A stretch of 64,000 nt of DNA from an uncultured Candidatus Poseidoniales archaeon. Lineage in GTDB: Archaea > Thermoplasmatota > Poseidoniia > Poseidoniales > Thalassarchaeaceae. The DNA lies in the NCBI GenBank assembly GCA_902511005.1, contig CABXDN010000001.1, positions 106,593 to 170,592 of the forward strand, in the 5' to 3' direction. The notes under the pieces were generated by a model. That model saw only the letters and a list, made by a program, of their open reading frames with translations, was not told the origin of the DNA and searched no databases. Below, one piece after another: positions 1-64,000 of the stretch; positions within the stretch are counted from its first letter, which is position 1; each line of letters opens with the position of its first letter. A program made the translations under genes and the position numbers.

Positions 1-302
1 TATGAAGTGTCTCCCAAGGCTAGAACTGAGAAATTGACTCCGGACATAGAGGGAGAGTCTTCTGCATTTGCTGAAATCCATAAATCCTCGGCGTTATCAG
101 GTTGTTCGCCTTCACCCCAAGTACTGCAACAAATCATAATTCTTTTTTGATTTGCTAAATCACTAACTGTGACCTCATCCATCCCCTTGACTATTGCCTC
201 TAAACCATACTTAGATGCGGCTTTTCCGACTTTTGAGGCAACATCTTCAGCATTACCAGATTGAGAACCAAACAAGACTAGAAGAGACCGACTACCAGAC
301 AT
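1..302 (-). CDS. Flavodoxin-like FMN-binding domain protein, N-terminal part only (CDS runs off the left edge)
   Basis: Not in the ORF track because the edge truncates it. The minus-strand ATG is at 302..300, with an in-frame TAG upstream at 341..339. My translation is MSGSRSLLVLFGSQSGNAEDVASKVGKAASKYGLEAIVKGMDEV..MICCSTWGEGEQPDNAEDLW..FSVLALGDTS. It fits the flavodoxin/CysJ/CPR FMN-domain pattern (GSQSGNAE loop, TxGxGExPDNA, LGDxS). Confidence 0.7.
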   Translation of the reverse strand, partial: MSGSRSLLVLFGSQSGNAEDVASKVGKAASKYGLEAIVKGMDEVTVSDLANQKRIMICCSTWGEGEQPDNAEDLWISANAEDSPSMSGVNFSVLALGDTS

Positions 303-401
303 AGACACACCATTACCCCTAAGGGTAATCCGTTCGAACTATCGGCGATTATTGAATGTAGCGTGTAGTAGTATTGAAATAACGGCTGTAGAGAATATAA
401 T

Positions 402-2012
402 TTACATTCCCATTCCGTCGAAATCAGCACCATCCATTGGGCTTGATGCTCGACTTGATATTACATCATCTATACGTAAAATCATCACTGCTGTTTCAGT
501 GGCAGATTGTATAGCCTGATCGACTACTCTACTAGGTTCGAAAACCTTTCCAGCGGCCATATCTGCAACTCCACCTTCATATACATTTACGCCATAATTA
601 GATTTCCCTTCTGAGTGCGCTTTACGAAGATCAATTATCGTATTAACAGGGTCTAAACCAGCATTCTCAGCTAAAGTCCTCGGAATCACCTCTAAAGCAC
701 CTGAAAATGCTTCAATAGCCATCTGTTCACGTCCACCTATACCTTCTGCATGAGACCTTAACTCTCTACTTATAGATGCGAGAACTGAACCACCACCTGT
801 TAACACCGAACCATCTTCATAAGCCACAGCTACAACACCAATTGCATCATCAAATGCACGGTTTATCTCATCAATAACATGTTCTGTACCGCCTCTTAAG
901 AGAACTGACACGCTCTTTGCGTCTTTACAACCAGTGATAAAAACCATATCTGATTCACCTATTTTCCTTTCATCAACTTTAGATGCAAAACCTAAATCAT
1001 CTGATGACAGGTCATCTACATTTGTGATTACTTTCGCTCCTGTTGCTTTAGATAGGGCTTCCATATCACTTTTCTTCGCCCTTCTAATTGCAAATAATCC
1101 TGCTTTCGACATGTAGTGCTGAGCTAAATCATCAATTCCTTTTTGGCAGATAACTACAGTTGCACCTGATGCTTGAATTTTTTCGACTAATGACTTAAGA
1201 TATGATTCTTCTTCATCTAAGAATTGAGATAACATATTTGGATCCGTGATCTGAATCTTAGCATCTACTTCTGTTTTCTTCACTTCTATAGCTGAGTTAA
1301 CAAGTGCTATTTTAGCATCATTAACAAACTTTGGCATGCCTGAGTGGACTCTTTCTTTATCTAAAATAATTCCATCAACCAATGTACTACTTCCTATTGA
1401 ACCGCCTTGCTTCTTTTCGACTTTAACATCATCAAGATCTACAACTATTTCTCCATCGACTTCTTGAGCCACAGAAAGTACAGCTCTTACGCAGATATCT
1501 GCAAGGAATTCTTTAACTGCTCCCGCACTTTTACCTGTTAATGCTGTTTTAGCAACTTCTGAAAGCATCTCTTCACTAGTTTCGATTGAATGAGTTTCAA
1601 TGAGTTCAGCGGCTCTTTGGGCAGCAAGACGGAAACCTTCACAAATAACTGTAGGATGAACATTTTGATCAATTAAGTCTTCACTTCTTTTCAAAAGTTC
1701 ACCTGCAATTACCACGGCACTCGTTGTACCATCGAAGCAATGCTGTTCTTGTGTTTTAGCAACTTCAATAATCATCTTAGCAGCAGGATTAGTAATATCC
1801 ATTTGCTTTAATATTGTAGCACCGTCATTTGTAATAACAACATCACCCATCCCATCAACTAGCATTTTATCCATTCCTTTCGGGCCAAGCGTAGAACGAA
1901 CAGAATCCGCTACTGCCTTAGCTGCTGCGATATTGTTACTCTGAGCTGAGCGCCCACTTGTCCTTTCAGTGCCTTCTTTTAGGATAAAAATTGGTTGTTG
2001 TCCATTGTACAT
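402..2012 (-). CDS. ths: Thermosome subunit (group II chaperonin)
   Basis: 536 aa. Motifs: [49 protein letters not shown], and a C-terminal GM-rich tail (DFDGMGM). AGGAGG (cctcct at 2023..2028 on the + strand) lies about 10 nt upstream of the ATG. Confidence 0.95.
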
Positions 2013-2101
2013 TGGAAATATGCCTCCTGTATTGGGATTTGGCCGACCTGAGGAGCCCTCATAAGCCCTCGCACCGTTAGTTAAATTCTAGATTGAATGA
2101 A

Positions 2102-5100
2102 TTATTCTTGATTCTGTTGATCAATCCATGCCTGACCATAGTGTTGCCATTGTTCAATAGACCATCCTTCTGGAAGCCCCTCTTCAGGAATAGGGGGTGC
2201 CCCCGATGGAAGTTCTATTTGTTCTACTACTCCAACTTCTTCCTCAAATTCCTCTTCTTTTTCTACTACCTCAAGCGGAAGAGGCGGAGGTGGTTGTTCG
2301 AACAATTCTTTAGAACCACCATACATAGAATTCGCTACTTTATCTGCAGAAGGTAATTCAGGAGCACCTGGTAAAGGATCAGAGTTGAAACTACTATTTT
2401 GAGTGTATTCATAATCGTCAAAAGAGGAAATTTCTTCTAATGGAGAAGAAGCACTGCGCATAATTCTGATTGTTGCAACTAGAACTGCTATCAGCAATAT
2501 TAAGCCAACTAAAATAAACAATATGTTACCTGCTAAACCTGCTATTGCACCAGTATCAGGACCTTCTTCTATTGGGTCTAATTTGAACATATTTATACTC
2601 GCACTTTTCGATACTTTGTCTATGTCTCCATCTACTTCTAGGTACAACTGGAAATTCATAATATTTTCATCAAGGTTCCTCAGATTATCTTCAGTTACAG
2701 TCAGATAGACAGTTATTTGCCTAGTCGCCTGAGCTTCTAACACGAAGTTCTGGTCACTAGTTTCTACCCTTGCATCTATGATGTTGAAGAAAATATTAGA
2801 ATCCCTCTCAATATCTGCCCTAAGTAACTGGGCATCAGTAGGATGTTCATTCTTTACAGTAAATATTACTTCTATATCTTTTCCTTTCTCATTAATATCT
2901 AAAACCGCGGGTGGATTCAGTGTAATCCATCCTTGAGCGCCTACCTGGAATACCGCATCACCAGTTCCGGAAACAACTGAACCTAGATTCTGTGAGAGAA
3001 CACTTGTGGCAGACATAGAAATGGTTCTATCGCCGAAAGTTGTGGCTGCGAATGAGTAACGCACAGTCAAGTTGTAAGAGTCACCAGGAAGGATGTAAGG
3101 GGTCTTGCCAGAATTTAATCCGACTGCTGAAGCAGAAACATCGGTGAAATGGTCAAAAGAAATTTCAAACGAGTCAGGAACATTTCCTCGGTTCCAAATT
3201 CTCCAATTTACTGTGCGTGGATCGTCACCGCCCCGGAAAACTTCTTCCAACATGTCTAGATCTTCAACTTCAACTAAATTAGTTTGAGGAACTGTAAGTA
3301 ATATCTGAGCTGATTTTTGATATTGCGAATTGGTCTTACTAGTTGCTGTAATTATGACAGAATATGTCTCATTAACTATACCATAGGGCATAGGAAGTAA
3401 CATGGTTACGGTGCTATCTCCTCCGAAAGGATCAATCTCAAATGTTTGCTCAGTATTCATTTCTATTCCTAATTTCCAGTCTGATTGAATACTTAGGTCA
3501 AAAGATTCAGGAGAATTTCCATCATTGATTAATCTTATTTCTATTAATCTCAATGAATCATCAGCAGGTGCTACTAAATTAGAAATTTCAGGTTCTATTG
3601 TCAAATCCGAGAAAATAGGCACCACTATGTTTACTTGCCATTCGGCTAAATATTGAGCAGGAGACATACCAGAAGCCAATAAAGTCACAGGATATGTACC
3701 TGGAGGGACTTGTGGAGGAGCAGTAATTATTGCATCTATAACTATGTCATCAGTTAGTTCCAACTCAAGACTAGACACCTCATTACCATCGTACATCCAT
3801 TTAATTTCCGCATTATCTACCCAGTCGATATTAGGGAAAGATGCACCAAAATTCCATGTTGCAACTTGATTACCAGTATTTTTCAGAGTCATAGGGATCA
3901 CTCCACTTGCACCAGGCTCTAATGTAGCAGCAGGATTTTGTAATGTTGCCTGCTTTAATTTACAAGAATATGCAGGCATAACTGAAACTGGAAGACGAAC
4001 AAATTCTTTGGATAAATTAGTGACTCCGTCATTTACCCAAACATCCCAGAATAAGTCCTGAACACCCGATGCATCAGGTATTGTGAGATTAAACCAAGTA
4101 TCCATATATTCAAGAGCAGGGATTACCTTACTTATTACATAATTATCATGATCAACTTGGTTATTTGAGTCTATACGCAAGGGGAAATCATACATCCATG
4201 ACCTATTTGTCACTTCAGTATACAATCTTAAAGTAATATCAATATACCCATTATTCTTAATTCTACAATATAGCGAAGGCGGATTAGGGTCAGAAGGAAC
4301 TACAAGATATGAATTTGGAAGAGGATCATTACAATCAAAATCTAAAGTATATTCAGGAACTTTTTCTACAGCAAATAATAGGAATGAATCGATTTGAATA
4401 CCCGGACTAGAAAAAGAACTGTTGGAATCGAATCGAAATGCCAAAGTATATTCAGCAGACTCATGGATTTCAGACATATTCCATACTAATTGGCTCCAAT
4501 CTCCAGTTGTTGAAAGTTGCTGAGATGAAAAATTGAAAAATTCACCTTGGCCTCCAGATTCTGCTTCTAATCTAACTTGATCTCCAGCTCCCATCTCTCC
4601 CCAAGCATTAGTGACTAACTGTAGTGTCAAGAAATCAAAACCTTTAAGCCGGATTTTACAAAAGTTATTTCCGTAATTAGAACTGACTGCGGAATCAAGA
4701 CCGCCATTACCTAAACCGTGACCAGGTTCGTTACAATTATCGAAAGGCGTGAACCAACCCCACCATAATTTATCATGCCTGTTACTAGCATAGTTAGCAC
4801 CTGGGCGGGAAACTCTCCAATGGTTTTCACCTTCTGCACTCAATGAATCATCCATTCTCCAATGCCCATAACTATCGGGATCATTAGACAATTGCCCCGC
4901 TGAGTCATAACCTGCACCCACCCATGTAGGGACATTTGCTTGAAGTTGATTTGTACAATCAATGATGCTGTCGCCATCTACGTCACCGCAGAATCCATTC
5001 TCCATTGGGTCATTCCACATTGCAACAGGAACATACCTATCTAGTTCATTATTAGATTCGGTATCATCAGCAAGTCCACCATCCACAATTCCTCTAAGTA

Positions 5101-5566
5101 TTATCCCTCCAACTAGGTAACCATTCTCATCTAATGCACTATGAGCAGAACTAGGAGTCCAAACAAAACTAGCTTTTAACGACTGAAAACCAGACAATAG
5201 CATACTGACATTGTATTCAGCAATAATGAATCCAATAGGATGCCAAATTTGCAGATACCCCTCTGCTGAAGCCGGCTGACCGGATGAACCTGCTTGAGTA
5301 TAAGTAACATTGATCTGGATTGTCTCATCTCTCATCACATATTCGACTATTGAACCATCAGGCTGAGTCCATTCACTCGCATCTCTAGTTTGGTTACCTA
5401 TCTCGATAGAGGTTATTTCAAAATCTATTAATGATTTAGGGCCGATGGCACTTTCGACACTACTTTCATCTAAATTTGAATTCATAGCCAGAGGAGATAA
5501 ACTCATTAGAAGCATAATTGATAACACAAAGATTGGAGATAGCATACGCATGATTAACAAATTCAT
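2102..5566 (-). CDS. Large cell-surface glycoprotein candidate (signal peptide, about 1000-aa ectodomain, C-terminal TM anchor, acidic/Pro-rich cytoplasmic tail); possible S-layer or adhesin protein
   Basis: The ORF runs to 5626, but its first codon there is TTG. I prefer the ATG at 5566 (MNLLIMRMLSPIFVLSIMLLMSLSPLA, signal-like), which is preceded by TAGGT. At least 11 N-x-S/T sequons are seen by eye. The TM helix ILFILVGLILLIAVLVATIRIM lies near the C-terminus. No family was recognised. Confidence 0.6.
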   Translation of the reverse strand: MNLLIMRMLSPIFVLSIMLLMSLSPLAMNSNLDESSVESAIGPKSLIDFEITSIEIGNQTRDASEWTQPDGSIVEYVMRDETIQINVTYTQAGSSGQPASAEGYLQIWHPIGFIIAEYNVSMLLSGFQSLKASFVWTPSSAHSALDENGYLVGGIILRGIVDGGLADDTESNNELDRYVPVAMWNDPMENGFCGDVDGDSIIDCTNQLQANVPTWVGAGYDSAGQLSNDPDSYGHWRMDDSLSAEGENHWRVSRPGANYASNRHDKLWWGWFTPFDNCNEPGHGLGNGGLDSAVSSNYGNNFCKIRLKGFDFLTLQLVTNAWGEMGAGDQVRLEAESGGQGEFFNFSSQQLSTTGDWSQLVWNMSEIHESAEYTLAFRFDSNSSFSSPGIQIDSFLLFAVEKVPEYTLDFDCNDPLPNSYLVVPSDPNPPSLYCRIKNNGYIDITLRLYTEVTNRSWMYDFPLRIDSNNQVDHDNYVISKVIPALEYMDTWFNLTIPDASGVQDLFWDVWVNDGVTNLSKEFVRLPVSVMPAYSCKLKQATLQNPAATLEPGASGVIPMTLKNTGNQVATWNFGASFPNIDWVDNAEIKWMYDGNEVSSLELELTDDIVIDAIITAPPQVPPGTYPVTLLASGMSPAQYLAEWQVNIVVPIFSDLTIEPEISNLVAPADDSLRLIEIRLINDGNSPESFDLSIQSDWKLGIEMNTEQTFEIDPFGGDSTVTMLLPMPYGIVNETYSVIITATSKTNSQYQKSAQILLTVPQTNLVEVEDLDMLEEVFRGGDDPRTVNWRIWNRGNVPDSFEISFDHFTDVSASAVGLNSGKTPYILPGDSYNLTVRYSFAATTFGDRTISMSATSVLSQNLGSVVSGTGDAVFQVGAQGWITLNPPAVLDINEKGKDIEVIFTVKNEHPTDAQLLRADIERDSNIFFNIIDARVETSDQNFVLEAQATRQITVYLTVTEDNLRNLDENIMNFQLYLEVDGDIDKVSKSASINMFKLDPIEEGPDTGAIAGLAGNILFILVGLILLIAVLVATIRIMRSASSPLEEISSFDDYEYTQNSSFNSDPLPGAPELPSADKVANSMYGGSKELFEQPPPPLPLEVVEKEEEFEEEVGVVEQIELPSGAPPIPEEGLPEGWSIEQWQHYGQAWIDQQNQE

Positions 5567-5695
5567 TCGGTACCTAATTCGTGTAAGAATGTTGGGGGTA
5601 AACGTGTCTAGAAAGAATTCCATCAATAATCCAATTGGAATCGAAAAATATATCGAAAAAACAACACATAATGATTGTGTTGTAATGAAGAACTT

Positions 5696-6811
5696 ATGCC
5701 CTTATGGTCTTGCGTAGGTAATATGGAGGGTAAAGCCAGTCTTTCACATAGACTCGGTTTAGGATTGATACTATTCATTCAGATAACTATAATCCCTGTA
5801 ATTGGATTCTCATTGACACACTTGATTCACTTCAATGAAGAAACCTATGCATTAACACCCCAATTAGAGTTAGTCCATTGGATAATTGTTTCTGGCCTTA
5901 CTTATGGAGTTGTTTGCTTACTTCTAGCCTTGGTAATAGGAGGTTATCGGCCTACTGCAATAGTCGAGCGAGGAGGATGGCTCCCCTCATTAGGGCTAAG
6001 TAGAAGAAAGTATGATCCAGAACTAATAGATAGAGCGAAAATGGCATCTTACTCGAGCCCTTATGGAAAAATGAGCCGTTTAGTTTCGGATAGAATTAGA
6101 AGCGATAAAAACGAATTGCTGGCAATTCATGGAGGCCTTCAGTTAATTGCTGTCCCATCACAAGTTCTTTTAATTTCAATCCCGATAATGATTATGGAAG
6201 GTATCCCTGAGAGCTTTATTAGAAAAGAAAGTGCGTTCGAATTAGGAATCATTGGGTATATTCTAGGATTATGGATTGCGTTCAGAATACAACCATTCGT
6301 CGCCCAACAATTAATAGGATTCGCAGCAAGATTTAGAAATATATTATGGAGAATTACAAAAATATCTTGGATTCTCCCTATAATCATATTATGGAGCATG
6401 GCAAGATTTACTCTCGACTTTTCAGTTGATGCATTAGGAGTTCAACTTACACAATGGCATAATGTACAATTAGAGGGTTTATTCTTAAGCTGGGTTTCCC
6501 CAAATGCAAATGTACCTAAAGGATCTTCGATTGATTCTGTTGTAGCCCTTTCAGTTTTACCAATGGCTGCTTTTACTACAATAAGCGTACTTGGAGGCTC
6601 TAATGGAATTCCTTCTTGGATGAAAAGTAAAGAAGATGAATTGGAAAATCTTTCGCAACAAAGTCTCCCAGAACCTAAAGAAATAGTAGATGAAAAAGAA
6701 AAAATAAGTGGAGATATCTTAATACCAGAAAATGAAATTAAAGCGGATTCACAACATGAGGATTATGAAGAAGAAAGAATGATTGATATTCCTGATTTAT
6801 TCAGATGGTAA
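5696..6811 (+). CDS. Hypothetical multi-pass membrane protein with acidic C-terminal tail
   Basis: Long ORF with several hydrophobic helices. The track start at 5675 is TTG; ATG candidates are at 5696 and 5723. No family was recognised. Confidence 0.5.
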   Translation: MPLWSCVGNMEGKASLSHRLGLGLILFIQITIIPVIGFSLTHLIHFNEETYALTPQLELVHWIIVSGLTYGVVCLLLALVIGGYRPTAIVERGGWLPSLGLSRRKYDPELIDRAKMASYSSPYGKMSRLVSDRIRSDKNELLAIHGGLQLIAVPSQVLLISIPIMIMEGIPESFIRKESAFELGIIGYILGLWIAFRIQPFVAQQLIGFAARFRNILWRITKISWILPIIILWSMARFTLDFSVDALGVQLTQWHNVQLEGLFLSWVSPNANVPKGSSIDSVVALSVLPMAAFTTISVLGGSNGIPSWMKSKEDELENLSQQSLPEPKEIVDEKEKISGDILIPENEIKADSQHEDYEEERMIDIPDLFRW

Positions 6812-7024
6812 AGTAATAGGTAGTATTCTTTCAACAAATATATTCAGTAAAATCCATCCATTGCAAAGACATAATGCAAAAGCAATAGCATTAGGACCTA
6901 ATAGGTAAAGGTAAGTTGAAGAAAATACAAAAATAATAGCTACTGGAATCACTAAATCTTTCAAAAAGTACCATGATACTAACAGAGTTACTATACCAGA
7001 GAAATATGAAACTAACAAACTCAT
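6797..7024 (-). CDS. Small hypothetical membrane protein (75 aa, 2-3 TM)
   Basis: ATG start at 7024 and an entirely hydrophobic sequence. It overlaps the 3' end of the convergent gene by 15 nt. Confidence 0.35.
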   Translation of the reverse strand: MSLLVSYFSGIVTLLVSWYFLKDLVIPVAIIFVFSSTYLYLLGPNAIAFALCLCNGWILLNIFVERILPITLPSE

Positions 7025-7032
7025 CTTATCGC

Positions 7033-8175
7033 CTAAACTAGTTTCGAAAGCACTTCTTCAACTCTATCCATACCTCTAGAGATATCTTCTCTACAAATTG
7101 TGTAAGCAAATCGAAGATGCCCCTCTCCGGCTGCACCAAAGGCAGTTCCTGGTGAACATAATACACCACCTTCTAGCATTTTCATTGCTAATTCTTCACT
7201 CGTATAACCAGGGATTTCGAACTTAGGAAATACATAAAATGCACCAGTAGGAACATTACAGGATACTCTAGGCATAGCATTAAGACGATTACAAATTAAA
7301 TCTCTTCGGGCCTTAAATTCAGCACACATCTCACTAGGGTAATCACTAGCTTTTTCCATTGCCTCAAGTACTGCATACTGCATTGCATCATTGCTACATG
7401 CAGTAACATAATATTGCATTTTTGTCAATTGGGCCATCGCATCAAGATCGGGTGACAATAAGTACCCGATTCTCCAACCTGTCATAGCAAATGTTTTCGA
7501 GAATGAATTTATCATTATCACTTTATCATACCCTGCTCCAAGGAAAGAAACATGTTCTGAATCATAAACAATCTTATCATATACCTCGTCAGTAATTAAC
7601 CAAATATTATTTTCTTTAGCAAATCGAACGAGAGCATCCCTTTGTTCCTCATTGACATTACCCCCAGTAGGATTACTAGGGAAGTTATACAAAACTGCAA
7701 TCGTGTTCTCATTAATCCTCGCTTCAAGATCTTCTACAAGAGGCACGAAACCATTCTCGAAATGGCAGGGGTACATATTTGCCTCGCCACCACATAATAC
7801 TGGATGAGTGGGGTATAAGGGAAAGTAAGGTTCAGGAATTAATACATTATCTCCTGGATTAACTAGTGCAAGAAAAATATCTAACAGGGCATTTGTTCCA
7901 CTCATGGTTATACAAACATTGGATTCATCAAGATTCGATTCCCTATGATGCCATGTTTCTGCAATCTTTTTTCTCAAATCTGGGAGTCCTGCTGTAGTAG
8001 TATACTTATTCCTACCTTCTTCCATTGCCCTAGAAAATGCCTTGATTGCTACATTTGGAGGTTGAAAGTCAGGTTCACCCAATCCGAATTGAATCGCATC
8101 ATCACCTGCAAGGTCAAACATACGTCTAACCCCTGTCGGACGAATGCTATTTGCTCTATCAGAGAAGCGCACCAC
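7033..8175 (-). CDS. Class I/II PLP-dependent aminotransferase (aspartate aminotransferase-like)
   Basis: Motifs: GLGEPDF, NPGDNVLIPEPYFPLY, YNFPSNPTG, and SFSKTFAMTGWRIGY (PLP lysine). The track start at 8235 is TTG and overlaps the subtilase gene. GTG at 8175 (..VRFSDRANSIRP) keeps the conserved N-terminus, but the start is uncertain. Confidence 0.85.
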   Translation of the reverse strand: MVRFSDRANSIRPTGVRRMFDLAGDDAIQFGLGEPDFQPPNVAIKAFSRAMEEGRNKYTTTAGLPDLRKKIAETWHHRESNLDESNVCITMSGTNALLDIFLALVNPGDNVLIPEPYFPLYPTHPVLCGGEANMYPCHFENGFVPLVEDLEARINENTIAVLYNFPSNPTGGNVNEEQRDALVRFAKENNIWLITDEVYDKIVYDSEHVSFLGAGYDKVIMINSFSKTFAMTGWRIGYLLSPDLDAMAQLTKMQYYVTACSNDAMQYAVLEAMEKASDYPSEMCAEFKARRDLICNRLNAMPRVSCNVPTGAFYVFPKFEIPGYTSEELAMKMLEGGVLCSPGTAFGAAGEGHLRFAYTICREDISRGMDRVEEVLSKLV

Positions 8176-8227
8176 GACCTGCGGACATCTACACGATGAT
8201 ATGAAAGGGATGTATCGAGAACTTCCA

Positions 8228-10333
8228 TTAATCAACTATTTCTGCATCAATAATATCATCATTATTAGGACGTCTGAATCGGTTAATAAGAGATGAGATT
8301 TGACTATCGCTTTGGTATCTCAGAAGTATAAGAACAGATAACCAAACTAAAGCTACAACTGCAACTAAAATATATACAAAAGAAGGAATAGAATAAGATG
8401 ATGATTCATCTCCCTCTCCCTCAATCTGGGCTGTAACAGGGAGCGATTGACCAGTAGATGAAAAAGCCGTTACTTCTAATGTATGATTTCCTTCAGACAA
8501 TTTATTTGAATCAATATTTATGTACCATTCAAAAGGAGTCAGTGCTGATACTTCAGTAATTGATGAATTGAAATTAGTATCATACCAAGATCCACCATCT
8601 ATTCTAAATTGAACCGATTCTACAGAACCAGATTGACTCCATGAATGGCCAGTTAATTGTATTGTATTATTATCATTTCTTGACAATAAGTGATTCTGAA
8701 TTGAAGGATCGATTAATTCTGTAATACCATTCTCTTTCAAATACATCGCAAGTTTTGTCGCTGAATAAGCATCAATCATACCATATCCAAAGTCCCTGTT
8801 CCAATATGGGTCAACATCAGGAGCACTAGGTTCACCGCGCCTCTCCGATGTTTGCTTCAAAACTTCTTTCAGTTGCATGGTAGTTAAATTTTCATTTGCT
8901 TCCCAAACTAGAGCCATTACTCCAGAAACAGAAGGAGTAGCATATGAAGTTCCTGAACCTCGACTGGTATATGTATTACTTGATGCATCATCAATTAGAT
9001 TTGAACAGCTGCCACTTGTAACACAACCTTCTGCCTGAATAATATTAGATCCAGGTGCACTGATTTCAGGCTTTAACTCATTAAGAGGATTGCCATCGCC
9101 ATTATCTTTCCTTGGCCCTCTGGATGAATATCCCGCTACTGTATCATCTTCTCTATTGACTGTATTTTGGTCATCTGTTGCACCTACTGTCACCGATAAA
9201 TCAGATGAACCCATCCCTGAAAGACCGTCATTATCTGGCCCATCATTACCTGCTGCGACTGAAACGATTATCCCTGCCTCCATTGCTTCATCTAAAATTC
9301 TACTATGCATATCTGAGCCATCAGAACCACCACTTTCATGACTAGTGATTCCCCATGATAAAGAGATAATATCAATCCCATAATATTCTTCGGAAACTCC
9401 TGGCCAAGCATCATCATGATGATCAATTACCCATTGTAAACCGTTCATAGCAGACTCATAAAATTCTTGTTCTAGTAAATAATTTTCAAATGGACCCGCA
9501 CCCACATCAGTACCAATCCTAATGTCAACGAGAGTTGCATTGGGGGCCGAACCGTAGAAATTAGATTGAGAACCGTCTGCTTCAATCCCAGTGGCACTTG
9601 CCATGCCCATACATGCGGTGCCATGCTGATTCCCATCATCTGGATCAAAGGAGCCATCATCCTCTCTAAGAGGATTGGAGAGAAGGCAAGTTGGGTCGGT
9701 GTGAACATAACAAACCGCATCATAACCTGCAACGAATTTATCACTCAAACCTGGATGTTCATTATCTACTCCAGTATCTACAAGAGCGATATTCATACCT
9801 TGACCGCTTACTCCAAGGTTCCATGCTCCCACAGGATAATCAGAAGAGTTTCGAGCCTTGACTGCCGGTGTTTGGATATCTCCATAGAATACTACTGAAC
9901 CATAACGTTCAACCATAACTACTCCATCAAGTTGAGAAATAAGCTCTATTTGATTACTGTCGATACCACCTATCAAGAGAGCATTAACGATAGGGAGTTC
10001 TAGATTTACATTAATCCCTAATTTAGAAAGTTTCTGAATATCTAAATCAGTAACATCTCTAGAATAAGAAATACCTAGGTTGACAATTCCAGTTTCAGAC
10101 TGCAGTGAGTCATGTATTCCATTCCTATCAGAATCCATAGAAGTGACTTCCCACCAAAGAGTTGATTCATTCCAAGAAATAGGCTGCTGATAGGGAACAT
10201 TACTTGATTGTCCAAAAAGAGAAAATTGTAAGTTCTCAGATTTATCTAAGTCAGGATCTCCCTGTGCGAGACTTCCAGTTAATGGAGCTGTCAATAAGAA
10301 CACAGCAAAAATTGCAACTACTCGGCGATTCAT
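8228..10333 (-). CDS. Secreted, membrane-anchored subtilisin-like serine protease (peptidase S8)
   Basis: Signal peptide MNRRVVAIFAVFLLTAPLTGSLAQG. Catalytic triad motifs ALVDTGVD, HGTACMG and GTSYATPSVSG. C-terminal TM helix FVYILVAVVALVWLSVLILL. Confidence 0.9.
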   Translation of the reverse strand: MNRRVVAIFAVFLLTAPLTGSLAQGDPDLDKSENLQFSLFGQSSNVPYQQPISWNESTLWWEVTSMDSDRNGIHDSLQSETGIVNLGISYSRDVTDLDIQKLSKLGINVNLELPIVNALLIGGIDSNQIELISQLDGVVMVERYGSVVFYGDIQTPAVKARNSSDYPVGAWNLGVSGQGMNIALVDTGVDNEHPGLSDKFVAGYDAVCYVHTDPTCLLSNPLREDDGSFDPDDGNQHGTACMGMASATGIEADGSQSNFYGSAPNATLVDIRIGTDVGAGPFENYLLEQEFYESAMNGLQWVIDHHDDAWPGVSEEYYGIDIISLSWGITSHESGGSDGSDMHSRILDEAMEAGIIVSVAAGNDGPDNDGLSGMGSSDLSVTVGATDDQNTVNREDDTVAGYSSRGPRKDNGDGNPLNELKPEISAPGSNIIQAEGCVTSGSCSNLIDDASSNTYTSRGSGTSYATPSVSGVMALVWEANENLTTMQLKEVLKQTSERRGEPSAPDVDPYWNRDFGYGMIDAYSATKLAMYLKENGITELIDPSIQNHLLSRNDNNTIQLTGHSWSQSGSVESVQFRIDGGSWYDTNFNSSITEVSALTPFEWYINIDSNKLSEGNHTLEVTAFSSTGQSLPVTAQIEGEGDESSSYSIPSFVYILVAVVALVWLSVLILLRYQSDSQISSLINRFRRPNNDDIIDAEIVD

Positions 10334-10417
10334 TATACACTGGCAAATGTATGTTCTCCTTCAACCCTACCCCTATTAGTATGAAAAATAAGAAAACTAT
10401 TACGTGTTTAAAAAATA

Positions 10418-10606
10418 TGGTGGGGGCACTGGGATTTGAACCCAGATCAGCGGGTATCTTCCGCTCAGCGTGCACTCGGTAATTGCACGCTCTCGGGTTG
10501 CGACGGGTCAGCGCTCCAGTTGGTCATCAATACCATCAGATCACTTATTCGTCGTCATTCCCGTGCAACTGGAGCCCGCTGTACTACCAAGTTATACTAT
10601 ACCCCC
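10418..10606 (-). tRNA. trnW: tRNA-Trp (anticodon CCA) with a 113-nt intron after position 37; CCA encoded
   Basis: Hand-folded. Acceptor GGGGGTA/TGCCCCC, D stem GTAT/GTAC, anticodon stem GCGGG/CCCGC, loop CTCCAG|intron|A, T arm CTGGG-TTCAAAT-CCCAG, discriminator A, then CCA. The intron is 10456..10568. The mature length is 76 nt. Confidence 0.9.
10498..10568 (-). ncRNA. Box C/D sRNA embedded in the tRNA-Trp intron
   Basis: On the minus strand: C box ATGACGA (10558..10552), D' CTGA (10539..10536), C' TGATGA (10529..10524), D CTGA (10511..10508). Both guides are exactly 12 nt. A terminal stem TTGCACGGG / CCCGTCGCAA flanks the boxes. The D guide CAACTGGAGC is complementary to GCTCCAGTTG, which spans the anticodon loop and exon-intron junction. 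Confidence 0.8.
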
Positions 10607-10679
10607 AAGGGTATTCCTATCGAAAGACATCGCTCTTATGATGGTCTCGGTCTAGAGATTCTAAAATAAAATAAAAAAT

Positions 10680-13010
10680 TTATAATATTATCATAATAGG
10701 GCCGACTATTATACTGAAGAATATCCAAAGCCCAAGCACAGTACATGCTAATCCCCAAGCACGAGGTCTTAACCCCACGCTAAGAGACCCCATTATACGA
10801 GATATTTCTCCTGGGAGTGATGCTATAATTCCAAAGGTGACTACTACAATTCCTGCCATTATTGAGTAACCAATAAAGAAAAATATGCATATTAATACAC
10901 CTAAAAGACCAGATCTTGCAACCGCCCCAATTGCTTGGGGGATGGCACTTGGTGCCCTTAGCCACAGTAACCATGCAACCCATAATCCTAGATGGAGATC
11001 ATCTAAAAACCGATTTTCTTTCCTCCAGTCGCGATATCCGTCGGGAAGTTTTGAGTATATGTACTTACCAATAATCTCGATTTCTCTGATTCCTCCTCTA
11101 AATAGCATTGATAATCCATGATAAGATAACAATATGCTAAGTATTAATTCTATATATATCCAATAAGAACCTAAGCCAAAAGAAGAAAATAACGCTACTG
11201 GAAGAGCCCAAACCGCAAATCCAATACTAGATGCATACAGAGTTAATACAACCCCTGCGCCAGGTACAAGAGGAGTATCAGGAATCTTATACTTATCTCC
11301 TCTAGGCATTGCTAAAATCATTAAGGGTAAAAATGTAGTACTAAAAATAAGTCCAAAGACATCTAATGGGTTTTGACCTGATCCAAAATAAGAGGATTCG
11401 ACAGCATCTTCAATAGATTGTGAAGACATTACACCTGCCTTCCATGAGGAAATAAATCCGGCTGAATCAATAATGAAAACAGCATCAGAAGCCTTACTAG
11501 GGAATGATTTCCCAATAGTTGAATCTGCATCATCCATTAGTACCGGCCAACTGCCATTAATTTCACTTACTAGTTCTTCAAGATCTAGACTATTGACGCC
11601 CTCTCCAGTTGCAATTTGAAGAAAAGCAACGTCGCTTCCAATTGCGTTCTGAGCAAGTTCAAAGTCGACTCTCTGAATCTCTGCATTTGGAGAACTTGGA
11701 GTGAATAAACCTACTACTATCGCATCATAATCTGAAATTAGCTCACTTAATTCAACTAATTCAGATTCAGAGCCATGTTCATATAACGAAAATGATGGAG
11801 CGGCACCCTCCATTCTTGGTTCATCAAAATCTATGTCAGGTAGGTTCAATGATGGCCCTAAAGTAGTCAAAGCAAGCAATAGAATTACTCCATACGCAGG
11901 AAGAGGCAGCATAGCATCTTTCATTGAAACTCCGATCCATGCAATAATTCCTAGTGGGATTAATATTGCAGCCCAAGTTCCATTCAATAATGCCTTTTCA
12001 GGTTCTAATACTTCAAATCTCAAAACCCCTACTAAGTCACAACTTTCTCCTGGATCTTGATCAGATAATTTATAACAACTATCTACCATATATTTCCCAG
12101 GTGACAATGATTTTGGAGAAGACCAAGTGAATACGGTTCGATTGAATTCATCAGTTCTATATCCGTGAGGAATCTCAAAATGATCTAATCTCGTATCTTC
12201 ATCAGCATTACCATGAATGAGGTCTGCCCATTCAACAGGACCTATCACTTCCAATACCTGAGATATGTAAAGGTCATTCCCCCAAGGTGAGTTAGGTGTG
12301 AATTCCACTCTAATTATACCATTTGGATCAACGGTTTGATCAAGCTCAGGATAAATTAATTCTCCCTGGAAATCAATCCCAGTGATAGCATCATAGGTAT
12401 CCCACCATAGTACTCCTGTTTGTGTACAATCATGTATTACATCAACCTTTAAACCTACTAAATCGCCTTTCTGAAGGCTGACATTGACGTCATTAGCATC
12501 AACAATAAATTCATGAGCCAAAGTAAATGATTCTTCCATTACTATTGAATTACTCTCAACGGATGATAATACTTGATTATCGCCTAATGATAGCGATACT
12601 GAAAATTTTGTTTCGGAACCCAGAGGAGAATCCGGCAATACATTTGTGAATCTGCAACCATCGTTGGCAACATCCAGAGATGCAAAAAGACGTATGCTTA
12701 TGTTTCCATTAAAATCTAAATCTTCTTCCAACGGTGCAGATTGAATATCTATTAGATTCTGTGGACTTACCGTTTTCTGAAAATCAATCGAACCTATTGG
12801 CTGACCTGTCAACGAACTCCAATTGTTATCTAAATATGGGCCATTCGAATCTCCTTTCAGGAAAAGTCGATGGCTTTCCGGTTTCTCCCATTCTATGCCT
12901 GGTCCTTCAGGCGCTATTATTTGGGCTGATGACATATGAGTAAAAGATAGAAAAACAAGTAAAAACATAGATAATGATACAAACACCTTGTTTGACCTTC
13001 TACCATCCAT
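10680..13010 (-). CDS. Hypothetical large membrane protein: signal peptide, extracellular domain, thioredoxin-fold (TlpA/ResA-like) module without CxxC, C-terminal polytopic region
   Basis: 776 aa. N-terminus MDGRRSNKVFVSLSMFLLVFLSFTHMSSAQ. The central segment FSLYEHGSE..IVVGLFTPSSPNAE..WPVLMDDADSTIGKSF..AVFIIDSAGFI follows the TlpA-like pattern, but SPNA replaces CPPC. There are at least 8 hydrophobic helices. Confidence 0.5.
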   Translation of the reverse strand: MDGRRSNKVFVSLSMFLLVFLSFTHMSSAQIIAPEGPGIEWEKPESHRLFLKGDSNGPYLDNNWSSLTGQPIGSIDFQKTVSPQNLIDIQSAPLEEDLDFNGNISIRLFASLDVANDGCRFTNVLPDSPLGSETKFSVSLSLGDNQVLSSVESNSIVMEESFTLAHEFIVDANDVNVSLQKGDLVGLKVDVIHDCTQTGVLWWDTYDAITGIDFQGELIYPELDQTVDPNGIIRVEFTPNSPWGNDLYISQVLEVIGPVEWADLIHGNADEDTRLDHFEIPHGYRTDEFNRTVFTWSSPKSLSPGKYMVDSCYKLSDQDPGESCDLVGVLRFEVLEPEKALLNGTWAAILIPLGIIAWIGVSMKDAMLPLPAYGVILLLALTTLGPSLNLPDIDFDEPRMEGAAPSFSLYEHGSESELVELSELISDYDAIVVGLFTPSSPNAEIQRVDFELAQNAIGSDVAFLQIATGEGVNSLDLEELVSEINGSWPVLMDDADSTIGKSFPSKASDAVFIIDSAGFISSWKAGVMSSQSIEDAVESSYFGSGQNPLDVFGLIFSTTFLPLMILAMPRGDKYKIPDTPLVPGAGVVLTLYASSIGFAVWALPVALFSSFGLGSYWIYIELILSILLSYHGLSMLFRGGIREIEIIGKYIYSKLPDGYRDWRKENRFLDDLHLGLWVAWLLWLRAPSAIPQAIGAVARSGLLGVLICIFFFIGYSIMAGIVVVTFGIIASLPGEISRIMGSLSVGLRPRAWGLACTVLGLWIFFSIIVGPIMIIL

Positions 13011-13055
13011 GCTCTCGCCACGACCTACTATTAATCAAAACCAACGCATAATGCT

Positions 13056-13793
13056 TCAAAGTAATTGGCTATAGAAAAATAATGCCATTAATACTCCAGA
13101 GAATGTTGCAAGAAAATTCACACTATGTTTCCCGAGGTATCCTCTATTCTCCAATAATGCGCCTAGAAGTGAATCGACTTGACAACCAAGCCAACCAATA
13201 ATTGTTATCAAAAATAATAAATTAATCTCTGAAATAGTTGAATCATCGGGTGAAAACACAACACCTACGACACCTATTACCAATGCTCCTGCAAAGGCAG
13301 CGACGGTTCCTGTAGGAGACATCCCCCCATTAGTACCCGCAGGAACTGACTGGAGGTTAGTTATACTTCGAGTTCTCAAATCTAAAGAACCTATTTCCGA
13401 GGCTAAAGTATCTGATAAAGCAACAGAAATACTAGATATCGCGGCCAAATATATCCATTCTTCACCTGGATTAAAAAAGTTGAAGATTGCAACTAATGAG
13501 ACTGCACCACCGTTTGCTAGAACGTTACGCCACCCCCTGAGGCCTTCATTTGCTTCTTCTAAAGAAAGTGCCTTCTTTTCTTCCATCTTCCACTTAGTTG
13601 CTAATGAACCAGTTACAAGGAAAATAAAGAGTGCTACTAACCAAGTCCAATGACCTAAAAGAGAAACTGTCAATCCAGTAACTGTAGCGGCCAAAATTCC
13701 ACTGATATCAAGAAGATCTTTAGCGCGAGAAAAAAGGAGTAATGTCACTACAAGACCTAGGGAAATAAGTTGGTCATTAGTCAAATCCAACAT
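13056..13793 (-). CDS. DUF92/TMEM19-family integral membrane protein
   Basis: Motifs: GSLATKWKMEEKK, GLRGWRNVLANGG, SDTLASEIGSL, PAGTNGGMSPTGT, QVDSLLGALLE. The track start at 13799 is GTG; an ATG lies at 13793. Confidence 0.75.
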   Translation of the reverse strand: MLDLTNDQLISLGLVVTLLLFSRAKDLLDISGILAATVTGLTVSLLGHWTWLVALFIFLVTGSLATKWKMEEKKALSLEEANEGLRGWRNVLANGGAVSLVAIFNFFNPGEEWIYLAAISSISVALSDTLASEIGSLDLRTRSITNLQSVPAGTNGGMSPTGTVAAFAGALVIGVVGVVFSPDDSTISEINLLFLITIIGWLGCQVDSLLGALLENRGYLGKHSVNFLATFSGVLMALFFYSQLL

Positions 13794-13873
13794 TGACACC
13801 CAAACTTCCTGCTAATACGGTTAGTCATGAAGGATTCGGAGAAAGAAAGTCGAACCTATATGAAAGTACAGTA

Positions 13874-15439
13874 TTATTCTGAGAGAGAACTTATCCCTCT
13901 CATTAATAATGAGGATACAAAGATTACCGTAATTACCATAATAATTATCCATAATAGAGAAATACCAATTACTAAGTTTTCACTAAAACCTAAATCAGTG
14001 CCTAGTTCACTGATTATTATTCCTGAACCGTTCCAAAATGAGTGACCTAGGATAGCAATTAATAGCCCCAGGAATAATGATTTAGGTGGAATAATCTTAA
14101 ATCTAGAAATATTCTGTAAATCATTCGATTTTTTCTTGATCATAAAATTACTCTCACTAGGTGAAAAATAACTATTACTAGATATTAGAGAAGTTGAAAT
14201 TGAGTCTATTTTATTCTCAGAAATTGTCCAGCTTGGGGAATGATGATCGGTTTCGACTTCATGAATAGCCTGAACTATTGAATATTCGGGGCCATCATAT
14301 CCAGAACTATCGCCGTCCATATCAATATCAATACCTATACTTTCAATTAAATCCATAGATTTAGAGGTGAATCTATGAATTAACAAATTTACTCGCGCCT
14401 TATTCTTTGATTCACTTAACCACCAACCTAAAGCAGCACCACTAAAAGAAGTCCATACTGCATGACCTGGTATTGAACCAATTCCACGAATTAATGATGT
14501 TATCAAAAGACCTGCAAAACCGCCACCCTCATAAGAGGATACGAGGTAAGAGAAATTTTCTGAAATTGCAAATCCTAAGCCAACTGTAAAACCAACTTGA
14601 AAACCGCTTTTTGGCCCTTTTATTGATGAAATAAAACATAATATCGCAAAAAATTTGAATATTTCTTCACCAATAGGGGCACTCAATGTATAAGTAATAA
14701 AATCCTGCGAAGTTGATGACCAAGATGAAGGAACTAGGTTAGGAGTTAACCAACTGTTCACTATGATAGCAGGTATCCCTGCCGCCATTCCAGCGATTAA
14801 CCATGACTCCGCATCTCTCAATCGTGTTGGAATCCCAATCCAAGATGTAGAAGAAGCCCACCAAGCATAAACTGGCACCGAAAATAGAATTAGTATCATT
14901 GGTAATGCCATCAAATAAGAAAATATCAATCCTAAATCCCCCCCTATTATTTCAATAACTGCAACTGCAAATGAAAATAATAAAGATAGGGTGAACACTA
15001 ACCAAACCCATAATGAAGGAGGTGTATCAATTATTGAATCATCTCTAACTAAAAATCTAGTCATCTTGCTAGACATAGTAGTCTGAATTGAACCACCCTC
15101 GGGAATAGCATGTGAATTTATCCCTCCTTCGAAGGCAGTAATCAAACGAACTTCGACTAATTTAGGACGGTGCAGAAAAATAAGAAATGCCAAGCAAGGA
15201 AGGGTGATAAAACTACAGCCAATGATATACAATGGTTCAAATTCAAGAATCCCAAATATTTGGAAGGAAAATGCCTGTACTAAGAATATCATTAGCAGAG
15301 AATTACCCAGCAAAGAAAAATATCTTCTAACTGGTTTACTAGCTCTAGATAATTGAAAATCATCAGGAGCAGATGAAAGATTCACAGGATTGAGTAATCT
15401 TAATTTACGACCGTATTCATCAGTGACAATCCGATCCAT
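13874..15439 (-). CDS. PrsW-family intramembrane protease-like protein
   Basis: 521 aa, polytopic. PrsW-type motifs: PIGEEIFKF (EExxK), GFAISENF (FxxxE), GHAVWTSFSG and GHSFWNGSG (HxxxN). A roughly 100-aa hydrophilic insertion lies between the last two motifs. Confidence 0.6.
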   Translation of the reverse strand: MDRIVTDEYGRKLRLLNPVNLSSAPDDFQLSRASKPVRRYFSLLGNSLLMIFLVQAFSFQIFGILEFEPLYIIGCSFITLPCLAFLIFLHRPKLVEVRLITAFEGGINSHAIPEGGSIQTTMSSKMTRFLVRDDSIIDTPPSLWVWLVFTLSLLFSFAVAVIEIIGGDLGLIFSYLMALPMILILFSVPVYAWWASSTSWIGIPTRLRDAESWLIAGMAAGIPAIIVNSWLTPNLVPSSWSSTSQDFITYTLSAPIGEEIFKFFAILCFISSIKGPKSGFQVGFTVGLGFAISENFSYLVSSYEGGGFAGLLITSLIRGIGSIPGHAVWTSFSGAALGWWLSESKNKARVNLLIHRFTSKSMDLIESIGIDIDMDGDSSGYDGPEYSIVQAIHEVETDHHSPSWTISENKIDSISTSLISSNSYFSPSESNFMIKKKSNDLQNISRFKIIPPKSLFLGLLIAILGHSFWNGSGIIISELGTDLGFSENLVIGISLLWIIIMVITVIFVSSLLMRGISSLSE

Positions 15440-15452
15440 TTTCTCACCAAAG

Positions 15453-15518
15453 TGCCGCTCAGATCGCCCATCACTCGTGACACCCTAGGTATCCGGTGCG
15501 GTTCCTCATCACTGCGAC
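15453..15518 (-). ncRNA. Candidate K-turn (box C/D-like) small RNA or structured 5' leader
   Basis: GC-rich island in the AT-rich intergenic region. On the minus strand, GTCGC-A-GTGATGA is followed by 43 nt and then CTGA-GCGGC. It has a perfect C box (15512..15506) and D box (15462..15459), a 5-bp terminal stem, and a 3-nt A-G-U bulge geometry. The internal C'/D' boxes are only degenerate (CGGA, TCACGA or GTGATGG). Confidence 0.3.
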
Positions 15519-15565
15519 GATTCATGCGAGGAGTACTAGCATATTGGATTTGCCATTTAACATTA

Positions 15566-15784
15566 CTAAACTATCGCACCGCATGAGCCACAGTATAGCT
15601 CCTTCCTCGTTCCATCTTTCTGCATGCTCCACTCACCACATGCAGGACATGGCGGAAGGCCTCTCTCACTGGGTGGTACTACGGGGCCTCTACGCGGCTT
15701 CTTTTTCTCAGGACGAAACCAACCTTTCTTGGGCTTCTTGACTTTGGGCAACTTCTCACCATTGAGCACGAGTATGGGTCTCAT
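15566..15784 (-). CDS. Small basic zinc-ribbon protein (72 aa)
   Basis: ATG start. Lys/Arg/Pro-rich N-terminus followed by CPACG-x17-CGSCG (CPxCG zinc ribbon, reminiscent of S27ae-type ribbons). The high GC content is explained by Arg/Pro/Gly codons. Confidence 0.5.
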   Translation of the reverse strand: MRPILVLNGEKLPKVKKPKKGWFRPEKKKPRRGPVVPPSERGLPPCPACGEWSMQKDGTRKELYCGSCGAIV

Positions 15785-15837
15785 TGAAGATTGTTGGCAT
15801 ACCGAGTAAATGATTTACCGTACCTTTATCGCAATTT

Positions 15838-16773
15838 ATGGAAATCACAGTCGTTGGTGCAGGAGTTTCTGGTTTGACCACAGGAATTAGGTTACTAGAA
15901 GAGGGTTGGGGAGTTAAGATAATGACTGAAGATGTAAGTCCAAATACTGTATCAGATGTTGCCGCAGCATGGTGGTATCCATTTCTTGTAGAGCCAATAG
16001 AGAAAACTAATAGATGGGCTTCAGAAACATTTGATGAATTACTCAGATTGAAGAATGTTGAGGGCGTCGAATGTATAACTTTGCGAAAAGGTAGAGAATA
16101 TCTTGACGAAATATGTGAACCACCGGGGTGGAGCCTTGGGCTCCCATATTTTAGAATCCTAGATGAAGATGAGATAGTTGGAGAATATAAATTCGGTTGG
16201 GAAATGGAAGCACCCGTTATTGAAATGAATTCTTACATGCCATGGTTATTAAATAAATTTAAAAAACTAGGGGGAACGTTAGAATTACAAAAATTTGATT
16301 CGATTAAAGATGTATCAGGAGACCTAATTGTGAATTGCTCAGGACTAGGAGCTAGAGAATTCTGCTCTGACGAAAAAGTAATACCAGTAAGAGGACAAGT
16401 AATCTATATCAAACAGGACCCAGGTTTTGGACGCTTCGATCAACAACCTGAAACACTGACTTACACTATACCAAGAAGAGATTTTACAGTACTAGGAGGA
16501 ACTGCACAAAAAGGCGATTGGGACGAAACAGTTCGGCATAAGGATACAGAGTATATTCTTTCGAAATGTGAAGCATTATGGCCGGAATTAGATCGAAACA
16601 AAATCATAGGCGTGGCTGTTGGTTTGAGGCCATCACGTGATGAACTTAGACTGGAAAAAGAAATCATTAGTAACAAAATTATAATTCATAATTATGGTCA
16701 TGGAGGTGCAGGAGTCACTCTATCTTGGGGTTGTGCTGATGAAGTAGTTAGATTATTAAAAATCAATACGTAG
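15838..16773 (+). CDS. FAD-dependent D-amino-acid oxidase (DAAO/DDO family)
   Basis: N-terminal dinucleotide fold VVGAGVSGLTTG, AAAWWYPF, and C-terminal HNYGHGGAGVTLSWGCA, which is typical of eukaryote-type DAAO. Confidence 0.8.
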   Translation: MEITVVGAGVSGLTTGIRLLEEGWGVKIMTEDVSPNTVSDVAAAWWYPFLVEPIEKTNRWASETFDELLRLKNVEGVECITLRKGREYLDEICEPPGWSLGLPYFRILDEDEIVGEYKFGWEMEAPVIEMNSYMPWLLNKFKKLGGTLELQKFDSIKDVSGDLIVNCSGLGAREFCSDEKVIPVRGQVIYIKQDPGFGRFDQQPETLTYTIPRRDFTVLGGTAQKGDWDETVRHKDTEYILSKCEALWPELDRNKIIGVAVGLRPSRDELRLEKEIISNKIIIHNYGHGGAGVTLSWGCADEVVRLLKINT

Positions 16774-17773
16774 ATTTTGTAGTTTTAACTATGGCTGAGG
16801 CAATCTTGTAAGGGTCCCCATTAGATGCAGGACGTCTGTCTTCAAGGCGTCCTTTCCAGCCATCTTCTACTGTTGTAATAGGGATTCTGATAGAAGCCCC
16901 TCTATCTGAAACTCCGTAAGAGAATTGATCAATAGATTGTGTTTCATGAAGGCCCGTAAGACGTAATTCATTATGAGCGCCGTAAACATCCATATGCCTC
17001 TTGATATTTTCGCCAAATGCTTTGCAAACTTTATGGAATACTGCTTCATCGCCACTATCACGTAATTTCGCATCTGAAAAATTGGCATGCATACCCGACC
17101 CATTCCAATCGCCCTTTATTGGTTTAGGATGATACTCGATATAATATCCATAATTTTCTGTTAGTCTGTCTAAAAGATATCGAGCAACCCATAATTCATC
17201 TCCAGCTGCTTTAGCCCCTTTAGCAAATAATTGAAATTCCCACTGACCACACGCAACTTCTTGATTGATTCCTTCGAAATTTATACCCGCTGCGATACAT
17301 AAATCAGCATGTTCTTCTACAAATGCTCGTCCATGTGTATTTTTACCTCCGACTGAGCAATAATAAAGTCCCTGAGGACCAGGATAACCGCCTAATGGGA
17401 AACCTAAAGGCAGTTGTGTTTCGACATCCATAATGAAATATTCTTGTTCAAAACCAAACCAAAAATCATTATCATCATCATCAATCGTCGCTCGACCATT
17501 AGATGCATGTGGTGTGGAATCGGGATTCAAGACCTCAGTCATAACCAGATATCCATTATCTCTCATTGGATCAGGAAATATTGCAACCGGCTTCAACAAA
17601 CAGTCTGACGAACCACCTTCTGCTTGCTTGGTAGAACTGCCATCGAAATTCCAAATAGGGCAATCTTCAAGTTTGCCCGAAAAATTATTTCTCACCATTG
17701 TTTTACTCCTCATATTCTGTGTAGGATTATATCCGTCTAGCCATATGTACTCTAATTTTGCTTTATCTGCCAT
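16763..17773 (-). CDS. glnA: Glutamine synthetase, type II (short eukaryote-like form)
   Basis: 336 aa. Motifs: EYIWLDG, FDGSSTKQAEGGSSDCLLKPVAIFPDP, FGFEQEYF, YYCSVG, NQEVACGQWEFQ, GSGMHANFS, ASIRIP, LEDRRPASNGDPY. Confidence 0.9.
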   Translation of the reverse strand: MADKAKLEYIWLDGYNPTQNMRSKTMVRNNFSGKLEDCPIWNFDGSSTKQAEGGSSDCLLKPVAIFPDPMRDNGYLVMTEVLNPDSTPHASNGRATIDDDDNDFWFGFEQEYFIMDVETQLPLGFPLGGYPGPQGLYYCSVGGKNTHGRAFVEEHADLCIAAGINFEGINQEVACGQWEFQLFAKGAKAAGDELWVARYLLDRLTENYGYYIEYHPKPIKGDWNGSGMHANFSDAKLRDSGDEAVFHKVCKAFGENIKRHMDVYGAHNELRLTGLHETQSIDQFSYGVSDRGASIRIPITTVEDGWKGRLEDRRPASNGDPYKIASAIVKTTKSTY

Positions 17774-17870
17774 AAGTTACCGTCTGACAATGAGGTTTAT
17801 TATATGTTCGATTGGAAAGTTATCGAGCACATATTAGAATCAATATCCATTCAAATTAGAGATAATTATT

Positions 17871-17957
17871 CAAATGAATATTTTAACTATTAGAAAATGT
17901 GCAAATGAATTATTAGTTAATGTTTTTTAAATCCTAGAACAAGCAAATGAATATTTT
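17871..17957. promoter_or_regulatory. Three copies of a CAAATGAAT(A)TT motif upstream of the glutamine synthetase gene (candidate operator/promoter elements)
   Basis: CAAATGAATATTTT occurs at 17871..17884 and 17944..17957, and CAAATGAATTATTA at 17902..17915. They lie 98-184 nt upstream of the glnA ATG (17773, minus strand). Confidence 0.35.
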
Positions 17958-17976
17958 GAAATTTAGAGTATTAACC

Positions 17977-18330
17977 TTAATTCATATCTAAACCAGTTAA
18001 ATCGACATCAAACCATTGGTCATAATATTGTTTCTGGAGCATTATGACATAACCTAATATTACTCCAAATAAAATCCATGAAGGGACAGTTCTACCTAAA
18101 CGAATTGGGATTTCAGTTAATATTAGCCCATCAAATAGTATACAAAAAATAAGGTACAATGGACGTCCTAATGTGACTTTCCAACTTTCAAACTGTTGAC
18201 CAACTATAGATTGAACTCTTTTGTGCCTCCTTAAATCGGATGCCTTTTTAATTCTCCAAAGGGACTCTTCTTGCTGAGATTTCTTATCTATAAAATCAAC
18301 TGAATTAGATGTCTCTTCGGGACCCTCCAT
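17977..18330 (-). CDS. Hypothetical small membrane protein
   Basis: The ORF extends to an ATG at 18480, but that would overlap the OppF-like gene by 62 nt. An internal ATG at 18330 (MEGPEETSNS..) avoids the overlap. There are two C-terminal TM helices. The start is uncertain. Confidence 0.4.
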   Translation of the reverse strand: MEGPEETSNSVDFIDKKSQQEESLWRIKKASDLRRHKRVQSIVGQQFESWKVTLGRPLYLIFCILFDGLILTEIPIRLGRTVPSWILFGVILGYVIMLQKQYYDQWFDVDLTGLDMN

Positions 18331-18418
18331 GCCATGGCGGGATGGTTTGAAGCCATAGACTAATCTAGGAGTAAATTTCAATCTGCTTTGTACACAGAGA
18401 TATTTAATTCTAATCTTT

Positions 18419-19480
18419 TTAGGGCTCTTGATCAGAGGCGTTAGTTGAAGACTGGGGGTGAATACCATCTGGAATGCCATTGTTAATCAAAGGTAATTTT
18501 TCACCGGGAGCCAAGGGGAAATGACATGCTACTTTATGTCCCGAATCAATATTCACTAATTCTGGTTCATCTACATCACAAACGCCGATCTTGGCTATTG
18601 GGCACCTTGTATGGAAACGACATCCAGAAGGCGGATCTGCAGGACTCGGAACATCTCCGCTTAGAACTATCCTTTCATTTCTATCTTGACCAACTGTTGG
18701 TTCAGGGATAGCCGAAAGAAGAGCATGAGTATAGGGATGAGCAGGGCTTTCAAATAAATTATCAGTTTCGGCTAGTTCGACTATCTTTCCAAGATACATG
18801 ACCGCAACTCTATCTGAAATATGATGCACTACATTCAAAGAATGGGTTATGAAAACAAATGTTAGACCTCTTTCTCTCTGGATCTCATCTAATAAATTTA
18901 GCACTTGGGCCTGAACTGAAACATCTAATGCGCTAGTTGGTTCATCTAGAAGGATGAATTCTGGTTCAAGTGCTAGAGCCCTAGCTAAAGCAACTCTCTG
19001 TTTTTGACCACCTGAGAATTCATGAGGGAATCTAGTCATATGATTCCTCTTCAAACCAACGGATTCTAATAAATCACCTACTTTTTTAGTCATTTCAGCA
19101 CCATCAGAATAACCATTGACGATCAAAGGTTCTGAAATTATTGATCTGACGGTCATACGGGGATTCATTGAACCGCCGGGATCTTGGAAAACTATTTGCA
19201 TTTTTCTCCTAATATCTTTATTTTTCATTTTTCTTAATTCAACACCATCATAAATTATTGAACCTGATGTAATTGGTATGAGGCTTAAAATAAGTCTACC
19301 AAGTGTAGTTTTTCCGCAACCAGACTCTCCAACAATACCCAATGTTTCTCCTTTATCTACAACAAGACTTACTCCATCAACTGCATGGACAAAATTCTTC
19401 ACAGGAGATAATAAACCAGACTTGATAGGAAACCATTTTTTGACTTCATTTAGTTCGATTAAAGTTTCCCTATCTGACAA
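18419..19480 (-). CDS. Oligopeptide/dipeptide ABC transporter ATP-binding protein (OppF/DppF-like)
   Basis: Walker A GESGCGKTT, signature FSGGQKQRVALARAL, Walker B ILLDEPTSALD, and a C-terminal oligopeptide-type extension with PSGCRFHTRCP. TTG start. Confidence 0.9.
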   Translation of the reverse strand: MSDRETLIELNEVKKWFPIKSGLLSPVKNFVHAVDGVSLVVDKGETLGIVGESGCGKTTLGRLILSLIPITSGSIIYDGVELRKMKNKDIRRKMQIVFQDPGGSMNPRMTVRSIISEPLIVNGYSDGAEMTKKVGDLLESVGLKRNHMTRFPHEFSGGQKQRVALARALALEPEFILLDEPTSALDVSVQAQVLNLLDEIQRERGLTFVFITHSLNVVHHISDRVAVMYLGKIVELAETDNLFESPAHPYTHALLSAIPEPTVGQDRNERIVLSGDVPSPADPPSGCRFHTRCPIAKIGVCDVDEPELVNIDSGHKVACHFPLAPGEKLPLINNGIPDGIHPQSSTNASDQEP

Positions 19481-21425
19481 TTACCTCACCTCCCACGCCT
19501 TCGAATTCCTTAGAAAATATATCAAAAGAAGACTCTACATCTTTAGAAATGATAGTTAAATCAGTATGATGGCAAGCAGCATAATGCCCTTCGCTAACTT
19601 CAATCATTTCTGGCCTAATTGAGCGACAGAGATCGTCTGCAAATGGACATCTTGGATGGAAACGGCAACCGTCAAAGTGAGTATTTGGATCTGGAACTTG
19701 ACCAGGAATTATCGGGAGACTTGTGCGCCCCTCGCGTTCATCCGAGTGTACAATCTTGGGTATACTATGTAGAAGTCCGATTGTATATGGCATCCTTGGA
19801 TTTGCAAGTATGTCTTCAATAGTTCCTGTCTCAACAACTGATCCCGCATACATCACTGATACCGAGTCGCATAATTCAGCTATAACTCCAAGGTCATGAG
19901 TAATCAGCATTATCGAAGTGCCCTTTCTATCTCGAAGATCACGCATTAAGTGAAGAATTTGAGCCTGTATCGTGACATCAAGTGCAGTAGTTGGTTCATC
20001 TGCAATCAGTAATTTGGGCTCACAGGACATCATCATAGCAATCATAACTCTTTGACGCATCCCTCCAGATAACTCATGAGGATACATTGTAATAACCGCC
20101 CCAGGATTAGGTATCTGGACATCTTCAAGAATCTTTACTACTTGTCCTCTATGAGCAGGGTCAAGTTGTAAGTAATCAATCAATATCATACCTGGTATCG
20201 ATATTACCATCACCAAAGCAACGATGGTTCCAACGACCTGATTAGGAGTCCACAGAAGTATTGCATAAGTTAGTGCTAGAGTAAATGTAAAAGGTATTGA
20301 TCTAATTATCAAAAATCTATGAACTTCTTCAAGCCTAGAGAAATCAACAAAGAGTGATGAAATGATAGGGAAATAGAAAGCAATCATAAACGCCGAATGG
20401 ACCCAATTGTTGTCAGAAATTTCTAATTCTTCATGCCATAAATCACCCAAAAAAAGACTACTATCATACCATAGAATGAATAATAATATGACAGATACAT
20501 ATGGAATTGACACCAACATCTTTCTGAAGTCTTCTTTTCTATCCATCGAGGATTTTATTGAGGCTCTTAGTATACCAAAAGGAATCAATAAAAAGCAATA
20601 AGAAATTAATTCATCCGTATAATTAGTGCATGATATTGATACCTCGGCAGAAGCGTAGAATATTACGGCAAACCGAGTCCCCCATGAAGAAATTAGGTTT
20701 GGTCCCATACATGAAGTTATAAGATAAGTTAATAGAAGAATTGAGAAAAATATTGATGAAAAACGATCAGATAAAATCCAATTATACATAAATCTAAATG
20801 GGGACTTTAATGAAGAAAAAATTCTATCATATTGAGATAATCTAGAGTCTACTAAACGGTTATGGGTCTTCATAACCTCATAAATCTGCTTTTCAACTGT
20901 ATATAGAGGGTTTAACGCAGTCATTGGCTCTTGGAAAATCATACTTATTTCATTACCTCTAATATATCTCATAAATTTCTCATGTTCTCTTAAATCGGAG
21001 TAAATAAGATATTTGATAATAAGAGAAATAATAATCAATCCAAAGCCTAACATTATTATTTGGAAACCTAGTAGTGGATCATTCATAAAAGGCATTAGAT
21101 AAACAAAACCTACAGGGAAGAAAATTAAAACTGCGATGTAGGGTAATATGTTACTAAGAAATACAAGAGAATTATTTTTATCACTTTCATGAAAAATCAT
21201 TTCCTTACCATCATACTTGATACTTCCTTCATCAACGATACAAGTGGCTAATCCAATACTGGTCAATGAGGTAACCGACTTACCACATCCTGATTCTCCT
21301 ACGACACCCATTATTTGACCCTTTTTAACTTCAAGATTTACATCATGTAAAGCCTCAACTGGGCCTTCAAGTGTGTCGAAATGGACTTTGAGATTTTGAA
21401 TTTTTAATAACGAATTTTCAGACAC
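19470..21425 (-). CDS. OppD/DppD-like ABC ATPase with two large hydrophobic insertions inside the nucleotide-binding domain
   Basis: 651 aa, versus about 330 aa as I recall for the family. Motifs: Walker A GESGCGKSV, Q-loop region ISMIFQEPMTALNP, signature YPHELSGGMRQRVMIAMM, Walker B LLIADEPTTALD, ITHDLGV, CRFHPRCP. Insertions lie at about aa 79-150 and 191-425. GTG start. Confidence 0.85.
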   Translation of the reverse strand: MSENSLLKIQNLKVHFDTLEGPVEALHDVNLEVKKGQIMGVVGESGCGKSVTSLTSIGLATCIVDEGSIKYDGKEMIFHESDKNNSLVFLSNILPYIAVLIFFPVGFVYLMPFMNDPLLGFQIIMLGFGLIIISLIIKYLIYSDLREHEKFMRYIRGNEISMIFQEPMTALNPLYTVEKQIYEVMKTHNRLVDSRLSQYDRIFSSLKSPFRFMYNWILSDRFSSIFFSILLLTYLITSCMGPNLISSWGTRFAVIFYASAEVSISCTNYTDELISYCFLLIPFGILRASIKSSMDRKEDFRKMLVSIPYVSVILLFILWYDSSLFLGDLWHEELEISDNNWVHSAFMIAFYFPIISSLFVDFSRLEEVHRFLIIRSIPFTFTLALTYAILLWTPNQVVGTIVALVMVISIPGMILIDYLQLDPAHRGQVVKILEDVQIPNPGAVITMYPHELSGGMRQRVMIAMMMSCEPKLLIADEPTTALDVTIQAQILHLMRDLRDRKGTSIMLITHDLGVIAELCDSVSVMYAGSVVETGTIEDILANPRMPYTIGLLHSIPKIVHSDEREGRTSLPIIPGQVPDPNTHFDGCRFHPRCPFADDLCRSIRPEMIEVSEGHYAACHHTDLTIISKDVESSFDIFSKEFEGVGGEVIVR

Positions 21426-21429
21426 AAAA

Positions 21430-23340
21430 TCACCTCTTATTTTTCGGATCTACTATATCTCTTAATCCATCTCCGAGCAAATTGAAACCAAGAGTTGTGA
21501 GTAAAATCGCCAAACCAGGGAATGTCACTAACCACCAGGAATTGGGGAAGAATCTACGGCCATCAGAAACCAGAATACCCCATTCTGCAGTCCCCGGTTC
21601 AGCACCGAGGCCTATGAAAGATAAACCAGATGCAGATAATATTGTACCACCTACATCAAGTGTAAAAGCAACCAACAACGGGGCCCAAGCACTCGGTAAT
21701 ATATGCCTGAACATTATTCTTCCATCAGGGGCTCCCACAGATTTTGCTGCCTCTACAAATGTCATCTCTCTGATGTACAAGACTTGACCTCGGATCAGTC
21801 TTGCATAACCAGGCCAACCAGTTAATATTAATGCAGCCTGAATTTTCCATAATCTATCAAAATCCTTAATCAGAATAAAATCGGAATCACTGGATTTAGT
21901 TACAAAAATTAACAAAACGACTGAAATGAATATCAGAATCGTCCTTAATGCTAAGAATCGATAAGGATTCCCAAAATCAAATGATTCAGAGATTCTCTTT
22001 GAAATCAATTCACTAGGTACACCTTCATTTAATGTTTTATCCAAGATTGTTATTACCACATATAGGGTGAAAATCGCAACTAAAGTTAATGATTTAACTA
22101 ACTTCGCGTCAGTATTATTTGACCATAATTCTGGCCAAAAACTCCCTAAGAAAATTAATGTTAAACCTACTAATAAAACTCCTCTGAAGCGCAATAAAAA
22201 TAACGCGATTTCAAGTATTGAGTTTTTGAAATTAAAAACTTTATTTTCTAAATCAGACTGTGACGCCAATTTATTTTTTATTTTAAACATTAAATTTCGA
22301 TCGGTTCCTTCTCCTGTAATTAATTCAGAAATTACGTTTCTTGTAGAAAGAATATTAAAAAATAACAATAAAAATGCTGCGGTGGACATCGCGATTGTTA
22401 GGCTTGTAGTATTCTGTAATGCAGCGACAAAAGCCATTGCTAAAATCAAGCCAGGCACTGCAAAGAATACATCAGTAATTCGCATGATTACTTCGTCAAT
22501 AACTCCGCCATAATACCCACTTATGCTTCCAACAATTGTACCCAATGCAACAGTTAAGAACGCAACGGTAATACCTATTTTTAGTGAAATACGGGAACCA
22601 TATAATATCTTACTAAACAAATCTTGCCCGGTATTTGTGGTACCCATAATACATACATCATAACCATCAGGTAACCACCAATGATGCATGTCATTATTCT
22701 GAAATTCATAAGTCACCCATATTTTTGAACTAGTAATGTTTAACGCTTCGTCCGTCACAAAAAATGTAGTTTCATTATAGACTATTATCAAAGAATTATT
22801 CAAATCATAACCTAAATCATCTTCGATAAATTCAATCTCAATAATTTCTAGAGGTATTGGTGTAAGAGATCCGTTTTCATCAATCACTGGATCTGAAACA
22901 GCAGGTACATAACGAGAATACCCTTTGGTTTTTATTCCAAATAAATCAATCCCTTGCTCATGCCAATCGCATGCCTCCGAGAATGGAGCTTCTCTTCTTG
23001 GTTCGTTATCAATCCACCAAAGATCTTCTGTATCTTGCAAATTCCTGTAAGGATGTTCGACTGCAATATCATCTGCAAAAATACTGATAGTTGAAACTGT
23101 AACTATAAGAGTTAAACCGATTATAGCAAGTATTGATTTCCTAAAAATTTTCCAACTTTTCTTTAAGTCATAAAATCTTTGTTTCCAGCCTTGGATGAAT
23201 CGTGTGAATCCCTCCTCACGATCTTCAAGGCTTTCTGTCCACTTTTTACCTCTTATTTTATCAAAAATAATCCCAATAGTAAAAATTAAGAAAAATAAAT
23301 ATACGCTATACAAAATGAAATCAGTGGTGAAATCACTCAT
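21430..23340 (-). CDS. OppC/DppC-like ABC permease with an extra N-terminal TM, an enlarged extracellular loop and a roughly 190-aa hydrophobic internal insertion
   Basis: 636 aa. Conserved blocks GTTNTGQDLFSKILYGSRISL, ITDVFFAVPGLILAMAF, WPGYARLIRGQ, VEAAKSVGAPDGRIMFRHILP (EAA loop), and LGDGLRD at the C-terminus. Confidence 0.85.
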   Translation of the reverse strand: MSDFTTDFILYSVYLFFLIFTIGIIFDKIRGKKWTESLEDREEGFTRFIQGWKQRFYDLKKSWKIFRKSILAIIGLTLIVTVSTISIFADDIAVEHPYRNLQDTEDLWWIDNEPRREAPFSEACDWHEQGIDLFGIKTKGYSRYVPAVSDPVIDENGSLTPIPLEIIEIEFIEDDLGYDLNNSLIIVYNETTFFVTDEALNITSSKIWVTYEFQNNDMHHWWLPDGYDVCIMGTTNTGQDLFSKILYGSRISLKIGITVAFLTVALGTIVGSISGYYGGVIDEVIMRITDVFFAVPGLILAMAFVAALQNTTSLTIAMSTAAFLLLFFNILSTRNVISELITGEGTDRNLMFKIKNKLASQSDLENKVFNFKNSILEIALFLLRFRGVLLVGLTLIFLGSFWPELWSNNTDAKLVKSLTLVAIFTLYVVITILDKTLNEGVPSELISKRISESFDFGNPYRFLALRTILIFISVVLLIFVTKSSDSDFILIKDFDRLWKIQAALILTGWPGYARLIRGQVLYIREMTFVEAAKSVGAPDGRIMFRHILPSAWAPLLVAFTLDVGGTILSASGLSFIGLGAEPGTAEWGILVSDGRRFFPNSWWLVTFPGLAILLTTLGFNLLGDGLRDIVDPKNKR

Positions 23341-24473
23341 TCTAATCGCACCCTTGGATCGACTATAGCATATGAAATATCTACAAGTAAATTAGAGAGG
23401 AGGAAAATTATAGCTGTAACTAAAGTAACCCCCATTATCATTGAAAAATCTAAGTAAACAATAGCATCGACAGCTGTTTTACCCATACCTGGGAATGCAA
23501 ATATGGTTTCTGTAAGAACAGCGCCTCCTATGGCACCCCCTATAGAGAATCCTAGAATCGTAACTATTGGCACCAAAGCATTACGTACAGCATGGACTAG
23601 AATGACTCTAGTTTCAGAAATTCCTTTAGCTCGAGCGGTTCTAACATAATCTTCATTCATCACCTCTAAAAGGCTGGCTCTCATATATCTTAGAAGTCCT
23701 CCAGTACTCGCCACTGCTAGTGTGAAACAGGGTAAGAATAGATGCTTTAAAGTATCCATAAACATATCCATGTGAGACATTGAAACTTCGTAACGATTTG
23801 TCTGAGGATTGAATTTCGTTGGCTCATCTACAATCCAACTATCGATTAAGTGGAACCCTGTCCCTGTATCTGGGAATGTATAGGTAGGATCATGTCTCCC
23901 GTATATAGGAAAACAACCACCTTCAGTATCAGGAACCAAAGGTAAAGCCTGAGTTATTGGATCGCATATACCAACTTGAGTTCCGAGAATATATTGGAAC
24001 ATCATGGCTAACCAAAATATGGGTAAACTAACAAATGCAATCGCAACAAATCTAGATGCCTGGTCGAATAGTTTGTCTTGCCATACTGCGCTAAAAATTC
24101 CTAAAGTGATGCCCATGGGAAATCCCATTGCTAGAGATAAAAAAGACATCTCAAGAGTGATAGGAGCAGCGTCTCTGAGCTTCTCAATTACTGGACGATG
24201 GAATGTAACTGATTCACCCCAGTCACCCTCAAGAAGATTTGTAACATATATGACATATTGCTGCCATACTGGTTTATCAAGACCCAATCTTATGACATTA
24301 GATTCGTAGGCAGTTAGTCCATTGGAGCCAACTACTCCACATTTTTCACCACATAAGGCGGCTGCAGGGTCGGCAGGTATAATCTGGGCTATAGCGAATG
24401 TGAATATTGAAACTCCCATGATTACAGGGATTAAGAGGATTAATCTTCTGACAATAAATTCTTGTAGCTTCAT
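23337..24473 (-). CDS. OppB/DppB-like ABC permease
   Basis: N-terminus FIVRRLILLIPVIMGVSIFTFAI, EAA loop YVRTARAKGISETRVILVHAVRNALVP, C-terminus DISYAIVDPRVRLE. The track start at 24479 is TTG; an ATG lies at 24473. Confidence 0.9.
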   Translation of the reverse strand: MKLQEFIVRRLILLIPVIMGVSIFTFAIAQIIPADPAAALCGEKCGVVGSNGLTAYESNVIRLGLDKPVWQQYVIYVTNLLEGDWGESVTFHRPVIEKLRDAAPITLEMSFLSLAMGFPMGITLGIFSAVWQDKLFDQASRFVAIAFVSLPIFWLAMMFQYILGTQVGICDPITQALPLVPDTEGGCFPIYGRHDPTYTFPDTGTGFHLIDSWIVDEPTKFNPQTNRYEVSMSHMDMFMDTLKHLFLPCFTLAVASTGGLLRYMRASLLEVMNEDYVRTARAKGISETRVILVHAVRNALVPIVTILGFSIGGAIGGAVLTETIFAFPGMGKTAVDAIVYLDFSMIMGVTLVTAIIFLLSNLLVDISYAIVDPRVRLE

Positions 24474-24554
24474 AGACAAATCCCCCCTAAATTAGGTTGA
24501 AATATTGGTTTAAAAAACCAATTTATAATTCTCAAAATAATCATTTAGAGAATC

Positions 24555-24602
24555 AAAAAAAAAACGGCTCGATAACAGCCACCGTAGTGACTGTTATCGG
24601 CC
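24555..24602 (-). terminator. Hairpin plus U10 tract between the substrate-binding-protein gene and the permease genes (intrinsic terminator/attenuator-like)
   Basis: The 9-bp perfect arms cgataacag (24570..24578) and ctgttatcg (24591..24599) are extended by GGC/GCC with one bulge. On the transcribed (minus) strand the hairpin is followed by ten Ts (24564..24555). Confidence 0.5.
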
Positions 24603-24631
24603 TTACGTATTTCCGAACTAGTCAATAAGAC

Positions 24632-26662
24632 TCAAGCTACTGGTAACTTATCGTAGTCAAACCAGTGAGCAGAGCCTATAGCTGCCCATGGAGCGGATAC
24701 GATATCAGTACGCTTTACGCTAATACCATTACCTTGGCCGATGATTATCATGTTCGGGTCTTCCGTCCAAAGAGCGAACGCATTACTGTACAGTTGTGTA
24801 CGCTCTGCATCGTCTGTTGAAACACGAGCTGCTGTTAGATTCTCATCTAGAGCCGCATTGTGGTAATTTGTACCATATGCGTCTCCTCCAGCATCGTGAC
24901 TTGCAGCGAATGGAGTCCAGTAGTTATCTGGGTCCAGATAATCTGGAGCCCATCCACTGAATCTGATCTCGAATGTACTAGTGTAGTACATTGTTAGATA
25001 CTCAGCCCAAGGCTTTGCATCACCATCAGTTGCAACGCCGATTGAACCTAATGACTGTGCAATTTGACCAGCCATAGCAATACGGTAATCGTTACCTTCG
25101 TTAGCCATGATTCTCAGAATGTTTGGTAGGCGACATTCGTCACCATCTCTATCTCCCTCAGCAACTACAGTTGGTGCACCTGCAACAGTTAGACTTGAAC
25201 AGTCATATTGCTTAATGAATCCTGCATCTTCAAGAGTTTGCTCAGCAATGGTTAGATCGTAGCTGAATACCTGTGATTGAGTCTCATCATACAAGAAACC
25301 ATTAGGAATTGGGCCGTATACTGGAGCTAATTGTCCGCTGTATGTATCACGGCGTGCTGTATCATAATCGAAAGCATATGCAATGGCCTTACGAACTGCA
25401 GATTGTGACATTACGTTACAATCCATTGTACCATCCATATCACAGTCATGATTTAGAACTAGAGACGAGTTAGCATCAGTGTTGTTGCTTTCTTCACCAG
25501 CATCTAGAGCCTTTGGCATAACATTCATTGCAGATAGAGTAATTGTGAAAGATTCTCTGTATGTACAAACGAATCCTTCCTTACCTACTACATTAGGTCC
25601 ATCTTCATAATTGTCACAGAACTCTGGCTCATCCTCGATGTTTAATGAACCGAAATCAGCCTCACCATCTTGGAAAGCAAGAAGACGAGTTGAAGCTTCA
25701 GTAACTATTTGTGAAGTGAAACGGTTGATATTGAATCCACCATCTTCCCAGTACATCCAGTTAGGTGTCAGAACGATTGAAGTCTCACGAGTCCATGAAT
25801 CAACAATGTAAGCACCGGTACCTGCACCAAGAGGTGCTTCGTCCATCCATCCATGACACCAGTCATCAGATGACTCGTCTACATCAGCAGTTGCAGGATC
25901 ATCAGCAGTAACTATTCTATTGGCTTCACAAAGGTCTTTGTTTACAATAGCACCAACAGTGTAAGCGATTGTAGAAATGAATCCAGCATATGGTTGCATC
26001 AAAGTTACCGAAAAGTGAGTATCATCAATCATTGTCAGACCTGACGTGTTAAAATTTTGTTCAGTAATCCAAGAAACGTGTGAAAGTGGGCTTGCCATTT
26101 CATTCACTCTTTCCCATGAATATACAACATCTTCAGCAGTCATATGGTCACCATTACTGAAGTATACATCATCACGTAGAGTGAATGTGTAAGTCAGTTG
26201 GTCATCACTAATTGTGTGACCAGTAGCTAAACGTGGTACGATAATCGCATTTCCTGAGCCATCTCCTTCATACCTGTATAGGGTATCGAAAACATTCTCA
26301 ATAACGTCACCAGATGCTGAATCATAAGCATCATGAGGGTCAAACGTAGATGCATCACCGATTGTCATTTCAACAATCTCGCATGGGTTGTTTGATCCTG
26401 TCTCAGCACAAGCACGTATGCTCTGCAGAGATGACCAAGCGTCATCATATGCCATAGTATCTGCCGCATATGATTCCATTACGGAAGTCATAGTTGGGTC
26501 GTAGGTACAAGACATGTCGTCTACTGTGGCGTCAGCGTTGTAGTTGTTAGCGGTTGCATCCATGCAACCATCTACATCGTCTTCGCCACCGAGACACCCG
26601 GCAAATACCGAGGCAATCATCAGCGTGCATAAAAATAGAGCACTAAATCTAGGCTTCATCAT
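24632..26662 (-). CDS. Family-5 (OppA/DppA-type) peptide-binding lipoprotein of the ABC importer
   Basis: 676 aa. Signal plus lipobox-like LMIASVFAGC. The overall length and its position at the head of the oppBCDF-like genes fit this family. Confidence 0.8.
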   Translation of the reverse strand: MMKPRFSALFLCTLMIASVFAGCLGGEDDVDGCMDATANNYNADATVDDMSCTYDPTMTSVMESYAADTMAYDDAWSSLQSIRACAETGSNNPCEIVEMTIGDASTFDPHDAYDSASGDVIENVFDTLYRYEGDGSGNAIIVPRLATGHTISDDQLTYTFTLRDDVYFSNGDHMTAEDVVYSWERVNEMASPLSHVSWITEQNFNTSGLTMIDDTHFSVTLMQPYAGFISTIAYTVGAIVNKDLCEANRIVTADDPATADVDESSDDWCHGWMDEAPLGAGTGAYIVDSWTRETSIVLTPNWMYWEDGGFNINRFTSQIVTEASTRLLAFQDGEADFGSLNIEDEPEFCDNYEDGPNVVGKEGFVCTYRESFTITLSAMNVMPKALDAGEESNNTDANSSLVLNHDCDMDGTMDCNVMSQSAVRKAIAYAFDYDTARRDTYSGQLAPVYGPIPNGFLYDETQSQVFSYDLTIAEQTLEDAGFIKQYDCSSLTVAGAPTVVAEGDRDGDECRLPNILRIMANEGNDYRIAMAGQIAQSLGSIGVATDGDAKPWAEYLTMYYTSTFEIRFSGWAPDYLDPDNYWTPFAASHDAGGDAYGTNYHNAALDENLTAARVSTDDAERTQLYSNAFALWTEDPNMIIIGQGNGISVKRTDIVSAPWAAIGSAHWFDYDKLPVA

Positions 26663-26878
26663 CTGATGCGGTCAATATAGCATATATAGACTGATTGGAT
26701 AATGCTCAAAGAATAACTATTTTCTACAGTTTTTCGTTAATTCTATCAGTCAAGCGTTTTTTCCCAATATTAACTGATAATACTAAAAAATAACAAAAAT
26801 TCTAATTTTTAAAAATAATAAAAAAATAGAAACAAATTAATATCTCTATTTTTTATTAAAAATAATGGTAAAAAATAA

Positions 26879-26955
26879 TGGTGGACGAGCCGAGATTTGA
26901 ACTCGGGGCCTCTTCTTAGCCAAAGAAGCGCGCTTCCAAGCTGCGCCACACGCCC
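26879..26955 (-). tRNA. trnA: tRNA-Ala (anticodon GGC), CCA encoded
   Basis: Hand-folded. Acceptor GGGCGTG/CTCGTCC with the G3:U70 alanine identity pair (one U6-U67 mismatch). D arm GCGC-AGCTTGGAA-GCGC. Anticodon arm CTTCT-TTGGCTA-AGAAG. T arm CCGAG-TTCAAAT-CTCGG. TTAAAT (26981..26986) lies about 26 nt upstream, and T-rich tracts follow downstream. Confidence 0.85.
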
Positions 26956-27008
26956 TATGAACAGGCGACCTGCGACGGTCATTTAAGGAGAATGGATTAG
27001 GCAAGGAT

Positions 27009-27575
27009 ATGACAGGAGACAGCGGGCAGGGAGAGAAAATAGTCAACCTACCAGAAAAGCCATGGCTCCCTGAAGGATTAATAGACGAACTTAACTCTAG
27101 ATTAACAAAAAATGAAGCGCCTTTCTTGAAGTATCTTGGAAAAAACTTACAACTTATTTGGATTGATAAAAATGAGTCAAGATTGGGGATGACTAGGTTT
27201 GAATGTAATGCGAATGAACTTTTTCGTAGAAGAAAACTTAGAGTTTCTTGTGGACCAGTGACTGTAGGCCTGAATCCATTATTAAACAATGATTCAGAAT
27301 TATATCTGCATACGCTAGTACACGAGTTATTACATGCATCTGGATTATTAGATCATGGAAGTATACATTCGGATTTAGCCAAGTTAATCGCACCACCCCC
27401 TAAACTATCAGATTCGCCTGTGTTACAAGAAATGCGTGAGAGAGTTTTAGATAAATTACCTGAAAGACAGTGGATATGCGGAGATTGTGGATATACATGG
27501 GAGAGGAAAAGAGTGACTATGCCTAGTAGATGCCCTAAATGCGCCATGCCTTTCAGATCACAAGAGTCGCAATGA
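27009..27575 (+). CDS. Putative zinc metalloprotease (HExxH; SprT/WLM-like) with C-terminal zinc ribbon
   Basis: HTLVHELLH contains HExxH. The C-terminus has CGDCG-x16-CPKC. Confidence 0.5.
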   Translation: MTGDSGQGEKIVNLPEKPWLPEGLIDELNSRLTKNEAPFLKYLGKNLQLIWIDKNESRLGMTRFECNANELFRRRKLRVSCGPVTVGLNPLLNNDSELYLHTLVHELLHASGLLDHGSIHSDLAKLIAPPPKLSDSPVLQEMRERVLDKLPERQWICGDCGYTWERKRVTMPSRCPKCAMPFRSQESQ

Positions 27576-27603
27576 TATTACCATGAAAGGTCTAGCATAG
27601 ACT

Positions 27604-28386
27604 ATGGATACACCCAGCAATAGGGCCGAAGTAGAGGAACTTATTCGATTAATTATTGAAGAGTCATATCCAACATTAGGTGCAATAATCGCTATATCTG
27701 CTTACTCAATATTTGTATTTATTTTCTATAGAAATTTAGCCAAAAGGGATTTAATAACTCTAAATCTAGATAAATACTCAAATAATCTGACGGGGAAAAT
27801 TAAAAAATATATCAAGTCAATTACTTTCGTAATACAATATATCTTGATAATTCCGGTACTACTCACATTCTGGACATTAGTTTTGGCAATTATCTTGACA
27901 CTTCTATCACCAGATGCAGATCATTCAAGAAACGCACTAATTGCTACTTCAGTAGTAGGTTCTGTTAGAATACTATCTTACTGGACTGAAGATCTTTCAA
28001 GAGATGTTGCAAAAATGCTACCATTCGGTGTACTCGGTGTGTTCTTAGTAGGAGATGCTCAAGTTCAAATTTCTGAAATCAAAGAATTATTAGAAAGTCT
28101 CGAAGAGATTGCGACTTCATTCATCAGCAGTTTATTCCTGATAGCAGTTGTAGAAGGAATCCTACGCAGCATTACATCTATAATTAATTTAATTTCTTTA
28201 AGGAGAGGGAATTTAATCCAGAAAAAAGAAATTAGCAAAATAATTGGAAGAAGCGTCAAAGATATAAGAAAAGATATACAAGATGATGGTGAATTAAATT
28301 ATAGTGCGGGAAAGGATGTAGAACAAATGCAAATCGTATTAGAAGATGCTGTAGGTGAGCTTCTAGATGATATCCCTGAGGTGTAG
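27604..28386 (+). CDS. Hypothetical membrane protein
   Basis: 260-aa ORF with an ATG start and several TM helices. No family was recognised. Confidence 0.5.
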   Translation: MDTPSNRAEVEELIRLIIEESYPTLGAIIAISAYSIFVFIFYRNLAKRDLITLNLDKYSNNLTGKIKKYIKSITFVIQYILIIPVLLTFWTLVLAIILTLLSPDADHSRNALIATSVVGSVRILSYWTEDLSRDVAKMLPFGVLGVFLVGDAQVQISEIKELLESLEEIATSFISSLFLIAVVEGILRSITSIINLISLRRGNLIQKKEISKIIGRSVKDIRKDIQDDGELNYSAGKDVEQMQIVLEDAVGELLDDIPEV

Positions 28387-28420
28387 GGTTCATGAGAGAG
28401 ATACTACCGCGACAGCCCAA

Positions 28421-28497
28421 GGGCGATTGGTGTAGTCTGGATATCATATCGGCCTTCTAAGCCGATGACATGGGTTCGAATCCTGTATCGCCCACCA
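28421..28497 (+). tRNA. trnR: tRNA-Arg (anticodon TCT), CCA encoded
   Basis: Perfect 7-bp acceptor GGGCGAT/ATCGCCC. Anticodon arm TCGGC-CTTCTAA-GCCGA. T arm ATGGG-TTCGAAT-CCTGT (two G-U pairs). Discriminator A, then CCA. Confidence 0.85.
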
Positions 28498-28578
28498 TTC
28501 AAACACACACATCCTGCGACGAACGTCTGTTCTCACACTACAAATCGCTCATATAGGGGCAGTAGGTCGGCGTGCTGC

Positions 28579-28686
28579 ATGAAGCGAGGTTCACGTGCCT
28601 GGAAGAAGCAAGGAAACCAACGCTGGAAATGGCGTAAGAAGAAGTTACGTCGCCGAAAAGCATCTCGAAAAAGAGCAAAACAGTGA
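28579..28686 (+). CDS. rpl41e: 50S ribosomal protein L41e (35 aa)
   Basis: MKRGSRAWKKQGNQRWKWRKKKLRRRKASRKRAKQ matches my recollection of the L41e signature (RWKW-KK-LRR-K-RKRA). It is the 3' part of the 73-aa track ORF, whose 5' part overlaps tRNA-Arg. A TATA-like ATATAG (28551..28556) lies about 25 nt upstream of the ATG, suggesting a near-leaderless transcript. Confidence 0.7.
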   Translation: MKRGSRAWKKQGNQRWKWRKKKLRRRKASRKRAKQ

Positions 28687-28749
28687 TTATCTAATCATTA
28701 GTTATGAACCTCTATATCTCAATATCATGAAATTATTAATAAAAAATTT

Positions 28750-29412
28750 CTAAAGTTTTGAAACTAAATCTTCTAAAGCTGATTTGGCGTCTCTGACTTT
28801 AGTTACTCCACTGGCTAGTAAAACTCCAGAGGTTCCTAATTCTATAGCCTTGATTACATCTTGCCCATTTTTGACGCCTGCACCACACAGAATACCTACA
28901 TCTTCACTTATCTCCCGAATAGCACGAGCGGTTCCACTAACAATTTCGGGATCAGCAGTTGTCACAGATATTTCTCCGCCAATTAGCCCCGGTGGTTCGA
29001 CAGCAATATAGTCGGGTTGGAGTGCAGATAATGCTCTTGCTTCTTCGATATCTGCTGCACAAGCACAAACAGTGAATCCTTCAGGGACACTATCTAGTAG
29101 CATCGCGATATGCTCAATTGATACTTTATGCTCTGCATGATTAATTAGAGTACCTTTAGCACCACGTTGTATTGCAGTTTCTGGATGTAGCCAACCTGTA
29201 TTAGAACCAAAATTAATAGGATCAAGGTGTTGAGTCCAAATCTCAAGATTTGGAGCCACGGAAACAACAGCAGATAGATCAAAAGCAGATACTACAGCAA
29301 TCATCCTTGCATCTGTTTCTATCTGACCCATAATTAATGCTAATTCTTCTGCCGCTACTCCATGAGCTGACTCGTATGTTTTGAAATTTACAACTACTAA
29401 CTGCCCACTCAT
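28750..29412 (-). CDS. tpiA: Triosephosphate isomerase, archaeal short type
   Basis: 220 aa. Motifs: VVNFKTY, LINHAEHK, AVEPPGLIGG, CGAGVKNG, GVLLASGV. Confidence 0.85.
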   Translation of the reverse strand: MSGQLVVVNFKTYESAHGVAAEELALIMGQIETDARMIAVVSAFDLSAVVSVAPNLEIWTQHLDPINFGSNTGWLHPETAIQRGAKGTLINHAEHKVSIEHIAMLLDSVPEGFTVCACAADIEEARALSALQPDYIAVEPPGLIGGEISVTTADPEIVSGTARAIREISEDVGILCGAGVKNGQDVIKAIELGTSGVLLASGVTKVRDAKSALEDLVSKL

Positions 29413-29454
29413 GAATCTCGGAGGTGTCGAACTGATATGACAATAACGGATAAA

Positions 29455-30423
29455 TTAGATGATTTCATGATGTCCTATCACCTTGTCAGATATATTCGAT
29501 TCGTTATTAATTATACTTGATTCTCCAATAAGGCATCTGTATAATTTAGATCCATTTCCAATTTTAGCCCCTGATAAAATTACACAATCAATAATTTCAC
29601 AACCATCCCCTATAGACACATTACTTGAAACAGACGAACCTGTCATCCGATAAGAATCATCGATGAATGATTGATCAAGAAACCAATTATTATTATCATC
29701 GGTAGCGCCAAGAACGAATTTACGATTAGAAATACAAACTTGTGTGGCTTCAATAAATGAGGTAGGAGTTCCAGCATCGACAAAGTATCCTTGAAATTCA
29801 AGTCCTGCCATTTTCCCCTCATCTGCAATCAACGGGAATACTTCTCTCTCCATACTATGTTTGTTTAAAGAAAGTGATTCAAGTACATCTCTTTCAATAA
29901 GGTAGCAACCTGCATTTATTAGATTAGAAAATTCAGTACCTGGTTCCGGCTTTTCTTGGAACCGAGTTATCATTCCTGAATCATCAAGACCACAGACTCC
30001 AAATCGACTTGGGTCATCAACATGCCAAAGTGAGAGTGTGATTGATGCGTTCTTTTCTTGATGGAAATTCAATAGTTGATTTACATCAACGCTGGAAACT
30101 AAATCACCATTGAGAATCAAAACCGGACCATCTCCACTCAGATGTTCAAGGGATTTCGCTATGGCGCCGCCAGTGCCTAATGGACTGTCTTCAACTGAAA
30201 TAATTACGTCATAAGGAAGACTACTAGAACTGAAGAACTGTTCCATTTCAGCGATACTATATCCTGCTGCAATTACAACCCTATCAATTAATTCATTGGG
30301 TACACATTCAACAACTCTCTCGAGTAGTGTTTTATCCAAAACAGGAAGTAAAGGTTTAGCCCTTCCTTCAGTCCAAGGTCTTAACCTAGTTCCAAAACCA
30401 CCTGCTAGAACTACTACGTCCAT
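29455..30423 (-). CDS. Sugar-1-phosphate nucleotidyltransferase with C-terminal left-handed beta-helix domain
   Basis: VVLAGGFGTRLRPWTEGRAKPLLPV signature. The C-terminus has hexapeptide-like repeats. Confidence 0.8.
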   Translation of the reverse strand: MDVVVLAGGFGTRLRPWTEGRAKPLLPVLDKTLLERVVECVPNELIDRVVIAAGYSIAEMEQFFSSSSLPYDVIISVEDSPLGTGGAIAKSLEHLSGDGPVLILNGDLVSSVDVNQLLNFHQEKNASITLSLWHVDDPSRFGVCGLDDSGMITRFQEKPEPGTEFSNLINAGCYLIERDVLESLSLNKHSMEREVFPLIADEGKMAGLEFQGYFVDAGTPTSFIEATQVCISNRKFVLGATDDNNNWFLDQSFIDDSYRMTGSSVSSNVSIGDGCEIIDCVILSGAKIGNGSKLYRCLIGESSIINNESNISDKVIGHHEII

Positions 30424-30527
30424 ACCTTAGCGGATATGACAATTCATTTCAGGACTTCGTGCCTAAGATTTGAACCTGTATCGGCGCATCGTTCAAAGAG
30501 CGTGTTCGTTTCCGAGGCATGAGAAAT

Positions 30528-31736
30528 ATGAATATTCACGAATATCAAGGTAAAACTTTGTTTAAACAAGCGGGAGTAAAAGTACAGAATGGAATACATT
30601 GTAAAACCGTTTTAGAAGCACTCTCTGCATACGATAATTTAGATTCAAAAATAGTTGCAGTGAAATCTCAAATTCACGCTGGAGGGCGCGGAAAAGGCAA
30701 TCTTTATGATCAAAAGACAGGAGATCTAGTCATGGAAGGTGGTGTGAAAATTGCATTTTCTAGAGATGATGTAGAGACATATTCTAGTAATATAATTGGT
30801 AGAAAACTAGTCACTAAACAAACCGGCCCTGAAGGGAAAATAGTAAACAACTTGTACATAGAAGCAGGTTGTTCAATTGTACACGAATATTATCTCGCAC
30901 TTCTAGTAGATAGGGAAGCAAAATCAGTACTTATTATGGCTTCAACAGAAGGAGGAGTAGATATTGAAGAGGTAGCTGAAAATACACCCGAGGCTATACA
31001 CAAAATATGGACACATCCCGTGGATGGATTAAATGAAAAAGATGCAGAACAAATGGCTGACAAACTAGGACTCTCTGGAGATTCTAAGAAAGATTTAGTA
31101 TCTATGCTTATTTCCTTATCGACTATGTTTGTAGAGAGAGATTGTTCAATGATAGAGATTAACCCACTAGTTCGATCGGAATCGGGAGAAATGATTGCAT
31201 TGGATGCGAAAGTTAGTTTTGATGATAATGCCTCATATAGACATCCTTGGATGGATGAAATGAGAGACCATTCGGAAGAAGAAGAAGTTGAAATAAGAGC
31301 GCATGAACATGGATTATCCTATGTCAAATTGGATGGAAATATTGGTTGCTTAGTCAATGGCGCTGGACTTGCAATGGCATCAATGGATGTAATCAAACTG
31401 TATGGAGGTGAACCAGCAAACTTCCTAGACATCGGGGGAGGAGCAACGAGAGAATCAATAACAACTGCATTTGGAATAATACTTGAAGATGATAATGTAG
31501 AGGGAATTTTAGTTAATATATTCGGAGGTATAATCCAATGTGACATGGTTGCTAGGAGTGTGATAGAAGCATCTAATGAACTCGGTTTAGAAGTACCATT
31601 AGTAGTTAGATTTTCAGGAACTAATCATGTAGAAGGGAAATTAGTCCTAGATAATTGTGATTTGGATGTACACACTGCGAGTACTTTATCTGAAGGCGCT
31701 GCTAAAATTGTAGAATTAACAAGAGGTGAGGAATAA
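30528..31736 (+). CDS. sucC: Succinyl-CoA synthetase beta subunit
   Basis: [25 protein letters not shown], and [15 protein letters not shown] with [12 protein letters not shown] lies 10 nt before the ATG at 30528; the track ATG at 30519 is the alternative. Confidence 0.9.
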
Positions 31737-32656
31737 TGTCAATTTGGATTCATGAAGATAGCAAAGTATTAATTCAAGGAATAACTGGTAAACAAGGAAC
31801 TTTTCATGGCACAATGATGGATGAATACCAAACAAATGTGGTAGGAGGAGTTACTCCTGGTAAAGGAGGGCAAATAGTAGAATTACCAAATAAAAATGTC
31901 CCTGTTTTTAATACGGTAACTGAAGGACTTGAGAAAACTAATGCAGATGTAAGTGTAATATATGTCCCTGCTAAATTTGCTGCTGCTGCAATTATTGAGG
32001 CTGCCGATGCTTTTGATAAAAATGGCGGAGGTCTGATTGTATGCATTACAGAAGGGATCCCTATTTTAGACATGATTAGAGCAGTTGCTAAAGTAGACGG
32101 ATATCCCAATGTAAGGCTAATAGGACCCAATTGCCCGGGAATAATAACTCCAGGAGACAATGGTGGCTGTAAAGTCGGCATCATGCCAGGGTTTATCCAT
32201 GCTAAAGGAAGAATCGGAATCGTTTCAAAATCAGGAACCTTGACTTATGAGGCGGTCGCACAAACAATGAGTGTAAATGAAGGCCAATCTACATGCGTAG
32301 GAATCGGAGGAGACCCAGTTAATGGCACAGGTTTCATCGATTGTTTGTCAGCTTTCGAGGCTGATCCTCAAACTGAAGCAATCGTGATGATTGGTGAAAT
32401 CGGTGGTTCTGCTGAGGAAGAAGCCGCAGAATGGGCATCAAAAAATATGAGTAAACCAATCGTAGGTTTTGTAGCAGGTTCAACTGCACCTCCTGGGAAA
32501 AGAATGGGCCATGCAGGCGCTATAATATCAGGTGGAAAAGGTACTGCTGAGGAAAAGTTTGCTGCCTTTGAAGAAGCAGGAATTTATGTTGCAAGAGATC
32601 CTTCAGAAATTGGAAATGTATTAGTCAAAGCTCTAAAAGATGCTGGGTTAAGATGA
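31736..32656 (+). CDS. sucD: Succinyl-CoA synthetase alpha subunit
   Basis: [46 protein letters not shown] (phosphohistidine loop). TAATG stop/start overlap with sucC. Confidence 0.92.
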
Positions 32657-32678
32657 ATTGTAAAAGCGAGAGTCTTAG

Positions 32679-33725
32679 ATGTCGAGCATTATCTCAAAGA
32701 ACATGGAAGAAGATATGCTAAGCAATAGCTTATCGGAAAAAAAGATAGATTCTCTGCTTGAAGGCACGTCTCGTTCATTTTTCTTAAGTCTGAAAGTGCT
32801 TCCAAAGAAAATACGAAGACACATCGGCTTACTCTACATATTGGCTCGTCTGGCGGATACTATTGCTGACTCAAAAGTTGGAGAAAATAAAGCTTTACTT
32901 CAAGGGCTAAAGGAATATAATAATAGAATTCAAGATTCAAATAAAGGGTTGCCGGATTTTACTTCATTAGCGGAAATACAAGATAATGAGGCTGAAGCAG
33001 AATTACTATCCAATGCAATAATACCTGTGAATTACTTTGAAAAAAGTGACAAAATTACAGATTCTGATAGAGAGAAAATAAGAATTTGTCTAGACATAAT
33101 TATTAGCGGTCAAATATTAGATTTAGAGCGATTTAATGATGCTTCAGGGGAGCAAATAGTATCACTTGAAAATGAAGCTCAATTAGACGATTATACATAC
33201 AGAGTTGCAGGTTGCGTGGGAGAATTTTGGACGCACATGTCACTTGACCATCTTTTTCAAATAGATGAAGGAAAACGAGATGTTCTATTTGAAAATGCAG
33301 TAAAATTTGGCAAATCATTACAATTAATAAATATCCTGAGAGATTTGCCTGAAGATTTACTAATGGGTCGATGTTACATACCTCAAGACACACTTAAAGA
33401 ATACCAATTGACAGCTGAAGATTTATTAAATTCTAAAAATATTGACAAATTTAAGCCTTTATTTGATTTATATTTAGAAAGAGCGGAGACTTATCTAGAT
33501 AATGCAATCGAGTGGATAGAAATGTTGCCTAAAAATCAATATCGGCTTCGTTTATCTTGTATGTTGCCAATCCTAATTGGCCAAAGAACGTTGGTCCTCT
33601 TGAAGGAAGGGAATATTTTAGATGCAAATAGTAGAATAAAAGTTTTAAGACCGGAAATAAAGAAAATTATGAGGAAATCAATTTGGCTATGTATTAGTAG
33701 GAAAAATCCAAAAAAAATGTCATGA
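32679..33725 (+). CDS. Squalene/phytoene synthase-family head-to-head prenyl synthase, paralog 1 (HpnC-like)
   Basis: SRSFFLSLKVLPKKIRRHIGLLYILARLADTIAD (first Asp-rich motif), YRVAGCVGEF, LQLINILRDLPEDLLMGRCYIP (second Asp-rich motif). Confidence 0.75.
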   Translation: MSSIISKNMEEDMLSNSLSEKKIDSLLEGTSRSFFLSLKVLPKKIRRHIGLLYILARLADTIADSKVGENKALLQGLKEYNNRIQDSNKGLPDFTSLAEIQDNEAEAELLSNAIIPVNYFEKSDKITDSDREKIRICLDIIISGQILDLERFNDASGEQIVSLENEAQLDDYTYRVAGCVGEFWTHMSLDHLFQIDEGKRDVLFENAVKFGKSLQLINILRDLPEDLLMGRCYIPQDTLKEYQLTAEDLLNSKNIDKFKPLFDLYLERAETYLDNAIEWIEMLPKNQYRLRLSCMLPILIGQRTLVLLKEGNILDANSRIKVLRPEIKKIMRKSIWLCISRKNPKKMS

Positions 33726-33799
33726 ATTATTGATTTATGATTTAATCAATCTAGCGTGAGGTTCAAGAACAAATCAATTGGGCTTGGGACGAGAGTAGT

Positions 33800-35050
33800 A
33801 TGCCGGGGAGACAGATTAGCGATTCTGAGACTGAGGTCGAGTTCGACCTAGGTAATAGTATCACACTTGTCGATGCAGATTCAGAGTCTGCACCTATTGA
33901 GAAGGTTCGTACGGCAGTAAACGTGACAAGAGAGGCAGTTCATGCAATTAGTATAACCGCTCTTGAGACTCTAAGGGAAGGAGCCGTTTTCATGGGAGTA
34001 ATAGGCTCCCGAGGAGAATTAGTAAATCCATTTACCCATGTAGATGCTGCAATATGGTCAGAAAGTTCGATGCCTCAGGAAGTGATTGACTCCGCTTACG
34101 ACTATTGTGAAGAACTAACAAGAAGAGAAGCGGGAAATTTTTACCACTCATTCAAGTATCTTCCAGAGGAAGAACGAAGATCAATTATGGCTTACTACGC
34201 ATTTTGTAGAAGGGCAGATGACATTGCAGATGGAGACTACATTGATTACTTCCCAGGAGGGTCAGAAGATAATCAAGAATCAATAGATTATAGGACAAAA
34301 ATTGAAAGATTAATCGATGGAAGACCAGTATTAGAACGTTCATCATATAATGATAAAATGTCGCAATTATTTTACTACAGGAAGAAATTATCAACCGCTT
34401 ATGGGAAGGTCACATCAACTGATCCAATATTTATCGCTTTGAAAGATACAGTAAATAAATATGGGATTTCTAGACAATTACTTGATGATATGATTAGTGG
34501 AATGGAAGAAGACTTCCATCGTAATAGATATGAAACATTCGAGGATTTATACTCGTACTGTTACAAAGTTGCCTCAACAGTAGGTCTAGTTTGTATTGAA
34601 ATATATGGTTATGATGACAAAAGGGCGAGAGAATATGCTGAATCTTGGGGAATCTATATGCAATTAACAAATATTCTTAGAGATGTTGCTGAAGATATTG
34701 AAAGAGACCGCGTTTATCTACCATTAGAAGATCTGAGAAGATATGGTATTTCAGAAGAGGATTTGAAGAGTGGGAAAGATATTTTGAAACACCCAGGGTG
34801 GAAACCATTTGTTTCAGAATTTATTTCACGTGCAGATAAATATCGGGAAAGAGGATTGAAACTATTTTCTTTACTAGATAAGTCAAGTAGATATTCCCCT
34901 GCTGCAATGACAACTTTTTATCATTCAATTATGAAGAAAATCGAAAAGAATGATGGAGATGTATTCTCCGAGAGAACTCAATTATCTAAAACAGAAAAAA
35001 TAGGATTGGCTGCATATATTTATGTGAGATATCGTTTCTTTGCTGTTTGA
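33800..35050 (+). CDS. Squalene/phytoene synthase-family head-to-head prenyl synthase, paralog 2 (CrtB/HpnD-like) with a roughly 95-aa N-terminal extension
   Basis: NFYHSFKYLPEEERRSIMAYYAFCRRADDIADG, YCYKVASTVGL, MQLTNILRDVAEDIERDRVYLPLEDL. Confidence 0.8.
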   Translation: MPGRQISDSETEVEFDLGNSITLVDADSESAPIEKVRTAVNVTREAVHAISITALETLREGAVFMGVIGSRGELVNPFTHVDAAIWSESSMPQEVIDSAYDYCEELTRREAGNFYHSFKYLPEEERRSIMAYYAFCRRADDIADGDYIDYFPGGSEDNQESIDYRTKIERLIDGRPVLERSSYNDKMSQLFYYRKKLSTAYGKVTSTDPIFIALKDTVNKYGISRQLLDDMISGMEEDFHRNRYETFEDLYSYCYKVASTVGLVCIEIYGYDDKRAREYAESWGIYMQLTNILRDVAEDIERDRVYLPLEDLRRYGISEEDLKSGKDILKHPGWKPFVSEFISRADKYRERGLKLFSLLDKSSRYSPAAMTTFYHSIMKKIEKNDGDVFSERTQLSKTEKIGLAAYIYVRYRFFAV

Positions 35051-35118
35051 TTGAAAACGACTAAAAATAGTCTATATGATAGAAGATATATTGAGTAGAA
35101 TAATAGTGAGATGACATT

Positions 35119-36897
35119 ATGAGGGTTGCTGTACTTCTTGAAGACAGGTGCAGCCCCGAGAAATGTAATGCAGAATGCTGGGCTTTTTGCCCGCCGGTAC
35201 GTAACGGAATAGAATGCATAATTCTTGATGACTCTAGTGGGAAACCAATTGTTTCTGAACCTCTCTGTATAGGATGTGGAATTTGCGTTACTAAATGCCC
35301 ATTTGATGCGTTAATAATAACAAATCTCCCTGAAGAATTAGATGGAGAGATGACTCATCGTTATGATCAAAATGGATTTAGACTTTTTAGACTCCCAGCA
35401 CCTCGAGAAAAACAAGTTGTAGGTATTCTAGGACCTAATGGCATGGGGAAATCCACTGCAATAAATCTTCTTTCTGGTTCAATAAAACCAAATTTAGGTG
35501 ATTGGACTATCAGTTCTTTAGATTGGAAAGAAATAATTGATTCATTCCCTAGAGGGGAACTAAGAGATTACTTGAAACTTGTAGCTGAAGATAGTGTAAA
35601 GATTGCAGTAAAACCACAATATATAGACAAATTACCAAAAATATTTGATGGCAATGCTAGAGAATTATTAGAAAGAGTAGATGATAGAGGAGAACTCGAG
35701 GAATATGCAGAGTTATTAGCAATCAATCACATATTAGATAGGAATATAGGGAAATTATCAGGAGGAGAATTACAGAGAGTTGCGATTTGTGCTACGATGT
35801 TGAAGGAAGCAGAAGTCTATTTCTTCGATGAACCCTCATCTTACCTTGACATACATGAACGTATGAGAATTGTTAAAATTATACAAAATCTAGCTGAAAT
35901 GGGTAAGAGAGTGATTGTAGTTGAACACGACTTGGCAATATTGGATGTCCTATGTGATCTTCTACATGTAGTATACGGGGAGCGTGCAGCATTCGGAATA
36001 TTCACTCCTGCAAGATCGACAAGAAGTGCTATAAATGCATATTTAGAAGGTTTCTTACCTGAAGAAAATGTTAGAATTAGAGATAAACCAATACAATTCT
36101 TACGCGGAAGAGTGAGAGGAGAAGAAGTTGGGCTCCCAATTTTAAAATGGGGCGATATGGAAAAAACTCTTGGAGATTTTAAACTCAAGACAGGTAAAGG
36201 TATGGTCAGAAGCGCCGAAGTTGTTGGAGTTGTGGGGCCTAATGCTACTGGAAAGACAACCATGGTGAAAATGATCGCTGGCGAAATTGAACCGGATCAA
36301 GGATGGTGTACAATGGAGGCAAAGGTTTCCTATAAGCCTCAACATGTTAATACTGATTTCGAAGGAAGTGTCGAAGATTGGCTTAATACAGAATTAGGGA
36401 ACAAATGGAGAACCGGTGAATTCCATACTCAAGTAGTCAGACCATTGCAAGTCGATCAATTATTGGAACTTAAGGCTAAAAAACTCTCAGGAGGAGAATT
36501 ACAAGCAGTAAGTATAGCCATCTGCTTAGGGAAGGAAGCCGATTTGTATCTTCTTGATGAACCAAGTGCCCATCTCGATGCAAATGCAAGGATGGAAGCA
36601 GCTAAGGCGATAAGAAGAACTATGGAAAGTAATGAAAAAGCCGCCATGGTAATTGATCATGATATCTATTTCATAGATATTGTTAGCGATTCATTACTAG
36701 TTTTTGATGGTGAAGGTGGAAAAATTGGAAATGCAGTGGGACCATTAAGCCTCAGAAAAGGTATGAATAAATTCCTTGAAGATGTAAATATCACATTTAG
36801 AAGAGACCATGAGTCACATAGGCCACGAATAAATAAACCAGATAGTCGTAAAGATAGAGAGCAAAAAATTGCTGGCGAATACTTCTATATCGAATAA
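35119..36897 (+). CDS. abcE1: ABCE1 / RNase L inhibitor-type ribosome recycling ATPase
   Basis: N-terminal Fe-S domain (CNAECWAFCP, CIGCGICVTKCP). Two NBDs (GPNGMGKST, GPNATGKTT). Two LSGGELQR signatures. Confidence 0.95.
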   Translation: MRVAVLLEDRCSPEKCNAECWAFCPPVRNGIECIILDDSSGKPIVSEPLCIGCGICVTKCPFDALIITNLPEELDGEMTHRYDQNGFRLFRLPAPREKQVVGILGPNGMGKSTAINLLSGSIKPNLGDWTISSLDWKEIIDSFPRGELRDYLKLVAEDSVKIAVKPQYIDKLPKIFDGNARELLERVDDRGELEEYAELLAINHILDRNIGKLSGGELQRVAICATMLKEAEVYFFDEPSSYLDIHERMRIVKIIQNLAEMGKRVIVVEHDLAILDVLCDLLHVVYGERAAFGIFTPARSTRSAINAYLEGFLPEENVRIRDKPIQFLRGRVRGEEVGLPILKWGDMEKTLGDFKLKTGKGMVRSAEVVGVVGPNATGKTTMVKMIAGEIEPDQGWCTMEAKVSYKPQHVNTDFEGSVEDWLNTELGNKWRTGEFHTQVVRPLQVDQLLELKAKKLSGGELQAVSIAICLGKEADLYLLDEPSAHLDANARMEAAKAIRRTMESNEKAAMVIDHDIYFIDIVSDSLLVFDGEGGKIGNAVGPLSLRKGMNKFLEDVNITFRRDHESHRPRINKPDSRKDREQKIAGEYFYIE

Positions 36898-36940
36898 GTA
36901 AGACCATTGGATTCTTGAATGATGTTTGAAACCCAAGGCC

Positions 36941-37456
36941 ATGACTGACGAAGGCGAGGAGCAAGTGGATGAAAAACCAGAAGAAGTCACTCTTGATGAG
37001 GAAAAAATTAATCCCCTAAAAATACTTGAAGAAAAAGTTCTAGATTTAGAAAAAGAAAAACAGTATAATGCTGCTGAAATTATCAATATGAGGCAACGAT
37101 ATGCCAGAGAAAAAAATATATTAGTAAAATTTGCAGGTATGAACTTAGCATTCAATATACTACCTGTAGTTGATAATTTAGAAAAGGCATTAGCGATTGA
37201 AAATAATGACTCAGAGAAAATAATAAAAGGAGTTGATATGACTCTAGAGAGACTCAAGAATACTTTACAAAATGAAGGAATAGTAAGAATTGAAGCATTG
37301 GGTAAAGAATTTGATCCGGCATTCATGGAAGCGATAGCGGCAATACCAGCACCAAATGATGAACAACCAGGGGTGATAATTGAGGTAATTGAAGAGGGTT
37401 ACATGTTCCATGACCGTGTTTTAAGACCTGCTAAAGTGATTGTTACAGAACAATAG
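36941..37456 (+). CDS. grpE: GrpE nucleotide exchange factor
   Basis: Acidic N-terminus, coiled-coil segment, ILPVVDNLEKAL, FDPAFMEAIA, and GYMFHDRVLRPAKVIV. The track start at 36926 is TTG; the first in-frame ATG is at 36941. Confidence 0.85.
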   Translation: MTDEGEEQVDEKPEEVTLDEEKINPLKILEEKVLDLEKEKQYNAAEIINMRQRYAREKNILVKFAGMNLAFNILPVVDNLEKALAIENNDSEKIIKGVDMTLERLKNTLQNEGIVRIEALGKEFDPAFMEAIAAIPAPNDEQPGVIIEVIEEGYMFHDRVLRPAKVIVTEQ

Positions 37457-37488
37457 TATTGATAACCTTCGTGAATCCCAGTAATATA

Positions 37489-39561
37489 ATGATGGTGGAT
37501 TCGAAAACAAGTATTGCAATTTTATTATGTATTTCAATGGTACTTTCAGGATGTACAGTAGTAAATGATGAAATAACCGATGAAGTTTTTGAAATTTTAG
37601 GATGTACTGATGCTGATGCATTGAATTTTAATGAGAATGCCACAATAAATGATGCAAGTTGTTACTTTGAGGAGCCTATCGAAATACTTGACATACCACA
37701 TATTGATGGATGTGACAATACAAATTCAATACATTGTATGCTTCCTTTTCCTTCGGATGCATTTCTGATAAATGACCCAAATACAGTTACTGGTAAAAGA
37801 ATTCATTATTCTTCAAATACAATACCTAGTTCAGGCACTGTTAGCCCTATAGAAGTCCCAATACTTAATCAGATAGACGGAGTTAGTCCGAATACACAAA
37901 TTATGACTGCTTTTACGGTAGAGCCTGATGTATCAGAACTAGCAGGACAGTACAGTATTTCCAAAAGCTTAGAAAGCGGGCATCCTACGATTTTAATGAA
38001 TAAATTAACTGGAGAATTGGTTGCACATTGGGTTGAACTTGACATAAGATCTGAAATAGACCAGCCAACTATATTTCATATCAGAACAATTGAAGCATTG
38101 GAACATAATACACCTTATGTCGTAATAATATCTGGATTAACTGACCAAGTTGGAGAATTAGTACCAACTCCGGAAGGTTTTGCTGCAATAAAATATCAAC
38201 AACTTACTTCATCGCCAGATATTGAAAATAGAAGATCAGGTTTCCAAAACTTATTCTCTTGGATAGAATCCAATTCTGACATCTCAGTAAGTGACCTTCA
38301 AACTGCTTGGGAGTTCCATACCTCTTCAACAGAATCAATGATAGGACCATTACTCTCAATGAGAAATGATGCATTGGAAAGAATAGGAGATGGAATAGGA
38401 TGCACAGTGGAATCAAATACAGAGGTCTTCGATGAGGAAGGAAATAGGAGCCATTGGTTGATGACTGGTACTTTTACAACACCACAATATACTGAATCAT
38501 TCTTCCCACCAGCACTCATGAGAAGAACATCAATAGATGATAGAACTCCAATCTTTGTTGAGAATAGAGAAATTCCTTTCTGGTTAGTGATGCCAAATTC
38601 GGCAACAGAACAAGGACCTGCTAATCTAACAGTCTGGGGCCATGGATTCCTAGGGAATGGTAATACCTCTGATTTGAGTGGATGGGCAAATGAAAATAAT
38701 ATTGCAATGATAGGTACTAGTTTTTATGGCTGGGCAGATGATGATTTCACAAGTATAGAATATGCAGTTCTGAATATGCAATATTTCCAACATCAAGCCG
38801 AAAGACTGGAACAGGCCATGATAAATCAAGTAGTCATGATAAAAACCTTCACAGGAATATGCTCAGATTTATCCGAATATTATTCTGAAGATGGCAGTAA
38901 GTTAGTAGATACAACTAATCCAACCTATACTGGATATTCAAATGGAGCATTAAGAGGACCTTCGATAATAGCTCTTTCTCCTGACTTAGACAAAGGAGTA
39001 CTGTGGGCGGGAGGGTCTTCTTTCTCACACATTATTGAGAGGTGTACACAATATGATAAATTTCACTTTATTTTTGCTAGTGAATATGGCTATGAAAACC
39101 AACTAGATCGAGCGGTTGCAATGTCTATAATGCAATCATTATGGGATTCTACTGAGACAGACACATACTTGAGTCTCAGAGAAGAAGGCTATTTAGATCA
39201 AATAGAACCATTTAATTTAATGACGTTATTTTCTATAACTGATTTACAGATATCAAACATTTCATCATCAAGAATGATGAGGACAGGAGGAATACCCCTC
39301 CTTAACTCATCAACAATTACCCCATATGGGATAAGTATTGTTGAAGAAGGGCATGTTGGTTCAGTGGGTGTTTTCTTTGACGGAGGCTACATGCATGCCC
39401 CAGAGGGTAATGAATATGGACAAGAGCCTCATCCCGCTCACAACGCTATAGGAGCATTACCTATGGCAAGAGAAATGGCATTCCATTATCTTTCAACCGG
39501 TTCAGTAGTCGATACTTGTGAAGGAAATTGTGAATTTAGTCCGGATGACCTTGGATTTTAA
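37489..39561 (+). CDS. Secreted lipobox protein, putative alpha/beta-hydrolase-like enzyme
   Basis: Signal plus lipobox-like ISMVLSGC, a Cys-bounded module GCTDADALNFNENATINDASC, and a GYSNG (GxSxG) nucleophile-elbow candidate. No family was firmly recognised. The track start at 37459 is TTG; an ATG lies at 37489. Confidence 0.5.
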   Translation: MMVDSKTSIAILLCISMVLSGCTVVNDEITDEVFEILGCTDADALNFNENATINDASCYFEEPIEILDIPHIDGCDNTNSIHCMLPFPSDAFLINDPNTVTGKRIHYSSNTIPSSGTVSPIEVPILNQIDGVSPNTQIMTAFTVEPDVSELAGQYSISKSLESGHPTILMNKLTGELVAHWVELDIRSEIDQPTIFHIRTIEALEHNTPYVVIISGLTDQVGELVPTPEGFAAIKYQQLTSSPDIENRRSGFQNLFSWIESNSDISVSDLQTAWEFHTSSTESMIGPLLSMRNDALERIGDGIGCTVESNTEVFDEEGNRSHWLMTGTFTTPQYTESFFPPALMRRTSIDDRTPIFVENREIPFWLVMPNSATEQGPANLTVWGHGFLGNGNTSDLSGWANENNIAMIGTSFYGWADDDFTSIEYAVLNMQYFQHQAERLEQAMINQVVMIKTFTGICSDLSEYYSEDGSKLVDTTNPTYTGYSNGALRGPSIIALSPDLDKGVLWAGGSSFSHIIERCTQYDKFHFIFASEYGYENQLDRAVAMSIMQSLWDSTETDTYLSLREEGYLDQIEPFNLMTLFSITDLQISNISSSRMMRTGGIPLLNSSTITPYGISIVEEGHVGSVGVFFDGGYMHAPEGNEYGQEPHPAHNAIGALPMAREMAFHYLSTGSVVDTCEGNCEFSPDDLGF

Positions 39562-40176
39562 TCAGCCGACTGGTTCTCCACCTTCACCCAAAAAAGCAAG
39601 TCTCTTCAGACAATCATTTGACACAAGATAGTTTACAACAGATTGAGGTGTTGAGACTCCTAATACTGTATCAATAGCATCTTTATCATGAATTGTAGAA
39701 AGCATTCTAGCAGTTTCTCGAACCCTCCAGCCCTCATAGTCATCCCTTTTTATCAAAGGCATTGAGATTATATTCCAACCTGATTCTTCATATAATTCAC
39801 GAGAATAAGAATCACTACTGAAGAATATCCCTGGACCCCCATGATATTTCTCAGCATGTGATACCCAATTAGGAGGGTCTTCAATATCAGGTATAGCTAT
39901 TAAAACTGCGTCAAAATTTGCCTCATTTTCGAGCCAAGAAGAAATCATCTCGATTCTTTCCGTAGCGGACCAAGGATTCTGTAAAGTTTCAGGACGATTA
40001 GATGATCCAATAGCTATAATTAATTTCAAATTAGGATGATTTTTAATACGATTTTTTTCGGCTTCTTCGAGCATCATCGCATGCCCACGATGAAACGGCT
40101 GGAATCTTCCTAAAACTACAAAACCTGGGCTAACAGGGGAACTTGGAGGTGGAGGTAGGAGAGGTAATTCAGTCAT
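39562..40176 (-). CDS. nadM: Nicotinamide-nucleotide adenylyltransferase (archaeal NMNAT)
   Basis: VVLGRFQPFHRGHAMM (HxGH motif), IAIGSSNRPETLQNPWSATER, YEGWRVRE. This is similar in layout to the archaeal NMNAT as I recall it. Confidence 0.8.
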   Translation of the reverse strand: MTELPLLPPPPSSPVSPGFVVLGRFQPFHRGHAMMLEEAEKNRIKNHPNLKLIIAIGSSNRPETLQNPWSATERIEMISSWLENEANFDAVLIAIPDIEDPPNWVSHAEKYHGGPGIFFSSDSYSRELYEESGWNIISMPLIKRDDYEGWRVRETARMLSTIHDKDAIDTVLGVSTPQSVVNYLVSNDCLKRLAFLGEGGEPVG

Positions 40177-40855
40177 AATTCATCACCATTTTATCTACTA
40201 AATAAATACCATCGATAGACCAAAGGTTTGGCTCTAGATATTCCCGACCCAAAAGTAAACTGGTTTTCTCGGAGCGAAGATTATTGAAAAAAACATGTAA
40301 TGACTCGCTAGCCAATTTGTGAGCCTCCATAGTAGGTAATATCCTTGGATCATCAGAAGGGTCCATTGTTTCGCCTAAATTCTCTCTTCTTTTCATCCAA
40401 TCAAGAACTACGGATTCTGAATAACTTTTTCTGTCGGTTGAAGATAGAGTATTTGCGAAACTATTCCAAGTAGAGAACTCAAGGAATTCATCAGAACCAT
40501 CAATCGATTCGGGGAGCGATGGTTCGACATAAAGAAAAAGACGGGCTTCCCAACATCGCCATTCAGATTTAGAACACCATTTAGCCAATAAAATACCAAT
40601 TTTTGCGCGTTCATCAGAGGAAATATTTTGTTCCATTATCGATTTAGATAAATCTAATAATGGATTTCTATCTGACCATTCTAATATATCTCCTTCTAGA
40701 TCGACCTCAAAATCACGATGGAAACCTTGATCAAGTTCTGGCCTCTTTGTTCTCAATGTTTGATTTTCGACTTCATCGAGAATATCTTGAACCGGCATCA
40801 GACTTAATTCTTCGAAGAGAGACATATCTACTAAATTTAGTATCACATCTGCCAT
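40169..40855 (-). CDS. Hypothetical acidic protein
   Basis: 228-aa ORF with an ATG start and an 8-nt overlap with the downstream NMNAT gene, suggesting an operon. No family was recognised. Confidence 0.5.
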   Translation of the reverse strand: MADVILNLVDMSLFEELSLMPVQDILDEVENQTLRTKRPELDQGFHRDFEVDLEGDILEWSDRNPLLDLSKSIMEQNISSDERAKIGILLAKWCSKSEWRCWEARLFLYVEPSLPESIDGSDEFLEFSTWNSFANTLSSTDRKSYSESVVLDWMKRRENLGETMDPSDDPRILPTMEAHKLASESLHVFFNNLRSEKTSLLLGREYLEPNLWSIDGIYLVDKMVMNYD

Positions 40856-40975
40856 GGTCGCCCCTCAGGTCCATCCAAAGAGAAGTAGGGCATGAACTAT
40901 CGCTTAGTCCATTCAATTGAAGAATAGGTGTCTGGGCCATCAACATATTAATCAGACGCGATAAGGGGTTTAGGT

Positions 40976-42091
40976 ATGGCAACAATCGAGGAACAAATTA
41001 AGTCACTCGAAGATGAGATTGGTAAAACTCAGAAGAATAAAGCCACAAATGCACACATTGGTAAACTAAAAGCAAAGATTGCAGCGTTAAGAGCACGTAA
41101 AGAAAAAGCACAAGCTCACGCAAAGGCTAGTGGCGGTGGGCCGGGATTCGAAGTTAAAAAATCGGGAGATGCTTCGGTCGCATTAGTTGGTTTCCCTAGT
41201 GTTGGTAAATCTAGTCTGATATCTCAATTAACTGAAGTCGAGTCAGAAGTTGGGAATTTCGCATTTACTACTTTGACGTGTATACCTGGTTTAATGGAGC
41301 ATAGAGGGGCTAAAATTCAGATTCTTGACTTGCCCGGCTTGATTAAAGGAGCTTCTGATGGTAAAGGGAGAGGAAAAGAAATTCTGAATGTCATCAGAGG
41401 TGCTGACATGGTTCTGTATGTTCTAGATCCTTTTCAAGAATCACATTTCGACATTCTCGATTTAGAATTATGGAAATCTGGTATGAGATTAAACCAAAAA
41501 GAGCCTCAAGTATTTATCACTAGATCTAATAGAGGAGGAATTGTAGTAAGATCAACAGTAAAACAAACAAATCTAACTCATGAAGAAATACAAGAAATTG
41601 TAAGAAGTTTTGGAATTGTTTCAGCAACAGTGACACTAAGAACAAATGTCACTGACGATCATATTGTAGATACATTAGCAGGTAATAGAGTATACAGTAA
41701 TGCAGTAGTAGTGATCAATAAAGTTGACTTGGCTAATAAGGATGATATCGAAAGAACAATGGAAATGATACCTCATAATTGGCCGGTATTACAAGTTTCT
41801 GCGAAAACAGGGACAGGAATAGATAATATGAAAGATTTCATATTTGAAAATTTACATTTTATGTCCGTTTATCTGAAGCCACAGGGTCAAGAAGCGGACT
41901 TAGTCGAACCTTTAATTATCAAAGATACATCTACTGTGAGAGATGTTTGTGCTAAATTACATAGAGATTTTGTAAGAAAATTTAGATACGCTAGAGTAAA
42001 AGGACCTAGTGGGAAATTTGATTGGCAAAGAGTCGGATTAGACCATAGACTGAAGGATGGAGACATTCTATCTATAATTTTAAGAAGATAA
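40976..42091 (+). CDS. DRG-family (Obg-like) GTP-binding protein with TGS domain
   Basis: G1 GFPSVGKSS, G3 DLPGLI, G4 NKVD, and a C-terminal TGS-like segment (VRDVCAKLHRDF..RVGLDHRLKDGDIL). Confidence 0.9.
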   Translation: MATIEEQIKSLEDEIGKTQKNKATNAHIGKLKAKIAALRARKEKAQAHAKASGGGPGFEVKKSGDASVALVGFPSVGKSSLISQLTEVESEVGNFAFTTLTCIPGLMEHRGAKIQILDLPGLIKGASDGKGRGKEILNVIRGADMVLYVLDPFQESHFDILDLELWKSGMRLNQKEPQVFITRSNRGGIVVRSTVKQTNLTHEEIQEIVRSFGIVSATVTLRTNVTDDHIVDTLAGNRVYSNAVVVINKVDLANKDDIERTMEMIPHNWPVLQVSAKTGTGIDNMKDFIFENLHFMSVYLKPQGQEADLVEPLIIKDTSTVRDVCAKLHRDFVRKFRYARVKGPSGKFDWQRVGLDHRLKDGDILSIILRR

Positions 42092-42112
42092 GAATGAGTA
42101 AACATCAGAGCG

Positions 42113-42907
42113 ATGTATTCAGGAATAGAACCTCTACGGAATAACATGAACGAACGGCCCGGAGACATAGTCCCAATGGCCGAATTCGTTGGTTTAATTG
42201 ATTATTCCAGACGGAAGATAAAACTATTTATTGCAGTTTTTATAGCCGGAATGATCCTAGGTTACCCATTTTCGGGAGAAATTATTGATTGGTTGATGAA
42301 TGCAGATGGATATTTGCCAAATGGAGTAGAATTAATAATATTACAACCAATGGAAATTATTTTACTTCGATTAAGTATAGCCACTAAAATCGGTTTTATT
42401 CTAACCTTCGGGTTAATAATCTCAGATCTAGCATTAAATGGGAGAAAAATATTTGCTACGGCTAAAAGAGAGAAGATAAACAAAAGTAAACCTAGATTTT
42501 TCCAATTTACGATAGCGCTCATTTCGGCTTTTGGACTCGCCATAGTTGGAGGCATTTATGCACACAAAATATTGATACCAATGCTTCTTGAATTCTTAGC
42601 AAATGATGCCACTAATATAGGATTATCAAATACTTGGCAATTACAATCTTGGATGGGATTCATAGTAGGGCTATTCTTCGGGTCAATAATCAGTTTTCAA
42701 ACACCCTTGCTAGTATGGATATTGCTAAGAAATGGAATTGTTAGTAGGGTTATCATAACAGAAAATAGGGGTATTATTTGGTTTACCGCTATTGTATTAG
42801 GGGCATTGCTATCGCCTCCTGACCCACTATCAATGTTCCTAGTAGGAGGACCAATTATTCTATTATTGGAAATTGCATTAGTTTGCGACAAGGTAATCGA
42901 GAAATAA
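42113..42907 (+). CDS. tatC: Sec-independent (Tat) translocase subunit TatC
   Basis: 264 aa with six TM helices and the C-terminal LSPPDPLSM..P.ILLLEIAL pattern. Confidence 0.65.
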   Translation: MYSGIEPLRNNMNERPGDIVPMAEFVGLIDYSRRKIKLFIAVFIAGMILGYPFSGEIIDWLMNADGYLPNGVELIILQPMEIILLRLSIATKIGFILTFGLIISDLALNGRKIFATAKREKINKSKPRFFQFTIALISAFGLAIVGGIYAHKILIPMLLEFLANDATNIGLSNTWQLQSWMGFIVGLFFGSIISFQTPLLVWILLRNGIVSRVIITENRGIIWFTAIVLGALLSPPDPLSMFLVGGPIILLLEIALVCDKVIEK

Positions 42908-44761
42908 TTACTCATCATCTACAGTTAATCCACGGTTACGAGCATCTTCAGCTTGTGCGTCAATTCGGCCCTGGTCTACATCTACTAGACTCATCATTAA
43001 TGCACCAATTAGAATAAGTATTGAAATACTCAATACGCCAACTCGACTATCATACATTACAGTCATCGTACCATAAAGCAAAGGCCCTATTAGAGCTGCT
43101 ACTTTACCAAAGAATCCAAAGAATCCAAAGAATTCAGCACTTCTAGTTTCAGGAACCATTTGCCCAAATAGACTTCTTGCAAGGCCTTGTGAACCCCCTA
43201 GTAATGTACCCATTCCACAGCCTAAAAGAAGAAATTGAAGGCCTACTGTAAGGCCTAAAGGTGCCCATACCTTATCTCTTACAGTCTCAGGTATTACGTC
43301 AAGGACACCATCTCCTAAACTAGTGGGATGATCAGTACCCACGGTTAATTCACCGTCGAGTGAACCACCCTGTACGCTAGCACTGAATCTTGATTCAGCC
43401 ATAGATGAAAATAATTCGATTAATTCAGAATCGACAACATTCGTTAAAACAAATATTTCAGGAGTAGATTCTTCGTCTCCATATGACCATTTCTGAGTAC
43501 CTATCTTTTCATCTGTCTCAACAGGCAGTAAATGAGAGTAAGTAGACGCCCAATCTTGTTCATCAAATTGTCCATCTCCAAAATCAAATGTTTGTGCTAT
43601 GTCATGTGCATACCAGGAAATATGAACATTATAGACACTTGATTCTTCATCCCATTCATAGAGTATATCGTGATCATCATGAGCCTCAAGTGCTAAAGGA
43701 GCAAAAGATAGAGCAGCAAAACATAGCAAAACCCATCCAACTAGAGAAAAAGTTAGGGCTTTCTTTGTAGACCATCTTTCGGCTAATTTGGTAAAACCTA
43801 TTGCTGCAGGTGCAGCTACAAATTGAATAGCAAGTATTGTGACGATTAAATCAAATGTTGTTATTCCTAATACGGTTGCCCCAAATACTCCGCCAAGGGC
43901 AGTAACACTATTAATGCCATCAATAAAGAAAAAGTAAGCAAGCATGTAGATGAATAATGTTCTAAACTTACCTAATTCACTGAGTGTTTTCTTTATCTCC
44001 TTGAACGCTAAACGAGCAGAATCAACAACCCCCATTGATTCTATTTCGTTTTCAATTGGTGGTTCAGGAACCCACTTGAAAGTCAATAGGGCAAAACCAT
44101 ACCACCATATTCCAGAACTTGCCATAGCAAATTGCATGGCCCATGTAGCATAATCAGTACCCATCAAGAGAGCCAAATGGAATACCAGAAGAATTCCACC
44201 ACCAAAGTACCCATATGCAAATGCGAGATTGGATATACTATCCATTTCATCATCAGTACCCATGTGTGGAAGAAGTGCATTATAGAATACGCCCGCTCCA
44301 TTTAATCCAACATTAGCAATCACGAACATTACCATTAACCAAAGCCATTGTGTATCTACAGGTAAGAAAGGTGCTAAAGCGAGAAGGAAAGTCCCTCCTG
44401 CACCGACATAGGTCAGTATTCTTAGCCACCACATCTTAATCGCCCGTCTATCTGCAATTACACCAAAAGATGGACTGACAAGTGCGACCATGAGTGCAGC
44501 TGCTGAAACTGAATATGACCATAGAGCATCACCGGTCATTTCGATAGAACCTATAGTAGTAGTAAGACCGTTCGCTTCCAAGAATATTATTGCAAACCAA
44601 GATGGTAGAATCGCAGTGGTAACACTTGTTTCGAAAGCAGATTTACCCCAGTCATAAAACGCATAACCTTTCACTGCTTTGGGATCTGATTTCCGGTCTA
44701 GTTCAATTGTCTCTGACATGGGCATACCTACATACCGGTATACTTTTCGACACTTTAGCAT
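42908..44761 (-). CDS. MFS transporter, UMF1/Atg22-like family, with a roughly 150-aa hydrophilic insertion between the two halves
   Basis: N-terminal YAFYDWGKSAFETSV motif and about 12 TM helices. Alternative ATG starts are at 44725 and 44719. Confidence 0.65.
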   Translation of the reverse strand: MLKCRKVYRYVGMPMSETIELDRKSDPKAVKGYAFYDWGKSAFETSVTTAILPSWFAIIFLEANGLTTTIGSIEMTGDALWSYSVSAAALMVALVSPSFGVIADRRAIKMWWLRILTYVGAGGTFLLALAPFLPVDTQWLWLMVMFVIANVGLNGAGVFYNALLPHMGTDDEMDSISNLAFAYGYFGGGILLVFHLALLMGTDYATWAMQFAMASSGIWWYGFALLTFKWVPEPPIENEIESMGVVDSARLAFKEIKKTLSELGKFRTLFIYMLAYFFFIDGINSVTALGGVFGATVLGITTFDLIVTILAIQFVAAPAAIGFTKLAERWSTKKALTFSLVGWVLLCFAALSFAPLALEAHDDHDILYEWDEESSVYNVHISWYAHDIAQTFDFGDGQFDEQDWASTYSHLLPVETDEKIGTQKWSYGDEESTPEIFVLTNVVDSELIELFSSMAESRFSASVQGGSLDGELTVGTDHPTSLGDGVLDVIPETVRDKVWAPLGLTVGLQFLLLGCGMGTLLGGSQGLARSLFGQMVPETRSAEFFGFFGFFGKVAALIGPLLYGTMTVMYDSRVGVLSISILILIGALMMSLVDVDQGRIDAQAEDARNRGLTVDDE

Positions 44762-44821
44762 TGGGGCGGATGAATCTAAAAAAAACGCTTAATTAATTAT
44801 TAGAAGCACGGCCGTTAATGT

Positions 44822-45955
44822 ATGGAGGAAACTCTAGATTGGGTCCGCCCAAGAGAAAATACTGTCGAAGCATTAGTTTATGGCATGGAACAGTCGGATG
44901 GAGTTGAACTAGATTTACGATTGACAGAGGACGATATGCTAGTCCTACATCATGATTCAAAAACAGAGTTTGGAGAATATCCGGAGTGCCTAACAATTAA
45001 TGATTTACCTGAATATGTAGAGACCATGGATAAATTATTAGAAAATAAAGATTTTATTCGTCGTTGGACAGAAGAAGGGGCATTTACTTGTATAGAGTTC
45101 AAAACACCACACCCATCTAGTGGTAAGGCAGGTGGATGGTTCGATGGTAGAGAAAAAGAACAACATATGATTAAGATGATTCAAAAATTAGATGAGTTAT
45201 TACAACCAATAGAAAGAAGCAGTAGTAGTACTGTAATTTATTCATTTGATCCAAAGATTATTTCTGCTTCTAAGAAAATTAAAAATAATCTTGAATTTAG
45301 TAGATTACGACCTAATATTAGGTCATGGGGCAATTGGACGACTCAAAGAATTATGGCAACACCTTCCTTCTTAGCAAATTCCTTACCTAAATTAATGGAT
45401 AAACAGAGAAAAGAAGGCTCTCCTATGCTGCCTTGTTCACTCCAATACTTGAAAGGTATCGAGAGTAACATCAATCTCGGCTGGACAGTAGGCTTGGAAG
45501 GTAAAAAATTAGAGAGGTTAACAAGATATAGAAGAGGTTATCCAGTTTATGTCTGGCCCTCAAAATCAGATTCAGAAAGATTGTTACTAGATGCAGGGTT
45601 AACAGGTCTTACTGATGATTTATCACCTAATTCAGTTACTTTAGATTCAGGTCATGCGCGTTGGATAAAACCTGCAACTCAACCTTTGACAGATGAAATG
45701 AGAAAAGAATTAGATGAAACACCTATGAAGGAACATGCCTCAAAAATTTCTGAATTACAGAAGGAAATTTCCCCGTGGCATGAACTATCGGATAGTGAAA
45801 GAAGGACATTTATTGAAAGATGGAAGAAAAAATGGTTATGGGAAAGAGAGATAGGCACACTGTTAAGTGAAACTGCTGAATCAAGTCTTCCTTGGGAAGT
45901 TTCTAGAATAATTGGGCATAGAGGAACTGGGAAATCACACAGAGGTGGTTCTTGA
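44822..45955 (+). CDS. Glycerophosphodiester phosphodiesterase (GDPD)-like protein, apparently circularly permuted
   Basis: The N-terminus starts at the ENT block (RENTVEALVYGMEQSDGVELDLRLTEDDMLVLHHD; CIEFKTP). The IIGHRGTG block, which normally comes first, sits at the extreme C-terminus. Confidence 0.6.
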   Translation: MEETLDWVRPRENTVEALVYGMEQSDGVELDLRLTEDDMLVLHHDSKTEFGEYPECLTINDLPEYVETMDKLLENKDFIRRWTEEGAFTCIEFKTPHPSSGKAGGWFDGREKEQHMIKMIQKLDELLQPIERSSSSTVIYSFDPKIISASKKIKNNLEFSRLRPNIRSWGNWTTQRIMATPSFLANSLPKLMDKQRKEGSPMLPCSLQYLKGIESNINLGWTVGLEGKKLERLTRYRRGYPVYVWPSKSDSERLLLDAGLTGLTDDLSPNSVTLDSGHARWIKPATQPLTDEMRKELDETPMKEHASKISELQKEISPWHELSDSERRTFIERWKKKWLWEREIGTLLSETAESSLPWEVSRIIGHRGTGKSHRGGS

Positions 45956-47125
45956 TTACTCTAATCTTCTCAGAGGTTGATTTTTAGGGATATATTTAGG
46001 CCTATAAATTGGAGTTCCTCTACCATCTCTAGCATTTCTTTCATCTAATATTTGCGCACTAATTCCGGCGACACGCGCCCATCCAAAGAAAGTAGTATAG
46101 TACTCTGGCATTCTAAATCCAACAGAATGAAGAAGACTACCACTGGCGATATCTACATTTGGATATGGATTGCTTATCTTAGGTATTTCACTAAGTATTG
46201 GAGGGACTACCTCTCGTAATGCTCTGACAATTTTGAAATTATCATCATCTGGACAAATTTCCTCTCCAAGCTCAATCAGTAAGCGTGCACGAGGATCTTC
46301 TGCCCTCAGAACACCATGTCCAAATCCGTATATTGGGCGTCTATTTTCTAATTCTGTACGAACAAAATCCTCGATTTCTTGATGGTCTGAAGTCCCTATC
46401 CTTTGTACAAACTCAAGGCATGCTTGGTTTGCCCTACCATGAAGTGGACCTGAAAGTGCATTCATTGCACTAGAAATAGATGGGTAAATTGATGCCCAAC
46501 CTGATGCTACAGCTTTACCGGAAAAAGTGGATAAGTTTCCTCCTCCATGATCCATATGAAGGATGAAGAAAAAGCGTAAAACTCTCTCTATGTCTCTGGC
46601 TTTCTGACCTTCATATCCCATCATGTGTACGAAATTTTCCACCAATCCGAGACCAGGTCTACGTGGTTGTAACTTCTCTTTTTCACCACCTCTTAATCTA
46701 AAAATTCTAGCCATTAGTTCAGGCATTCTAGCAATCAAATTCATTGCATCAGCTCTTGTGTCGCCAGTATTCTCAGCAGCACCAAGAGCCATTATACCAA
46801 TAGAAAGCCAGTCCATTGGATGCCCGCTACCTGGAGTTAGTGATTCTAAAACTCGGAGAGCACCAGTAGGTATATTTTCTCCTCTCTGTGTCAATTCAGC
46901 ATGAAATTCTTGAGCTTCTTCTTCGGTAGGAAGACGTTTGTGCATCAATAAAAATATTACATCTTCCTCTTCCATATTTACTAGATCTTCAACAGGGTAA
47001 CCAACATAGTGGACACCTTCAAGAGGATCAACAAAAGATGTTTGACATGTACCTACTGGAACTCCTCGTAAACCTGAATCTAAATTTCTACTAGTAATCG
47101 TAAACAATACATCTTCACTACTCAT
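45956..47125 (-). CDS. gltA: Citrate synthase
   Basis: LHMDHGGGNLSTF, GPLHGRANQ, GFGHGVLRAEDPRA, FGWARVAG. Confidence 0.9.
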   Translation of the reverse strand: MSSEDVLFTITSRNLDSGLRGVPVGTCQTSFVDPLEGVHYVGYPVEDLVNMEEEDVIFLLMHKRLPTEEEAQEFHAELTQRGENIPTGALRVLESLTPGSGHPMDWLSIGIMALGAAENTGDTRADAMNLIARMPELMARIFRLRGGEKEKLQPRRPGLGLVENFVHMMGYEGQKARDIERVLRFFFILHMDHGGGNLSTFSGKAVASGWASIYPSISSAMNALSGPLHGRANQACLEFVQRIGTSDHQEIEDFVRTELENRRPIYGFGHGVLRAEDPRARLLIELGEEICPDDDNFKIVRALREVVPPILSEIPKISNPYPNVDIASGSLLHSVGFRMPEYYTTFFGWARVAGISAQILDERNARDGRGTPIYRPKYIPKNQPLRRLE

Positions 47126-47279
47126 ATAGCATCACAAAGTCGACTCCCCATGTGAACAAGTGATAATATCTCCTATATTACGATTAGAAATATAAATATC
47201 GAATTATTAGTTTAAAATAACATAATTACACATTTATATTCCGCAATAGTGAAAGAGCCATCACTTGGGCCTGAGAAAT

Positions 47280-47900
47280 ATGTCAAGGTGGCGTGAGCGT
47301 CTAGACGAATTCGATGAAGAGCATCGAATCATGCTAGAGGGAGGGTCGATTAGTCGGCTTTTTCTAGGATATCCGTTATCCTTTTCACATCCAGTATTCA
47401 TCGGTATTATTTACGCTCTGATGATAAATTTGACCCTGATACTACCAACGGTGTATGATGGTTATATAAATTCTAGAGAGTTGGATTATATTATTGAAAT
47501 TTGGCTTAATGAAAGTCTGATTATCATATTTATATGTGGTTTTTTAGGCGGTTCTTCTAGCGTGATGTCATCAATTTTCAAGAGACCCCCCGTTAGGTTG
47601 GAAAAAAGAAGAAGATATATTTATCCACTCCCATTTATTGGATTTTTGATAACTACAATTGCAATTTCTTTTTCAACACCCGATTCCATAGAATGGATAG
47701 GATATTCATTAATTATTCTACCAGGACCCCTATATATCCAATTATCTTACGCTCCAAGATGGAGGATTCTAGAAAGAATTGATAGAGATTTAGATCCTTT
47801 TGAAGGAATGTCTATGACGATTTATCCAGATAATGAAAAAGATGAGATTGTTGAGAAGAATAACATTGAGATCGAAAATGCAATCGAAGAATTAGATTGA
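47280..47900 (+). CDS. Hypothetical membrane protein
   Basis: ORF with 4-5 TM helices. The track start at 47265 is TTG; the first ATG is at 47280. Confidence 0.45.
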   Translation: MSRWRERLDEFDEEHRIMLEGGSISRLFLGYPLSFSHPVFIGIIYALMINLTLILPTVYDGYINSRELDYIIEIWLNESLIIIFICGFLGGSSSVMSSIFKRPPVRLEKRRRYIYPLPFIGFLITTIAISFSTPDSIEWIGYSLIILPGPLYIQLSYAPRWRILERIDRDLDPFEGMSMTIYPDNEKDEIVEKNNIEIENAIEELD

Positions 47901-47903
47901 TTA

Positions 47904-48323
47904 TTATAAAATGATATAGTTTACTTGTGCTACTGCAACTAATTTATCGTTTGTATCGAAGAGTTCTGCTTCTGCAAGACTCATAGTACGGCCTACTTTG
48001 ATTGTCCTAGCTAGGCATTTTACATCAGTCTTACATGGACGTAAAAAACGTATATTAAAATCAGTTGTTGCAACATTGGAACTCGGACCAATTTCAGTAA
48101 GAATTGCCCAGCATGTTATGCTATCAGCAATTGTTGCAAGGATGCCACCATGGAATGTCTCATATATCCCATCCCATTTCTTCTCTCTAGAAATAAATGC
48201 TTCACATTCTCCCTTATCGAGTCTTAATATTTGCATTTTCAAAGTATCAGTAATGGGAACTGAATTTATTCTATTCATCATTGATTTAATAATTTCAGAA
48301 TCTAGTGTTGATGATTTAACCAT
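47904..48323 (-). CDS. PaaI/hotdog-fold acyl-CoA thioesterase
   Basis: 139 aa with the HGGILATIADS motif typical of PaaI-type thioesterases. Confidence 0.75.
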   Translation of the reverse strand: MVKSSTLDSEIIKSMMNRINSVPITDTLKMQILRLDKGECEAFISREKKWDGIYETFHGGILATIADSITCWAILTEIGPSSNVATTDFNIRFLRPCKTDVKCLARTIKVGRTMSLAEAELFDTNDKLVAVAQVNYIIL

Positions 48324-48332
48324 AATATCACT

Positions 48333-49514
48333 TCAAATTAGATTAATCCGGGGGCCGATTTTTTCTAACAAATATAGAACATTATCTAAATCATCTCTTG
48401 TTAAAGCCGCAGACATTTGAGTACGCACTCTCGCTTTATCTCGAGATACCATTGGAAATACAATTGCACCTGCCATCACATTCTCTTTACTGAGCTCGTT
48501 AGATAATTGTTTAGCAACTAAAGATTCACCACACATTATTGGAATTATTGGAGTTTCAGAAACTCCTGTATCAAAACCAAGAGATTGCAATTCTTTACGG
48601 AAATAATTAGTATTTTCCCAAAGCCTAGAATGGTGCTCCGGCTCACTCATTAATACCTCTACTGCTGCTTTTTGAGCGGCTGCAACCCCAGGTGGTTGAC
48701 TCCCAGATAAAAGCCAAGATCGAGAATGATTTAATGCATGATTTCTAACTTCTTCGGTTCCGGCTAGAATTCCCCCTTGAACGCCTAATGCTTTGGAAAA
48801 AGAACCTGTTTCAAAATGCACTTTTCCTTGTAAATTAAAATGATCGACTATACCGGCTCCTTTGTTCCCAAGAACGCCTTCACCATGACAGTCATCAACA
48901 TAAACCATGGAATCATATTCTTCTGCTAATTTTGTAATCTCATCTAGCGGGGCTATATCTCCATCCATTGAAAATACACCATCAGTAATTATCAATTTTC
49001 TCTCAGCATCAGAATTTTGCATTAATACTGCTTCTAATTCGGACATATCATTGTGAGCATATACGCCACGACGTGCCTTGGTTAACCTCACTCCGTCTAT
49101 TATTGAACCATGATTTAATTCATCACTAATGATAATATCTTGTGGACCTCGGACCAATGTAGGTATTAGACCCACATTTACTGTATAACCAGCAGAGTAA
49201 ATTAATGAAGACTCTACCTTCTTAAATTCAGCCACTTTTTTTTCGGCTTGAAGATGAATATCCATTGTTCCAGCTATCGCTCTAACTGAACCGCTTCCAG
49301 TACCATATTTCTTAGTTGCAGAAATCATAGCATCAATGACTTTTGGATGATTAGTCAGATTCAAATAATTATTCGCTGAAAGCATTACGGTCTCCTTACC
49401 ATCAATAGTACACTTGGCATCATTAGCCGTTTGGAGAGTAGGGGGGTTCCAATCTAGACCCTGATTTTGGAGTTCGTCGAAACGCTTCGACATCCACGAT
49501 GTATCGGCAACCAT
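48333..49514 (-). CDS. kbl: 2-amino-3-ketobutyrate CoA ligase / 8-amino-7-oxononanoate synthase family (alpha-oxoamine synthase)
   Basis: ANNYLNL, DELNHGSIIDG, DDCHGEG, SFSKALG (PLP lysine). The track start at 49523 is GTG; an ATG lies at 49514. Confidence 0.85.
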   Translation of the reverse strand: MVADTSWMSKRFDELQNQGLDWNPPTLQTANDAKCTIDGKETVMLSANNYLNLTNHPKVIDAMISATKKYGTGSGSVRAIAGTMDIHLQAEKKVAEFKKVESSLIYSAGYTVNVGLIPTLVRGPQDIIISDELNHGSIIDGVRLTKARRGVYAHNDMSELEAVLMQNSDAERKLIITDGVFSMDGDIAPLDEITKLAEEYDSMVYVDDCHGEGVLGNKGAGIVDHFNLQGKVHFETGSFSKALGVQGGILAGTEEVRNHALNHSRSWLLSGSQPPGVAAAQKAAVEVLMSEPEHHSRLWENTNYFRKELQSLGFDTGVSETPIIPIMCGESLVAKQLSNELSKENVMAGAIVFPMVSRDKARVRTQMSAALTRDDLDNVLYLLEKIGPRINLI

Positions 49515-49612
49515 GACCCTCACAGAGCCCCTCAGTACATTGGTGCTTCGATTAGACGATATTCAGAAAAGATACATACGAGTTAAAGATACATGCCTTT
49601 ACGACACTTGTA

Positions 49613-50497
49613 ATGGAACCACGAGTAATCGTAACAATACTCGGCACCGCACAAGATGCGGGCATTCCACAGGCAGGATGTTCATGCGAAAGATGCTCGA
49701 ATGCTCATGACAATCCTGAACTTAAGAGATATCCTGTATCGATTGGCGTAGAAGGACTTGATGGGTCAAAACATCTAATAGAGGTCACGAAAAATTTATC
49801 TGAACAATTGAGATTATGGAGTGGAAATAATATAGAACAAAAAATATTCATCCCTGATTCTGTAACAATTACTCACCTACATCTCGGCCATATTGAAGGA
49901 ATTGGTCAATTTGGAAAACCAGTAATGGGACTAAAGGAGTTACCAATTTATTTGAGTCAAATGAATAATGATTCTATTCAAAAAAGAAATGACATAAGAT
50001 TAATGATTGAAGAAGGAAATATTAGATTATTGTCTAGAAATCATTTTCAACCGACGAATGATTGTGGGTTTACATTAGAGTTTATTTCAATACCTCATCG
50101 AAGCGAATTAGGAGATACATCCGCCATTTTGATTAAAGGACCGAAAAAAAATCTCTTATTCATGCCTGATCAAGATTCATGGAACGATACATTAGATTCC
50201 TTTTCTGTGAGAAGTATTAGAGAATTATTGACTTCATTAAGAATTGATATTGCATTGGTTGATGGAACTTTTTGGAATTTAAATGAACTGCCAGGTAGAG
50301 ACTTATCAAAAATACCGCATCCAACTATAGAAGATAGTATTCATTATTTGGGCACGAAAAAAACAAACGACCCTGATATCTCATTTATACATTTGAACCA
50401 TTCAAATCCAGTAAATGATCATGATTCAGAAGAAAGAAAATTAGTTGAATCATATGGTTGGAGTATATGTGAAAGGAATGATACTCTATCAATATAG
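49613..50497 (+). CDS. Metallo-beta-lactamase-fold protein, PqqB-like
   Basis: ILGTAQDAGIPQAGCSCERC N-terminus and THLHLGHIEG metal motif. Confidence 0.6.
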   Translation: MEPRVIVTILGTAQDAGIPQAGCSCERCSNAHDNPELKRYPVSIGVEGLDGSKHLIEVTKNLSEQLRLWSGNNIEQKIFIPDSVTITHLHLGHIEGIGQFGKPVMGLKELPIYLSQMNNDSIQKRNDIRLMIEEGNIRLLSRNHFQPTNDCGFTLEFISIPHRSELGDTSAILIKGPKKNLLFMPDQDSWNDTLDSFSVRSIRELLTSLRIDIALVDGTFWNLNELPGRDLSKIPHPTIEDSIHYLGTKKTNDPDISFIHLNHSNPVNDHDSEERKLVESYGWSICERNDTLSI

Positions 50498-50545
50498 AAA
50501 ATTGTGAGCGGTAATCCTCTTGAACAGAATAGAAGACGGACGAAT

Positions 50546-50980
50546 ATGGACCTCTACGGCAAAGTATCAAGTGGTCTTGGCAGAGCTCATGTTTTTATGG
50601 CTCAACCACATTATCAAGAGCAATTTAAACAGGTGTTGAAAGTCAGTGCTTGGCCGGGTACTCTTAACCTAGATATGGATAAATCTAGTTTGGCAAATTA
50701 CAGAAATTTAAGAATATTATCTGGATTAGAAGAAGGTGAATTTTCACAGCATACTGAGAAATTCAGGATAAAGGGATTCGAAAGAGATGGCAAATCATTC
50801 GGAGGAGCTACTGCATTCCCTGCAAAAATATCAGCAGATGGGAAGTATTGGATTGCTTGCGCGATATTAATCCCTGATTTAACAAGACATACGGAAACCG
50901 CAGAAGTTATTTCAGGTTCATTTCTGAGAGAATCTTTACCATGTGAAGATGGGGAGAAATTAGAGATTAGATTGAATTGA
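50546..50980 (+). CDS. ribK: CTP-dependent riboflavin kinase (archaeal RibK, DUF120)
   Basis: GKVSSGLGRAHVFMAQPHYQEQFKQVLKVSAWPGTLNL resembles the RibK N-terminal pattern. The track start at 50504 is GTG; the ATG at 50546 matches family N-termini. Confidence 0.75.
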   Translation: MDLYGKVSSGLGRAHVFMAQPHYQEQFKQVLKVSAWPGTLNLDMDKSSLANYRNLRILSGLEEGEFSQHTEKFRIKGFERDGKSFGGATAFPAKISADGKYWIACAILIPDLTRHTETAEVISGSFLRESLPCEDGEKLEIRLN

Positions 50981-51830
50981 GCGAATCTTCCCAATCTCTT
51001 TCTAATAATAATCCCATTTCTAATTTAGCCATGGATAACCATCTCTTAAATCGATATTTCTTTTTAGGGGCTGTAGAAAAACCAATTGTATCAGGATTAC
51101 AATGTAGCCCCATCCCTTGAGAAAACTGATGCTCGATAGACCACAAAATAAGCCCGTTCGATTGTGCTCTCCCTAAATCTAATGGAATTTCTGGTTTGTT
51201 TAAAGCGGATTCAAGTGATGTGAATTTAATACGACCTACTGCAACTCCTGTAATCGCTGCTGCTATTCTTCTTACTTGATTCCAAAGAAATGCCTCGGAA
51301 CAGATCAATATTCCTATAATACGGCCATCAGAGGAATACCATGGCTCGCACATGTCTATAGTTCGAATAGGGTTTTTATCTTCTTCTAACTTACAGAAAT
51401 TTGTGAAATCATGAGTCCCAATCATTATTTTACAAGCATTAAGAAATAATTCATCATCAATGCCACTAGACCATTCTTCAATTAATTCTGTTCGAAATAA
51501 ATATGTCCTTGCTTTAGCAGCGCGACTTCTTATATTTGACTCGACTTTAATGACATCCCAAGCGCATAATCCCTCAGGGAATCTATTGTTCAATACACGA
51601 AGTATAGTTTTCTTATCAACTTCATTCCAAACTGTAATCGGGACATCGATACAAGCTAGATTCATCCTCACGCTGACACCTGCATCGGTTCGACTAGACA
51701 TTTCTAAACAGCCGTCGCTCCACCAACTAACCTTCCTGAGTGCATTCTCAATTGCTTTCTGCACAGTAGGGACATTGGGTTGAATTTGAGAACCATGGAA
51801 CAAATCTCCATGATATCCAAAAGCGACCAT
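50967..51830 (-). CDS. truA: tRNA pseudouridine synthase A
   Basis: MVAFGYHGDLFHGSQIQP and SSRTDAGVSV (catalytic Asp). The track start at 51863 is TTG; the ATG at 51830 matches the usual family N-terminus. Confidence 0.85.
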   Translation of the reverse strand: MVAFGYHGDLFHGSQIQPNVPTVQKAIENALRKVSWWSDGCLEMSSRTDAGVSVRMNLACIDVPITVWNEVDKKTILRVLNNRFPEGLCAWDVIKVESNIRSRAAKARTYLFRTELIEEWSSGIDDELFLNACKIMIGTHDFTNFCKLEEDKNPIRTIDMCEPWYSSDGRIIGILICSEAFLWNQVRRIAAAITGVAVGRIKFTSLESALNKPEIPLDLGRAQSNGLILWSIEHQFSQGMGLHCNPDTIGFSTAPKKKYRFKRWLSMAKLEMGLLLERDWEDSLNSI

Positions 51831-51863
51831 GATTCGGCCGCGATTCAATTGGAACTCCTCCAA

Positions 51864-52412
51864 TTATTCCTCAGTAGACAGATATTCCATCGCTTCGTCA
51901 ACCGATGAAAATCCGAGTCCGAGAATTGCGAATTCTATGGCAACTGGTATGAATTGTCTAGCGAATTGTTCACTTCTATCGTAACCTACCTTAACATCAA
52001 TTGAATCAATAAGTTGCTTTGCAGCCTCATAAAGATGGAATGAAACATCAACATCTTCTAATTTCTTACCTAATTGAATAAGTTTCTGAAACTCTCTAAC
52101 CGCCATTGGAACTCTATCAAATTCAATTAATGCATTGGCATATGCCGCCTGATATTCAGAATTATCTGGTTCTAAACCTGCAGCCTTACGAAGATATGAT
52201 TGGACTTTACCTTCATTAATTCGATCATTTCCTTTTTCATCAAAATTACCATTTTCTTGTATCTCAAACATTGCTGATTCAGCCCAACCATGGTAACCTG
52301 CAGGGTCTTTTGGATTGTTTGTGACATGTTCTTCAAAGATTTCCATGGCCCCCATGAAATCTCCTTTTGTAATGTGTTGTGCTGCAATTGTAACGATATC
52401 TTCTTCTGACAT
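51864..52412 (-). CDS. Hypothetical helical-repeat (TPR-like) protein
   Basis: 182-aa ORF with an ATG start and helical-repeat character. Its stop lies next to the truA ORF. Confidence 0.45.
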   Translation of the reverse strand: MSEEDIVTIAAQHITKGDFMGAMEIFEEHVTNNPKDPAGYHGWAESAMFEIQENGNFDEKGNDRINEGKVQSYLRKAAGLEPDNSEYQAAYANALIEFDRVPMAVREFQKLIQLGKKLEDVDVSFHLYEAAKQLIDSIDVKVGYDRSEQFARQFIPVAIEFAILGLGFSSVDEAMEYLSTEE

Positions 52413-52483
52413 AGGGAATCCCTCTATGTCTCTCTCGATGGCTTTTACATTAAGAACGGTGCGGAATAGTAATCTTAAGTTAA

Positions 52484-53413
52484 CTAATCATTTTCAACTA
52501 ATAAATCGGGTCTACCATTTTTCATATCTATCAATTCATTAGCTAATTCGTAAACAACCATTGGCTGTTTAATTCCAAAAAAGCATTCTGAAGGAGGTAA
52601 TATAATCTCTTTACTAGATCTTTTATAAAAAATTAATAATTTGATTATATGGGCGGATTTTTGAATCAAGTTTCTTTCATCATTAGCCTTAGGAGGAATA
52701 TCTGAATTAATTTCTAAAATAGGTAAAATATTCCCAATACCAATTAATTTCCCGACAATTGACTGTTGAGTAATTAGATTTTCTAAGTCTTCAAAGGCAA
52801 TACTTGTATGAGATTTATAGAAAATTAACTGGCGTCTTTGGATATAAAGATTTTTATCTGTCATGATATAAGAATATGAAAATTGAGAGATTATTGAAAA
52901 AGAAAATATGATTAAACCGTTAATTATTCCGAGAGCTAAAAACCAAGTATCGAACCATTCAGGCACATTTAATGCCTCTCTACCAATTAATAATAAAAAC
53001 CAATCAATAATATTTATGATAAACCATACTGAAGGTATCAAACCAATGAAAACTAAGAATAGTGATGTTTTGGTAGTCGAAGTTGAAAAATTAAGAAAAT
53101 AATTAATCCTAGCAAATATAATCATAACAACGACAAATGCAAATACGTCTATTAAATCAAATAATTGGCCTATTATACGTATGGCTGTATTAAGATATCC
53201 GCTCTGTCCTTCGGCATAAACAGTCACAGCAACTCGGTAAAAACAGAAATGAATTAAGAAAACAAAAAAGGCTAGACAATATTGCGGAAAATAGGATGAA
53301 AATGTAGGTTTACCTTCCCAAATTGGGACTTCGTCCTCAGAAATAAAAGAAAAATTATCTCTAAATTTTTCTTCATCAATTAATGACTTGAAACTAGAAA
53401 TTAAATCTTCCAA
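52484..53413 (-). CDS. Membrane protein with YdbS/YdbT-like bacterial PH (bPH_2) features
   Basis: EVPIWEGKPTF followed by TM helices and YIMTDKNLYIQRR..SIVGKLIGIGNI. TTG start preceded by GAGGTGG with a 7-nt spacer. Confidence 0.45.
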   Translation of the reverse strand: MEDLISSFKSLIDEEKFRDNFSFISEDEVPIWEGKPTFSSYFPQYCLAFFVFLIHFCFYRVAVTVYAEGQSGYLNTAIRIIGQLFDLIDVFAFVVVMIIFARINYFLNFSTSTTKTSLFLVFIGLIPSVWFIINIIDWFLLLIGREALNVPEWFDTWFLALGIINGLIIFSFSIISQFSYSYIMTDKNLYIQRRQLIFYKSHTSIAFEDLENLITQQSIVGKLIGIGNILPILEINSDIPPKANDERNLIQKSAHIIKLLIFYKRSSKEIILPPSECFFGIKQPMVVYELANELIDMKNGRPDLLVEND

Positions 53414-53432
53414 GTATATACCACCTCAATTA

Positions 53433-54632
53433 TTAATGGAGCAAACCCCAAGAATGCTCTGCGTTACCGTGTATCCAAGAATAATCTGACTTGGTGCGAG
53501 TACCATTTTCATCTTTAATTACTATTTTTAATAACTGAAGAGGGTATTCGTTGTAAGTTAAATGACTGACCATACCTGCCCTAGTCGGCTGATCAAAAGT
53601 CCACTTGGCGCGAGATACTGCTCTAACTTCTAGAGCAATCTGTGTCCTTTCATTCCAAACTGATACTCGGAATTTGGGTAAAGGATTACCATCATTATCA
53701 ATTAAATTTTCATCATCACCATCTGGTTCAATCAACTCAACCGTACACTTCTTGAATTCCTCGGTTCGATCTCTCTTAGCATCATGGAATATCCCAGTTC
53801 CAATTTTAGGATTTCTAAATATATCTCTAAGTTTCCATGGTTTATCATTTAAGTTCAAACAAGAAAATGAAATATGAGGCATGAACCAGTCAAGATATGA
53901 ACCGTCATCAAAATGTAACATTCCCCAAAACCAAGGAAAGGTAGGGGCTTGAACACTAACTTTTTGGAAATAGCCTGTGCCTTCAAATTTCTCATCATCA
54001 ATTATGATTGAAGCTTTAGTGCCCTGGACTCTTAAGATATCATAACCCATATCTGAAAAGAATACATTATTTTTGTAAGTCAATCGACTTGGAGGTCCCC
54101 ACCAAGGAGTTAGTTCAGCAGTAATTGATTTAGGAGCACCATTCATTTGTGCTTTTTTATCACTAGTTAAATTCAGCCAAAACTTCTTGTTACCTTTGGT
54201 CATTCCTAAAGATAAATCATCATCAACTAATGGAACCACCGCTCCTGAACCTTGCCCTTGACCTTCATCCGGCCATAATGGGTGCTTATCGTCTATTGAA
54301 ACCATTTTACACTCACGAATAATTAATGGCTCATGCATATTTTGTCCGTCAAACCACCAAGAACATACCATCCCAGGAACTACGTGACCTCCATGTTCAT
54401 CGATTCGCATTCGGGAACCCGGTTTCCACCAATGATCATTAACACGAATTGCAGGAGTTTCTTTAGACGACCATAAAACCATTAATTGTCTAGAACGACT
54501 GGGGTTATCTGGATCGGGTATGAAAATAATTACCCACCACCACCACCATGAAAGCCTTGGTAAACTTGGCATCATATCTAAACGCCATAATGAAGAATAA
54601 TCTCCTATGAATTGATCTGAATCGTCACCCAT
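53433..54632 (-). CDS. Trp-rich soluble protein, tocopherol-cyclase/CrtC-like superfamily candidate
   Basis: SWWWWWVIIFIPDP resembles EGWYFRVSIPE, and GTGYFQKVSVQAPTFPWFWGMLHF resembles [23 protein letters not shown] of plant/cyanobacterial tocopherol cyclase as I recall it. GAGGTG RBS. Confidence 0.4.
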   Translation of the reverse strand: MGDDSDQFIGDYSSLWRLDMMPSLPRLSWWWWWVIIFIPDPDNPSRSRQLMVLWSSKETPAIRVNDHWWKPGSRMRIDEHGGHVVPGMVCSWWFDGQNMHEPLIIRECKMVSIDDKHPLWPDEGQGQGSGAVVPLVDDDLSLGMTKGNKKFWLNLTSDKKAQMNGAPKSITAELTPWWGPPSRLTYKNNVFFSDMGYDILRVQGTKASIIIDDEKFEGTGYFQKVSVQAPTFPWFWGMLHFDDGSYLDWFMPHISFSCLNLNDKPWKLRDIFRNPKIGTGIFHDAKRDRTEEFKKCTVELIEPDGDDENLIDNDGNPLPKFRVSVWNERTQIALEVRAVSRAKWTFDQPTRAGMVSHLTYNEYPLQLLKIVIKDENGTRTKSDYSWIHGNAEHSWGLLH

Positions 54633-54641
54633 AATTACACC

Positions 54642-56255
54642 TCACATGATCTCTTTATTTCTAAAAATTGACTGCCCTATAGCAATCATTCCTATACTAA
54701 TTGATAACATTATTACTACACTTATTATCAATGCAACAAAAGGATTTCCTGTTTCTAAAGTATGAACAGGCGGGTGCCAGAAAAATGAGATTCCGGTCTC
54801 CAAGCCGAATGCATCCGCTTTTTGTTGAATTAGAGATGTGTCACTCCAAGATATCATGACTACAGCATCAATTATCTGAATTGCCCAGTGAGAAACAGAA
54901 AGCATTGTAATACTAGCATTAGGAATAGTGATTGTAAATAAACCCATTAAAAATTCCCATATGCCGTAAAGAATACAGATATAGACGCCGTATTTTGGCA
55001 TCACTAAGCCAACTGTATTGAAAATAGATCCATACGCAGTTAATACTAGAATTGTCGCGAGAGCAATGCCCATCCATACAGGATAATCAGATAATCTCAC
55101 TATAGAATCTCCAGGCCCTATCAGAGAAGTAATTAGAGCAACAATCAAAATAAGCATCACTGTATACGATACTACAATACCAAGATAACCCAGTAACCGA
55201 TAGAGAATAAATTCCCCTCTGTGAATAGGCTTAGAAAGCAAGTAGTGTAAAGTACCATTTTCAGATTCATCCCTAACAAGTCCTAAAGCCAAAAATAAAG
55301 GTAGGAAAAGGCCTAGAATCATTACAAAGGCGATTTTACCAGTACCAATAATGAAAGTCCTATGACTTGACTCGCCTATATGTTCAGAATCATCTGGATC
55401 TTCATCAACATTATTATCAGCTCGAATTGAAACTAAATTACCATTCTGATCATAAATCCATTCGACATCACAACTTATTCCATTTCTGTTACTATCATTT
55501 GGAGAATTATCTTCAGTCTGGTACTCATCTTTCAGACAATCTCCATCATCATCTATACCATTTATTGGATCTTCATCAATATACATTGATTTCGGATGTT
55601 TCTCAACAAAAAATGACTCGGTCATATAGCCCCATTCTGCAGACCAACCTGGTTCAACTGAGATTTCACCTTCTCCTGCGAAACTTGCTCCAAATACCAC
55701 ATAGGTACCATTTTCTAGAGCACAATAACTTGGCGACTGGAAATAAGTCCAGTCATCAAAAGGGCTACCATCAGGACAATCTATTCCTCGGCTGCCCCAA
55801 TCTATCCAATTATAGTAACTAAACGGACTTTCTGCCTCTTCATCAATCCAAGTGGGGGTGAAATATCCTGTAGCATAGAGCCATGTATGATTCCCGTAAT
55901 GAGTTCTTGGTTGGTCATTATAATCAATATCACCAAGGTACACGTATTCTGATGAACCGGGGTAATTATTGGTATCATAATCGCTAGTCCCATAAATCAT
56001 TTCTTGACCTAATGGATACCCATCATTATCCCAATCTTCACTATCACCATCATTATCTATTGGTTCAAAATTTGCTCTTATAGAATCTATATAAAATGCA
56101 AGTAATAGAGATATCAATAATACACCTACACCCAATACTACCCAAGTTGATATTCGATTACGCAGTTGACGTATAGTCAACTCTGTTATAGCACCGGCTT
56201 TCCTATCTAATTGAGTCCAAACTGTTTCTGAGAGTTTTCGGCCCTGATCATCCAT
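54642..56255 (-). CDS. ABC-2-type permease with a roughly 270-aa Asp-rich (Ca-binding-like) extracellular domain
   Basis: One N-terminal TM helix. Exodomain with DNDGDSEDWDNDGYP, DDDGDCLKDE and NNVDEDPDD. About six C-terminal TM helices. ATG at 56255 is preceded by GGAGG with an 8-nt spacer; the track TTG is at 56270. Confidence 0.6.
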   Translation of the reverse strand: MDDQGRKLSETVWTQLDRKAGAITELTIRQLRNRISTWVVLGVGVLLISLLLAFYIDSIRANFEPIDNDGDSEDWDNDGYPLGQEMIYGTSDYDTNNYPGSSEYVYLGDIDYNDQPRTHYGNHTWLYATGYFTPTWIDEEAESPFSYYNWIDWGSRGIDCPDGSPFDDWTYFQSPSYCALENGTYVVFGASFAGEGEISVEPGWSAEWGYMTESFFVEKHPKSMYIDEDPINGIDDDGDCLKDEYQTEDNSPNDSNRNGISCDVEWIYDQNGNLVSIRADNNVDEDPDDSEHIGESSHRTFIIGTGKIAFVMILGLFLPLFLALGLVRDESENGTLHYLLSKPIHRGEFILYRLLGYLGIVVSYTVMLILIVALITSLIGPGDSIVRLSDYPVWMGIALATILVLTAYGSIFNTVGLVMPKYGVYICILYGIWEFLMGLFTITIPNASITMLSVSHWAIQIIDAVVMISWSDTSLIQQKADAFGLETGISFFWHPPVHTLETGNPFVALIISVVIMLSISIGMIAIGQSIFRNKEIM

Positions 56256-56256
56256 A

Positions 56257-57198
56257 TTAGGTGCCTCCAATTAAGTACCCTAGTAATGATTCTAAATTAT
56301 CATCAGGATTGTCTATCCGAGATACTGAAACTTTTGAATTAACAATAACTCGGGGTAAAACTGAATGAGCTGCAGATAAGTCATTCGTCTGTATTTCTAA
56401 TTTTCCTTCTTCAGGAAATCTGACTCCGTATACAGGTTCTTCGCTAATAAATGCGCTTGCTAACTTCCTCGGTTCATCCGTAGTGATCATAATTCTATGG
56501 GGATGTTTGTCCAATAAATCACGAATAGCATATAAGTTCCCAAGAGCTAGTAATCGTCCATTATGAAGAATAACTATTTGCTCAGTAATTCGTTCTATTT
56601 CTTCTAAAATATGACTGGATACAAGTACTGTTTTACCTTGGCTTCCAAGTTCCCTAATTACATTCATAATACTGGTTCGAGCAATGGGGTCACAACCATG
56701 TAATGGTTCATCTAATATTATCAAATCAGGATCATGGACTAATGCATGAGCGATTTTTACCCTTTGCCGCATACCTTTACTATACTTCCCGATTTCTTTG
56801 TGACGAACATCATGCAGACCCACGAAATCAAGTACATGCTCTGCCCTTGCATTTGCTTCTTCTCTGGTCATACCATGTAATCTAGCAAGTGTAGATACAA
56901 AATCCTGAGCAGTCATCCAATCGTAAAGTCTTTCAGATTCGCTGACATAACCTATTCTTCGATAAGGTGAAGTATCTGACCAAGGATCTATTCCAAAAAG
57001 CTTGACGCTGCCTTGACTCGGCTTAAGACGACCCATTAGTAATTTGAATAGCGTGGATTTACCTGCCCCATTTGGGCCAAGTATACCAGTAACGCCACCA
57101 TCTATTGCTAAAGAGACATCATTGATTCCCATAACTTGGCCATACCATTTGGAAACATTTTCTAAAATAACTGAAGGAGTTTTATTATCTTCACTCAT
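56257..57198 (-). CDS. ABC transporter ATP-binding protein (ABC-2 subfamily)
   Basis: Walker A GPNGAGKST, signature YSKGMRQRVKIAHAL, Walker B LILDEP. Confidence 0.9.
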   Translation of the reverse strand: MSEDNKTPSVILENVSKWYGQVMGINDVSLAIDGGVTGILGPNGAGKSTLFKLLMGRLKPSQGSVKLFGIDPWSDTSPYRRIGYVSESERLYDWMTAQDFVSTLARLHGMTREEANARAEHVLDFVGLHDVRHKEIGKYSKGMRQRVKIAHALVHDPDLIILDEPLHGCDPIARTSIMNVIRELGSQGKTVLVSSHILEEIERITEQIVILHNGRLLALGNLYAIRDLLDKHPHRIMITTDEPRKLASAFISEEPVYGVRFPEEGKLEIQTNDLSAAHSVLPRVIVNSKVSVSRIDNPDDNLESLLGYLIGGT

Positions 57199-58208
57199 TC
57201 TCGAGTCACCTCCAAAGAACTAACTCTTGAGATTAATATCATAATTGAAATTAGATTCATCATTATCAAGGATACTACTGATAGAGATAATGAATGAGAA
57301 TAATTGAGTTCTAGACCCAATAACCACTGACCTAAATGGGCAAGGCAGTCATAGGGACTTAAGACGTATAGTATTGAAGTTTCGAATTGAAGATCGACTA
57401 ATAGGGCAACTAACTTTGTACCATATATTATGCTTAAAAAAGCAATCGCTGAAAAGAATCTACTCTGACTTATGCTAGACAATGCCAAGCCAATGGATGT
57501 ATATGTTATGACAAGTAATAAACTACACAACAAACCAGACAAAAACAAAGGAAGTGTATCGATTAAAAAACCCCAACCTTCTCCTTTGAATACTATTGCA
57601 AGTGTGTAATATGCCATGTAAGAAAATACTATAACAAAACCCAAAACTACTGCTACGCTCAAATATTTCATCAAAGTATAGTCAACTCTTGTCACCGGCC
57701 TAGAGAAATATATTGCACTAGTGCCATTTCTCCTATCATCTGAAATCATACCTCCAACAACAAGAGCAGTTAGCAATGGCCAGTAGCATAAATTCCTAGG
57801 GAAATACCCTAAAACTTGCCCCCATAAATTACTGCGATTAATACCCCACATTTTGTCAATGAAACTATCAGGCCCTGCACCAAATAATGATGAGAAAAAT
57901 AACATAGCAATTGGAGAAATGGCACCGATGAATATGACCAAAATAGTTAGTCTAACAAAAGGGTTGTAATGTCTGTGACCCTTTGAAGTAAATAAGCCGA
58001 AAACATGATGTCGAAAAATCGCATAATTCCTAACCCATCGAGGGCCAAGATTACCATCCCATGGTCGATAATTTTGCTCGAAAATAGCGCCTAAAGAAGC
58101 TTCTTTCTTTGCAACTATTGCTGAAGAATCATTATCTCCATCGTCTGAACCATATGCCACTTCCATACGCGTTTGACCTCCATCTAGGTCGATCAAATCG
58201 TCACTCAT
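57195..58208 (-). CDS. ABC-2-type permease
   Basis: 337 aa with a cytoplasmic N-terminus and about six TM helices. ATGA overlaps occur at both ends. Confidence 0.6.
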   Translation of the reverse strand: MSDDLIDLDGGQTRMEVAYGSDDGDNDSSAIVAKKEASLGAIFEQNYRPWDGNLGPRWVRNYAIFRHHVFGLFTSKGHRHYNPFVRLTILVIFIGAISPIAMLFFSSLFGAGPDSFIDKMWGINRSNLWGQVLGYFPRNLCYWPLLTALVVGGMISDDRRNGTSAIYFSRPVTRVDYTLMKYLSVAVVLGFVIVFSYMAYYTLAIVFKGEGWGFLIDTLPLFLSGLLCSLLLVITYTSIGLALSSISQSRFFSAIAFLSIIYGTKLVALLVDLQFETSILYVLSPYDCLAHLGQWLLGLELNYSHSLSLSVVSLIMMNLISIMILISRVSSLEVTRE

Positions 58209-59200
58209 ACGTTTGCCTCCCCTGTATGCTCAGAAGTCATAAGGTCAGATGTTTTCTTGACTTCTGCACCTAATTTATCCATTATAAGTAAAAAGATATC
58301 TTCTAAATCAGGTTCATATTCACCCATCTTTCTTACTTGCACACCACTTTCAACAGCACATTCTAAAATTATTGAAATTGTATCTTCAGACTCTACTTTA
58401 ATCCTCATTACTCTACCTAGACGTCTGACTATGAGTCCTTTAGATTCCAAAGAATCTTGCATCCTAGATGAACCGCCCCAAACAGATATTTCTATTTCCT
58501 CATCAACTTGTTTGGCAAGCTCATCTATTCTCCTATGGACTACTATTTTGCCCTTATGAATCATAACAATATCATCACATACTTCTTGAATATCATCCAT
58601 GACGTGGCCACTCATCAATACAGTTCTACCTCCTTGATTAACTGTGTTCCTAAGTGTTTGTAACATAAAATCACGAGCACGTTGATCAAGACCGTTGGTT
58701 GGTTCATCGCATATGAGAATTTCCGGATCATGGATTAATGCACAAGCAAGTTTAGTCGCTTGTTTCATACCTGTACTAAATGTTTCAATTTTACGATATC
58801 TTTGATCTTTGAGGCCAACATATTCTAACACTTCATGCGCCCTTTGAGTCGCTTGAGAGGGATTCATTCCAATTAATTCACCAGAATAGCGTACTTGATC
58901 AATTGCAGATAATCCGGGATCTAAAGAGTCATATTCTGGCATATATCCAATTTTTGAACGTATTAGATCACCCTGAGTTCTGATATCATAACCTAGAACT
59001 GTTCCCTCGCCTGAAGTAGTTGTAATCAAACCTAAGATGCATTTGAAGAAAGTAGATTTACCCGCACCATTAGGTCCAAGAATTCCAGTAGCACCCGATT
59101 CGAGTTTTAGATTCAGACCCTGGAGAGCAATATGAGGACCATACATCTTGACCAAATCTTTGGTCTCAATTACCAATTTGGGGTCTGAATTAACAGTCAA
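58205..59200 (-). CDS. ABC transporter ATP-binding protein (ABC-2 subfamily)
   Basis: Walker A GPNGAGKST, signature FSTGMKQATKLACAL, Walker B LICDEPTNGLD, and a C-terminal regulatory-type domain. TTG start. Confidence 0.9.
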   Translation of the reverse strand: MTVNSDPKLVIETKDLVKMYGPHIALQGLNLKLESGATGILGPNGAGKSTFFKCILGLITTTSGEGTVLGYDIRTQGDLIRSKIGYMPEYDSLDPGLSAIDQVRYSGELIGMNPSQATQRAHEVLEYVGLKDQRYRKIETFSTGMKQATKLACALIHDPEILICDEPTNGLDQRARDFMLQTLRNTVNQGGRTVLMSGHVMDDIQEVCDDIVMIHKGKIVVHRRIDELAKQVDEEIEISVWGGSSRMQDSLESKGLIVRRLGRVMRIKVESEDTISIILECAVESGVQVRKMGEYEPDLEDIFLLIMDKLGAEVKKTSDLMTSEHTGEANV

Positions 59201-59277
59201 AAAATCACCAACACCCTACGGGTGTCATTACTTCGTTAGAATTTGTCCTATTGAATGAATCGCCTACAAGACCTGAA

Positions 59278-61446
59278 TTATGCGTCCGAATATTTAAGGG
59301 CGCCATCGCGAACTCTGACAGCGAGTCCTTTGGTAAGATAGGCCATTTCTCTAGCAGTGGTTATTGAAGTACCGTGTGCAACTAAATCCCCATTAGAATC
59401 CACTACCAAGCAAGGTTGCCCAGGAATAAGATGAGGATCGGCTCCCAATACATAGCCTTGCATGACATTCCTTCCTTGCCCTACAAACGGTATGGCATCA
59501 TCAACAATCATAACTCTAGCAAGCCCAGGGTGATCTAATTCATCACCTTCAAATTCTTCCCCAAAAATAAGAGGCGGAGAGGAATATTCTGAGTTAATCA
59601 TTTTTGCACCTTCTAATGTTAAAGATATACCACCATCATTTAATCTCGGAGAAATGGTGTGAATACCTCCAGAGTAAACGTTTACCATTCTATTTGTTTT
59701 AGACCTTCGACTTGTCATTTCAGAAGTAACTTTGCATCCCAAAGATGGAGCTATGCCATTTAAAACTGATAATTTATCTACAATTGAACACCTATCAAGC
59801 CAATCTCTAATTATTTTACTACCTTCAATGCGCTCATCGGGGCTAGGCCCAGGAGAAATTCGAATAAATGGGAGATCAGATAGGTCTAACTCATATAATT
59901 CTTGAATTATTTCATCTTCATCGAGAGGTAAATCCCAGACTTCATCGGCACAATCAATATGACACCAAGGAGAAACGTCTTCCATACTGTAAGGTATCAG
60001 GCCGATAGGTGTTGAAATAAGAATTATCGACCTAGGTTCATCAATTAAACAAGAAATTACGGTGTGTAGTGAACTATCTCTCCATGGGGGTTTAGAACCT
60101 TCAATGATAACCACTCTTTGAGGCTCTTCGGAAGACTCATCCCACCAAGAACCAGGAATTCTCCATCTCATCGCAAGTAAGGATTTGAAATGTAAAATAT
60201 GAGGCCTCTCTTCAATATCATCAACTAAATTTTCACCACCACTCCTAACAGGATTAGTAGATGAAATCATCCTCATCGACGATATACCAACCGGCCCCTC
60301 ATCTGGATTATCTAATTGCTCTAATATCCACAAAAAAGCATCTCTTAACTGAGCTGAGGAATGGCTTCTTTCTTCCGCTAAAAGCCATATTTTCCCATTC
60401 CTTACTGCCTCACGACAACGCGCTAATTCTGACTGAGTAACTTCTAGATTATGTCTCGCTAGGATTTTCTCTCGTTCTTTTGAATCTAATGCTCTAACTT
60501 CTTCAGGGGTCCAATTAAATAGTTCTGAGGACTGATATGGCCATTCATTAATTTCTTCGAGACGGACAGTTCCTGTTGGTGTTAGGAGACGTCCACCTCT
60601 TGCAAAAAGTGCATAGGCAGCAGAATCGAAAATATCTACTCCGAGCGCTATTGACATTGGAAAAAGTAACGGGTGACCACACCCGAATAGATGAATTGGC
60701 CTATTAGGAGGAATAGTAGACTTCGCTGAGAGAAGAATTTTGAATAGTTCCCTATATCTTTGATTTTCCATTAGAGGGACAATACCTCCTATCGGATGGA
60801 CAGTAAATCCCCTATATTCGCCGCTAATACCCCCCATTAATTCACCAGATAATGCTCTAAGATCATCATGTAGACCTCCTTGTATCGGACCATTTAGGAG
60901 TAATTCTTCACCCGCTTTTTCAAGAGAAATAGGGCTTCTTTCTGCGGTAACCTCAACTGCAGAAATAAGTTCATCTCTACTCATATCTGGTCGACCGAAA
61001 ACATCGAGCATAGTTCCTATATCGACACCAATATTTCTTTGAAATTCAACTATTTCTTCTACACCAACTTCCACATCGCCATATACATAGGATTGGAATG
61101 TCCCTGAATCTGTAACGATTACTCCTGGGAAATCTATTAATTTATGAACTCCTTTTTCTAAAGCAAATTCACTAAGATCATCATGTTTCCACATAACATA
61201 AGAATTTGTTATCAAGCCCTCTACTCGGTACTTCTCCCACATCTCTCTGGGCTCTATTGTTCGAATATTTGGGTTGACAACTGGAAGAAGCATCGGAGTG
61301 TTAAGTAAACCATGTTTAGTATGTATGCGGCCGATTCTTGCAGCACCATCTCTCTGAATAATTTCGAATTTACCGAGATCTTGTGGGCGGCAAGGGACGG
61401 GATCTGGACGAGTACTCACAATAGGTCTGCGATACTGGTTGGTCAT
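59278..61446 (-). CDS. tgtA: Archaeosine tRNA-guanine transglycosylase (ArcTGT) with C-terminal PUA domain
   Basis: VTDSGTFQSY, IQGGLHDDLR, HLFGCGHPLLFPMSIALGVDIFDSAAY, and a C-terminal PUA-like segment. The ATG at 61446 overlaps the upstream stop (TGATG); the track TTG is at 61449. Confidence 0.85.
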   Translation of the reverse strand: MTNQYRRPIVSTRPDPVPCRPQDLGKFEIIQRDGAARIGRIHTKHGLLNTPMLLPVVNPNIRTIEPREMWEKYRVEGLITNSYVMWKHDDLSEFALEKGVHKLIDFPGVIVTDSGTFQSYVYGDVEVGVEEIVEFQRNIGVDIGTMLDVFGRPDMSRDELISAVEVTAERSPISLEKAGEELLLNGPIQGGLHDDLRALSGELMGGISGEYRGFTVHPIGGIVPLMENQRYRELFKILLSAKSTIPPNRPIHLFGCGHPLLFPMSIALGVDIFDSAAYALFARGGRLLTPTGTVRLEEINEWPYQSSELFNWTPEEVRALDSKEREKILARHNLEVTQSELARCREAVRNGKIWLLAEERSHSSAQLRDAFLWILEQLDNPDEGPVGISSMRMISSTNPVRSGGENLVDDIEERPHILHFKSLLAMRWRIPGSWWDESSEEPQRVVIIEGSKPPWRDSSLHTVISCLIDEPRSIILISTPIGLIPYSMEDVSPWCHIDCADEVWDLPLDEDEIIQELYELDLSDLPFIRISPGPSPDERIEGSKIIRDWLDRCSIVDKLSVLNGIAPSLGCKVTSEMTSRRSKTNRMVNVYSGGIHTISPRLNDGGISLTLEGAKMINSEYSSPPLIFGEEFEGDELDHPGLARVMIVDDAIPFVGQGRNVMQGYVLGADPHLIPGQPCLVVDSNGDLVAHGTSITTAREMAYLTKGLAVRVRDGALKYSDA

Positions 61447-63191
61447 CAATCCTCGCTTGCACGAGATGTGACGGAAACACTGACAATCCCATCTCTAAGA
61501 GACATAGACACCTGGTCACCACTATTTATCTCTAAAGTCGGATCTAAGTTGAAACCATGAGAATAAGGGACGTTTAACAGAGAGGCAGCTGGTAAAGTAA
61601 GAGGGCATACATCGCAATTTAATATGGCCTTAGGCCCTTTACCAGTATACATTAAACCCATCAAAACAAATGGTGCCACTGTTGAACCAGAGCCTTTTGG
61701 ATATATCAAAATTGTATCTTCGATTGCAGCACCATCAAGTGGATGACCTCTCTCTTCAATAACTCCTGTGTCTCTGTTCACATATCCGAGGTAAGTAATT
61801 GGAACGTCTGTAACCAAAGCTCGACCTTCGATTGACCACTCTGTCTGGCTAGGGAGACTTTTTCCGAAAAGATTTAATTCACCAGATTTATGAATTTTAT
61901 TGGAGAACATTGGTTTGACATTATTATGTCCTAATTTCGGCCTAGGTGATTGAATTAGAGTAGGGTCAAAAGCATGAGCCACGCATTCTGAGATTGTAGA
62001 TACACTAGTTGGCATTTTATTCAATCCAGAGGTCAGATAATGTTCAGCCTTTAGAGAGTTAGTCAATATATGATTGTACTTATTTCTGTTATATGGAGTG
62101 ACTTCTGGACAAGTATCTTTCAAAATTAATGCACCTGCTTCTTCGAGAATATCGATAGTACCATCAGATTCTAATATCTCATAATTATAACCACTCGTAA
62201 ATACCCATAATCTCTGATTAGGAATAACCTCCCCAAGCTCCATTCTCGAACGAACAAAAGAGGCAGCGGTTCTAACTTCACCAACACTCGCCTGAGGACA
62301 ACCGATTACGACTAAATCAACAATTCCTTTAGGCGCTAATTCTTGATAACGAATCTGTAAGTCACTCTCTGTGAATATTAATTCACCTTCATAAGAATCA
62401 GTATCGGGAGGAGAAACTGTATGGCCATCGGCCCAGAGCATAGGGCATCCATAATTTGCTGCTGCTGCAGTCAAAGCCTTGCGCATTTCGAAACTAGCGA
62501 ATTCAGGAAGACCAGAAATATGCGGCATCATACCCCAAGGTAACTTCCATTCAGGTCGTATTTGTTTACCTATCCAATCACCTAATACACTCCAATCTGA
62601 AATATTATCCATAGAACATTGAACTTTTACATGAATATTGGGGAAACGATTCTCATCTAAATGGAGCCCCCAAAGAGGAGCCCATCCCGTTAGTGCAGTA
62701 GCTAATGCAGATAAACCAGATTCACGGTTAGTAATCAAAGAGGTATAAGAATTTGAAAAACAGACTGCATTTGATTCCGCCCAAGATCCTATGCCTTCAG
62801 ATAGTTCTACTCCTCTATCATATGGAGTACAAGATAATGTAGCATCAATTCCTAGATTAGAATAGGCCTCAATAATTTCAAATTGATGTTTTAGAAAGTC
62901 AGGGTAATCAATACCCATCTGCTCCATTTTTTCTCTATCACAGCCGGCAGAGTTGAGAGTCGTAGGTATTGAAACAACTCCTTCATGATCACCTGCCAAG
63001 TCAGATAGGAATCTTCGTAGACCGTGACCCCCAGTAATTACACTAACTCCTGAAACATGAGCATGCTCACATCTAACAAAATCTTCCGCCCCTGCTGTCG
63101 AGGCAAGATCAATCACAAGTCTCGCTGCCTTCTGTTTAGTTGTACCATATTTGCCATCGAGCATCAAAGTTAACTCACTAGGTACATTCAC
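61446..63191 (-). CDS. Aconitase X family protein, fused large (DUF521) and small (DUF126) domains
   Basis: LMLDGKYG..AHVSGVS..IPTTLNS..LSCTPY..SWAESNAVCFSNS..ITNRESG (DUF521 pattern), followed by GRALV..YLGYVNRDTGVI..YPKGSGSTVAPFVL (DUF126 pattern). GTG start. Confidence 0.8.
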   Translation of the reverse strand: MNVPSELTLMLDGKYGTTKQKAARLVIDLASTAGAEDFVRCEHAHVSGVSVITGGHGLRRFLSDLAGDHEGVVSIPTTLNSAGCDREKMEQMGIDYPDFLKHQFEIIEAYSNLGIDATLSCTPYDRGVELSEGIGSWAESNAVCFSNSYTSLITNRESGLSALATALTGWAPLWGLHLDENRFPNIHVKVQCSMDNISDWSVLGDWIGKQIRPEWKLPWGMMPHISGLPEFASFEMRKALTAAAANYGCPMLWADGHTVSPPDTDSYEGELIFTESDLQIRYQELAPKGIVDLVVIGCPQASVGEVRTAASFVRSRMELGEVIPNQRLWVFTSGYNYEILESDGTIDILEEAGALILKDTCPEVTPYNRNKYNHILTNSLKAEHYLTSGLNKMPTSVSTISECVAHAFDPTLIQSPRPKLGHNNVKPMFSNKIHKSGELNLFGKSLPSQTEWSIEGRALVTDVPITYLGYVNRDTGVIEERGHPLDGAAIEDTILIYPKGSGSTVAPFVLMGLMYTGKGPKAILNCDVCPLTLPAASLLNVPYSHGFNLDPTLEINSGDQVSMSLRDGIVSVSVTSRASED

Positions 63192-63242
63192 GACTACTGG
63201 GTGACGAGGGGACTCGATAAAGCATAAAGGTGATTTATCCGA

Positions 63243-63965
63243 TTATTGATGACTTCTCTGCCTTTGTGCTTCTATGGCGACTGCACTTAATGGTGCTTGT
63301 AGATTAAAGGATGGAACAAAACCGGACATTGGTATACGAACTATTTCATCTGATTCAGATAGAATATCTTCAGATATGCCATTTCTTTCACCGCCAACAA
63401 TCAAAACTACATTTCCAGTCATATCTACATCCCAAGGAGCAGCAGTACCTACGTCTTCTACCGAAATTATTCTAAAACCATATTTTTTTGCCATTATTAT
63501 TGCATCGAATCCAGAAGTCCAATGCACCGGTAAAAATCTATGTGCTTTCATTGATGCACGTTTTGCGGCACTTCTTTCCTGATTATTTAATTCTGCATCT
63601 ACTATGACTGCACTAGCTCCAGAAACCTCTGCAGTCCTTATACAAAAACCAATATTAACTGGATAAGCCGCACCTGCAAGAAGCCAGACGAGACCTCCAT
63701 TTGAAAAAACTTCTTCCAATGAAAAATCGGGATTGCGACCTACCAGAGCGAGTATATTGGGGATACCTTGACTATTATCTCTAGACATCCTCCAAAGATC
63801 ATTTTCTGAGCCATGAATAATCTTAATTTCCGAACTTTCAGCATATTCTAATATTTCTTGAAGTTTTGGTGAAGAAGAATCTCTTTTCACTAAAATGAGG
63901 CTTACGTTCTCGTTATTTTCGAAAGCCGCAAGAACTTCATCTTCACCACATCTTTGCATATTCAT
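63243..63965 (-). CDS. SpoU/TrmH-family RNA 2'-O-methyltransferase
   Basis: PVNIGFCIRTAEVSGASAVIV, LIVGGERNGIS, IPMSGFVPSFNLQAPLSAVAIE. GAGGTG RBS. Confidence 0.8.
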   Translation of the reverse strand: MNMQRCGEDEVLAAFENNENVSLILVKRDSSSPKLQEILEYAESSEIKIIHGSENDLWRMSRDNSQGIPNILALVGRNPDFSLEEVFSNGGLVWLLAGAAYPVNIGFCIRTAEVSGASAVIVDAELNNQERSAAKRASMKAHRFLPVHWTSGFDAIIMAKKYGFRIISVEDVGTAAPWDVDMTGNVVLIVGGERNGISEDILSESDEIVRIPMSGFVPSFNLQAPLSAVAIEAQRQRSHQ

Positions 63966-64000
63966 TAATTCACCTCAAACTATATCATATAAACTAAGAA

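Follow-up and report, generated by a model that had tools for sequence, protein, structure and literature searches.

The tRNA-Trp intron of a Candidatus Thalassarchaeum genome: a probable orthologue of the euryarchaeal box C/D guide for C34, with a probably vestigial D' half

Known tRNA-Trp intron guides and the spread of the family

The introns of euryarchaeal tRNA-Trp genes nest a box C/D RNA (PMC4090602, PMC11408192, PMC7714728, PMC7994747), and the system has been known since 2001 (Clouet d'Orval 2001; Singh 2004; Joardar 2008; summarised in PMC4090602, PMC11408192 and PMC7714728). In Haloferax volcanii the intron acts in trans to guide the formation of Cm34 and Um39; when it is deleted, both modifications disappear but growth is not impaired (PMC11408192, PMC4090602, PMC7714728). 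The role proposed for Cm34 is to restrict C34 to pairing with G, so that UGA is not read (PMC7668247). The Rfam family sR3 (RF01133) corresponds to the tRNA-Trp intron guide of Archaeoglobus, Geoglobus, Aciduliprofundum and Methanomicrobiales, and the Pyrococcus counterpart is sR50 (PMC7994747). The tRNA-Trp intron of Sulfolobus solfataricus is a stable circle that shows complementarity to its own tRNA at positions 34 and 39 (PMC3326292), but it is without consensus C/D boxes, whereas in the intron described here the boxes are clear and the complementarity to nt 39 is gone.

This intron lies in the genome of a Marine Group II archaeon of the genus Ca. Thalassarchaeum (Poseidoniales, Thalassarchaeaceae; 1.30 Mb, 38.6% GC, 72% complete). 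Coordinates without a contig label refer to the window, the whole stretch of 64,000 nucleotides that was analysed. We consider the intron, with a probability of roughly 0.82, to be the Ca. Thalassarchaeum orthologue of the euryarchaeal pre-tRNA-Trp box C/D guide, its D' half having become vestigial. It shares with the H. volcanii intron the canonical 37/38 position in tRNA-Trp(CCA), a length of about 100 nt, a complete C/D/C'/D' guide, a D guide that spans the 5' exon-intron junction with its position 5 on C34, and the mutual exclusion of guide pairing and splice-site fold. Compared by description, it differs from the H. volcanii intron in that its D' guide misses nt 39 and that nt 39 is C rather than U.

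The sR3 model matches the C/D core with 28 bits (E value 2e-5), below its gathering threshold of 41. It scores 45-66 bits inside the tRNA-Trp introns of Archaeoglobus, Geoglobus, Aciduliprofundum, a Thermoplasmata MAG and Methanomicrobiales, which identifies it as the model for introns of this kind; scores under the threshold are also seen in Poseidonia, Natrinema, Methanobacterium and a Methanomassiliicoccales MAG. The box order agrees with that of sR3 and sR50, as does the D guide core (UGGAGC-N-CUGA), which stands at an equal distance from box D, and the D' guide of relatives of this genome has the GGGU core aimed at C39. The present intron departs from sR3/sR50 in its box C variant, its longer D'-C' spacer and its decayed D' guide, and it is about 50 nt longer than the introns of the sR3 lineages (61-65 nt).

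A pattern scan for the anticodon, box C', the C34 guide core and box D, with one genome per prokaryote species, returned at least 120 loci. Among the matches listed, 97 lie in an intron-containing tRNA-Trp according to ARAGORN, 16 are bacterial chance matches as judged by their record titles, and the loci span Methanobacteriales, Methanomicrobiales, Halobacteriales, Archaeoglobi, Thermoplasmata, Methanomassiliicoccales and Poseidoniales. An equal architecture was found in the tRNA-Trp introns of Halobacteriales, Methanomicrobiales, Methanobacteriales, Archaeoglobi and Thermoplasmata. The introns of Methanobacteriaceae are in the single-guide state seen here, with a D guide on C34 and a D' spacer (e.g. 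AAAGUGCGCACU) that has no complementarity to nt 39, but they are shorter (66-80 nt), have a degenerate box C (UGAAGA) and belong to a different lineage; their single-guide state looks like an independent loss, to judge from the sequences compared. The C34 guide is kept in the tRNA-Trp introns of Methanobacterium, Methanothermobacter and Methanosphaera (L043, L063, L083, L116 and others).

The tRNA-Trp gene, its intron and the D guide

The minus strand from 10606 to 10418 carries a complete tRNA-Trp(CCA) gene with an encoded 3' CCA (10420..10418), split by an intron after nt 37. The 5' exon (nt 1-37) occupies 10569..10606, with the anticodon CCA at 10572..10570 and C34 at 10572; the 113-nt intron (10456..10568) follows G37 at the canonical 37/38 position, and the 3' exon runs from A38 to CCA (10418..10455). 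This partition was proposed in a preliminary description made from the letters alone, and two programs agree with it: the Rfam tRNA covariance model, whose failure would have counted against that description, accepts 10421..10606 (minus strand) with 47.3 bits and a 117-nt insertion in the anticodon loop, and ARAGORN in its intron mode (-i) reports tRNA-Trp(cca) i(39,113), i.e. a 113-nt intron. In the alignment of 28 orthologues the intron is orthologous, over its full length, to the introns of 27 relatives. The default mode of ARAGORN and a whole-window Rfam scan at gathering thresholds both missed the gene; this is a matter of sensitivity and no sign of gene absence. Upstream of the tRNA, ~45-70 nt from its start, there is an A/T-rich, TATA-like stretch (10607-10680, minus strand), and the CCA end is directly followed by a run of six T (10405-10417, minus strand), as expected for an archaeal promoter and terminator. 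In sister genera tRNA-Arg(UCU) and tRNA-Ala(GGC) are found ~0.3-1.5 kb from tRNA-Trp (loci L022-L024), whereas here 16-18 kb separate it from these genes (26879-26955, minus strand, and 28421-28497, plus strand), which indicates a local rearrangement or insertion.

Read 5' to 3', the intron consists of the strand UUGC-ACGGG, box C, a 12-nt spacer, box D', a 6-nt linker, box C', a 12-nt spacer, box D and the strand CCCGU-C-GCAA, followed by an 8-bp hairpin and, up to the 3' splice site, the strand GCG-GAAG-AU. All features lie on the minus strand. Box C (AUGACGA, with C at position 5 where the consensus has U; 10552..10558), box D' (CUGA, 10536..10539) and box C' (UGAUGA, 10524..10529) are invariant within the genus; box D (10508..10511) is CUGA here and CCGA in many relatives and in haloarchaea. 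The 12-nt D' guide CGAAUAAGUGAU occupies 10540..10551 and the 12-nt D guide CCAACUGGAGCG occupies 10512..10523. The terminal stem is formed by ACGGG (10560..10564) and CCCGU (10503..10507), with a possible extension of UUGC (10568..10565) to GCAA (10501..10498); in the orthologue alignment 113 of the 115 cells of the stem ACGGG/CCCGU are paired. All four boxes, spacers of ~12 nt and the terminal stem, the features by which members of the family are recognized, are thus present, and the complete C/D architecture given in the preliminary description (ATGACGA, CTGA, TGATGA and CTGA at DNA level, 12-nt guides and a closing stem) is found where that description placed it. Its other coordinates are equally correct, including the inverted repeat 10513..10522 versus 10566..10575 and C34 at 10572.

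Within the genus, per-site diversity is 0.06 in the D guide, 0.11 in the D' guide and 0.21-0.29 in the loops, 0.04 in box D and 0 in the other boxes. The variable sites of the D guide are the unpaired position 1 and position 8, at which the change is compensated. The UGACGA variant of box C also occurs in haloarchaeal tRNA-Trp introns: the homologues of Natrinema, Halorientalis and Halovivax share with Poseidoniales both a UGACGA-type box C and a CCGA-type box D, so that such departures from consensus are normal for the family. In the haloarchaeal sequences, however, the extra length lies between D' and C', whereas here about 40 extra nt form the hairpin 3' of box D (10467..10491), which separates the C/D core from the 3' splice-site strand. 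Every Poseidoniales representative has such a hairpin, with differing stem sequences.

The D guide (10513..10522; positions counted from box D) and its target (10566..10575) form ten contiguous Watson-Crick pairs. Guide positions 2-11 pair with G31, the anticodon-loop nucleotides C32-G37 and the first three intron nucleotides, and position 5 falls on C34 (10572). Computed pairing therefore upholds what had been read by eye, namely ten pairs over the anticodon loop and the start of the intron and, by the N+5 rule, the selection of C34 by the fifth guide nucleotide upstream of box D. The preliminary description had also proposed a comparison of orthologous loci, in which the complementarity might be lost. 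The orthologous gene was collected from 28 genomes of the order Poseidoniales, which give 23 distinct sequences; the complementarity is kept, with covariation, and 10/10 pairs are present in 23/23 distinct sequences. In two species G37 is replaced by A, and a C>U change in the D guide compensates for it (G-C to A-U). RNAalifold, run on the alignment without constraint, gives the helix between D guide and target as the main consensus helix. The pairing is not due to chance, given its retention in 23/23 distinct orthologues together with one compensatory change. The D guide also shows nine contiguous Watson-Crick pairs with nt 2727-2735 of the 23S rRNA (C12:13754-16644), with its fifth position on C2731; since 42 of 300 shuffled guides score at least 9, this match is treated as chance.

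A bulge-helix-bulge fold compatible with splicing, which the preliminary description had called for at 10568/10569 and 10455/10456, exists at both junctions. It comprises the 5-bp anticodon stem, a 3-nt bulge, a four-position central helix, a second 3-nt bulge and a 3-bp outer helix (UGC/GCG), and its 3' strand (GCG-GAAG-AU) lies at 10456..10464. GCG pairs with intron nt 2-4, and GAAG stands opposite C32-C35, so that the central helix has three pairs and one mismatch (C32-G, U33-A, C34·A, C35-G); AU and A38 make up the 3-nt bulge in which the 3' splice site lies. If the anticodon stem serves as flanking helix, the splice site in each 3-nt bulge follows the second nucleotide. The C34·A mismatch occurs in 23/23 Poseidoniales sequences as well as in Archaeoglobus and several other lineages, whereas the central helix is perfect in Methanomicrobiales, Aciduliprofundum and Natrinema (CUCC/GGAG in the last). 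Because minimum free energy folding of the single sequence recovered neither cloverleaf nor guide helix, constrained folds and the alignment were used. The constrained minima are -66.0 kcal/mol for the splice-competent fold and -65.7 kcal/mol for the guide-bound fold, and such near-equal modelled energies fit a switch between the two.

Decay of the D' guide, loss of the intron and rival readings

In Haloferax and Pyrococcus the fifth position of the D' guide falls on nt 39, and this is not so in Ca. Thalassarchaeum, where the D' guide forms Watson-Crick pairs with the 3' junction at positions 4 and 5 only, throughout the genus. The element is for this reason placed as an orthologous single-guide derivative and not as a full member of the dual-guide class. 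A complementarity search agrees with the preliminary description that the D' guide has no convincing match to nt 39 or elsewhere in the pre-tRNA. In sister genera and in other families of Poseidoniales the D' guide is CGAGUGGGUUUG or a close variant. Guides of the CGAGUGGGUUUG type form 7-9 contiguous pairs with the last intron nucleotides, A38 and C39-U44, with position 5 on C39, and in the sister genera this pairing covaries at one position (guide U/A against A/U at intron position -1). Since the guide for nt 39 is intact in sister genera and other families, the ancestral state is taken to be the classic dual guide. Within Thalassarchaeaceae the D' guide is met in successive stages: intact, with an 11-nt spacer, with a single G>A or G>U change in the GGG core, and fully decayed. 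The spacer has 11 instead of 12 nt in several members (L056, L143, L154, L175, L178, L179), which moves the fifth guide position from C39 to C40. A replacement guide for nt 39 was sought elsewhere in the genome, and none of the eight seed matches lies beside a C-type box.

Loss of the whole intron is also found in the order. Intron-less tRNA-Trp(CCA) genes were read in four relatives, two of the same family, Thalassarchaeaceae, and two of Poseidoniaceae (L157, G038:C24; L158, G026:C1; L159, G020:C101; L160, G024:C17), and exon-only matches to tRNA-Trp occur in further members of a sample of 201 Poseidoniales genomes. The guide is accordingly dispensable in the order. In the intron-less genes the anticodon stems differ from GCGGG/CCCGC, which is invariant in intron-bearing species. 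Fibrillarin is still encoded in all four intron-less relatives. A search for a stand-alone C34 guide in five relatives (these four and G031, in which the tRNA-Trp query was unmatched) gave none that is convincing. The single match, in a relative with an intron-less tRNA-Trp (L165 1501-1521; G020:C62:2690-2710), reads GUGACGA-N4-UGGAGCA-CCGA and could pair over 8 nt with the mature tRNA (G31-A38), C34 being opposite its fifth position. This stretch falls within a 134-aa ORF that has no Pfam match, is without further boxes and is probably due to chance.

Having lost nt 39, the D' guide could have been re-aimed in trans at a new substrate, be it an rRNA, another tRNA, another stable RNA or an mRNA, and the preliminary description had suggested action in trans. 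Boxes C' and D' have been preserved along with the 12-nt spacing, positions 1-5 and 10-12 of the guide are constant within the genus, and the guide is less variable than the loops, so that some residual constraint is possible. The variation that does occur, with three variants in the genus, falls on positions 6-9, however, the core of any guide duplex; one species has a 1-nt deletion, and the sister genera show every erosion stage of the nt-39 guide, as expected for drift. The proposed search for targets was made in the 16S and 23S rRNAs and 34 tRNA genes: the best score was 8.5, which 69 of 300 shuffled guides equalled or beat, and the 5S rRNA holds no better match. Weak candidates are tRNA-Pro(UGG), with ten pairs including three G·U, and the 23S rRNA around nt 1952, but the best matches differ among the three variants of the genus. 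Re-aiming is thus unlikely, and the suggested action in trans finds no backing, since relatives show a decayed nt-39 guide and no target among rRNAs and tRNAs beats the shuffled controls. The screen covered rRNAs and tRNAs; RNase P RNA and SRP RNA were sought but not found in the 72%-complete assembly. Capture of the D' half for a lineage-specific trans target beyond the rRNAs and tRNAs screened, such as RNase P RNA, SRP RNA or an mRNA, is very unlikely; if true, it would mean a tRNA intron hosting a guide for another RNA. On the sequences compared, the D' guide is most likely a vestige and no trans-acting guide. Archaeal C/D RNPs need both halves at a fixed distance, and boxes C' and D' and their 12-nt spacing have most likely been kept because a two-sided RNP needs them for efficient work of the D guide.

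One might go further and regard all of the box C/D motifs as relics and the intron as merely a splicing substrate, with no guided methylation in this organism. The proteins needed for a C/D RNP are nevertheless encoded in the genome, with fibrillarin (152 bits) adjoining Nop5 (98 bits) and L7Ae (72 bits) present, all above Pfam cut-offs. Across the order, moreover, all four boxes, like the D guide and the terminal stem, show either no change or compensated change, the double change in guide and target included, while the neighbouring loops and the D' guide drift. The non-consensus box C and the sR3 score below threshold (28 versus 41) would fit decay, but the box variants are common to haloarchaeal relatives of H. 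volcanii, where the intron guide works (PMC7714728). There remain on the side of decay the intron-less relatives of the same order and the deletion of the H. volcanii intron without an effect on growth (PMC11408192). On balance we hold the view that the motifs are relics to be highly improbable. The evidence supports the reading of the intron as a homologue of the Haloferax pre-tRNA-Trp system, a putative box C/D sRNA whose D guide would select C34 of its own tRNA. The supposition that a Haloferax-like arrangement is conserved here is supported by the anatomy, the covariation across the order, the sub-threshold sR3 match and the presence of the C/D proteins and the endonuclease.

Proposed mechanism and significance

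The gene would be transcribed as an intron-containing precursor, on whose C/D and C'/D' motifs L7Ae, Nop5 and fibrillarin are predicted to assemble. The 12-nt D guide would pair with G31 to intron nt 3, either within the precursor or in trans from another precursor or an excised intron, and fibrillarin would then 2'-O-methylate C34, opposite the fifth guide position. The RNA may refold to the nearly isoenergetic bulge-helix-bulge, the endonuclease would cut at 37/38 and the exons would be ligated; the excised intron is probably circularised. The D' half is thought to have guided methylation of nt 39 ancestrally and may still do so in sister genera, and here it appears to have mutated away from its target. 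Methylation of C34, RNP assembly and splicing are all inferred. The tRNA splicing endonuclease is represented by a 336-aa ORF with a PF01974 match of 48 bits in its C-terminal part (catalytic domain). Short contigs from RNA libraries of three marine studies cover the unspliced gene, with ends near the gene ends (10415-10614, 10417-10578, 10427-10593); they contain no spliced or circular joints, forms that contigs cannot show reliably, and as evidence they are a weak hint of precursor transcription that cannot prove it.

A relaxed, crude scan of the 1.30 Mb for C/D/C'/D' motifs gave the tRNA-Trp intron as the sole complete match, so that box C/D guides may be very few in this organism. An elongator-type tRNA-Met(CAU) gene (contig C4:25667-25818) has a 76-nt intron, compared with 75 nt in the H. 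volcanii tRNA-Met intron; it contains two CUGA motifs and a 5-bp match to its own anticodon loop and is without a consensus box C. The 16S rRNA gene (C1:85470-86941) lies ~30 kb from tRNA-Trp and the 23S and 5S genes lie on another contig (C12:13534-16644), so that the rRNA genes appear unlinked.

The element is textbook archaeal RNA biology in a new lineage, and its main value lies in annotation: because default tRNA finders and the Rfam scan miss the gene and sR3 misses the guide, Marine Group II genomes may wrongly appear to be without tRNA-Trp and C/D guides. What is new is limited to the decay of the nt-39 guide in this lineage, one of an order in which whole introns have been lost as well. 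Poseidoniales present side by side the dual-guide intron, stages in the erosion of the nt-39 guide, a pure C34 guide in this genus and intron-less genes. This series suggests that selection acts much more strongly on Cm34 than on Nm39 and that the guidance of Cm34, too, can be lost, which agrees with its dispensability in H. volcanii.

Follow-up and report, generated by a model that had tools for sequence, protein, structure and literature searches.

Transmembrane-like inserts in the OppD ATPase and OppC permease of a Poseidoniales peptide importer

The peptide ABC importer encoded in the 64,000-nucleotide stretch of Poseidoniales DNA analysed here (the window) has an OppD-like ATPase whose nucleotide-binding domain (NBD) is interrupted twice by transmembrane-like (TM-like) helices, and an OppC-like permease that carries additional hydrophobic helices and an enlarged outer loop. 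The inserts of both proteins were present together in 63 of the 63 loci in which both genes could be read. We propose that this is the oligopeptide importer of Marine Group II (MGII, Poseidoniales) with a lineage-specific accessory membrane module that would tether OppD and brace the complex, a reading to which we give about as much belief as doubt. Membrane topology was judged from Kyte-Doolittle (KD) hydropathy over 19-mers, the Hessa scale and the K+R counts of loops, rather than with a trained predictor. The features under discussion are listed below; the open reading frames and coordinates proposed originally for OppD, OppC, OppF and OppB agree with the ORF list, and the nucleotide positions given for the inserts were correctly converted from amino acid numbers.

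17977..18330, minus strand: small ORF, 117 aa from an internal Met, with two hydrophobic helices (homologous ORFs 3' of OppF; dN/dS)
18419..19480, minus strand: OppF-like ATPase, 353 aa, uninterrupted (Pfam ABC_tran in a single stretch, oligo_HPY)
19470..21425, minus strand: OppD-like ATPase, 651 aa (Pfam ABC_tran in two stretches, oligo_HPY; PDB alignments)
19572..19667, minus strand: four-Cys motif C587, C593, C600, C618 of the OppD C-terminal oligo_HPY domain (alignments A1 and A2; M. tuberculosis OppD C-terminus)
20157..20846, minus strand: OppD insert Ins2, aa 194-423, one amphipathic helix and, after it, six hydrophobic ones (alignments to M. tuberculosis OppD and to DppD; hydropathy; charge; spacing)
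20973..21194, minus strand: OppD insert Ins1, aa 78-151, a two-helix hydrophobic hairpin (alignment gap against M. tuberculosis OppD; hydropathy; AF2; spacing; dN/dS)
21430..23340, minus strand: OppC-like permease, 636 aa, predicted 11 TM, being 6 canonical, 4 inserted and 1 N-terminal (BPD_transp_1 in two stretches; PDB alignment; hydropathy; AF2)
21838..22413, minus strand: predicted four-helix TM insert of OppC, aa 310-501, between TM3 and TM4 on the extracellular side (PDB alignment gap; KD; AF2; spacing; dN/dS)
22678..23031, minus strand: predicted extracellular domain of OppC, aa 104-221, inserted between TM1 and TM2 (PDB alignment gap; AF2; dN/dS; conservation)
23263..23319, minus strand: extra N-terminal TM of OppC, aa 8-26 (KD 2.51)
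23337..24479, minus strand: OppB-like permease, 380 aa, near-canonical 6-TM (Pfam BPD_transp_1 and BPD_transp_1_N; ungapped alignment to 8z1v_A residues 197-336)
24632..26662, minus strand: substrate-binding protein (SBP), 676 aa, SBP_bac_5 family (PF00496, E=4e-61; ORF; gene 1 of a conserved operon)

The genes follow one another on the minus strand in the order SBP, OppB, OppC, OppD, OppF and the small two-TM ORF. Pfam matches were found in all five subunits of an Opp/Dpp importer: besides the SBP, both permeases match PF00528, with PF19300 in addition in OppB, and both ATPases match PF00005 and PF08352, while the match of OppC to PF12911 (OppC_N) is sub-threshold (19.6 bits against a cut-off of 23.9). 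The EAA region has a conservation of 0.91. The SBP begins with a signal-peptide-like stretch followed by a Cys in a lipobox-like FAGC, and its gene is kept in every full-length related locus. The best PDB matches are M. tuberculosis OppABCD and E. coli DppBCDF/OppBCDF, the permeases being closest to DppB and DppC. Judged by sequence, the transporter is a type I ABC importer of the PepT (Opp/Dpp) family, which we file as a variant and not as an ordinary member because the OppD NBD, soluble and contiguous in ordinary members, is interrupted twice by stretches with eight hydrophobic helices in all; OppC likewise departs from the six-TM form of the family. Import of oligopeptides or dipeptides would follow from family membership only; papers on MGII genomes name the corresponding system an oligopeptide transporter (10.1101/349548). 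All named sources of this architecture are Poseidoniales/Thalassarchaeaceae.

The catalytic motifs of OppD are complete, as had been claimed: the Walker A GESGCGKS, Q165 of the Q-loop, the signature LSGGMRQR, the Walker B with E477 and H510 of the H-loop all fall in invariant columns of the alignments of OppD homologues, and the dN/dS of the core is 0.03-0.04. C587, C593, C600 and C618 are likewise invariant in alignments A1 and A2, and OppF has four matching Cys. Their spacing (6, 7 and 18 residues) is that of the cluster ligands C284, C290, C297 and C315 of E. coli DppD (PMC12136057), and the motif is the counterpart of the [4Fe-4S] site of DppD/OppD and a putative cluster site in the window OppD. 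In an ungapped alignment covering DppD 80-120, T169, N172 and E183 of OppD are identical to E. coli DppD residues that contact DppB. The AF2 monomer of OppD is poor (pLDDT 43).

Ins1 interrupts a loop of the beta-subdomain, past Walker A and ahead of the Q-loop. In the structure alignment OppD aa 77 and 152 correspond to residues 76 and 83 of M. tuberculosis OppD, leaving about 68 extra residues, close to the aa 79-150 and two helices of the original prediction. Its two helices have KD values of 2.28 and 2.58 and are modelled by AF2 at 85-110 and 117-158 (pLDDT 65-84). The spacing from Walker A to the Q-loop is 113-118 aa in 80 of 80 loci with both anchors, 78 of which have two hydrophobic segments, and the dN/dS of Ins1 is 0.145 relative to locus L084. 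Ins2, of about 228 extra residues, falls where aa 193 and 424 align with 124 and 127 of M. tuberculosis OppD; six to seven helices had been expected at about aa 191-425, and six were found, at about 221-240, 272-290, 301-320, 340-362, 376-392 and 397-418. The alignment also bears out its placement in the helical subdomain, 7-10 residues past E183. This residue is the counterpart of E. coli DppD E114, which forms a salt bridge with K243 of the DppB coupling helix (PMC12136057). The distance from the Q-loop to the signature is 189-295 aa across all measurable loci, so that the length of Ins2 is broadly variable, and its dN/dS is 0.20-0.26 (0.255 relative to L084). The 19-mer scan thus gives eight hydrophobic segments in the window protein, two in Ins1 and six in Ins2, against six in most of 50 OppD homologues. 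Insert helices near the junctions are conserved at 0.46-0.60 and the central ones vary (0.22-0.31); the 577-aa variant P0052 has lost the central hairpin. Invariant positions within the inserted helices are mostly Pro, Leu, Trp and Ser, and no conserved polar or charged residues of the kind expected in a pore or binding site were found in them.

In OppC ten hydrophobic segments were detected, which with the weakly hydrophobic canonical TM4 gives 11 predicted TM helices in the window's clade and 10 in the other clade. The insertion of about 190 aa seen originally was recovered by alignment to E. coli DppC, in which aa 309 and 502 correspond to residues 158 and 166 (about 185 extra residues). 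Its helices lie at about 313-333, 376-400, 412-433 and 462-482 (KD 1.96-2.83; AF2 pLDDT 60-82). The TM3-TM4 spacing is 183-212 aa in 63 of 63 readable loci, the dN/dS is 0.18-0.21 (0.175 relative to L084), and the conserved motifs are NP(W/Y)R(Y/F)L..RT and DFDRLWKIQ. The enlarged outer loop also stood up to alignment: OppC aa 103 and 222 correspond to DppC 63 and 71, with about 110 residues in between, predicted to form a beta-rich domain (AF2 strands at pLDDT of about 84) on a stem with the motif HPYRNLQDTEDLW..EPRR..PF.E.CDWHEQ. The stem has a conservation of 0.86, and the domain a dN/dS of 0.05-0.06. The extra N-terminal TM exists as a hydrophobic segment but belongs to the window's own clade only, its columns being about 73% gaps in the 50-sequence alignment A3. 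The AF2 model of OppC has a pLDDT of 66.5 and low TM-scores to real structures.

The remaining subunits are simpler. No hydrophobic segment was found in OppF by the 19-mer scan, and its spacing from Walker A to the signature is 104 aa in every locus with anchors found. OppF is canonical in each of the 86 loci examined, which supports the asymmetric complex foreseen in the original prediction. The statement that OppF and OppB are near normal size holds for OppF, which is canonical, and nearly so for OppB, which is near-canonical. One of the outer loops of OppB is modestly longer, by about 33 aa. All five E. coli DppB residues listed as contacting DppD (PMC12136057) are present in OppB, as D277, T281, K285, H296 and N300. 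The small ORF follows OppF in 57 of 86 loci, and its absences are mostly at contigs that end close to OppF; homologues of 117-124 aa occur there in L001, L002, L084-L086 and 51 of 80 metagenome loci. With a dN/dS of 0.12-0.18, ten cluster matches of 117-163 aa and no Pfam match, it is an operon member and a candidate sixth subunit.

Several lines of evidence support the TM-like character of the inserts. The inserted helices reach KD values of 1.6-2.8 over 19-mers, and their Hessa sums do not exceed those found for canonical helices of the permeases, making them at least as hydrophobic. AF2 predicts helices throughout the OppD and OppC inserts. Because the two ends of each insert must lie on the same side of the membrane an even number of helices is required, and the counts are even. 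The loops of the OppD inserts follow the positive-inside rule, with 13 K+R predicted inside against 1 outside (family means 12.7 and 1.1). Hydrophobicity, even helix number and charge bias are kept in two deep clades with the same architecture, at an insert identity of about 20%. An insert-free version was found neither among the 86 loci nor among the best 120 homologues of OppD or of OppC. The inserts have dN/dS values of 0.145-0.26 against 0.015-0.04 for the cores (some figures being relative to L084); purifying selection acts on them, though less strictly than on the core. Hydropathy, structure alignments and recurrence on independent contigs, the points on which the original prediction could have failed, all agree with it. 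The ortholog search also showed that the OppC and OppD inserts co-occur.

The inserts do not appear to derive from a known membrane protein. Free-standing homologues were sought in large libraries with a profile of Ins2, which matched 13 of 1.84 billion cluster representatives. Eight sequences examined are OppD-type proteins or truncated fragments with NBD motifs, and the other five matches fall at the OppD insert position (about aa 190); as all 13 are OppD-type, Ins2 is without a free-standing homologue or a known family. Pfam searches with the excised inserts gave nothing significant (best E=0.012, a DUF), and hhalign found no relation among Ins1, Ins2, the OppC insert and the small ORF. Fusion with a free-standing membrane protein is thus not supported by the Ins2 profile, by Pfam or by hhalign, and of the original interpretation the PepT importer, the TM-like inserts and the asymmetry survive, while the fused partner protein does not. 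On the evidence as a whole, accessory membrane module is the best description.

In the reading that we favour, the core machinery is that usual in type I importers: the binding protein is anchored by a lipid, OppB and OppC form the channel, and the ATPases are an OppD/OppF dimer carrying the C-terminal four-Cys domain. To this the module would add a two-TM hairpin and a four- to six-TM bundle in the OppD NBD and a four-TM bundle in the outer TM3-TM4 loop of OppC, and the small two-TM protein is probably its third part. Both OppD inserts are predicted to begin and finish in the cytoplasm and to leave the NBD at membrane-facing loops near the coupling-helix docking site, so that OppD would be permanently threaded in the membrane beside its permease, most likely OppB. 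The module may then have a structural role, tying OppD to the permeases and bracing the complex. The helical subdomain is mobile, so that Ins2, being placed within it, may in addition hold back or pass on the motions by which ATP binding is coupled to gating. The conserved junction helices, the variable central ones and the shortened P0052 fit a core packed on the host subunit with a variable periphery, although a passive spacer would account for the relaxed constraint on these central helices just as well as a functional domain would. Two points weigh against a tether. With OppD docked on OppB, the arrangement seen in E. coli, the OppD bundle and the OppC insert would start on different halves of the transporter, and their co-occurrence would not be explained by direct contact. 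Moreover, the four-Cys domain, which stabilises Opp/Dpp complexes elsewhere, is retained, so that an extra tether is not obviously required.

It is also conceivable, although we think it unlikely, that the outer loops of OppD, the OppC insert and the OppC extracellular domain sense the docking of the loaded SBP and signal this directly across the membrane to the OppD helical subdomain, in which case they would control ATP binding at the OppD site and do more than anchor it. Binding of ATP makes the helical subdomain rotate, and Ins2 is embedded there, next to E183, the contact residue for the coupling helix. DppBCDF of E. coli binds ATP analogues at DppF, but at DppD only once DppA has docked (PMC12136057), so that the D subunit is the regulated site. 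OppC has acquired a conserved outer domain along with its TM insert, and DFDRLWKIQ, on the predicted outer face ahead of TM4, is nearly invariant. The OppD bundle itself speaks against such sensing, as its outer loops are short in most homologues (4-11 aa) and weakly conserved save for W392-x-P394, and the longer acidic loop of the window OppD is missing from most relatives (gap fraction 0.55). A related and similarly doubtful speculation is that a second membrane domain, assembled from the small two-TM protein and the helices inserted in OppD and OppC, links the OppD helical subdomain across the membrane. If so, SBP docking or the state of the membrane would reach the nucleotide site bypassing the coupling helix, a coupling route that is not known from any ABC transporter.

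Rather improbable, in our view, is that the inserts are near-neutral hydrophobic expansions, tolerated at permissive loops and entrenched with no specific benefit. A Thermoplasmatota OppD (L005, see below) has hydrophilic inserts at the same two sites, which indicates that these loops tolerate insertions; the dN/dS of the inserts is 5-10 times that of the cores, and the length of Ins2 is variable. However, a dN/dS of 0.15-0.26 is far from 1, membrane character persists across the deep clades and no insert-free version was found in the set described above. Inserting an ATPase domain into the membrane would also be costly and is unlikely to be neutral.

There is still less to recommend a second functional unit, such as a channel, a secondary-transport-like pathway or a lipid-handling site, formed by the 10-12 extra helices of OppC and OppD and the 2 of the small protein. 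These 12-14 helices at least equal the canonical core of 12, the three components strictly co-occur (within the limits of the loci in which the small ORF was seen), and as they have no homology to known families no function can be excluded. Against this, the inserted helices have no conserved polar or charged residues suited to a pore or binding site, the central ones show little conservation and P0052 demonstrates that they are dispensable in part, and Foldseek with the OppC model returned no transporter-like fold other than DppC/OppC.

Finally, an artefact (misassembly, a frameshifted gene call, or an intein or mobile element within the genes) is scarcely credible: GC is lower over the inserts (0.29-0.32) than in the flanking coding sequence (0.40-0.45), but GC3 is equal in inserts and cores, so that the drop reflects amino acid composition, while the ORFs are continuous, proteins of 98-100% identity recur on over 100 independent contigs (JGI, ENA, NCBI, Tara and Logan), and the two deep clades share the architecture under purifying selection. 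The lack of a significant Pfam match in the excised inserts indicates that they hold no Hint/intein or endonuclease domain; a self-removing insertion was rejected on this ground and because the inserts are hydrophobic helices under purifying selection.

No part of ABC transporters is more conserved than the NBD, which to our knowledge is always soluble. A membrane-threaded helical subdomain would be a natural experiment on how much motion of this subdomain is required and on how the ATPase is coupled to the channel. Marine Group II rank among the most abundant archaea of surface seawater, and proteins and peptides are thought to be their food. An oligopeptide transporter is reported from most of their genomes and is the sole peptide ABC system of MGIIa (Tully, 10.1101/349548). 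Metagenomes offer a rich sample of this small and well-delimited family, which makes multimer modelling and heterologous expression for cryo-EM feasible.

The closest known systems are E. coli DppBCDF/OppBCDF and M. tuberculosis OppABCD/DppABCD (PDB 8z1v, 8z21, 8j5q and 8wd9). The window system shares with them the gene order and the set of subunits: its binding protein is of cluster C, both permeases are BPD_transp_1 proteins with an EAA coupling helix, and both ATPases combine ABC_tran with oligo_HPY and keep all motifs and the four-Cys motif; the residues of the DppB-DppD interface are conserved in its OppB and OppD. The solved systems have soluble, contiguous ATPases and six-TM permeases, whereas the window OppD has about 300 extra residues with 6-8 predicted TM helices inside the NBD fold, OppC has 4 (or 5) predicted TM helices beyond the usual six, together with an extracellular domain, and the operon has gained the small two-TM gene. 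In line with the original statement on characterised systems, TM helices within the NBD fold are absent from all the solved Opp/Dpp structures that matched, and we found no description of an Opp/Dpp importer with such inserts in the literature. In M. tuberculosis DppABCD the beta-subdomain of the NBD has a loop that extends to TMH1 of DppB (PMC10954201). The OppD of L005, from an uncultured Thermoplasmatota archaeon (JAVRLJ010000001.1), has inserts at the same two positions, past the beta-subdomain strand and between helices 1 and 2 of the helical subdomain. At about 30 and 120 aa they are shorter than those of the window OppD; they are hydrophilic, carry many charges and contain no hydrophobic segment. 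The OppC of L005 has 302 aa and the normal six TM helices, and its OppF is enlarged as well as its OppD.

More distant ATPases and transporters offer partial parallels. ABC ATPases of the SMC/Rad50 and UvrA type hold a large foreign module between the Walker A/Q-loop and signature/Walker B halves, which shows that this region of the ABC fold tolerates large insertions in a functional ATPase. Their modules are soluble coiled coils or zinc- or DNA-binding modules of DNA-repair proteins, and unlike the window OppD these proteins have no TM helices, are not transporters and are not known to be related to it in sequence. MalF of the E. coli maltose importer has a large extra-cytoplasmic domain in an outer loop, P2, which touches the binding protein. 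It is an analogue of the predicted beta-rich TM1-TM2 domain of OppC, both being in permeases of type I importers, but MalF belongs to another permease family, uses another loop, has no TM insert and works with an unchanged ATPase. Half-transporters such as ABC exporters and MacB resemble the window OppD in having TM helices and an NBD on one polypeptide. In these the TM domain is separate, lying N- or C-terminal to an intact NBD, whereas in the window OppD the NBD itself is interrupted twice by predicted TM helices, which are additional to separate and complete permeases.

The importer is encoded by a closely packed six-gene operon on the minus strand (17977-26662, from ORF calls), listed here with a second group of ABC genes from the window:

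24632-26662, minus strand: family 5 substrate-binding protein, 676 aa (Pfam SBP_bac_5)
23337-24479, minus strand: OppB-like permease, 380 aa (Pfam BPD_transp_1)
21430-23340, minus strand: OppC-like permease, 636 aa (Pfam BPD_transp_1, match split in two stretches)
19470-21425, minus strand: OppD-like ATPase, 651 aa (Pfam ABC_tran, split in two stretches, and oligo_HPY)
18419-19480, minus strand: OppF-like ATPase, 353 aa (Pfam ABC_tran and oligo_HPY, uninterrupted)
17977-18330, minus strand: small ORF, 117 aa counted from an internal Met
54642-59200, minus strand: two ABC-2-type exporter pairs in succession (ATPase 331 aa with permease 337 aa; ATPase 313 aa with permease 542 aa)

The motifs quoted in the original prediction were all found in the proteins, and its nucleotide coordinates agree with its residue numbers. 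The two ABC-2-type ATPases (58205-59200 and 56257-57198) have unbroken domains and serve as an internal control. Just upstream of the operon lie tRNA-Ala(GGC) (26879-26955, minus strand) and tRNA-Arg(TCT) (28421-28497, plus strand); a 147-aa ORF at 26846-27289 overlaps the former and is probably no gene. Nitrogen-assimilation genes adjoin the operon (16763-17773, minus strand, and 15838-16773, plus strand) and lie downstream of the related loci L084-L086 and L001/L002. The neighbours in the window's clade encode a glutamine-synthetase-like protein and a DAO oxidase; those in the other clade encode an MFS transporter and subunits of glutamate synthase.

Alignment to solved structures locates the inserts precisely. 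Residues 77 and 152 of OppD correspond to 76 and 83 of Mycobacterium tuberculosis OppD, and residues 193 and 424 to 124 and 127, giving a first insert (Ins1) of about 68 aa and a second (Ins2) of about 228 aa. Residues 80-120 of Escherichia coli DppD align without a gap to OppD 149-189, which places the end of Ins1 immediately ahead of the helix running into the Q-loop and the start of Ins2 7-10 residues past E183. In OppC, residues 309 and 502 correspond to 158 and 166 of E. coli DppC, in the outer TM3-TM4 loop, and residues 103 and 222 to DppC 63 and 71, in the outer TM1-TM2 loop. OppB has only about 33 aa more than DppB, confined to one outer loop, and OppF is unbroken, so that both are near normal size as had been claimed. 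The TM1-TM2 loop of OppC (aa 104-221; 22678-23031, minus strand) is a beta-rich domain (AF2 pLDDT about 84) whose stem is very conserved; its two invariant cysteines, C124 and C230, could form a disulfide. The domain is in principle akin to the P2 loop of MalF, the domain with which MalF contacts its binding protein.

Several lines of evidence lead us to conclude that the inserts of OppD and OppC are predicted membrane-spanning. A Kyte-Doolittle scan of 19-mers (threshold 1.5-1.6) identified two hydrophobic segments in Ins1 (2.28 and 2.58), six in Ins2 (1.59-2.56), four in the insert of OppC (1.96-2.83) and none in OppF. One further segment (2.51) at the OppC N-terminus bears out the extra transmembrane helix proposed there. 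Scored on the Hessa biological scale, the helices of the inserts equal or exceed the canonical ones of the complex's own permeases. The segment counts in the inserts are even, as they need to be if an insert is to start and end on one side of the membrane. Under the implied topology, 13 Lys and Arg fall in cytoplasmic loops of the OppD inserts versus 1 in their outer loops (means of 12.7 versus 1.1 over 50 homologues), and the charge bias of the OppC insert has the same direction but is less clean. AF2 models show helices all through the inserts, with usable confidence for the Ins1 hairpin (pLDDT 65-84) and, in the OppC insert, for its four long helices (60-82). The OppD monomer, modelled from a 50-sequence alignment, has a mean pLDDT of 43, which limits its use to secondary structure and the hairpin of Ins1; the OppC monomer (66.5) shows helices and an extracellular beta domain. 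A Foldseek search of the OppC model against the PDB returned DppC/OppC only, at low TM-score, and nothing for the inserts.

More than 100 independent contigs (JGI, ENA, NCBI, Tara and Logan assemblies) encode proteins that are 98-100% identical to the OppD of the window, and this recurrence of the architecture speaks against the assembly chimera that the original prediction had allowed for. All of the best 120 OppD homologues are enlarged (538-662 aa), bar four truncated fragments, as are the best 120 homologues of OppC (579-690 aa). Against L084, the closest relative with DNA fetched (dS about 0.9-1.2), dN/dS for OppD is 0.04 in the core, 0.145 in Ins1 and 0.255 in Ins2, and for OppC 0.015 in the core, 0.058 in the outer domain and 0.175 in the transmembrane insert; these are the reliable ratios, dS being near saturation for L085 and L086. 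The inserts are thus under purifying selection, 5-10 times more relaxed than that on the cores. Neither the excised inserts nor the small ORF had a significant match in Pfam. Given the independent contigs, the purifying selection and the lack of a Pfam match, misassembly, a frameshift and an intein are excluded as far as can be judged at the sequence level. GC is low over the inserts; GC3 is essentially unchanged (0.22-0.27 versus 0.30 in the cores), so the low GC is an effect of amino-acid composition, and a foreign origin on this ground is rejected.

Five full loci were obtained by exact protein look-up (a sixth, L003, duplicates L002). Scanning metagenomes with the conserved Ins2 end, in the form of an alignment of the junction of its helices TM-E and TM-F from one clade, added a further 80. 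From Walker A to the Q-loop we measured, between invariant anchor motifs, 113-118 aa in 80/80 loci with the anchors found (canonically about 50, counted on E. coli DppD), and from the Q-loop to LSGGMRQR 189-295 aa (canonically about 58). The OppC TM3-TM4 spacing is 183-212 aa in all 63 loci with both genes readable (canonically about 23), and OppF has 104 aa from Walker A to the signature in every locus. The inserts are conserved, and those of OppC and OppD co-occur without exception in these 63 loci, in a sample selected on Ins2 and blind to OppC inserts without OppD inserts. All source names are Poseidoniales, Poseidoniia, Thalassarchaeaceae, Thalassarchaeum, marine group II or an unspecific Euryarchaeota/archaeon, a range resting on the names of a minority of database entries. 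The annotation is plainly 'oligopeptide/dipeptide ABC transporter ATP-binding protein', and the architecture is unremarked.

The smallest form has 2+4 hydrophobic segments in OppD, and the window's clade 2+6. Within that clade, the 577-aa homologues P0052 and P0053 (in the OppD alignments A1 and A2) lack the central Ins2 hairpin, helices TM-C and TM-D, and keep the rest. This suggests that the middle of the bundle is dispensable. Helices near the junctions are the most conserved (pairwise column identity 0.46-0.60) and the central ones the least (0.22-0.31). One insert-bearing OppD relative, the 356-aa fragment P0259, has a C-terminus that diverges after GCRF (GCRFCQRMNRQGD...), with a Cys pattern unlike the usual four-Cys motif.

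A profile of Ins2 matched 13 proteins among 1.84 billion cluster representatives. Eight were retrieved, all OppD-type or truncated fragments still carrying NBD motifs, and the remaining five align at the OppD insert position. The possibility that the insertions might also exist as free-standing genes was not borne out for Ins2: among these representatives there was no free-standing homologue, nor any tie to another membrane-protein family. Comparisons by hhalign of Ins1, Ins2, the OppC insert and the small ORF with each other and with themselves all gave probabilities below 3%, indicating neither a common origin nor an internal repeat. A scan of genome contigs with the full OppD alignment was dominated by bacterial OppD and OppF pairs, and one locus was informative: L005, on contig JAVRLJ010000001.1 of a Thermoplasmatota genome, whose OppD is interrupted at the two positions seen in the Marine Group II (MGII) proteins by inserts that are shorter, highly charged and not hydrophobic. 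This suggests that these loops are permissive for insertion, and precursors of this kind may have given rise to the hydrophobic inserts of MGII. The L005 OppD has 454 aa (3543-4907); the adjoining OppF (428 aa, 4917-6203) has a long insertion within its C-terminal Cys-motif domain, and OppC is normal at 302 aa.

Directly after OppF, in both deep clades, is an ORF of 117-124 aa with two hydrophobic helices (window 17977-18330, minus strand; L001 9696-10070; L002 7798-8172; L084 10014-10367). The ORF list gives the window's copy 167 aa; we used 117 aa, relatives starting at an internal Met. It is present in 57 of 86 loci, the contig elsewhere usually stopping shortly past OppF, and shares the motif W(R/K)(I/L)KxAS(D/E)...TLGR...DG..L.E.P...G.T..W...LQ..Y..WF.VD. 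It is under purifying selection (dN/dS 0.12-0.18), belongs to no Pfam family and has 10 detectable homologues (117-163 aa), none taxon-named. Its product is plausibly an extra subunit.

That the catalytic machinery is complete and under strong constraint points to a working importer. In E. coli, DppD T100, S101, N103 and E114 dock on DppB D235, T239, K243, H254 and N258 (PMC12136057). The window's OppD has T169, A170, N172 and E183 at these positions and all five DppB residues are unchanged in OppB; we therefore infer, from these residues, that OppD would dock on OppB as usual. Ins2 would then exit the helical subdomain on the side facing the membrane, 2-3 helical turns away from the contact with the coupling helix, and Ins1 would exit from the beta-subdomain, a loop of which in M. 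tuberculosis reaches TMH1 of DppB (PMC10954201). Read most simply, the inserts would form an accessory membrane module, by which OppD is threaded into the bilayer beside the permeases and the complex is braced. The conserved helices at the junctions would then pack against the core, with the variable ones at the periphery. Because it is located in the subdomain that rotates upon ATP binding, Ins2 may also restrain or transmit coupling movements. We consider three other readings less likely: signalling that runs directly from the outside of the membrane to the nucleotide site of OppD, a pore-like function of the inserts in their own right, and their near-neutral entrenchment. The constant presence of an insert in OppC as well, the subunit that partners OppF, fits none of these readings well, the bracing module included: with OppD under OppB, direct contact fails to account for it.

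Large insertions within the ABC fold occur in SMC/Rad50 and UvrA, and MalF has a large domain in an outer loop; an NBD interrupted by transmembrane helices is not known to us. None of the matched solved structures (Opp/Dpp and other ABC) has such inserts, and a full-text literature search, with most subscription journals outside its reach, found them nowhere described, in keeping with the statement that no characterised Opp/Dpp system is known to resemble this one. By five of seven defining features the transporter is a PepT-family type I importer: four are read from sequence, and the fifth, peptide import, is expected from family membership. The two features it departs from, a contiguous soluble NBD and a six-TM permease, are the finding itself, and together with the comparison to structures and literature they make this system a variant within the PepT family.

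What the first reader, a model, noticed from the sequence alone, without database searches (positions are those of the whole stretch)
52484..59200. Tightly coupled double ABC-2 exporter operon with an Asp-rich exodomain permease, a cyclase-like Trp-rich protein and a PH-domain membrane protein
Six co-directional genes are packed with ATGA overlaps or 1-19 nt gaps. In order they are ATPase (58205..59200), ABC-2 permease (57195..58208), a second ATPase (56257..57198), a second permease (54642..56255), a Trp-rich soluble protein (53433..54632) and a bPH-like membrane protein (52484..53413). The second permease carries a roughly 270-aa extracellular domain with thrombospondin-type-3-like DxDxDGxxD clusters. 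Several of the genes have strong GAGGTG/GGAGG sites. A duplicated ATPase-permease module combined with a candidate lipid-binding or cyclase barrel and a membrane PH protein is not a cassette I can name. It could be an export or maturation system for a hydrophobic (isoprenoid or quinone-like) or surface-bound molecule.
Basis: inference. Interest (0 to 1): 0.65.

Follow-up and report, generated by a model that had tools for sequence, protein, structure and literature searches.

The report
Archaeal double ABC exporter with hydratase-fold partner
Marine Group II archaea keep a five-gene operon that joins a two-ATPase, two-permease ABC-2 exporter to a Trp-rich protein with the fold of isoprenoid hydratases, so it probably modifies and exports a lipid-like molecule; the neighbouring PH-domain membrane gene is only loosely attached to it.

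Summary
The six minus-strand ORFs, their -4/-4/+1/+9/+19 nt junctions and their Shine-Dalgarno sites are all present as described. The organism is a Marine Group II archaeon (Thalassarchaeaceae).

Comparison of about 110 related loci shows that the conserved unit has five genes, not six. These are ATPase A1, permease P1, ATPase A2, permease P2 and the Trp-rich protein W. The P2-to-W gap is at most 45 nt in all 76 loci measured (median 9 nt). The bPH gene sits a median of 68 nt further on. It is missing in one clade, is displaced by a 7.6 kb insert in another, and is the least conserved gene of the neighbourhood.

W matches no Pfam or NCBIfam model. Its AlphaFold model (pLDDT 85) matches only AttH NE1406 and kievitone hydratase, which are members of the CrtC/AttH isoprenoid-hydratase superfamily. 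One archaeal member of that superfamily was recently shown to make hydroxy-GDGT lipids.

Both ATPases keep intact catalytic motifs, and their nearest solved relatives are ABCA lipid exporters. The Asp-rich motifs of the P2 exodomain are conserved even where the exodomain shrinks from about 250 to about 95 residues.

Outside Marine Group II and its closest relatives, W homologues stand alone with no ABC genes nearby. My best reading is an isoprenoid-modifying enzyme coupled to a lipid-type exporter. The function itself is inferred, not shown.

The parts
58205..59200 (-). A1: ABC ATPase (331 aa) with a C-terminal DrrA1-3_C-like domain; first gene of the operon
   Evidence: ABC_tran E 1.3e-29 and DrrA1-3_C E 3e-5. 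Walker A GPNGAGKS, signature FSTGM, Walker B ILICDEP and an H-loop His are intact. GGTGAT lies 6 nt before the TTG start.
57195..58208 (-). P1: ABC-2 permease (337 aa) with an ~85-aa cytoplasmic N-terminal extension and no large exodomain
   Evidence: ABC2_membrane_2 E 1.4e-7. Five clear hydrophobic segments. ATGA overlap with A1.
56257..57198 (-). A2: second ABC ATPase (313 aa), 38% identical to A1
   Evidence: ABC_tran E 2.2e-31. Intact catalytic motifs. A1 versus A2 is 38% identical, E 4e-51. The nearest solved relatives are ABCA7/1/4/3, Rv1218c and NosF.
54642..56255 (-). P2: second ABC-2 permease (537 aa), six TM segments, with an exodomain between TM1 and TM2
   Evidence: ABC2_membrane_2 E 8e-13. 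Topology by hydropathy, with a positively charged N-terminus. The AF2 model is poor (pLDDT 57.6). It has weak fold matches to the ABCG5/8, ABCG25 and NosY membrane domains.
55341..56087 (-). Coding region of the P2 exodomain (about residues 57-305): very acidic, 4 conserved Cys, fast evolving, variable in size between lineages
   Evidence: 54 acidic and 8 basic residues. 75% identity against 96% for the membrane domain in the closest relative. P2 length classes are about 390, about 440 and 536-569 aa.
56013..56060 (-). Asp-rich motif 1 (IDNDGDSEDWDNDGYP, residues 66-81), Ca-binding-loop-like
   Evidence: Invariant D/G positions in 17 homologues. The strict pattern was found in 48 of 70 Marine Group II P2 proteins. 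A related form (VDNDGDG..SEDG) is kept in the 385-390 aa deep-lineage P2.
55524..55553 (-). Asp-rich motif 2 (DDDGDCLKDE, residues 235-244) with a conserved Cys
   Evidence: D235-L241 are invariant. DDDGDC is present in 59 of 70 P2 proteins.
53433..54632 (-). W: 399-aa Trp-rich soluble protein of a family without a Pfam model; AttH/CrtC-like double beta-barrel fold; last gene of the conserved five-gene core
   Evidence: No Pfam, NCBIfam or PADLOC hit. AF2 pLDDT 85.3, pTM 0.88. Foldseek gives 2ICH AttH at E 1.5e-9 and 7A0T kievitone hydratase at E 1e-7, both probability 1.00, and the next hit is above 1e-3. The P2-to-W gap has a median of 9 nt and a maximum of 45 nt in 76 loci.
52484..53413 (-). 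bPH-domain membrane protein (309 aa, about 4 TM segments then a bPH_2-like domain): a loosely linked neighbour, possibly co-transcribed in this clade only
   Evidence: bPH_2 E 0.037 here; the L004 orthologue has a strong PF03703 hit on record and others have weak ones. The gap is 19 nt here, but the median is 68 nt. The gene is absent in 9 loci. Median identity is 23%.
59200..59227 (-). Hairpin (8 bp stem) plus a T6 run in the TgtA-A1 spacer, ending at the A1 start codon; a candidate terminator of tgtA or a 5'-leader element
   Evidence: Terminator-like site found; sequence read. Function not tested.

Best explanation
The locus is a five-gene operon (A1-P1-A2-P2-W). It is conserved in the Marine Group II archaea sampled and in deeper relatives. 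A1, A2, P1 and P2 most likely assemble into one heteromeric type-V (ABC-2/ABCA/ABCG-like) exporter with two catalytically competent ATP sites. P2 contributes a small, acidic, Ca-loop-like external domain braced by conserved Cys, and this domain has been enlarged in this lineage. W is a cytoplasmic or membrane-peripheral protein of the AttH/CrtC fold. Known enzymes of that fold protonate an isoprenoid C=C bond and add water. I propose that W modifies (hydrates, or possibly cyclises) a membrane-embedded isoprenoid substrate such as a lipid tail, carotenoid or prenylquinone. I further propose that the exporter flips or extrudes the product to the outer face of the membrane. Shown: the gene order, the coupling, the conservation, the ABC motifs and the fold of W. 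Inferred: the heteromeric assembly, the catalytic activity of W, the substrate class and the direction of transport. The bPH gene is a neighbour that may ride on the same transcript in this clade, but it is not a required component.
For: Operon: overlaps or gaps of 9 nt or less from A1 to W, each start with a Shine-Dalgarno site. Across about 110 loci the array A1-P1-A2-P2-W is always intact. The A2-to-P2 gap has a median of -1 nt. The P2-to-W gap has a median of 9 nt and is 20 nt or less in 69 of 76 loci. The same holds in deep relatives where W is only 38-41% identical.

Conservation: the cassette genes are better conserved than their housekeeping neighbours. Median identities are A2 65%, A1 62%, P1 51% and W 51%, against TgtA 46% and TruA 38%.

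Heteromer: A1 and A2 are old paralogues (38% identity), as are P1 and P2 (29% over 99 aa). Both ATPases keep the Walker A and B motifs and the H-loop.

Lipid-type exporter: the nearest solved ATPase relatives are the phospholipid exporters ABCA7/1/4/3 (E about 1e-55, summed over their two NBDs), then Rv1218c and NosF.

Fold of W: 2ICH AttH and 7A0T kievitone hydratase are the only matches with E at or below 1e-3. Residues that stay invariant down to about 20% identity include Y221-x-Q223, W234-x-W236, Y360-N-E362 and N390-x-E392..W395-G396. This is the kind of alternating Tyr/acid and aromatic pattern shown to be catalytic in CrtC, where H239, W241, Y266 and D268 are required (PMC4717167).

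Precedents: an archaeal AttH-like protein, Hgs, hydrates isoprenoid double bonds to make OH-GDGTs (bioRxiv 10.1101/2025.10.20.683597). Bacterial AttH/DUF2006 genes are noted to associate with ABC transporters (PMC2954199). One distant W homologue lies next to a geranylgeranyl reductase (L125).

Expression: the locus is present in marine RNA libraries, which hold up to 76% of its sampled words.
Against: There is no direct functional evidence. W matches no sequence model of CrtC, AttH or DUF2006, and the Foldseek TM-scores are moderate (0.45-0.56, rmsd about 8.7 A). Outside Marine Group II and its close relatives, W homologues (about 25-35% identical) are solitary genes with unrelated neighbours and no ABC ATPase within 8 kb, so the W-ABC link is lineage-specific. 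The whole TgtA...TruA backbone is syntenic in this order, so conserved adjacency alone is weak evidence; the argument rests on the tight coupling. The RNA contigs cover every junction, including TgtA-A1 and bPH-TPR, at flat depth. They therefore do not define transcript limits, and DNA carry-over cannot be excluded. The nearest ATPase relatives also include non-lipid systems (NosF, drug efflux).
Confidence: 0.42

Rival explanations
1. W is not an enzyme. It is a lipocalin-like carrier that binds a hydrophobic molecule in the cytoplasm or at the inner leaflet and hands it to the ABC-2 exporter (or receives it), as was suggested for bacterial DUF2006/AttH proteins.
For: The fold is a double lipocalin-like barrel. 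The NE1406 paper infers a lipid-transport role from ABC-transporter context (PMC2954199). The P2-W coupling is tight and conserved. The 23 Trp residues could line a binding cavity.
Against: Glu, Tyr, Gln and Asn residues stay invariant down to about 20% identity. That pattern is more typical of an active site than of a greasy binding pocket. The experimentally characterised members of the fold (CrtC, kievitone hydratase, Hgs) are all enzymes. Distant homologues function without any ABC partner.
Confidence: 0.25
2. The exporter is a housekeeping envelope or detoxification pump (drug, peptide or metal-chaperone type, like DrrAB, Rv1217c-1218c or NosFY). Its substrate has nothing to do with W, and W is merely co-transcribed in a compact genome.
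For: The best NCBIfam hits are the DrrA subfamily, GldA and NodI. Rv1218c and NosF are among the nearest solved ATPases. W homologues elsewhere are solitary. The genome is compact and broadly syntenic.
Against: All of those family scores are far below the curated cutoffs, for example DrrA 218 against 312 and GldA 192 against 403. No NosD/L/Z or GldG partner is present. The P2-W spacing stays at 45 nt or less over the whole depth of the order, while other junctions such as W-bPH and TgtA-A1 drift or break.
Confidence: 0.15
3. One reading: all six genes, including the bPH membrane protein, form one obligatory machine for export or maturation of a hydrophobic or surface-bound molecule.
For: There is a 19 nt gap and a GAGGTGG site before the bPH gene in this window. 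The bPH gene follows W in most Marine Group II loci and in the deep relatives. RNA contigs span the W-bPH junction.
Against: The bPH gene is absent between W and the TPR gene in 9 loci that keep the cassette (L012-L017, L024-L026). It is separated by 7.6 kb in L001-L003 and by about 2.7 kb in L110. The median gap is 68 nt, and only 5 of 57 loci are within 20 nt. Median identity is 23%, the lowest in the neighbourhood. TgtA, the TPR gene and TruA are just as syntenic, so adjacency is not specific.
Confidence: 0.1
4. The system is a mechanotransmission device like NosDFY or LolCDE. ATP hydrolysis drives conformational work in the Ca-binding exodomain of P2 to mature or anchor a surface protein or S-layer component, rather than moving a small molecule across the membrane.
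For: The Asp-rich, Cys-braced exodomain core is conserved even in the minimal 385-390 aa P2. The exodomain evolves fast, as surface-exposed parts do. NosY is the only PDB sequence hit of the P2 profile, although it is not significant (E 1.2).
Against: No extracellular partner gene is conserved in the operon. W has no signal peptide or TM segment. The NosY similarity is not significant, and the P2 model is too poor to judge.
Confidence: 0.08

Closest known systems
AttH-like / CrtC superfamily (NE1406 AttH 2ICH; kievitone hydratase 7A0T; carotenoid 1,2-hydratase CrtC; archaeal hydroxy-GDGT synthase Hgs)
   Same: W's confident model has the same two-barrel lipocalin-like fold (Foldseek E 1.5e-9 and 1e-7). 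It has an N-terminal W-rich first strand and invariant alternating Tyr/acid and aromatic residues. Known members act on isoprenoid double bonds.
   Different: No sequence-level match to PF07143, PF09410, PF17186 or any Pfam model in 29 family members. The conserved acids are Glu, not the Asp of CrtC. W is not next to a B12-radical-SAM desaturase as Hgs is. It is translationally coupled to an ABC-2 permease.
Bacterial attEFGH / DUF2006-ABC gene associations
   Same: An AttH-fold gene is linked to an ABC transporter. The literature already suggests a lipid-transport role from such context (PMC2954199).
   Different: From my own knowledge, not tested here: those systems use LolD/MacB-type ATPases and FtsX-type permeases, and the AttH protein is predicted to be secreted. 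In this window the partners are two ABC-2 pairs, W lacks any signal sequence, and the host is an archaeon.
PmtABCD of Staphylococcus aureus (four-component ABC-2 exporter)
   Same: The same gene grammar of ATPase-permease-ATPase-permease, implying a heteromeric ABC-2 exporter. PmtC (6XJH) is among the structural relatives of A2.
   Different: The PmtA and PmtC equivalog scores are 116-117 and 104 bits against cutoffs of 350 and 375. There is no phenol-soluble-modulin context. P2 carries an exodomain, and a W gene is attached.
Eukaryotic ABCA lipid exporters (ABCA1/3/4/7)
   Same: They are the best solved-structure relatives of the A2 ATPase (E about 1e-55, summed over two NBDs). They are type-V exporters with two non-identical halves, C-terminal regulatory-like domains after each NBD, and an exodomain between TM1 and TM2.
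   Different: In ABCA the parts form one polypeptide, whereas here there are four separate chains. Only P2 has an exodomain, and it shows no detectable similarity to ABCA exodomains. The permease similarity is only at family level.
NosDFY / GldAFG ABC-2 systems
   Same: Same Pfam permease family (ABC2_membrane_2). GldA, GldF and NosF are among the hits. JGI annotates P2 homologues generically as 'multi-copper enzyme maturation permease'.
   Different: The scores are far below the equivalog cutoffs. No NosD, NosL, NosZ or GldG is present in the neighbourhood. There are two ATPase-permease pairs instead of one.

Membership tests
ABC-2 / type V ABC exporter | ATPase with Walker A, signature, Walker B (D-E) and H-loop | tested here: met
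   Both A1 and A2 match ABC_tran at E <= 1e-29, and all motifs are present.
ABC-2 / type V ABC exporter | Separate six-TM permease of the ABC-2 membrane families | tested here: met
   P1 and P2 pass the PF12679 gathering score (31.5 and 48.7 against 27.2). P2 has six hydrophobic segments; P1 has five clear ones.
PmtABCD-type four-component exporter | Gene order ATPase-permease-ATPase-permease in one operon | tested here: met
   Overlapping genes A1-P1-A2-P2, conserved in about 110 loci.
PmtABCD-type four-component exporter | Orthology to PmtA/PmtC (NCBIfam equivalogs) | tested here: not met
   NF047565 scores 116-117 bits against a cutoff of 350. NF047568 scores 104 bits against 375.
NosDFY(L) | NosF/NosY orthology and NosD/NosL/NosZ partners | tested here: not met
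   The P2 profile against NosY gives E 1.2. No Nos partner is among the neighbours.
GldAFG gliding-motility transporter | GldA/GldF equivalog scores and a GldG auxiliary protein | tested here: not met
   GldA scores 186-192 against 403, and GldF scores 28 against 288. There is no GldG-like gene.
AttH-like / CrtC superfamily | Two orthogonally packed lipocalin-like beta-barrels | tested here: met
   The AF2 model has pLDDT 85 and is all-beta. Foldseek probability is 1.00 to 2ICH and 7A0T, and no other hit has E <= 1e-3.
AttH-like / CrtC superfamily | Sequence match to PF07143 (CrtC), PF09410 (DUF2006) or PF17186 | tested here: not met
   No such hit at E <= 1 in any of 29 family members. No PDB sequence hit even with a profile.
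AttH-like / CrtC superfamily | Catalytic His-x-Trp and Tyr-x-Asp pairs (CrtC numbering H239, W241, Y266, D268) | tested here: inconclusive
   W has invariant W234-x-W236, Y221-x-Q223, Y360-x-E362 and E392. Structural equivalence could not be checked without the coordinates.
Hydroxy-GDGT synthase (Hgs) | Gene overlapping a B12-radical-SAM tetraether desaturase (ted); OH-GDGT production | tested here: not met
   There is no radical-SAM neighbour in the window or beside distant homologues.
bPH_2 (YdbS/YdbT-like bacterial PH domain membrane proteins) | PF03703 domain after N-terminal TM helices | tested here: inconclusive
   The window protein scores 14.7 bits against a cutoff of 22 (E 0.037). The L004 orthologue has a hit on record at E <= 1e-5, and other orthologues have weak hits. 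About four TM segments precede the domain.
Thrombospondin type 3 repeat | Match to the Pfam TSP type 3 repeat model | tested here: not met
   There is no Pfam hit in the exodomain at E <= 0.1. The only resemblance is at motif level: DxDxDG..D loops that are invariant among homologues.

The most novel reading that the evidence does not exclude
W is a new family of archaeal isoprenoid-lipid hydratase or cyclase. The split ABCA-like exporter then moves the modified lipid to the outer leaflet or surface. This would make the abundant, uncultured Marine Group II archaea a source of hydroxylated or otherwise modified isoprenoid lipids in the ocean. It would also provide a first example of an enzyme-plus-flippase operon for archaeal membrane remodelling.
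Probability: 0.15. Interest if true: 0.75.

Novelty: new variant of a known kind. Interest (0 to 1): 0.5.

Why it matters
Marine Group II archaea are among the most abundant planktonic archaea, have no cultured representative, and have disputed membrane lipids. In the loci sampled, this five-gene operon is present throughout the order and in deeper relatives. Its genes are better conserved than the tRNA-modification genes that flank it, and it is not described in the papers I could search. Its fifth gene founds a protein family with no Pfam model. That family extends to Bathyarchaeia, Aenigmatarchaeota and other Thermoplasmata. Its fold belongs to enzymes that hydrate isoprenoid double bonds, and one archaeal member was shown in 2025 to make hydroxy-GDGTs, lipids that (from my own knowledge) serve as ocean temperature proxies. 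If W acts on lipids, the operon offers a directly testable handle on Marine Group II lipid chemistry and on how archaea move modified lipids across the membrane. If W does not act on lipids, the locus is still a clean example of a four-chain, ABCA-like prokaryotic exporter with a minimal Ca-loop exodomain.

Tried and rejected
1. Sequence-family searches on W (Pfam, NCBIfam, PADLOC, PDB by sequence and by profile) found nothing. Only the fold comparison gave a lead.

2. The first genome scan, using a very divergent W alignment, failed for lack of a conserved stretch. A narrower alignment worked.

3. The AlphaFold model of P2 was poor (mean pLDDT 57.6, and below 50 over the Asp-rich parts). Its Foldseek matches to ABCG and NosY membrane domains have E >= 0.05. 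I use them only as weak support for a type-V fold. The exodomain fold remains unknown.

4. I laid metatranscriptome contigs on the locus to look for transcript boundaries. Coverage is flat, and contigs span every junction, including TgtA-A1 and bPH-TPR. Contigs have no strand information, and DNA carry-over is possible, so the result is uninformative.

5. I searched the gene context of distant W homologues for a recurrent partner. The neighbours are unrelated: CitG, a CBS protein, carboxypeptidase Taq, a DHH protein, ribosomal protein S3Ae, a tRNA synthetase, a GT2 glycosyltransferase, an alcohol dehydrogenase and malate dehydrogenase. The one exception is a geranylgeranyl reductase in L125.

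6. A defence-system reading was rejected: only generic ABC-ATPase hits appear in PADLOC.

7. I considered that W might be secreted or be the cargo, and rejected it. W has no signal peptide or TM segment, and the hydrophobic WWWWW stretch is a confident barrel strand.

8. I checked for an 18-nt inverted repeat that might explain odd RNA contigs at 52222 and 53167. None was found. Strain divergence over the bPH gene is the likelier cause.

Full report
**Observation**

The junctions are -4 nt (ATGA), -4 nt (ATGA), +1, +9 and +19 nt. By contrast, 77 nt separate the upstream tgtA gene from A1, and 71 nt separate the bPH gene from the next gene. Each internal start is preceded by a GGAGG/GAGGTG-type site. 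The TTG start of A1 is preceded by GGTGAT. For P2 the ATG at 56255 is the sensible start, because the longer TTG ORF begins inside its own ribosome-binding site.

Pfam calls A1 and A2 ABC_tran and calls P1 and P2 ABC2_membrane_2. It finds nothing in the fifth protein (W) and gives only a sub-threshold bPH_2 hit in the sixth. Source names of close homologues, and an archaeosine tRNA-guanine transglycosylase next door, place the window in Marine Group II archaea, family Thalassarchaeaceae.

**How far the unit extends**

I fetched about 110 loci that encode a W homologue, from genomes, metagenomes and single look-ups. I located the nine window proteins in them by tblastn.

- Every Marine Group II locus with enough flank, in both MGIIa and MGIIb, carries TgtA-A1-P1-A2-P2-W. 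So do two deep relatives whose W is only 38-41% identical to the window's.
- Estimated gaps: A2-to-P2 has a median of -1 nt. P2-to-W has a median of 9 nt and a maximum of 45 nt, and 69 of 76 loci are at 20 nt or less.
- W-to-bPH has a median of 68 nt, and only 5 of 57 loci, all in this window's clade, are at 20 nt or less.
- TgtA-to-A1 has a median of 66 nt and is never below 31 nt.
- The bPH gene is missing between W and the TPR gene in nine loci that keep the cassette (L012-L017, L024-L026).
- The bPH gene is pushed 7.6 kb away by an inserted block in L001-L003 and about 2.7 kb away in L110.
- Median identities to the window proteins are A2 65%, A1 62%, P1 51%, W 51%, TgtA 46%, P2 40%, TruA 38%, TPR 32% and bPH 23%.

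The conserved, translationally coupled unit is therefore A1-P1-A2-P2-W. The bPH gene is a backbone neighbour, like tgtA, the TPR gene and truA. It may be co-transcribed in this clade, but it is dispensable elsewhere.

Metatranscriptome assemblies contain the locus, holding up to 76% of its sampled words. Their contigs cover all junctions at flat depth, including the ones that should be boundaries. They therefore say nothing about transcript limits.

**The transporter**

A1 and A2 are 38% identical. P1 and P2 share 29% identity over 99 residues. This points to an old duplication of an ATPase-permease pair. Both ATPases keep Walker A, the (F/Y)SxGM signature, Walker B with D-E, and the H-loop His, so neither site looks degenerate.

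All NCBIfam hits (the DrrA subfamily, GldA, NodI, PmtA/C and others) fall far below their curated cutoffs. The cassette is therefore not an orthologue of any named system. Among solved structures, the closest relatives of A2 are the phospholipid exporters ABCA7, ABCA1, ABCA4 and ABCA3. Next come Rv1218c and NosF. The permeases have no significant solved relative.

The gene grammar matches PmtABCD. The overall architecture has two unlike halves, C-terminal domains after the NBDs, and an exodomain between TM1 and TM2. It reads like an ABCA transporter split into four chains.

**The exodomain**

Hydropathy places TM1 of P2 at residues 38-56, behind a positively charged N-terminus, and TM2 at 308-326. 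The roughly 250 residues between them face outward. This stretch has 54 acidic and 8 basic residues and four conserved Cys. Its Asp-rich loops (DNDGDSEDWDNDGYP, DDDGDCL, NRNGISCD, VDEDPDD) are invariant in close homologues.

P2 falls into length classes of about 390, about 440 and 536-569 residues. In the shortest form the exodomain is about 95 residues, yet it still carries the Asp-rich loops, two of the Cys and VDEDP. The Ca-loop-like core is therefore ancestral, and the beta-rich middle part is a lineage-specific insertion.

The exodomain diverges faster than the membrane domain: 75% against 96% identity in the closest relative. Pfam does not recognise a thrombospondin type 3 repeat, so the resemblance is at motif level only. 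The AlphaFold model of P2 was too poor to assign a fold.

**The Trp-rich protein W**

W has 23 Trp in 399 residues and no TM-like segment. It has no hit in Pfam, NCBIfam, PADLOC or the PDB by sequence. A search of 1.84 billion representative proteins found 241 clusters at E <= 0.001. None of the 29 members I scanned has a Pfam hit to CrtC, AttH or DUF2006.

An AlphaFold model built from 30 homologues is confident (pLDDT 85.3, pTM 0.88) and almost all-beta. Foldseek against the PDB returns four matches with E at or below 1e-3. They are the two chains of the putative AttH NE1406 (2ICH, E 1.5e-9) and the two chains of kievitone hydratase (7A0T, E 1e-7), all at probability 1.00. Everything else is above 1e-3.

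That fold is the double lipocalin-like barrel of the CrtC/AttH group. Its characterised members add water to isoprenoid double bonds. Catalysis in CrtC depends on alternating His-x-Trp and Tyr-x-Asp residues (PMC4717167). A 2025 preprint shows that an archaeal AttH-like protein, Hgs, makes hydroxy-GDGT lipids (10.1101/2025.10.20.683597).

In the W family, the residues invariant down to about 20% identity include W31, W92, Y221-F-Q223, W234-x-W236, Y360-N-E362-Y-P and N390-x-E392-x-x-W395-G396. This pattern of polar and acidic residues fits an active site better than a passive pocket. I could not verify their positions in the model. The hydrophobic WWWWW stretch is a confident barrel strand, not a signal anchor, so W is most likely cytoplasmic or peripheral to the membrane.

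**W outside Marine Group II**

Homologues of 25-35% identity in Bathyarchaeia, Aenigmatarchaeota, other Thermoplasmata and unassigned metagenome contigs are solitary genes. No ABC ATPase lies within 8 kb of them, and their neighbours are unrelated. The single suggestive case is a geranylgeranyl reductase beside the homologue in L125. None sits next to a radical-SAM gene, so the family is not Hgs in its published context. The W-ABC coupling is thus an innovation of the Marine Group II lineage and its closest relatives.

**Interpretation**

The best-supported reading is a five-gene operon. It encodes a heteromeric type-V ABC exporter together with an AttH-fold protein that modifies a membrane isoprenoid, with the product flipped or extruded by the pump (confidence about 0.4).

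The main rival is that W is a non-catalytic lipid carrier for the pump, as was once proposed for bacterial DUF2006 proteins, which also associate with ABC transporters (PMC2954199). Less likely readings are:
- a pump unrelated to W;
- a Nos-like mechanotransmission device acting through the exodomain;

The structural statements (operon extent, ABC-2 heteromer grammar, AttH-like fold, conserved Asp-loop core) are well supported. Activity, substrate and assembly are inferred.

**Novelty and verdict**

Both ingredients are known kinds: ABC-2 exporters, including the four-gene Pmt type, and AttH-fold proteins linked to ABC transporters in bacteria. Three things are new. The combination is new: a double ABC-2 cassette translationally coupled to a cytoplasmic AttH-fold protein. 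The host lineage is new. And W founds a family that has no Pfam model. I found no paper describing this operon.

I rate it a new variant of a known kind, with moderate interest (0.5). The interest would rise sharply if W proves to be a lipid hydratase or cyclase in these uncultured, abundant archaea.

Noticed in passing
window 59200-59227 (minus strand): An 8-bp hairpin (TGACACCCGTAGGGTGTTG) followed by GTGATTTTTT ends exactly at the TTG start of A1. It could be the tgtA terminator, a leader element of the ABC operon, or both. The GGTGAT inside it doubles as the ribosome-binding site of A1.
   Followed up: partly
L001-L003 11200-18790; L110 about 9160-11830: In some Thalassarchaeaceae a block is inserted exactly between W and the bPH gene. 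In L001-L003 it is 7.6 kb with seven genes, including a PP2C_2-like protein and unknown proteins of 861 and 544 aa. This looks like a recurrent insertion hotspot or variable island.
   Followed up: no
window 50967-52412 and all Marine Group II loci: The TPR gene and truA are themselves tightly coupled (0 nt here; median 9 nt, and 20 nt or less in 57 of 62 loci). They probably form their own small operon downstream of the bPH gene.
   Followed up: partly
L089 8823-9992; L091 8844-10001: Deep relatives have a P2 of only 385-390 aa. The exodomain is reduced to about 95 residues that consist almost entirely of the Asp-rich loops plus two Cys. This could be a natural minimal version for structural work.
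   Followed up: partly
L005 5945-7357: In some MGIIb lineages P1 is enlarged to 470 aa (337 aa in the window), and the intergenic gaps inside the cassette are larger (70-400 nt by my estimate). The architecture of the first permease therefore also varies.
   Followed up: no
L125 374-2740: A distant W homologue (25% identity) lies next to a geranylgeranyl reductase gene in convergent orientation, 139 nt apart. It is the only lipid-related neighbour found among the solitary homologues.
   Followed up: partly
L063 (JAOMAZ010000023.1): A contig titled 'Deltaproteobacteria bacterium' (single-cell assembly) carries the typical Marine Group II array P2-W-bPH-TPR-TruA. It is probably a contaminant or mis-assigned contig.
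   Followed up: no
window 52222-53167: RNA-library contigs from three runs follow the window up to 52222 and 53167 and then diverge into the same unlike sequences. This suggests co-occurring strains whose bPH gene region differs by more than 5%. It is consistent with bPH being the fastest-evolving gene here (83% identity in L009, where its neighbours are 93-100%).
   Followed up: partly
L052, L054, L064, L136 about 15700-16350; L124 7485-8126: Several MGIIa loci have a further ABC ATPase gene (about 30% identical to A2) some 6.5 kb downstream of W. It was not examined.
   Followed up: no
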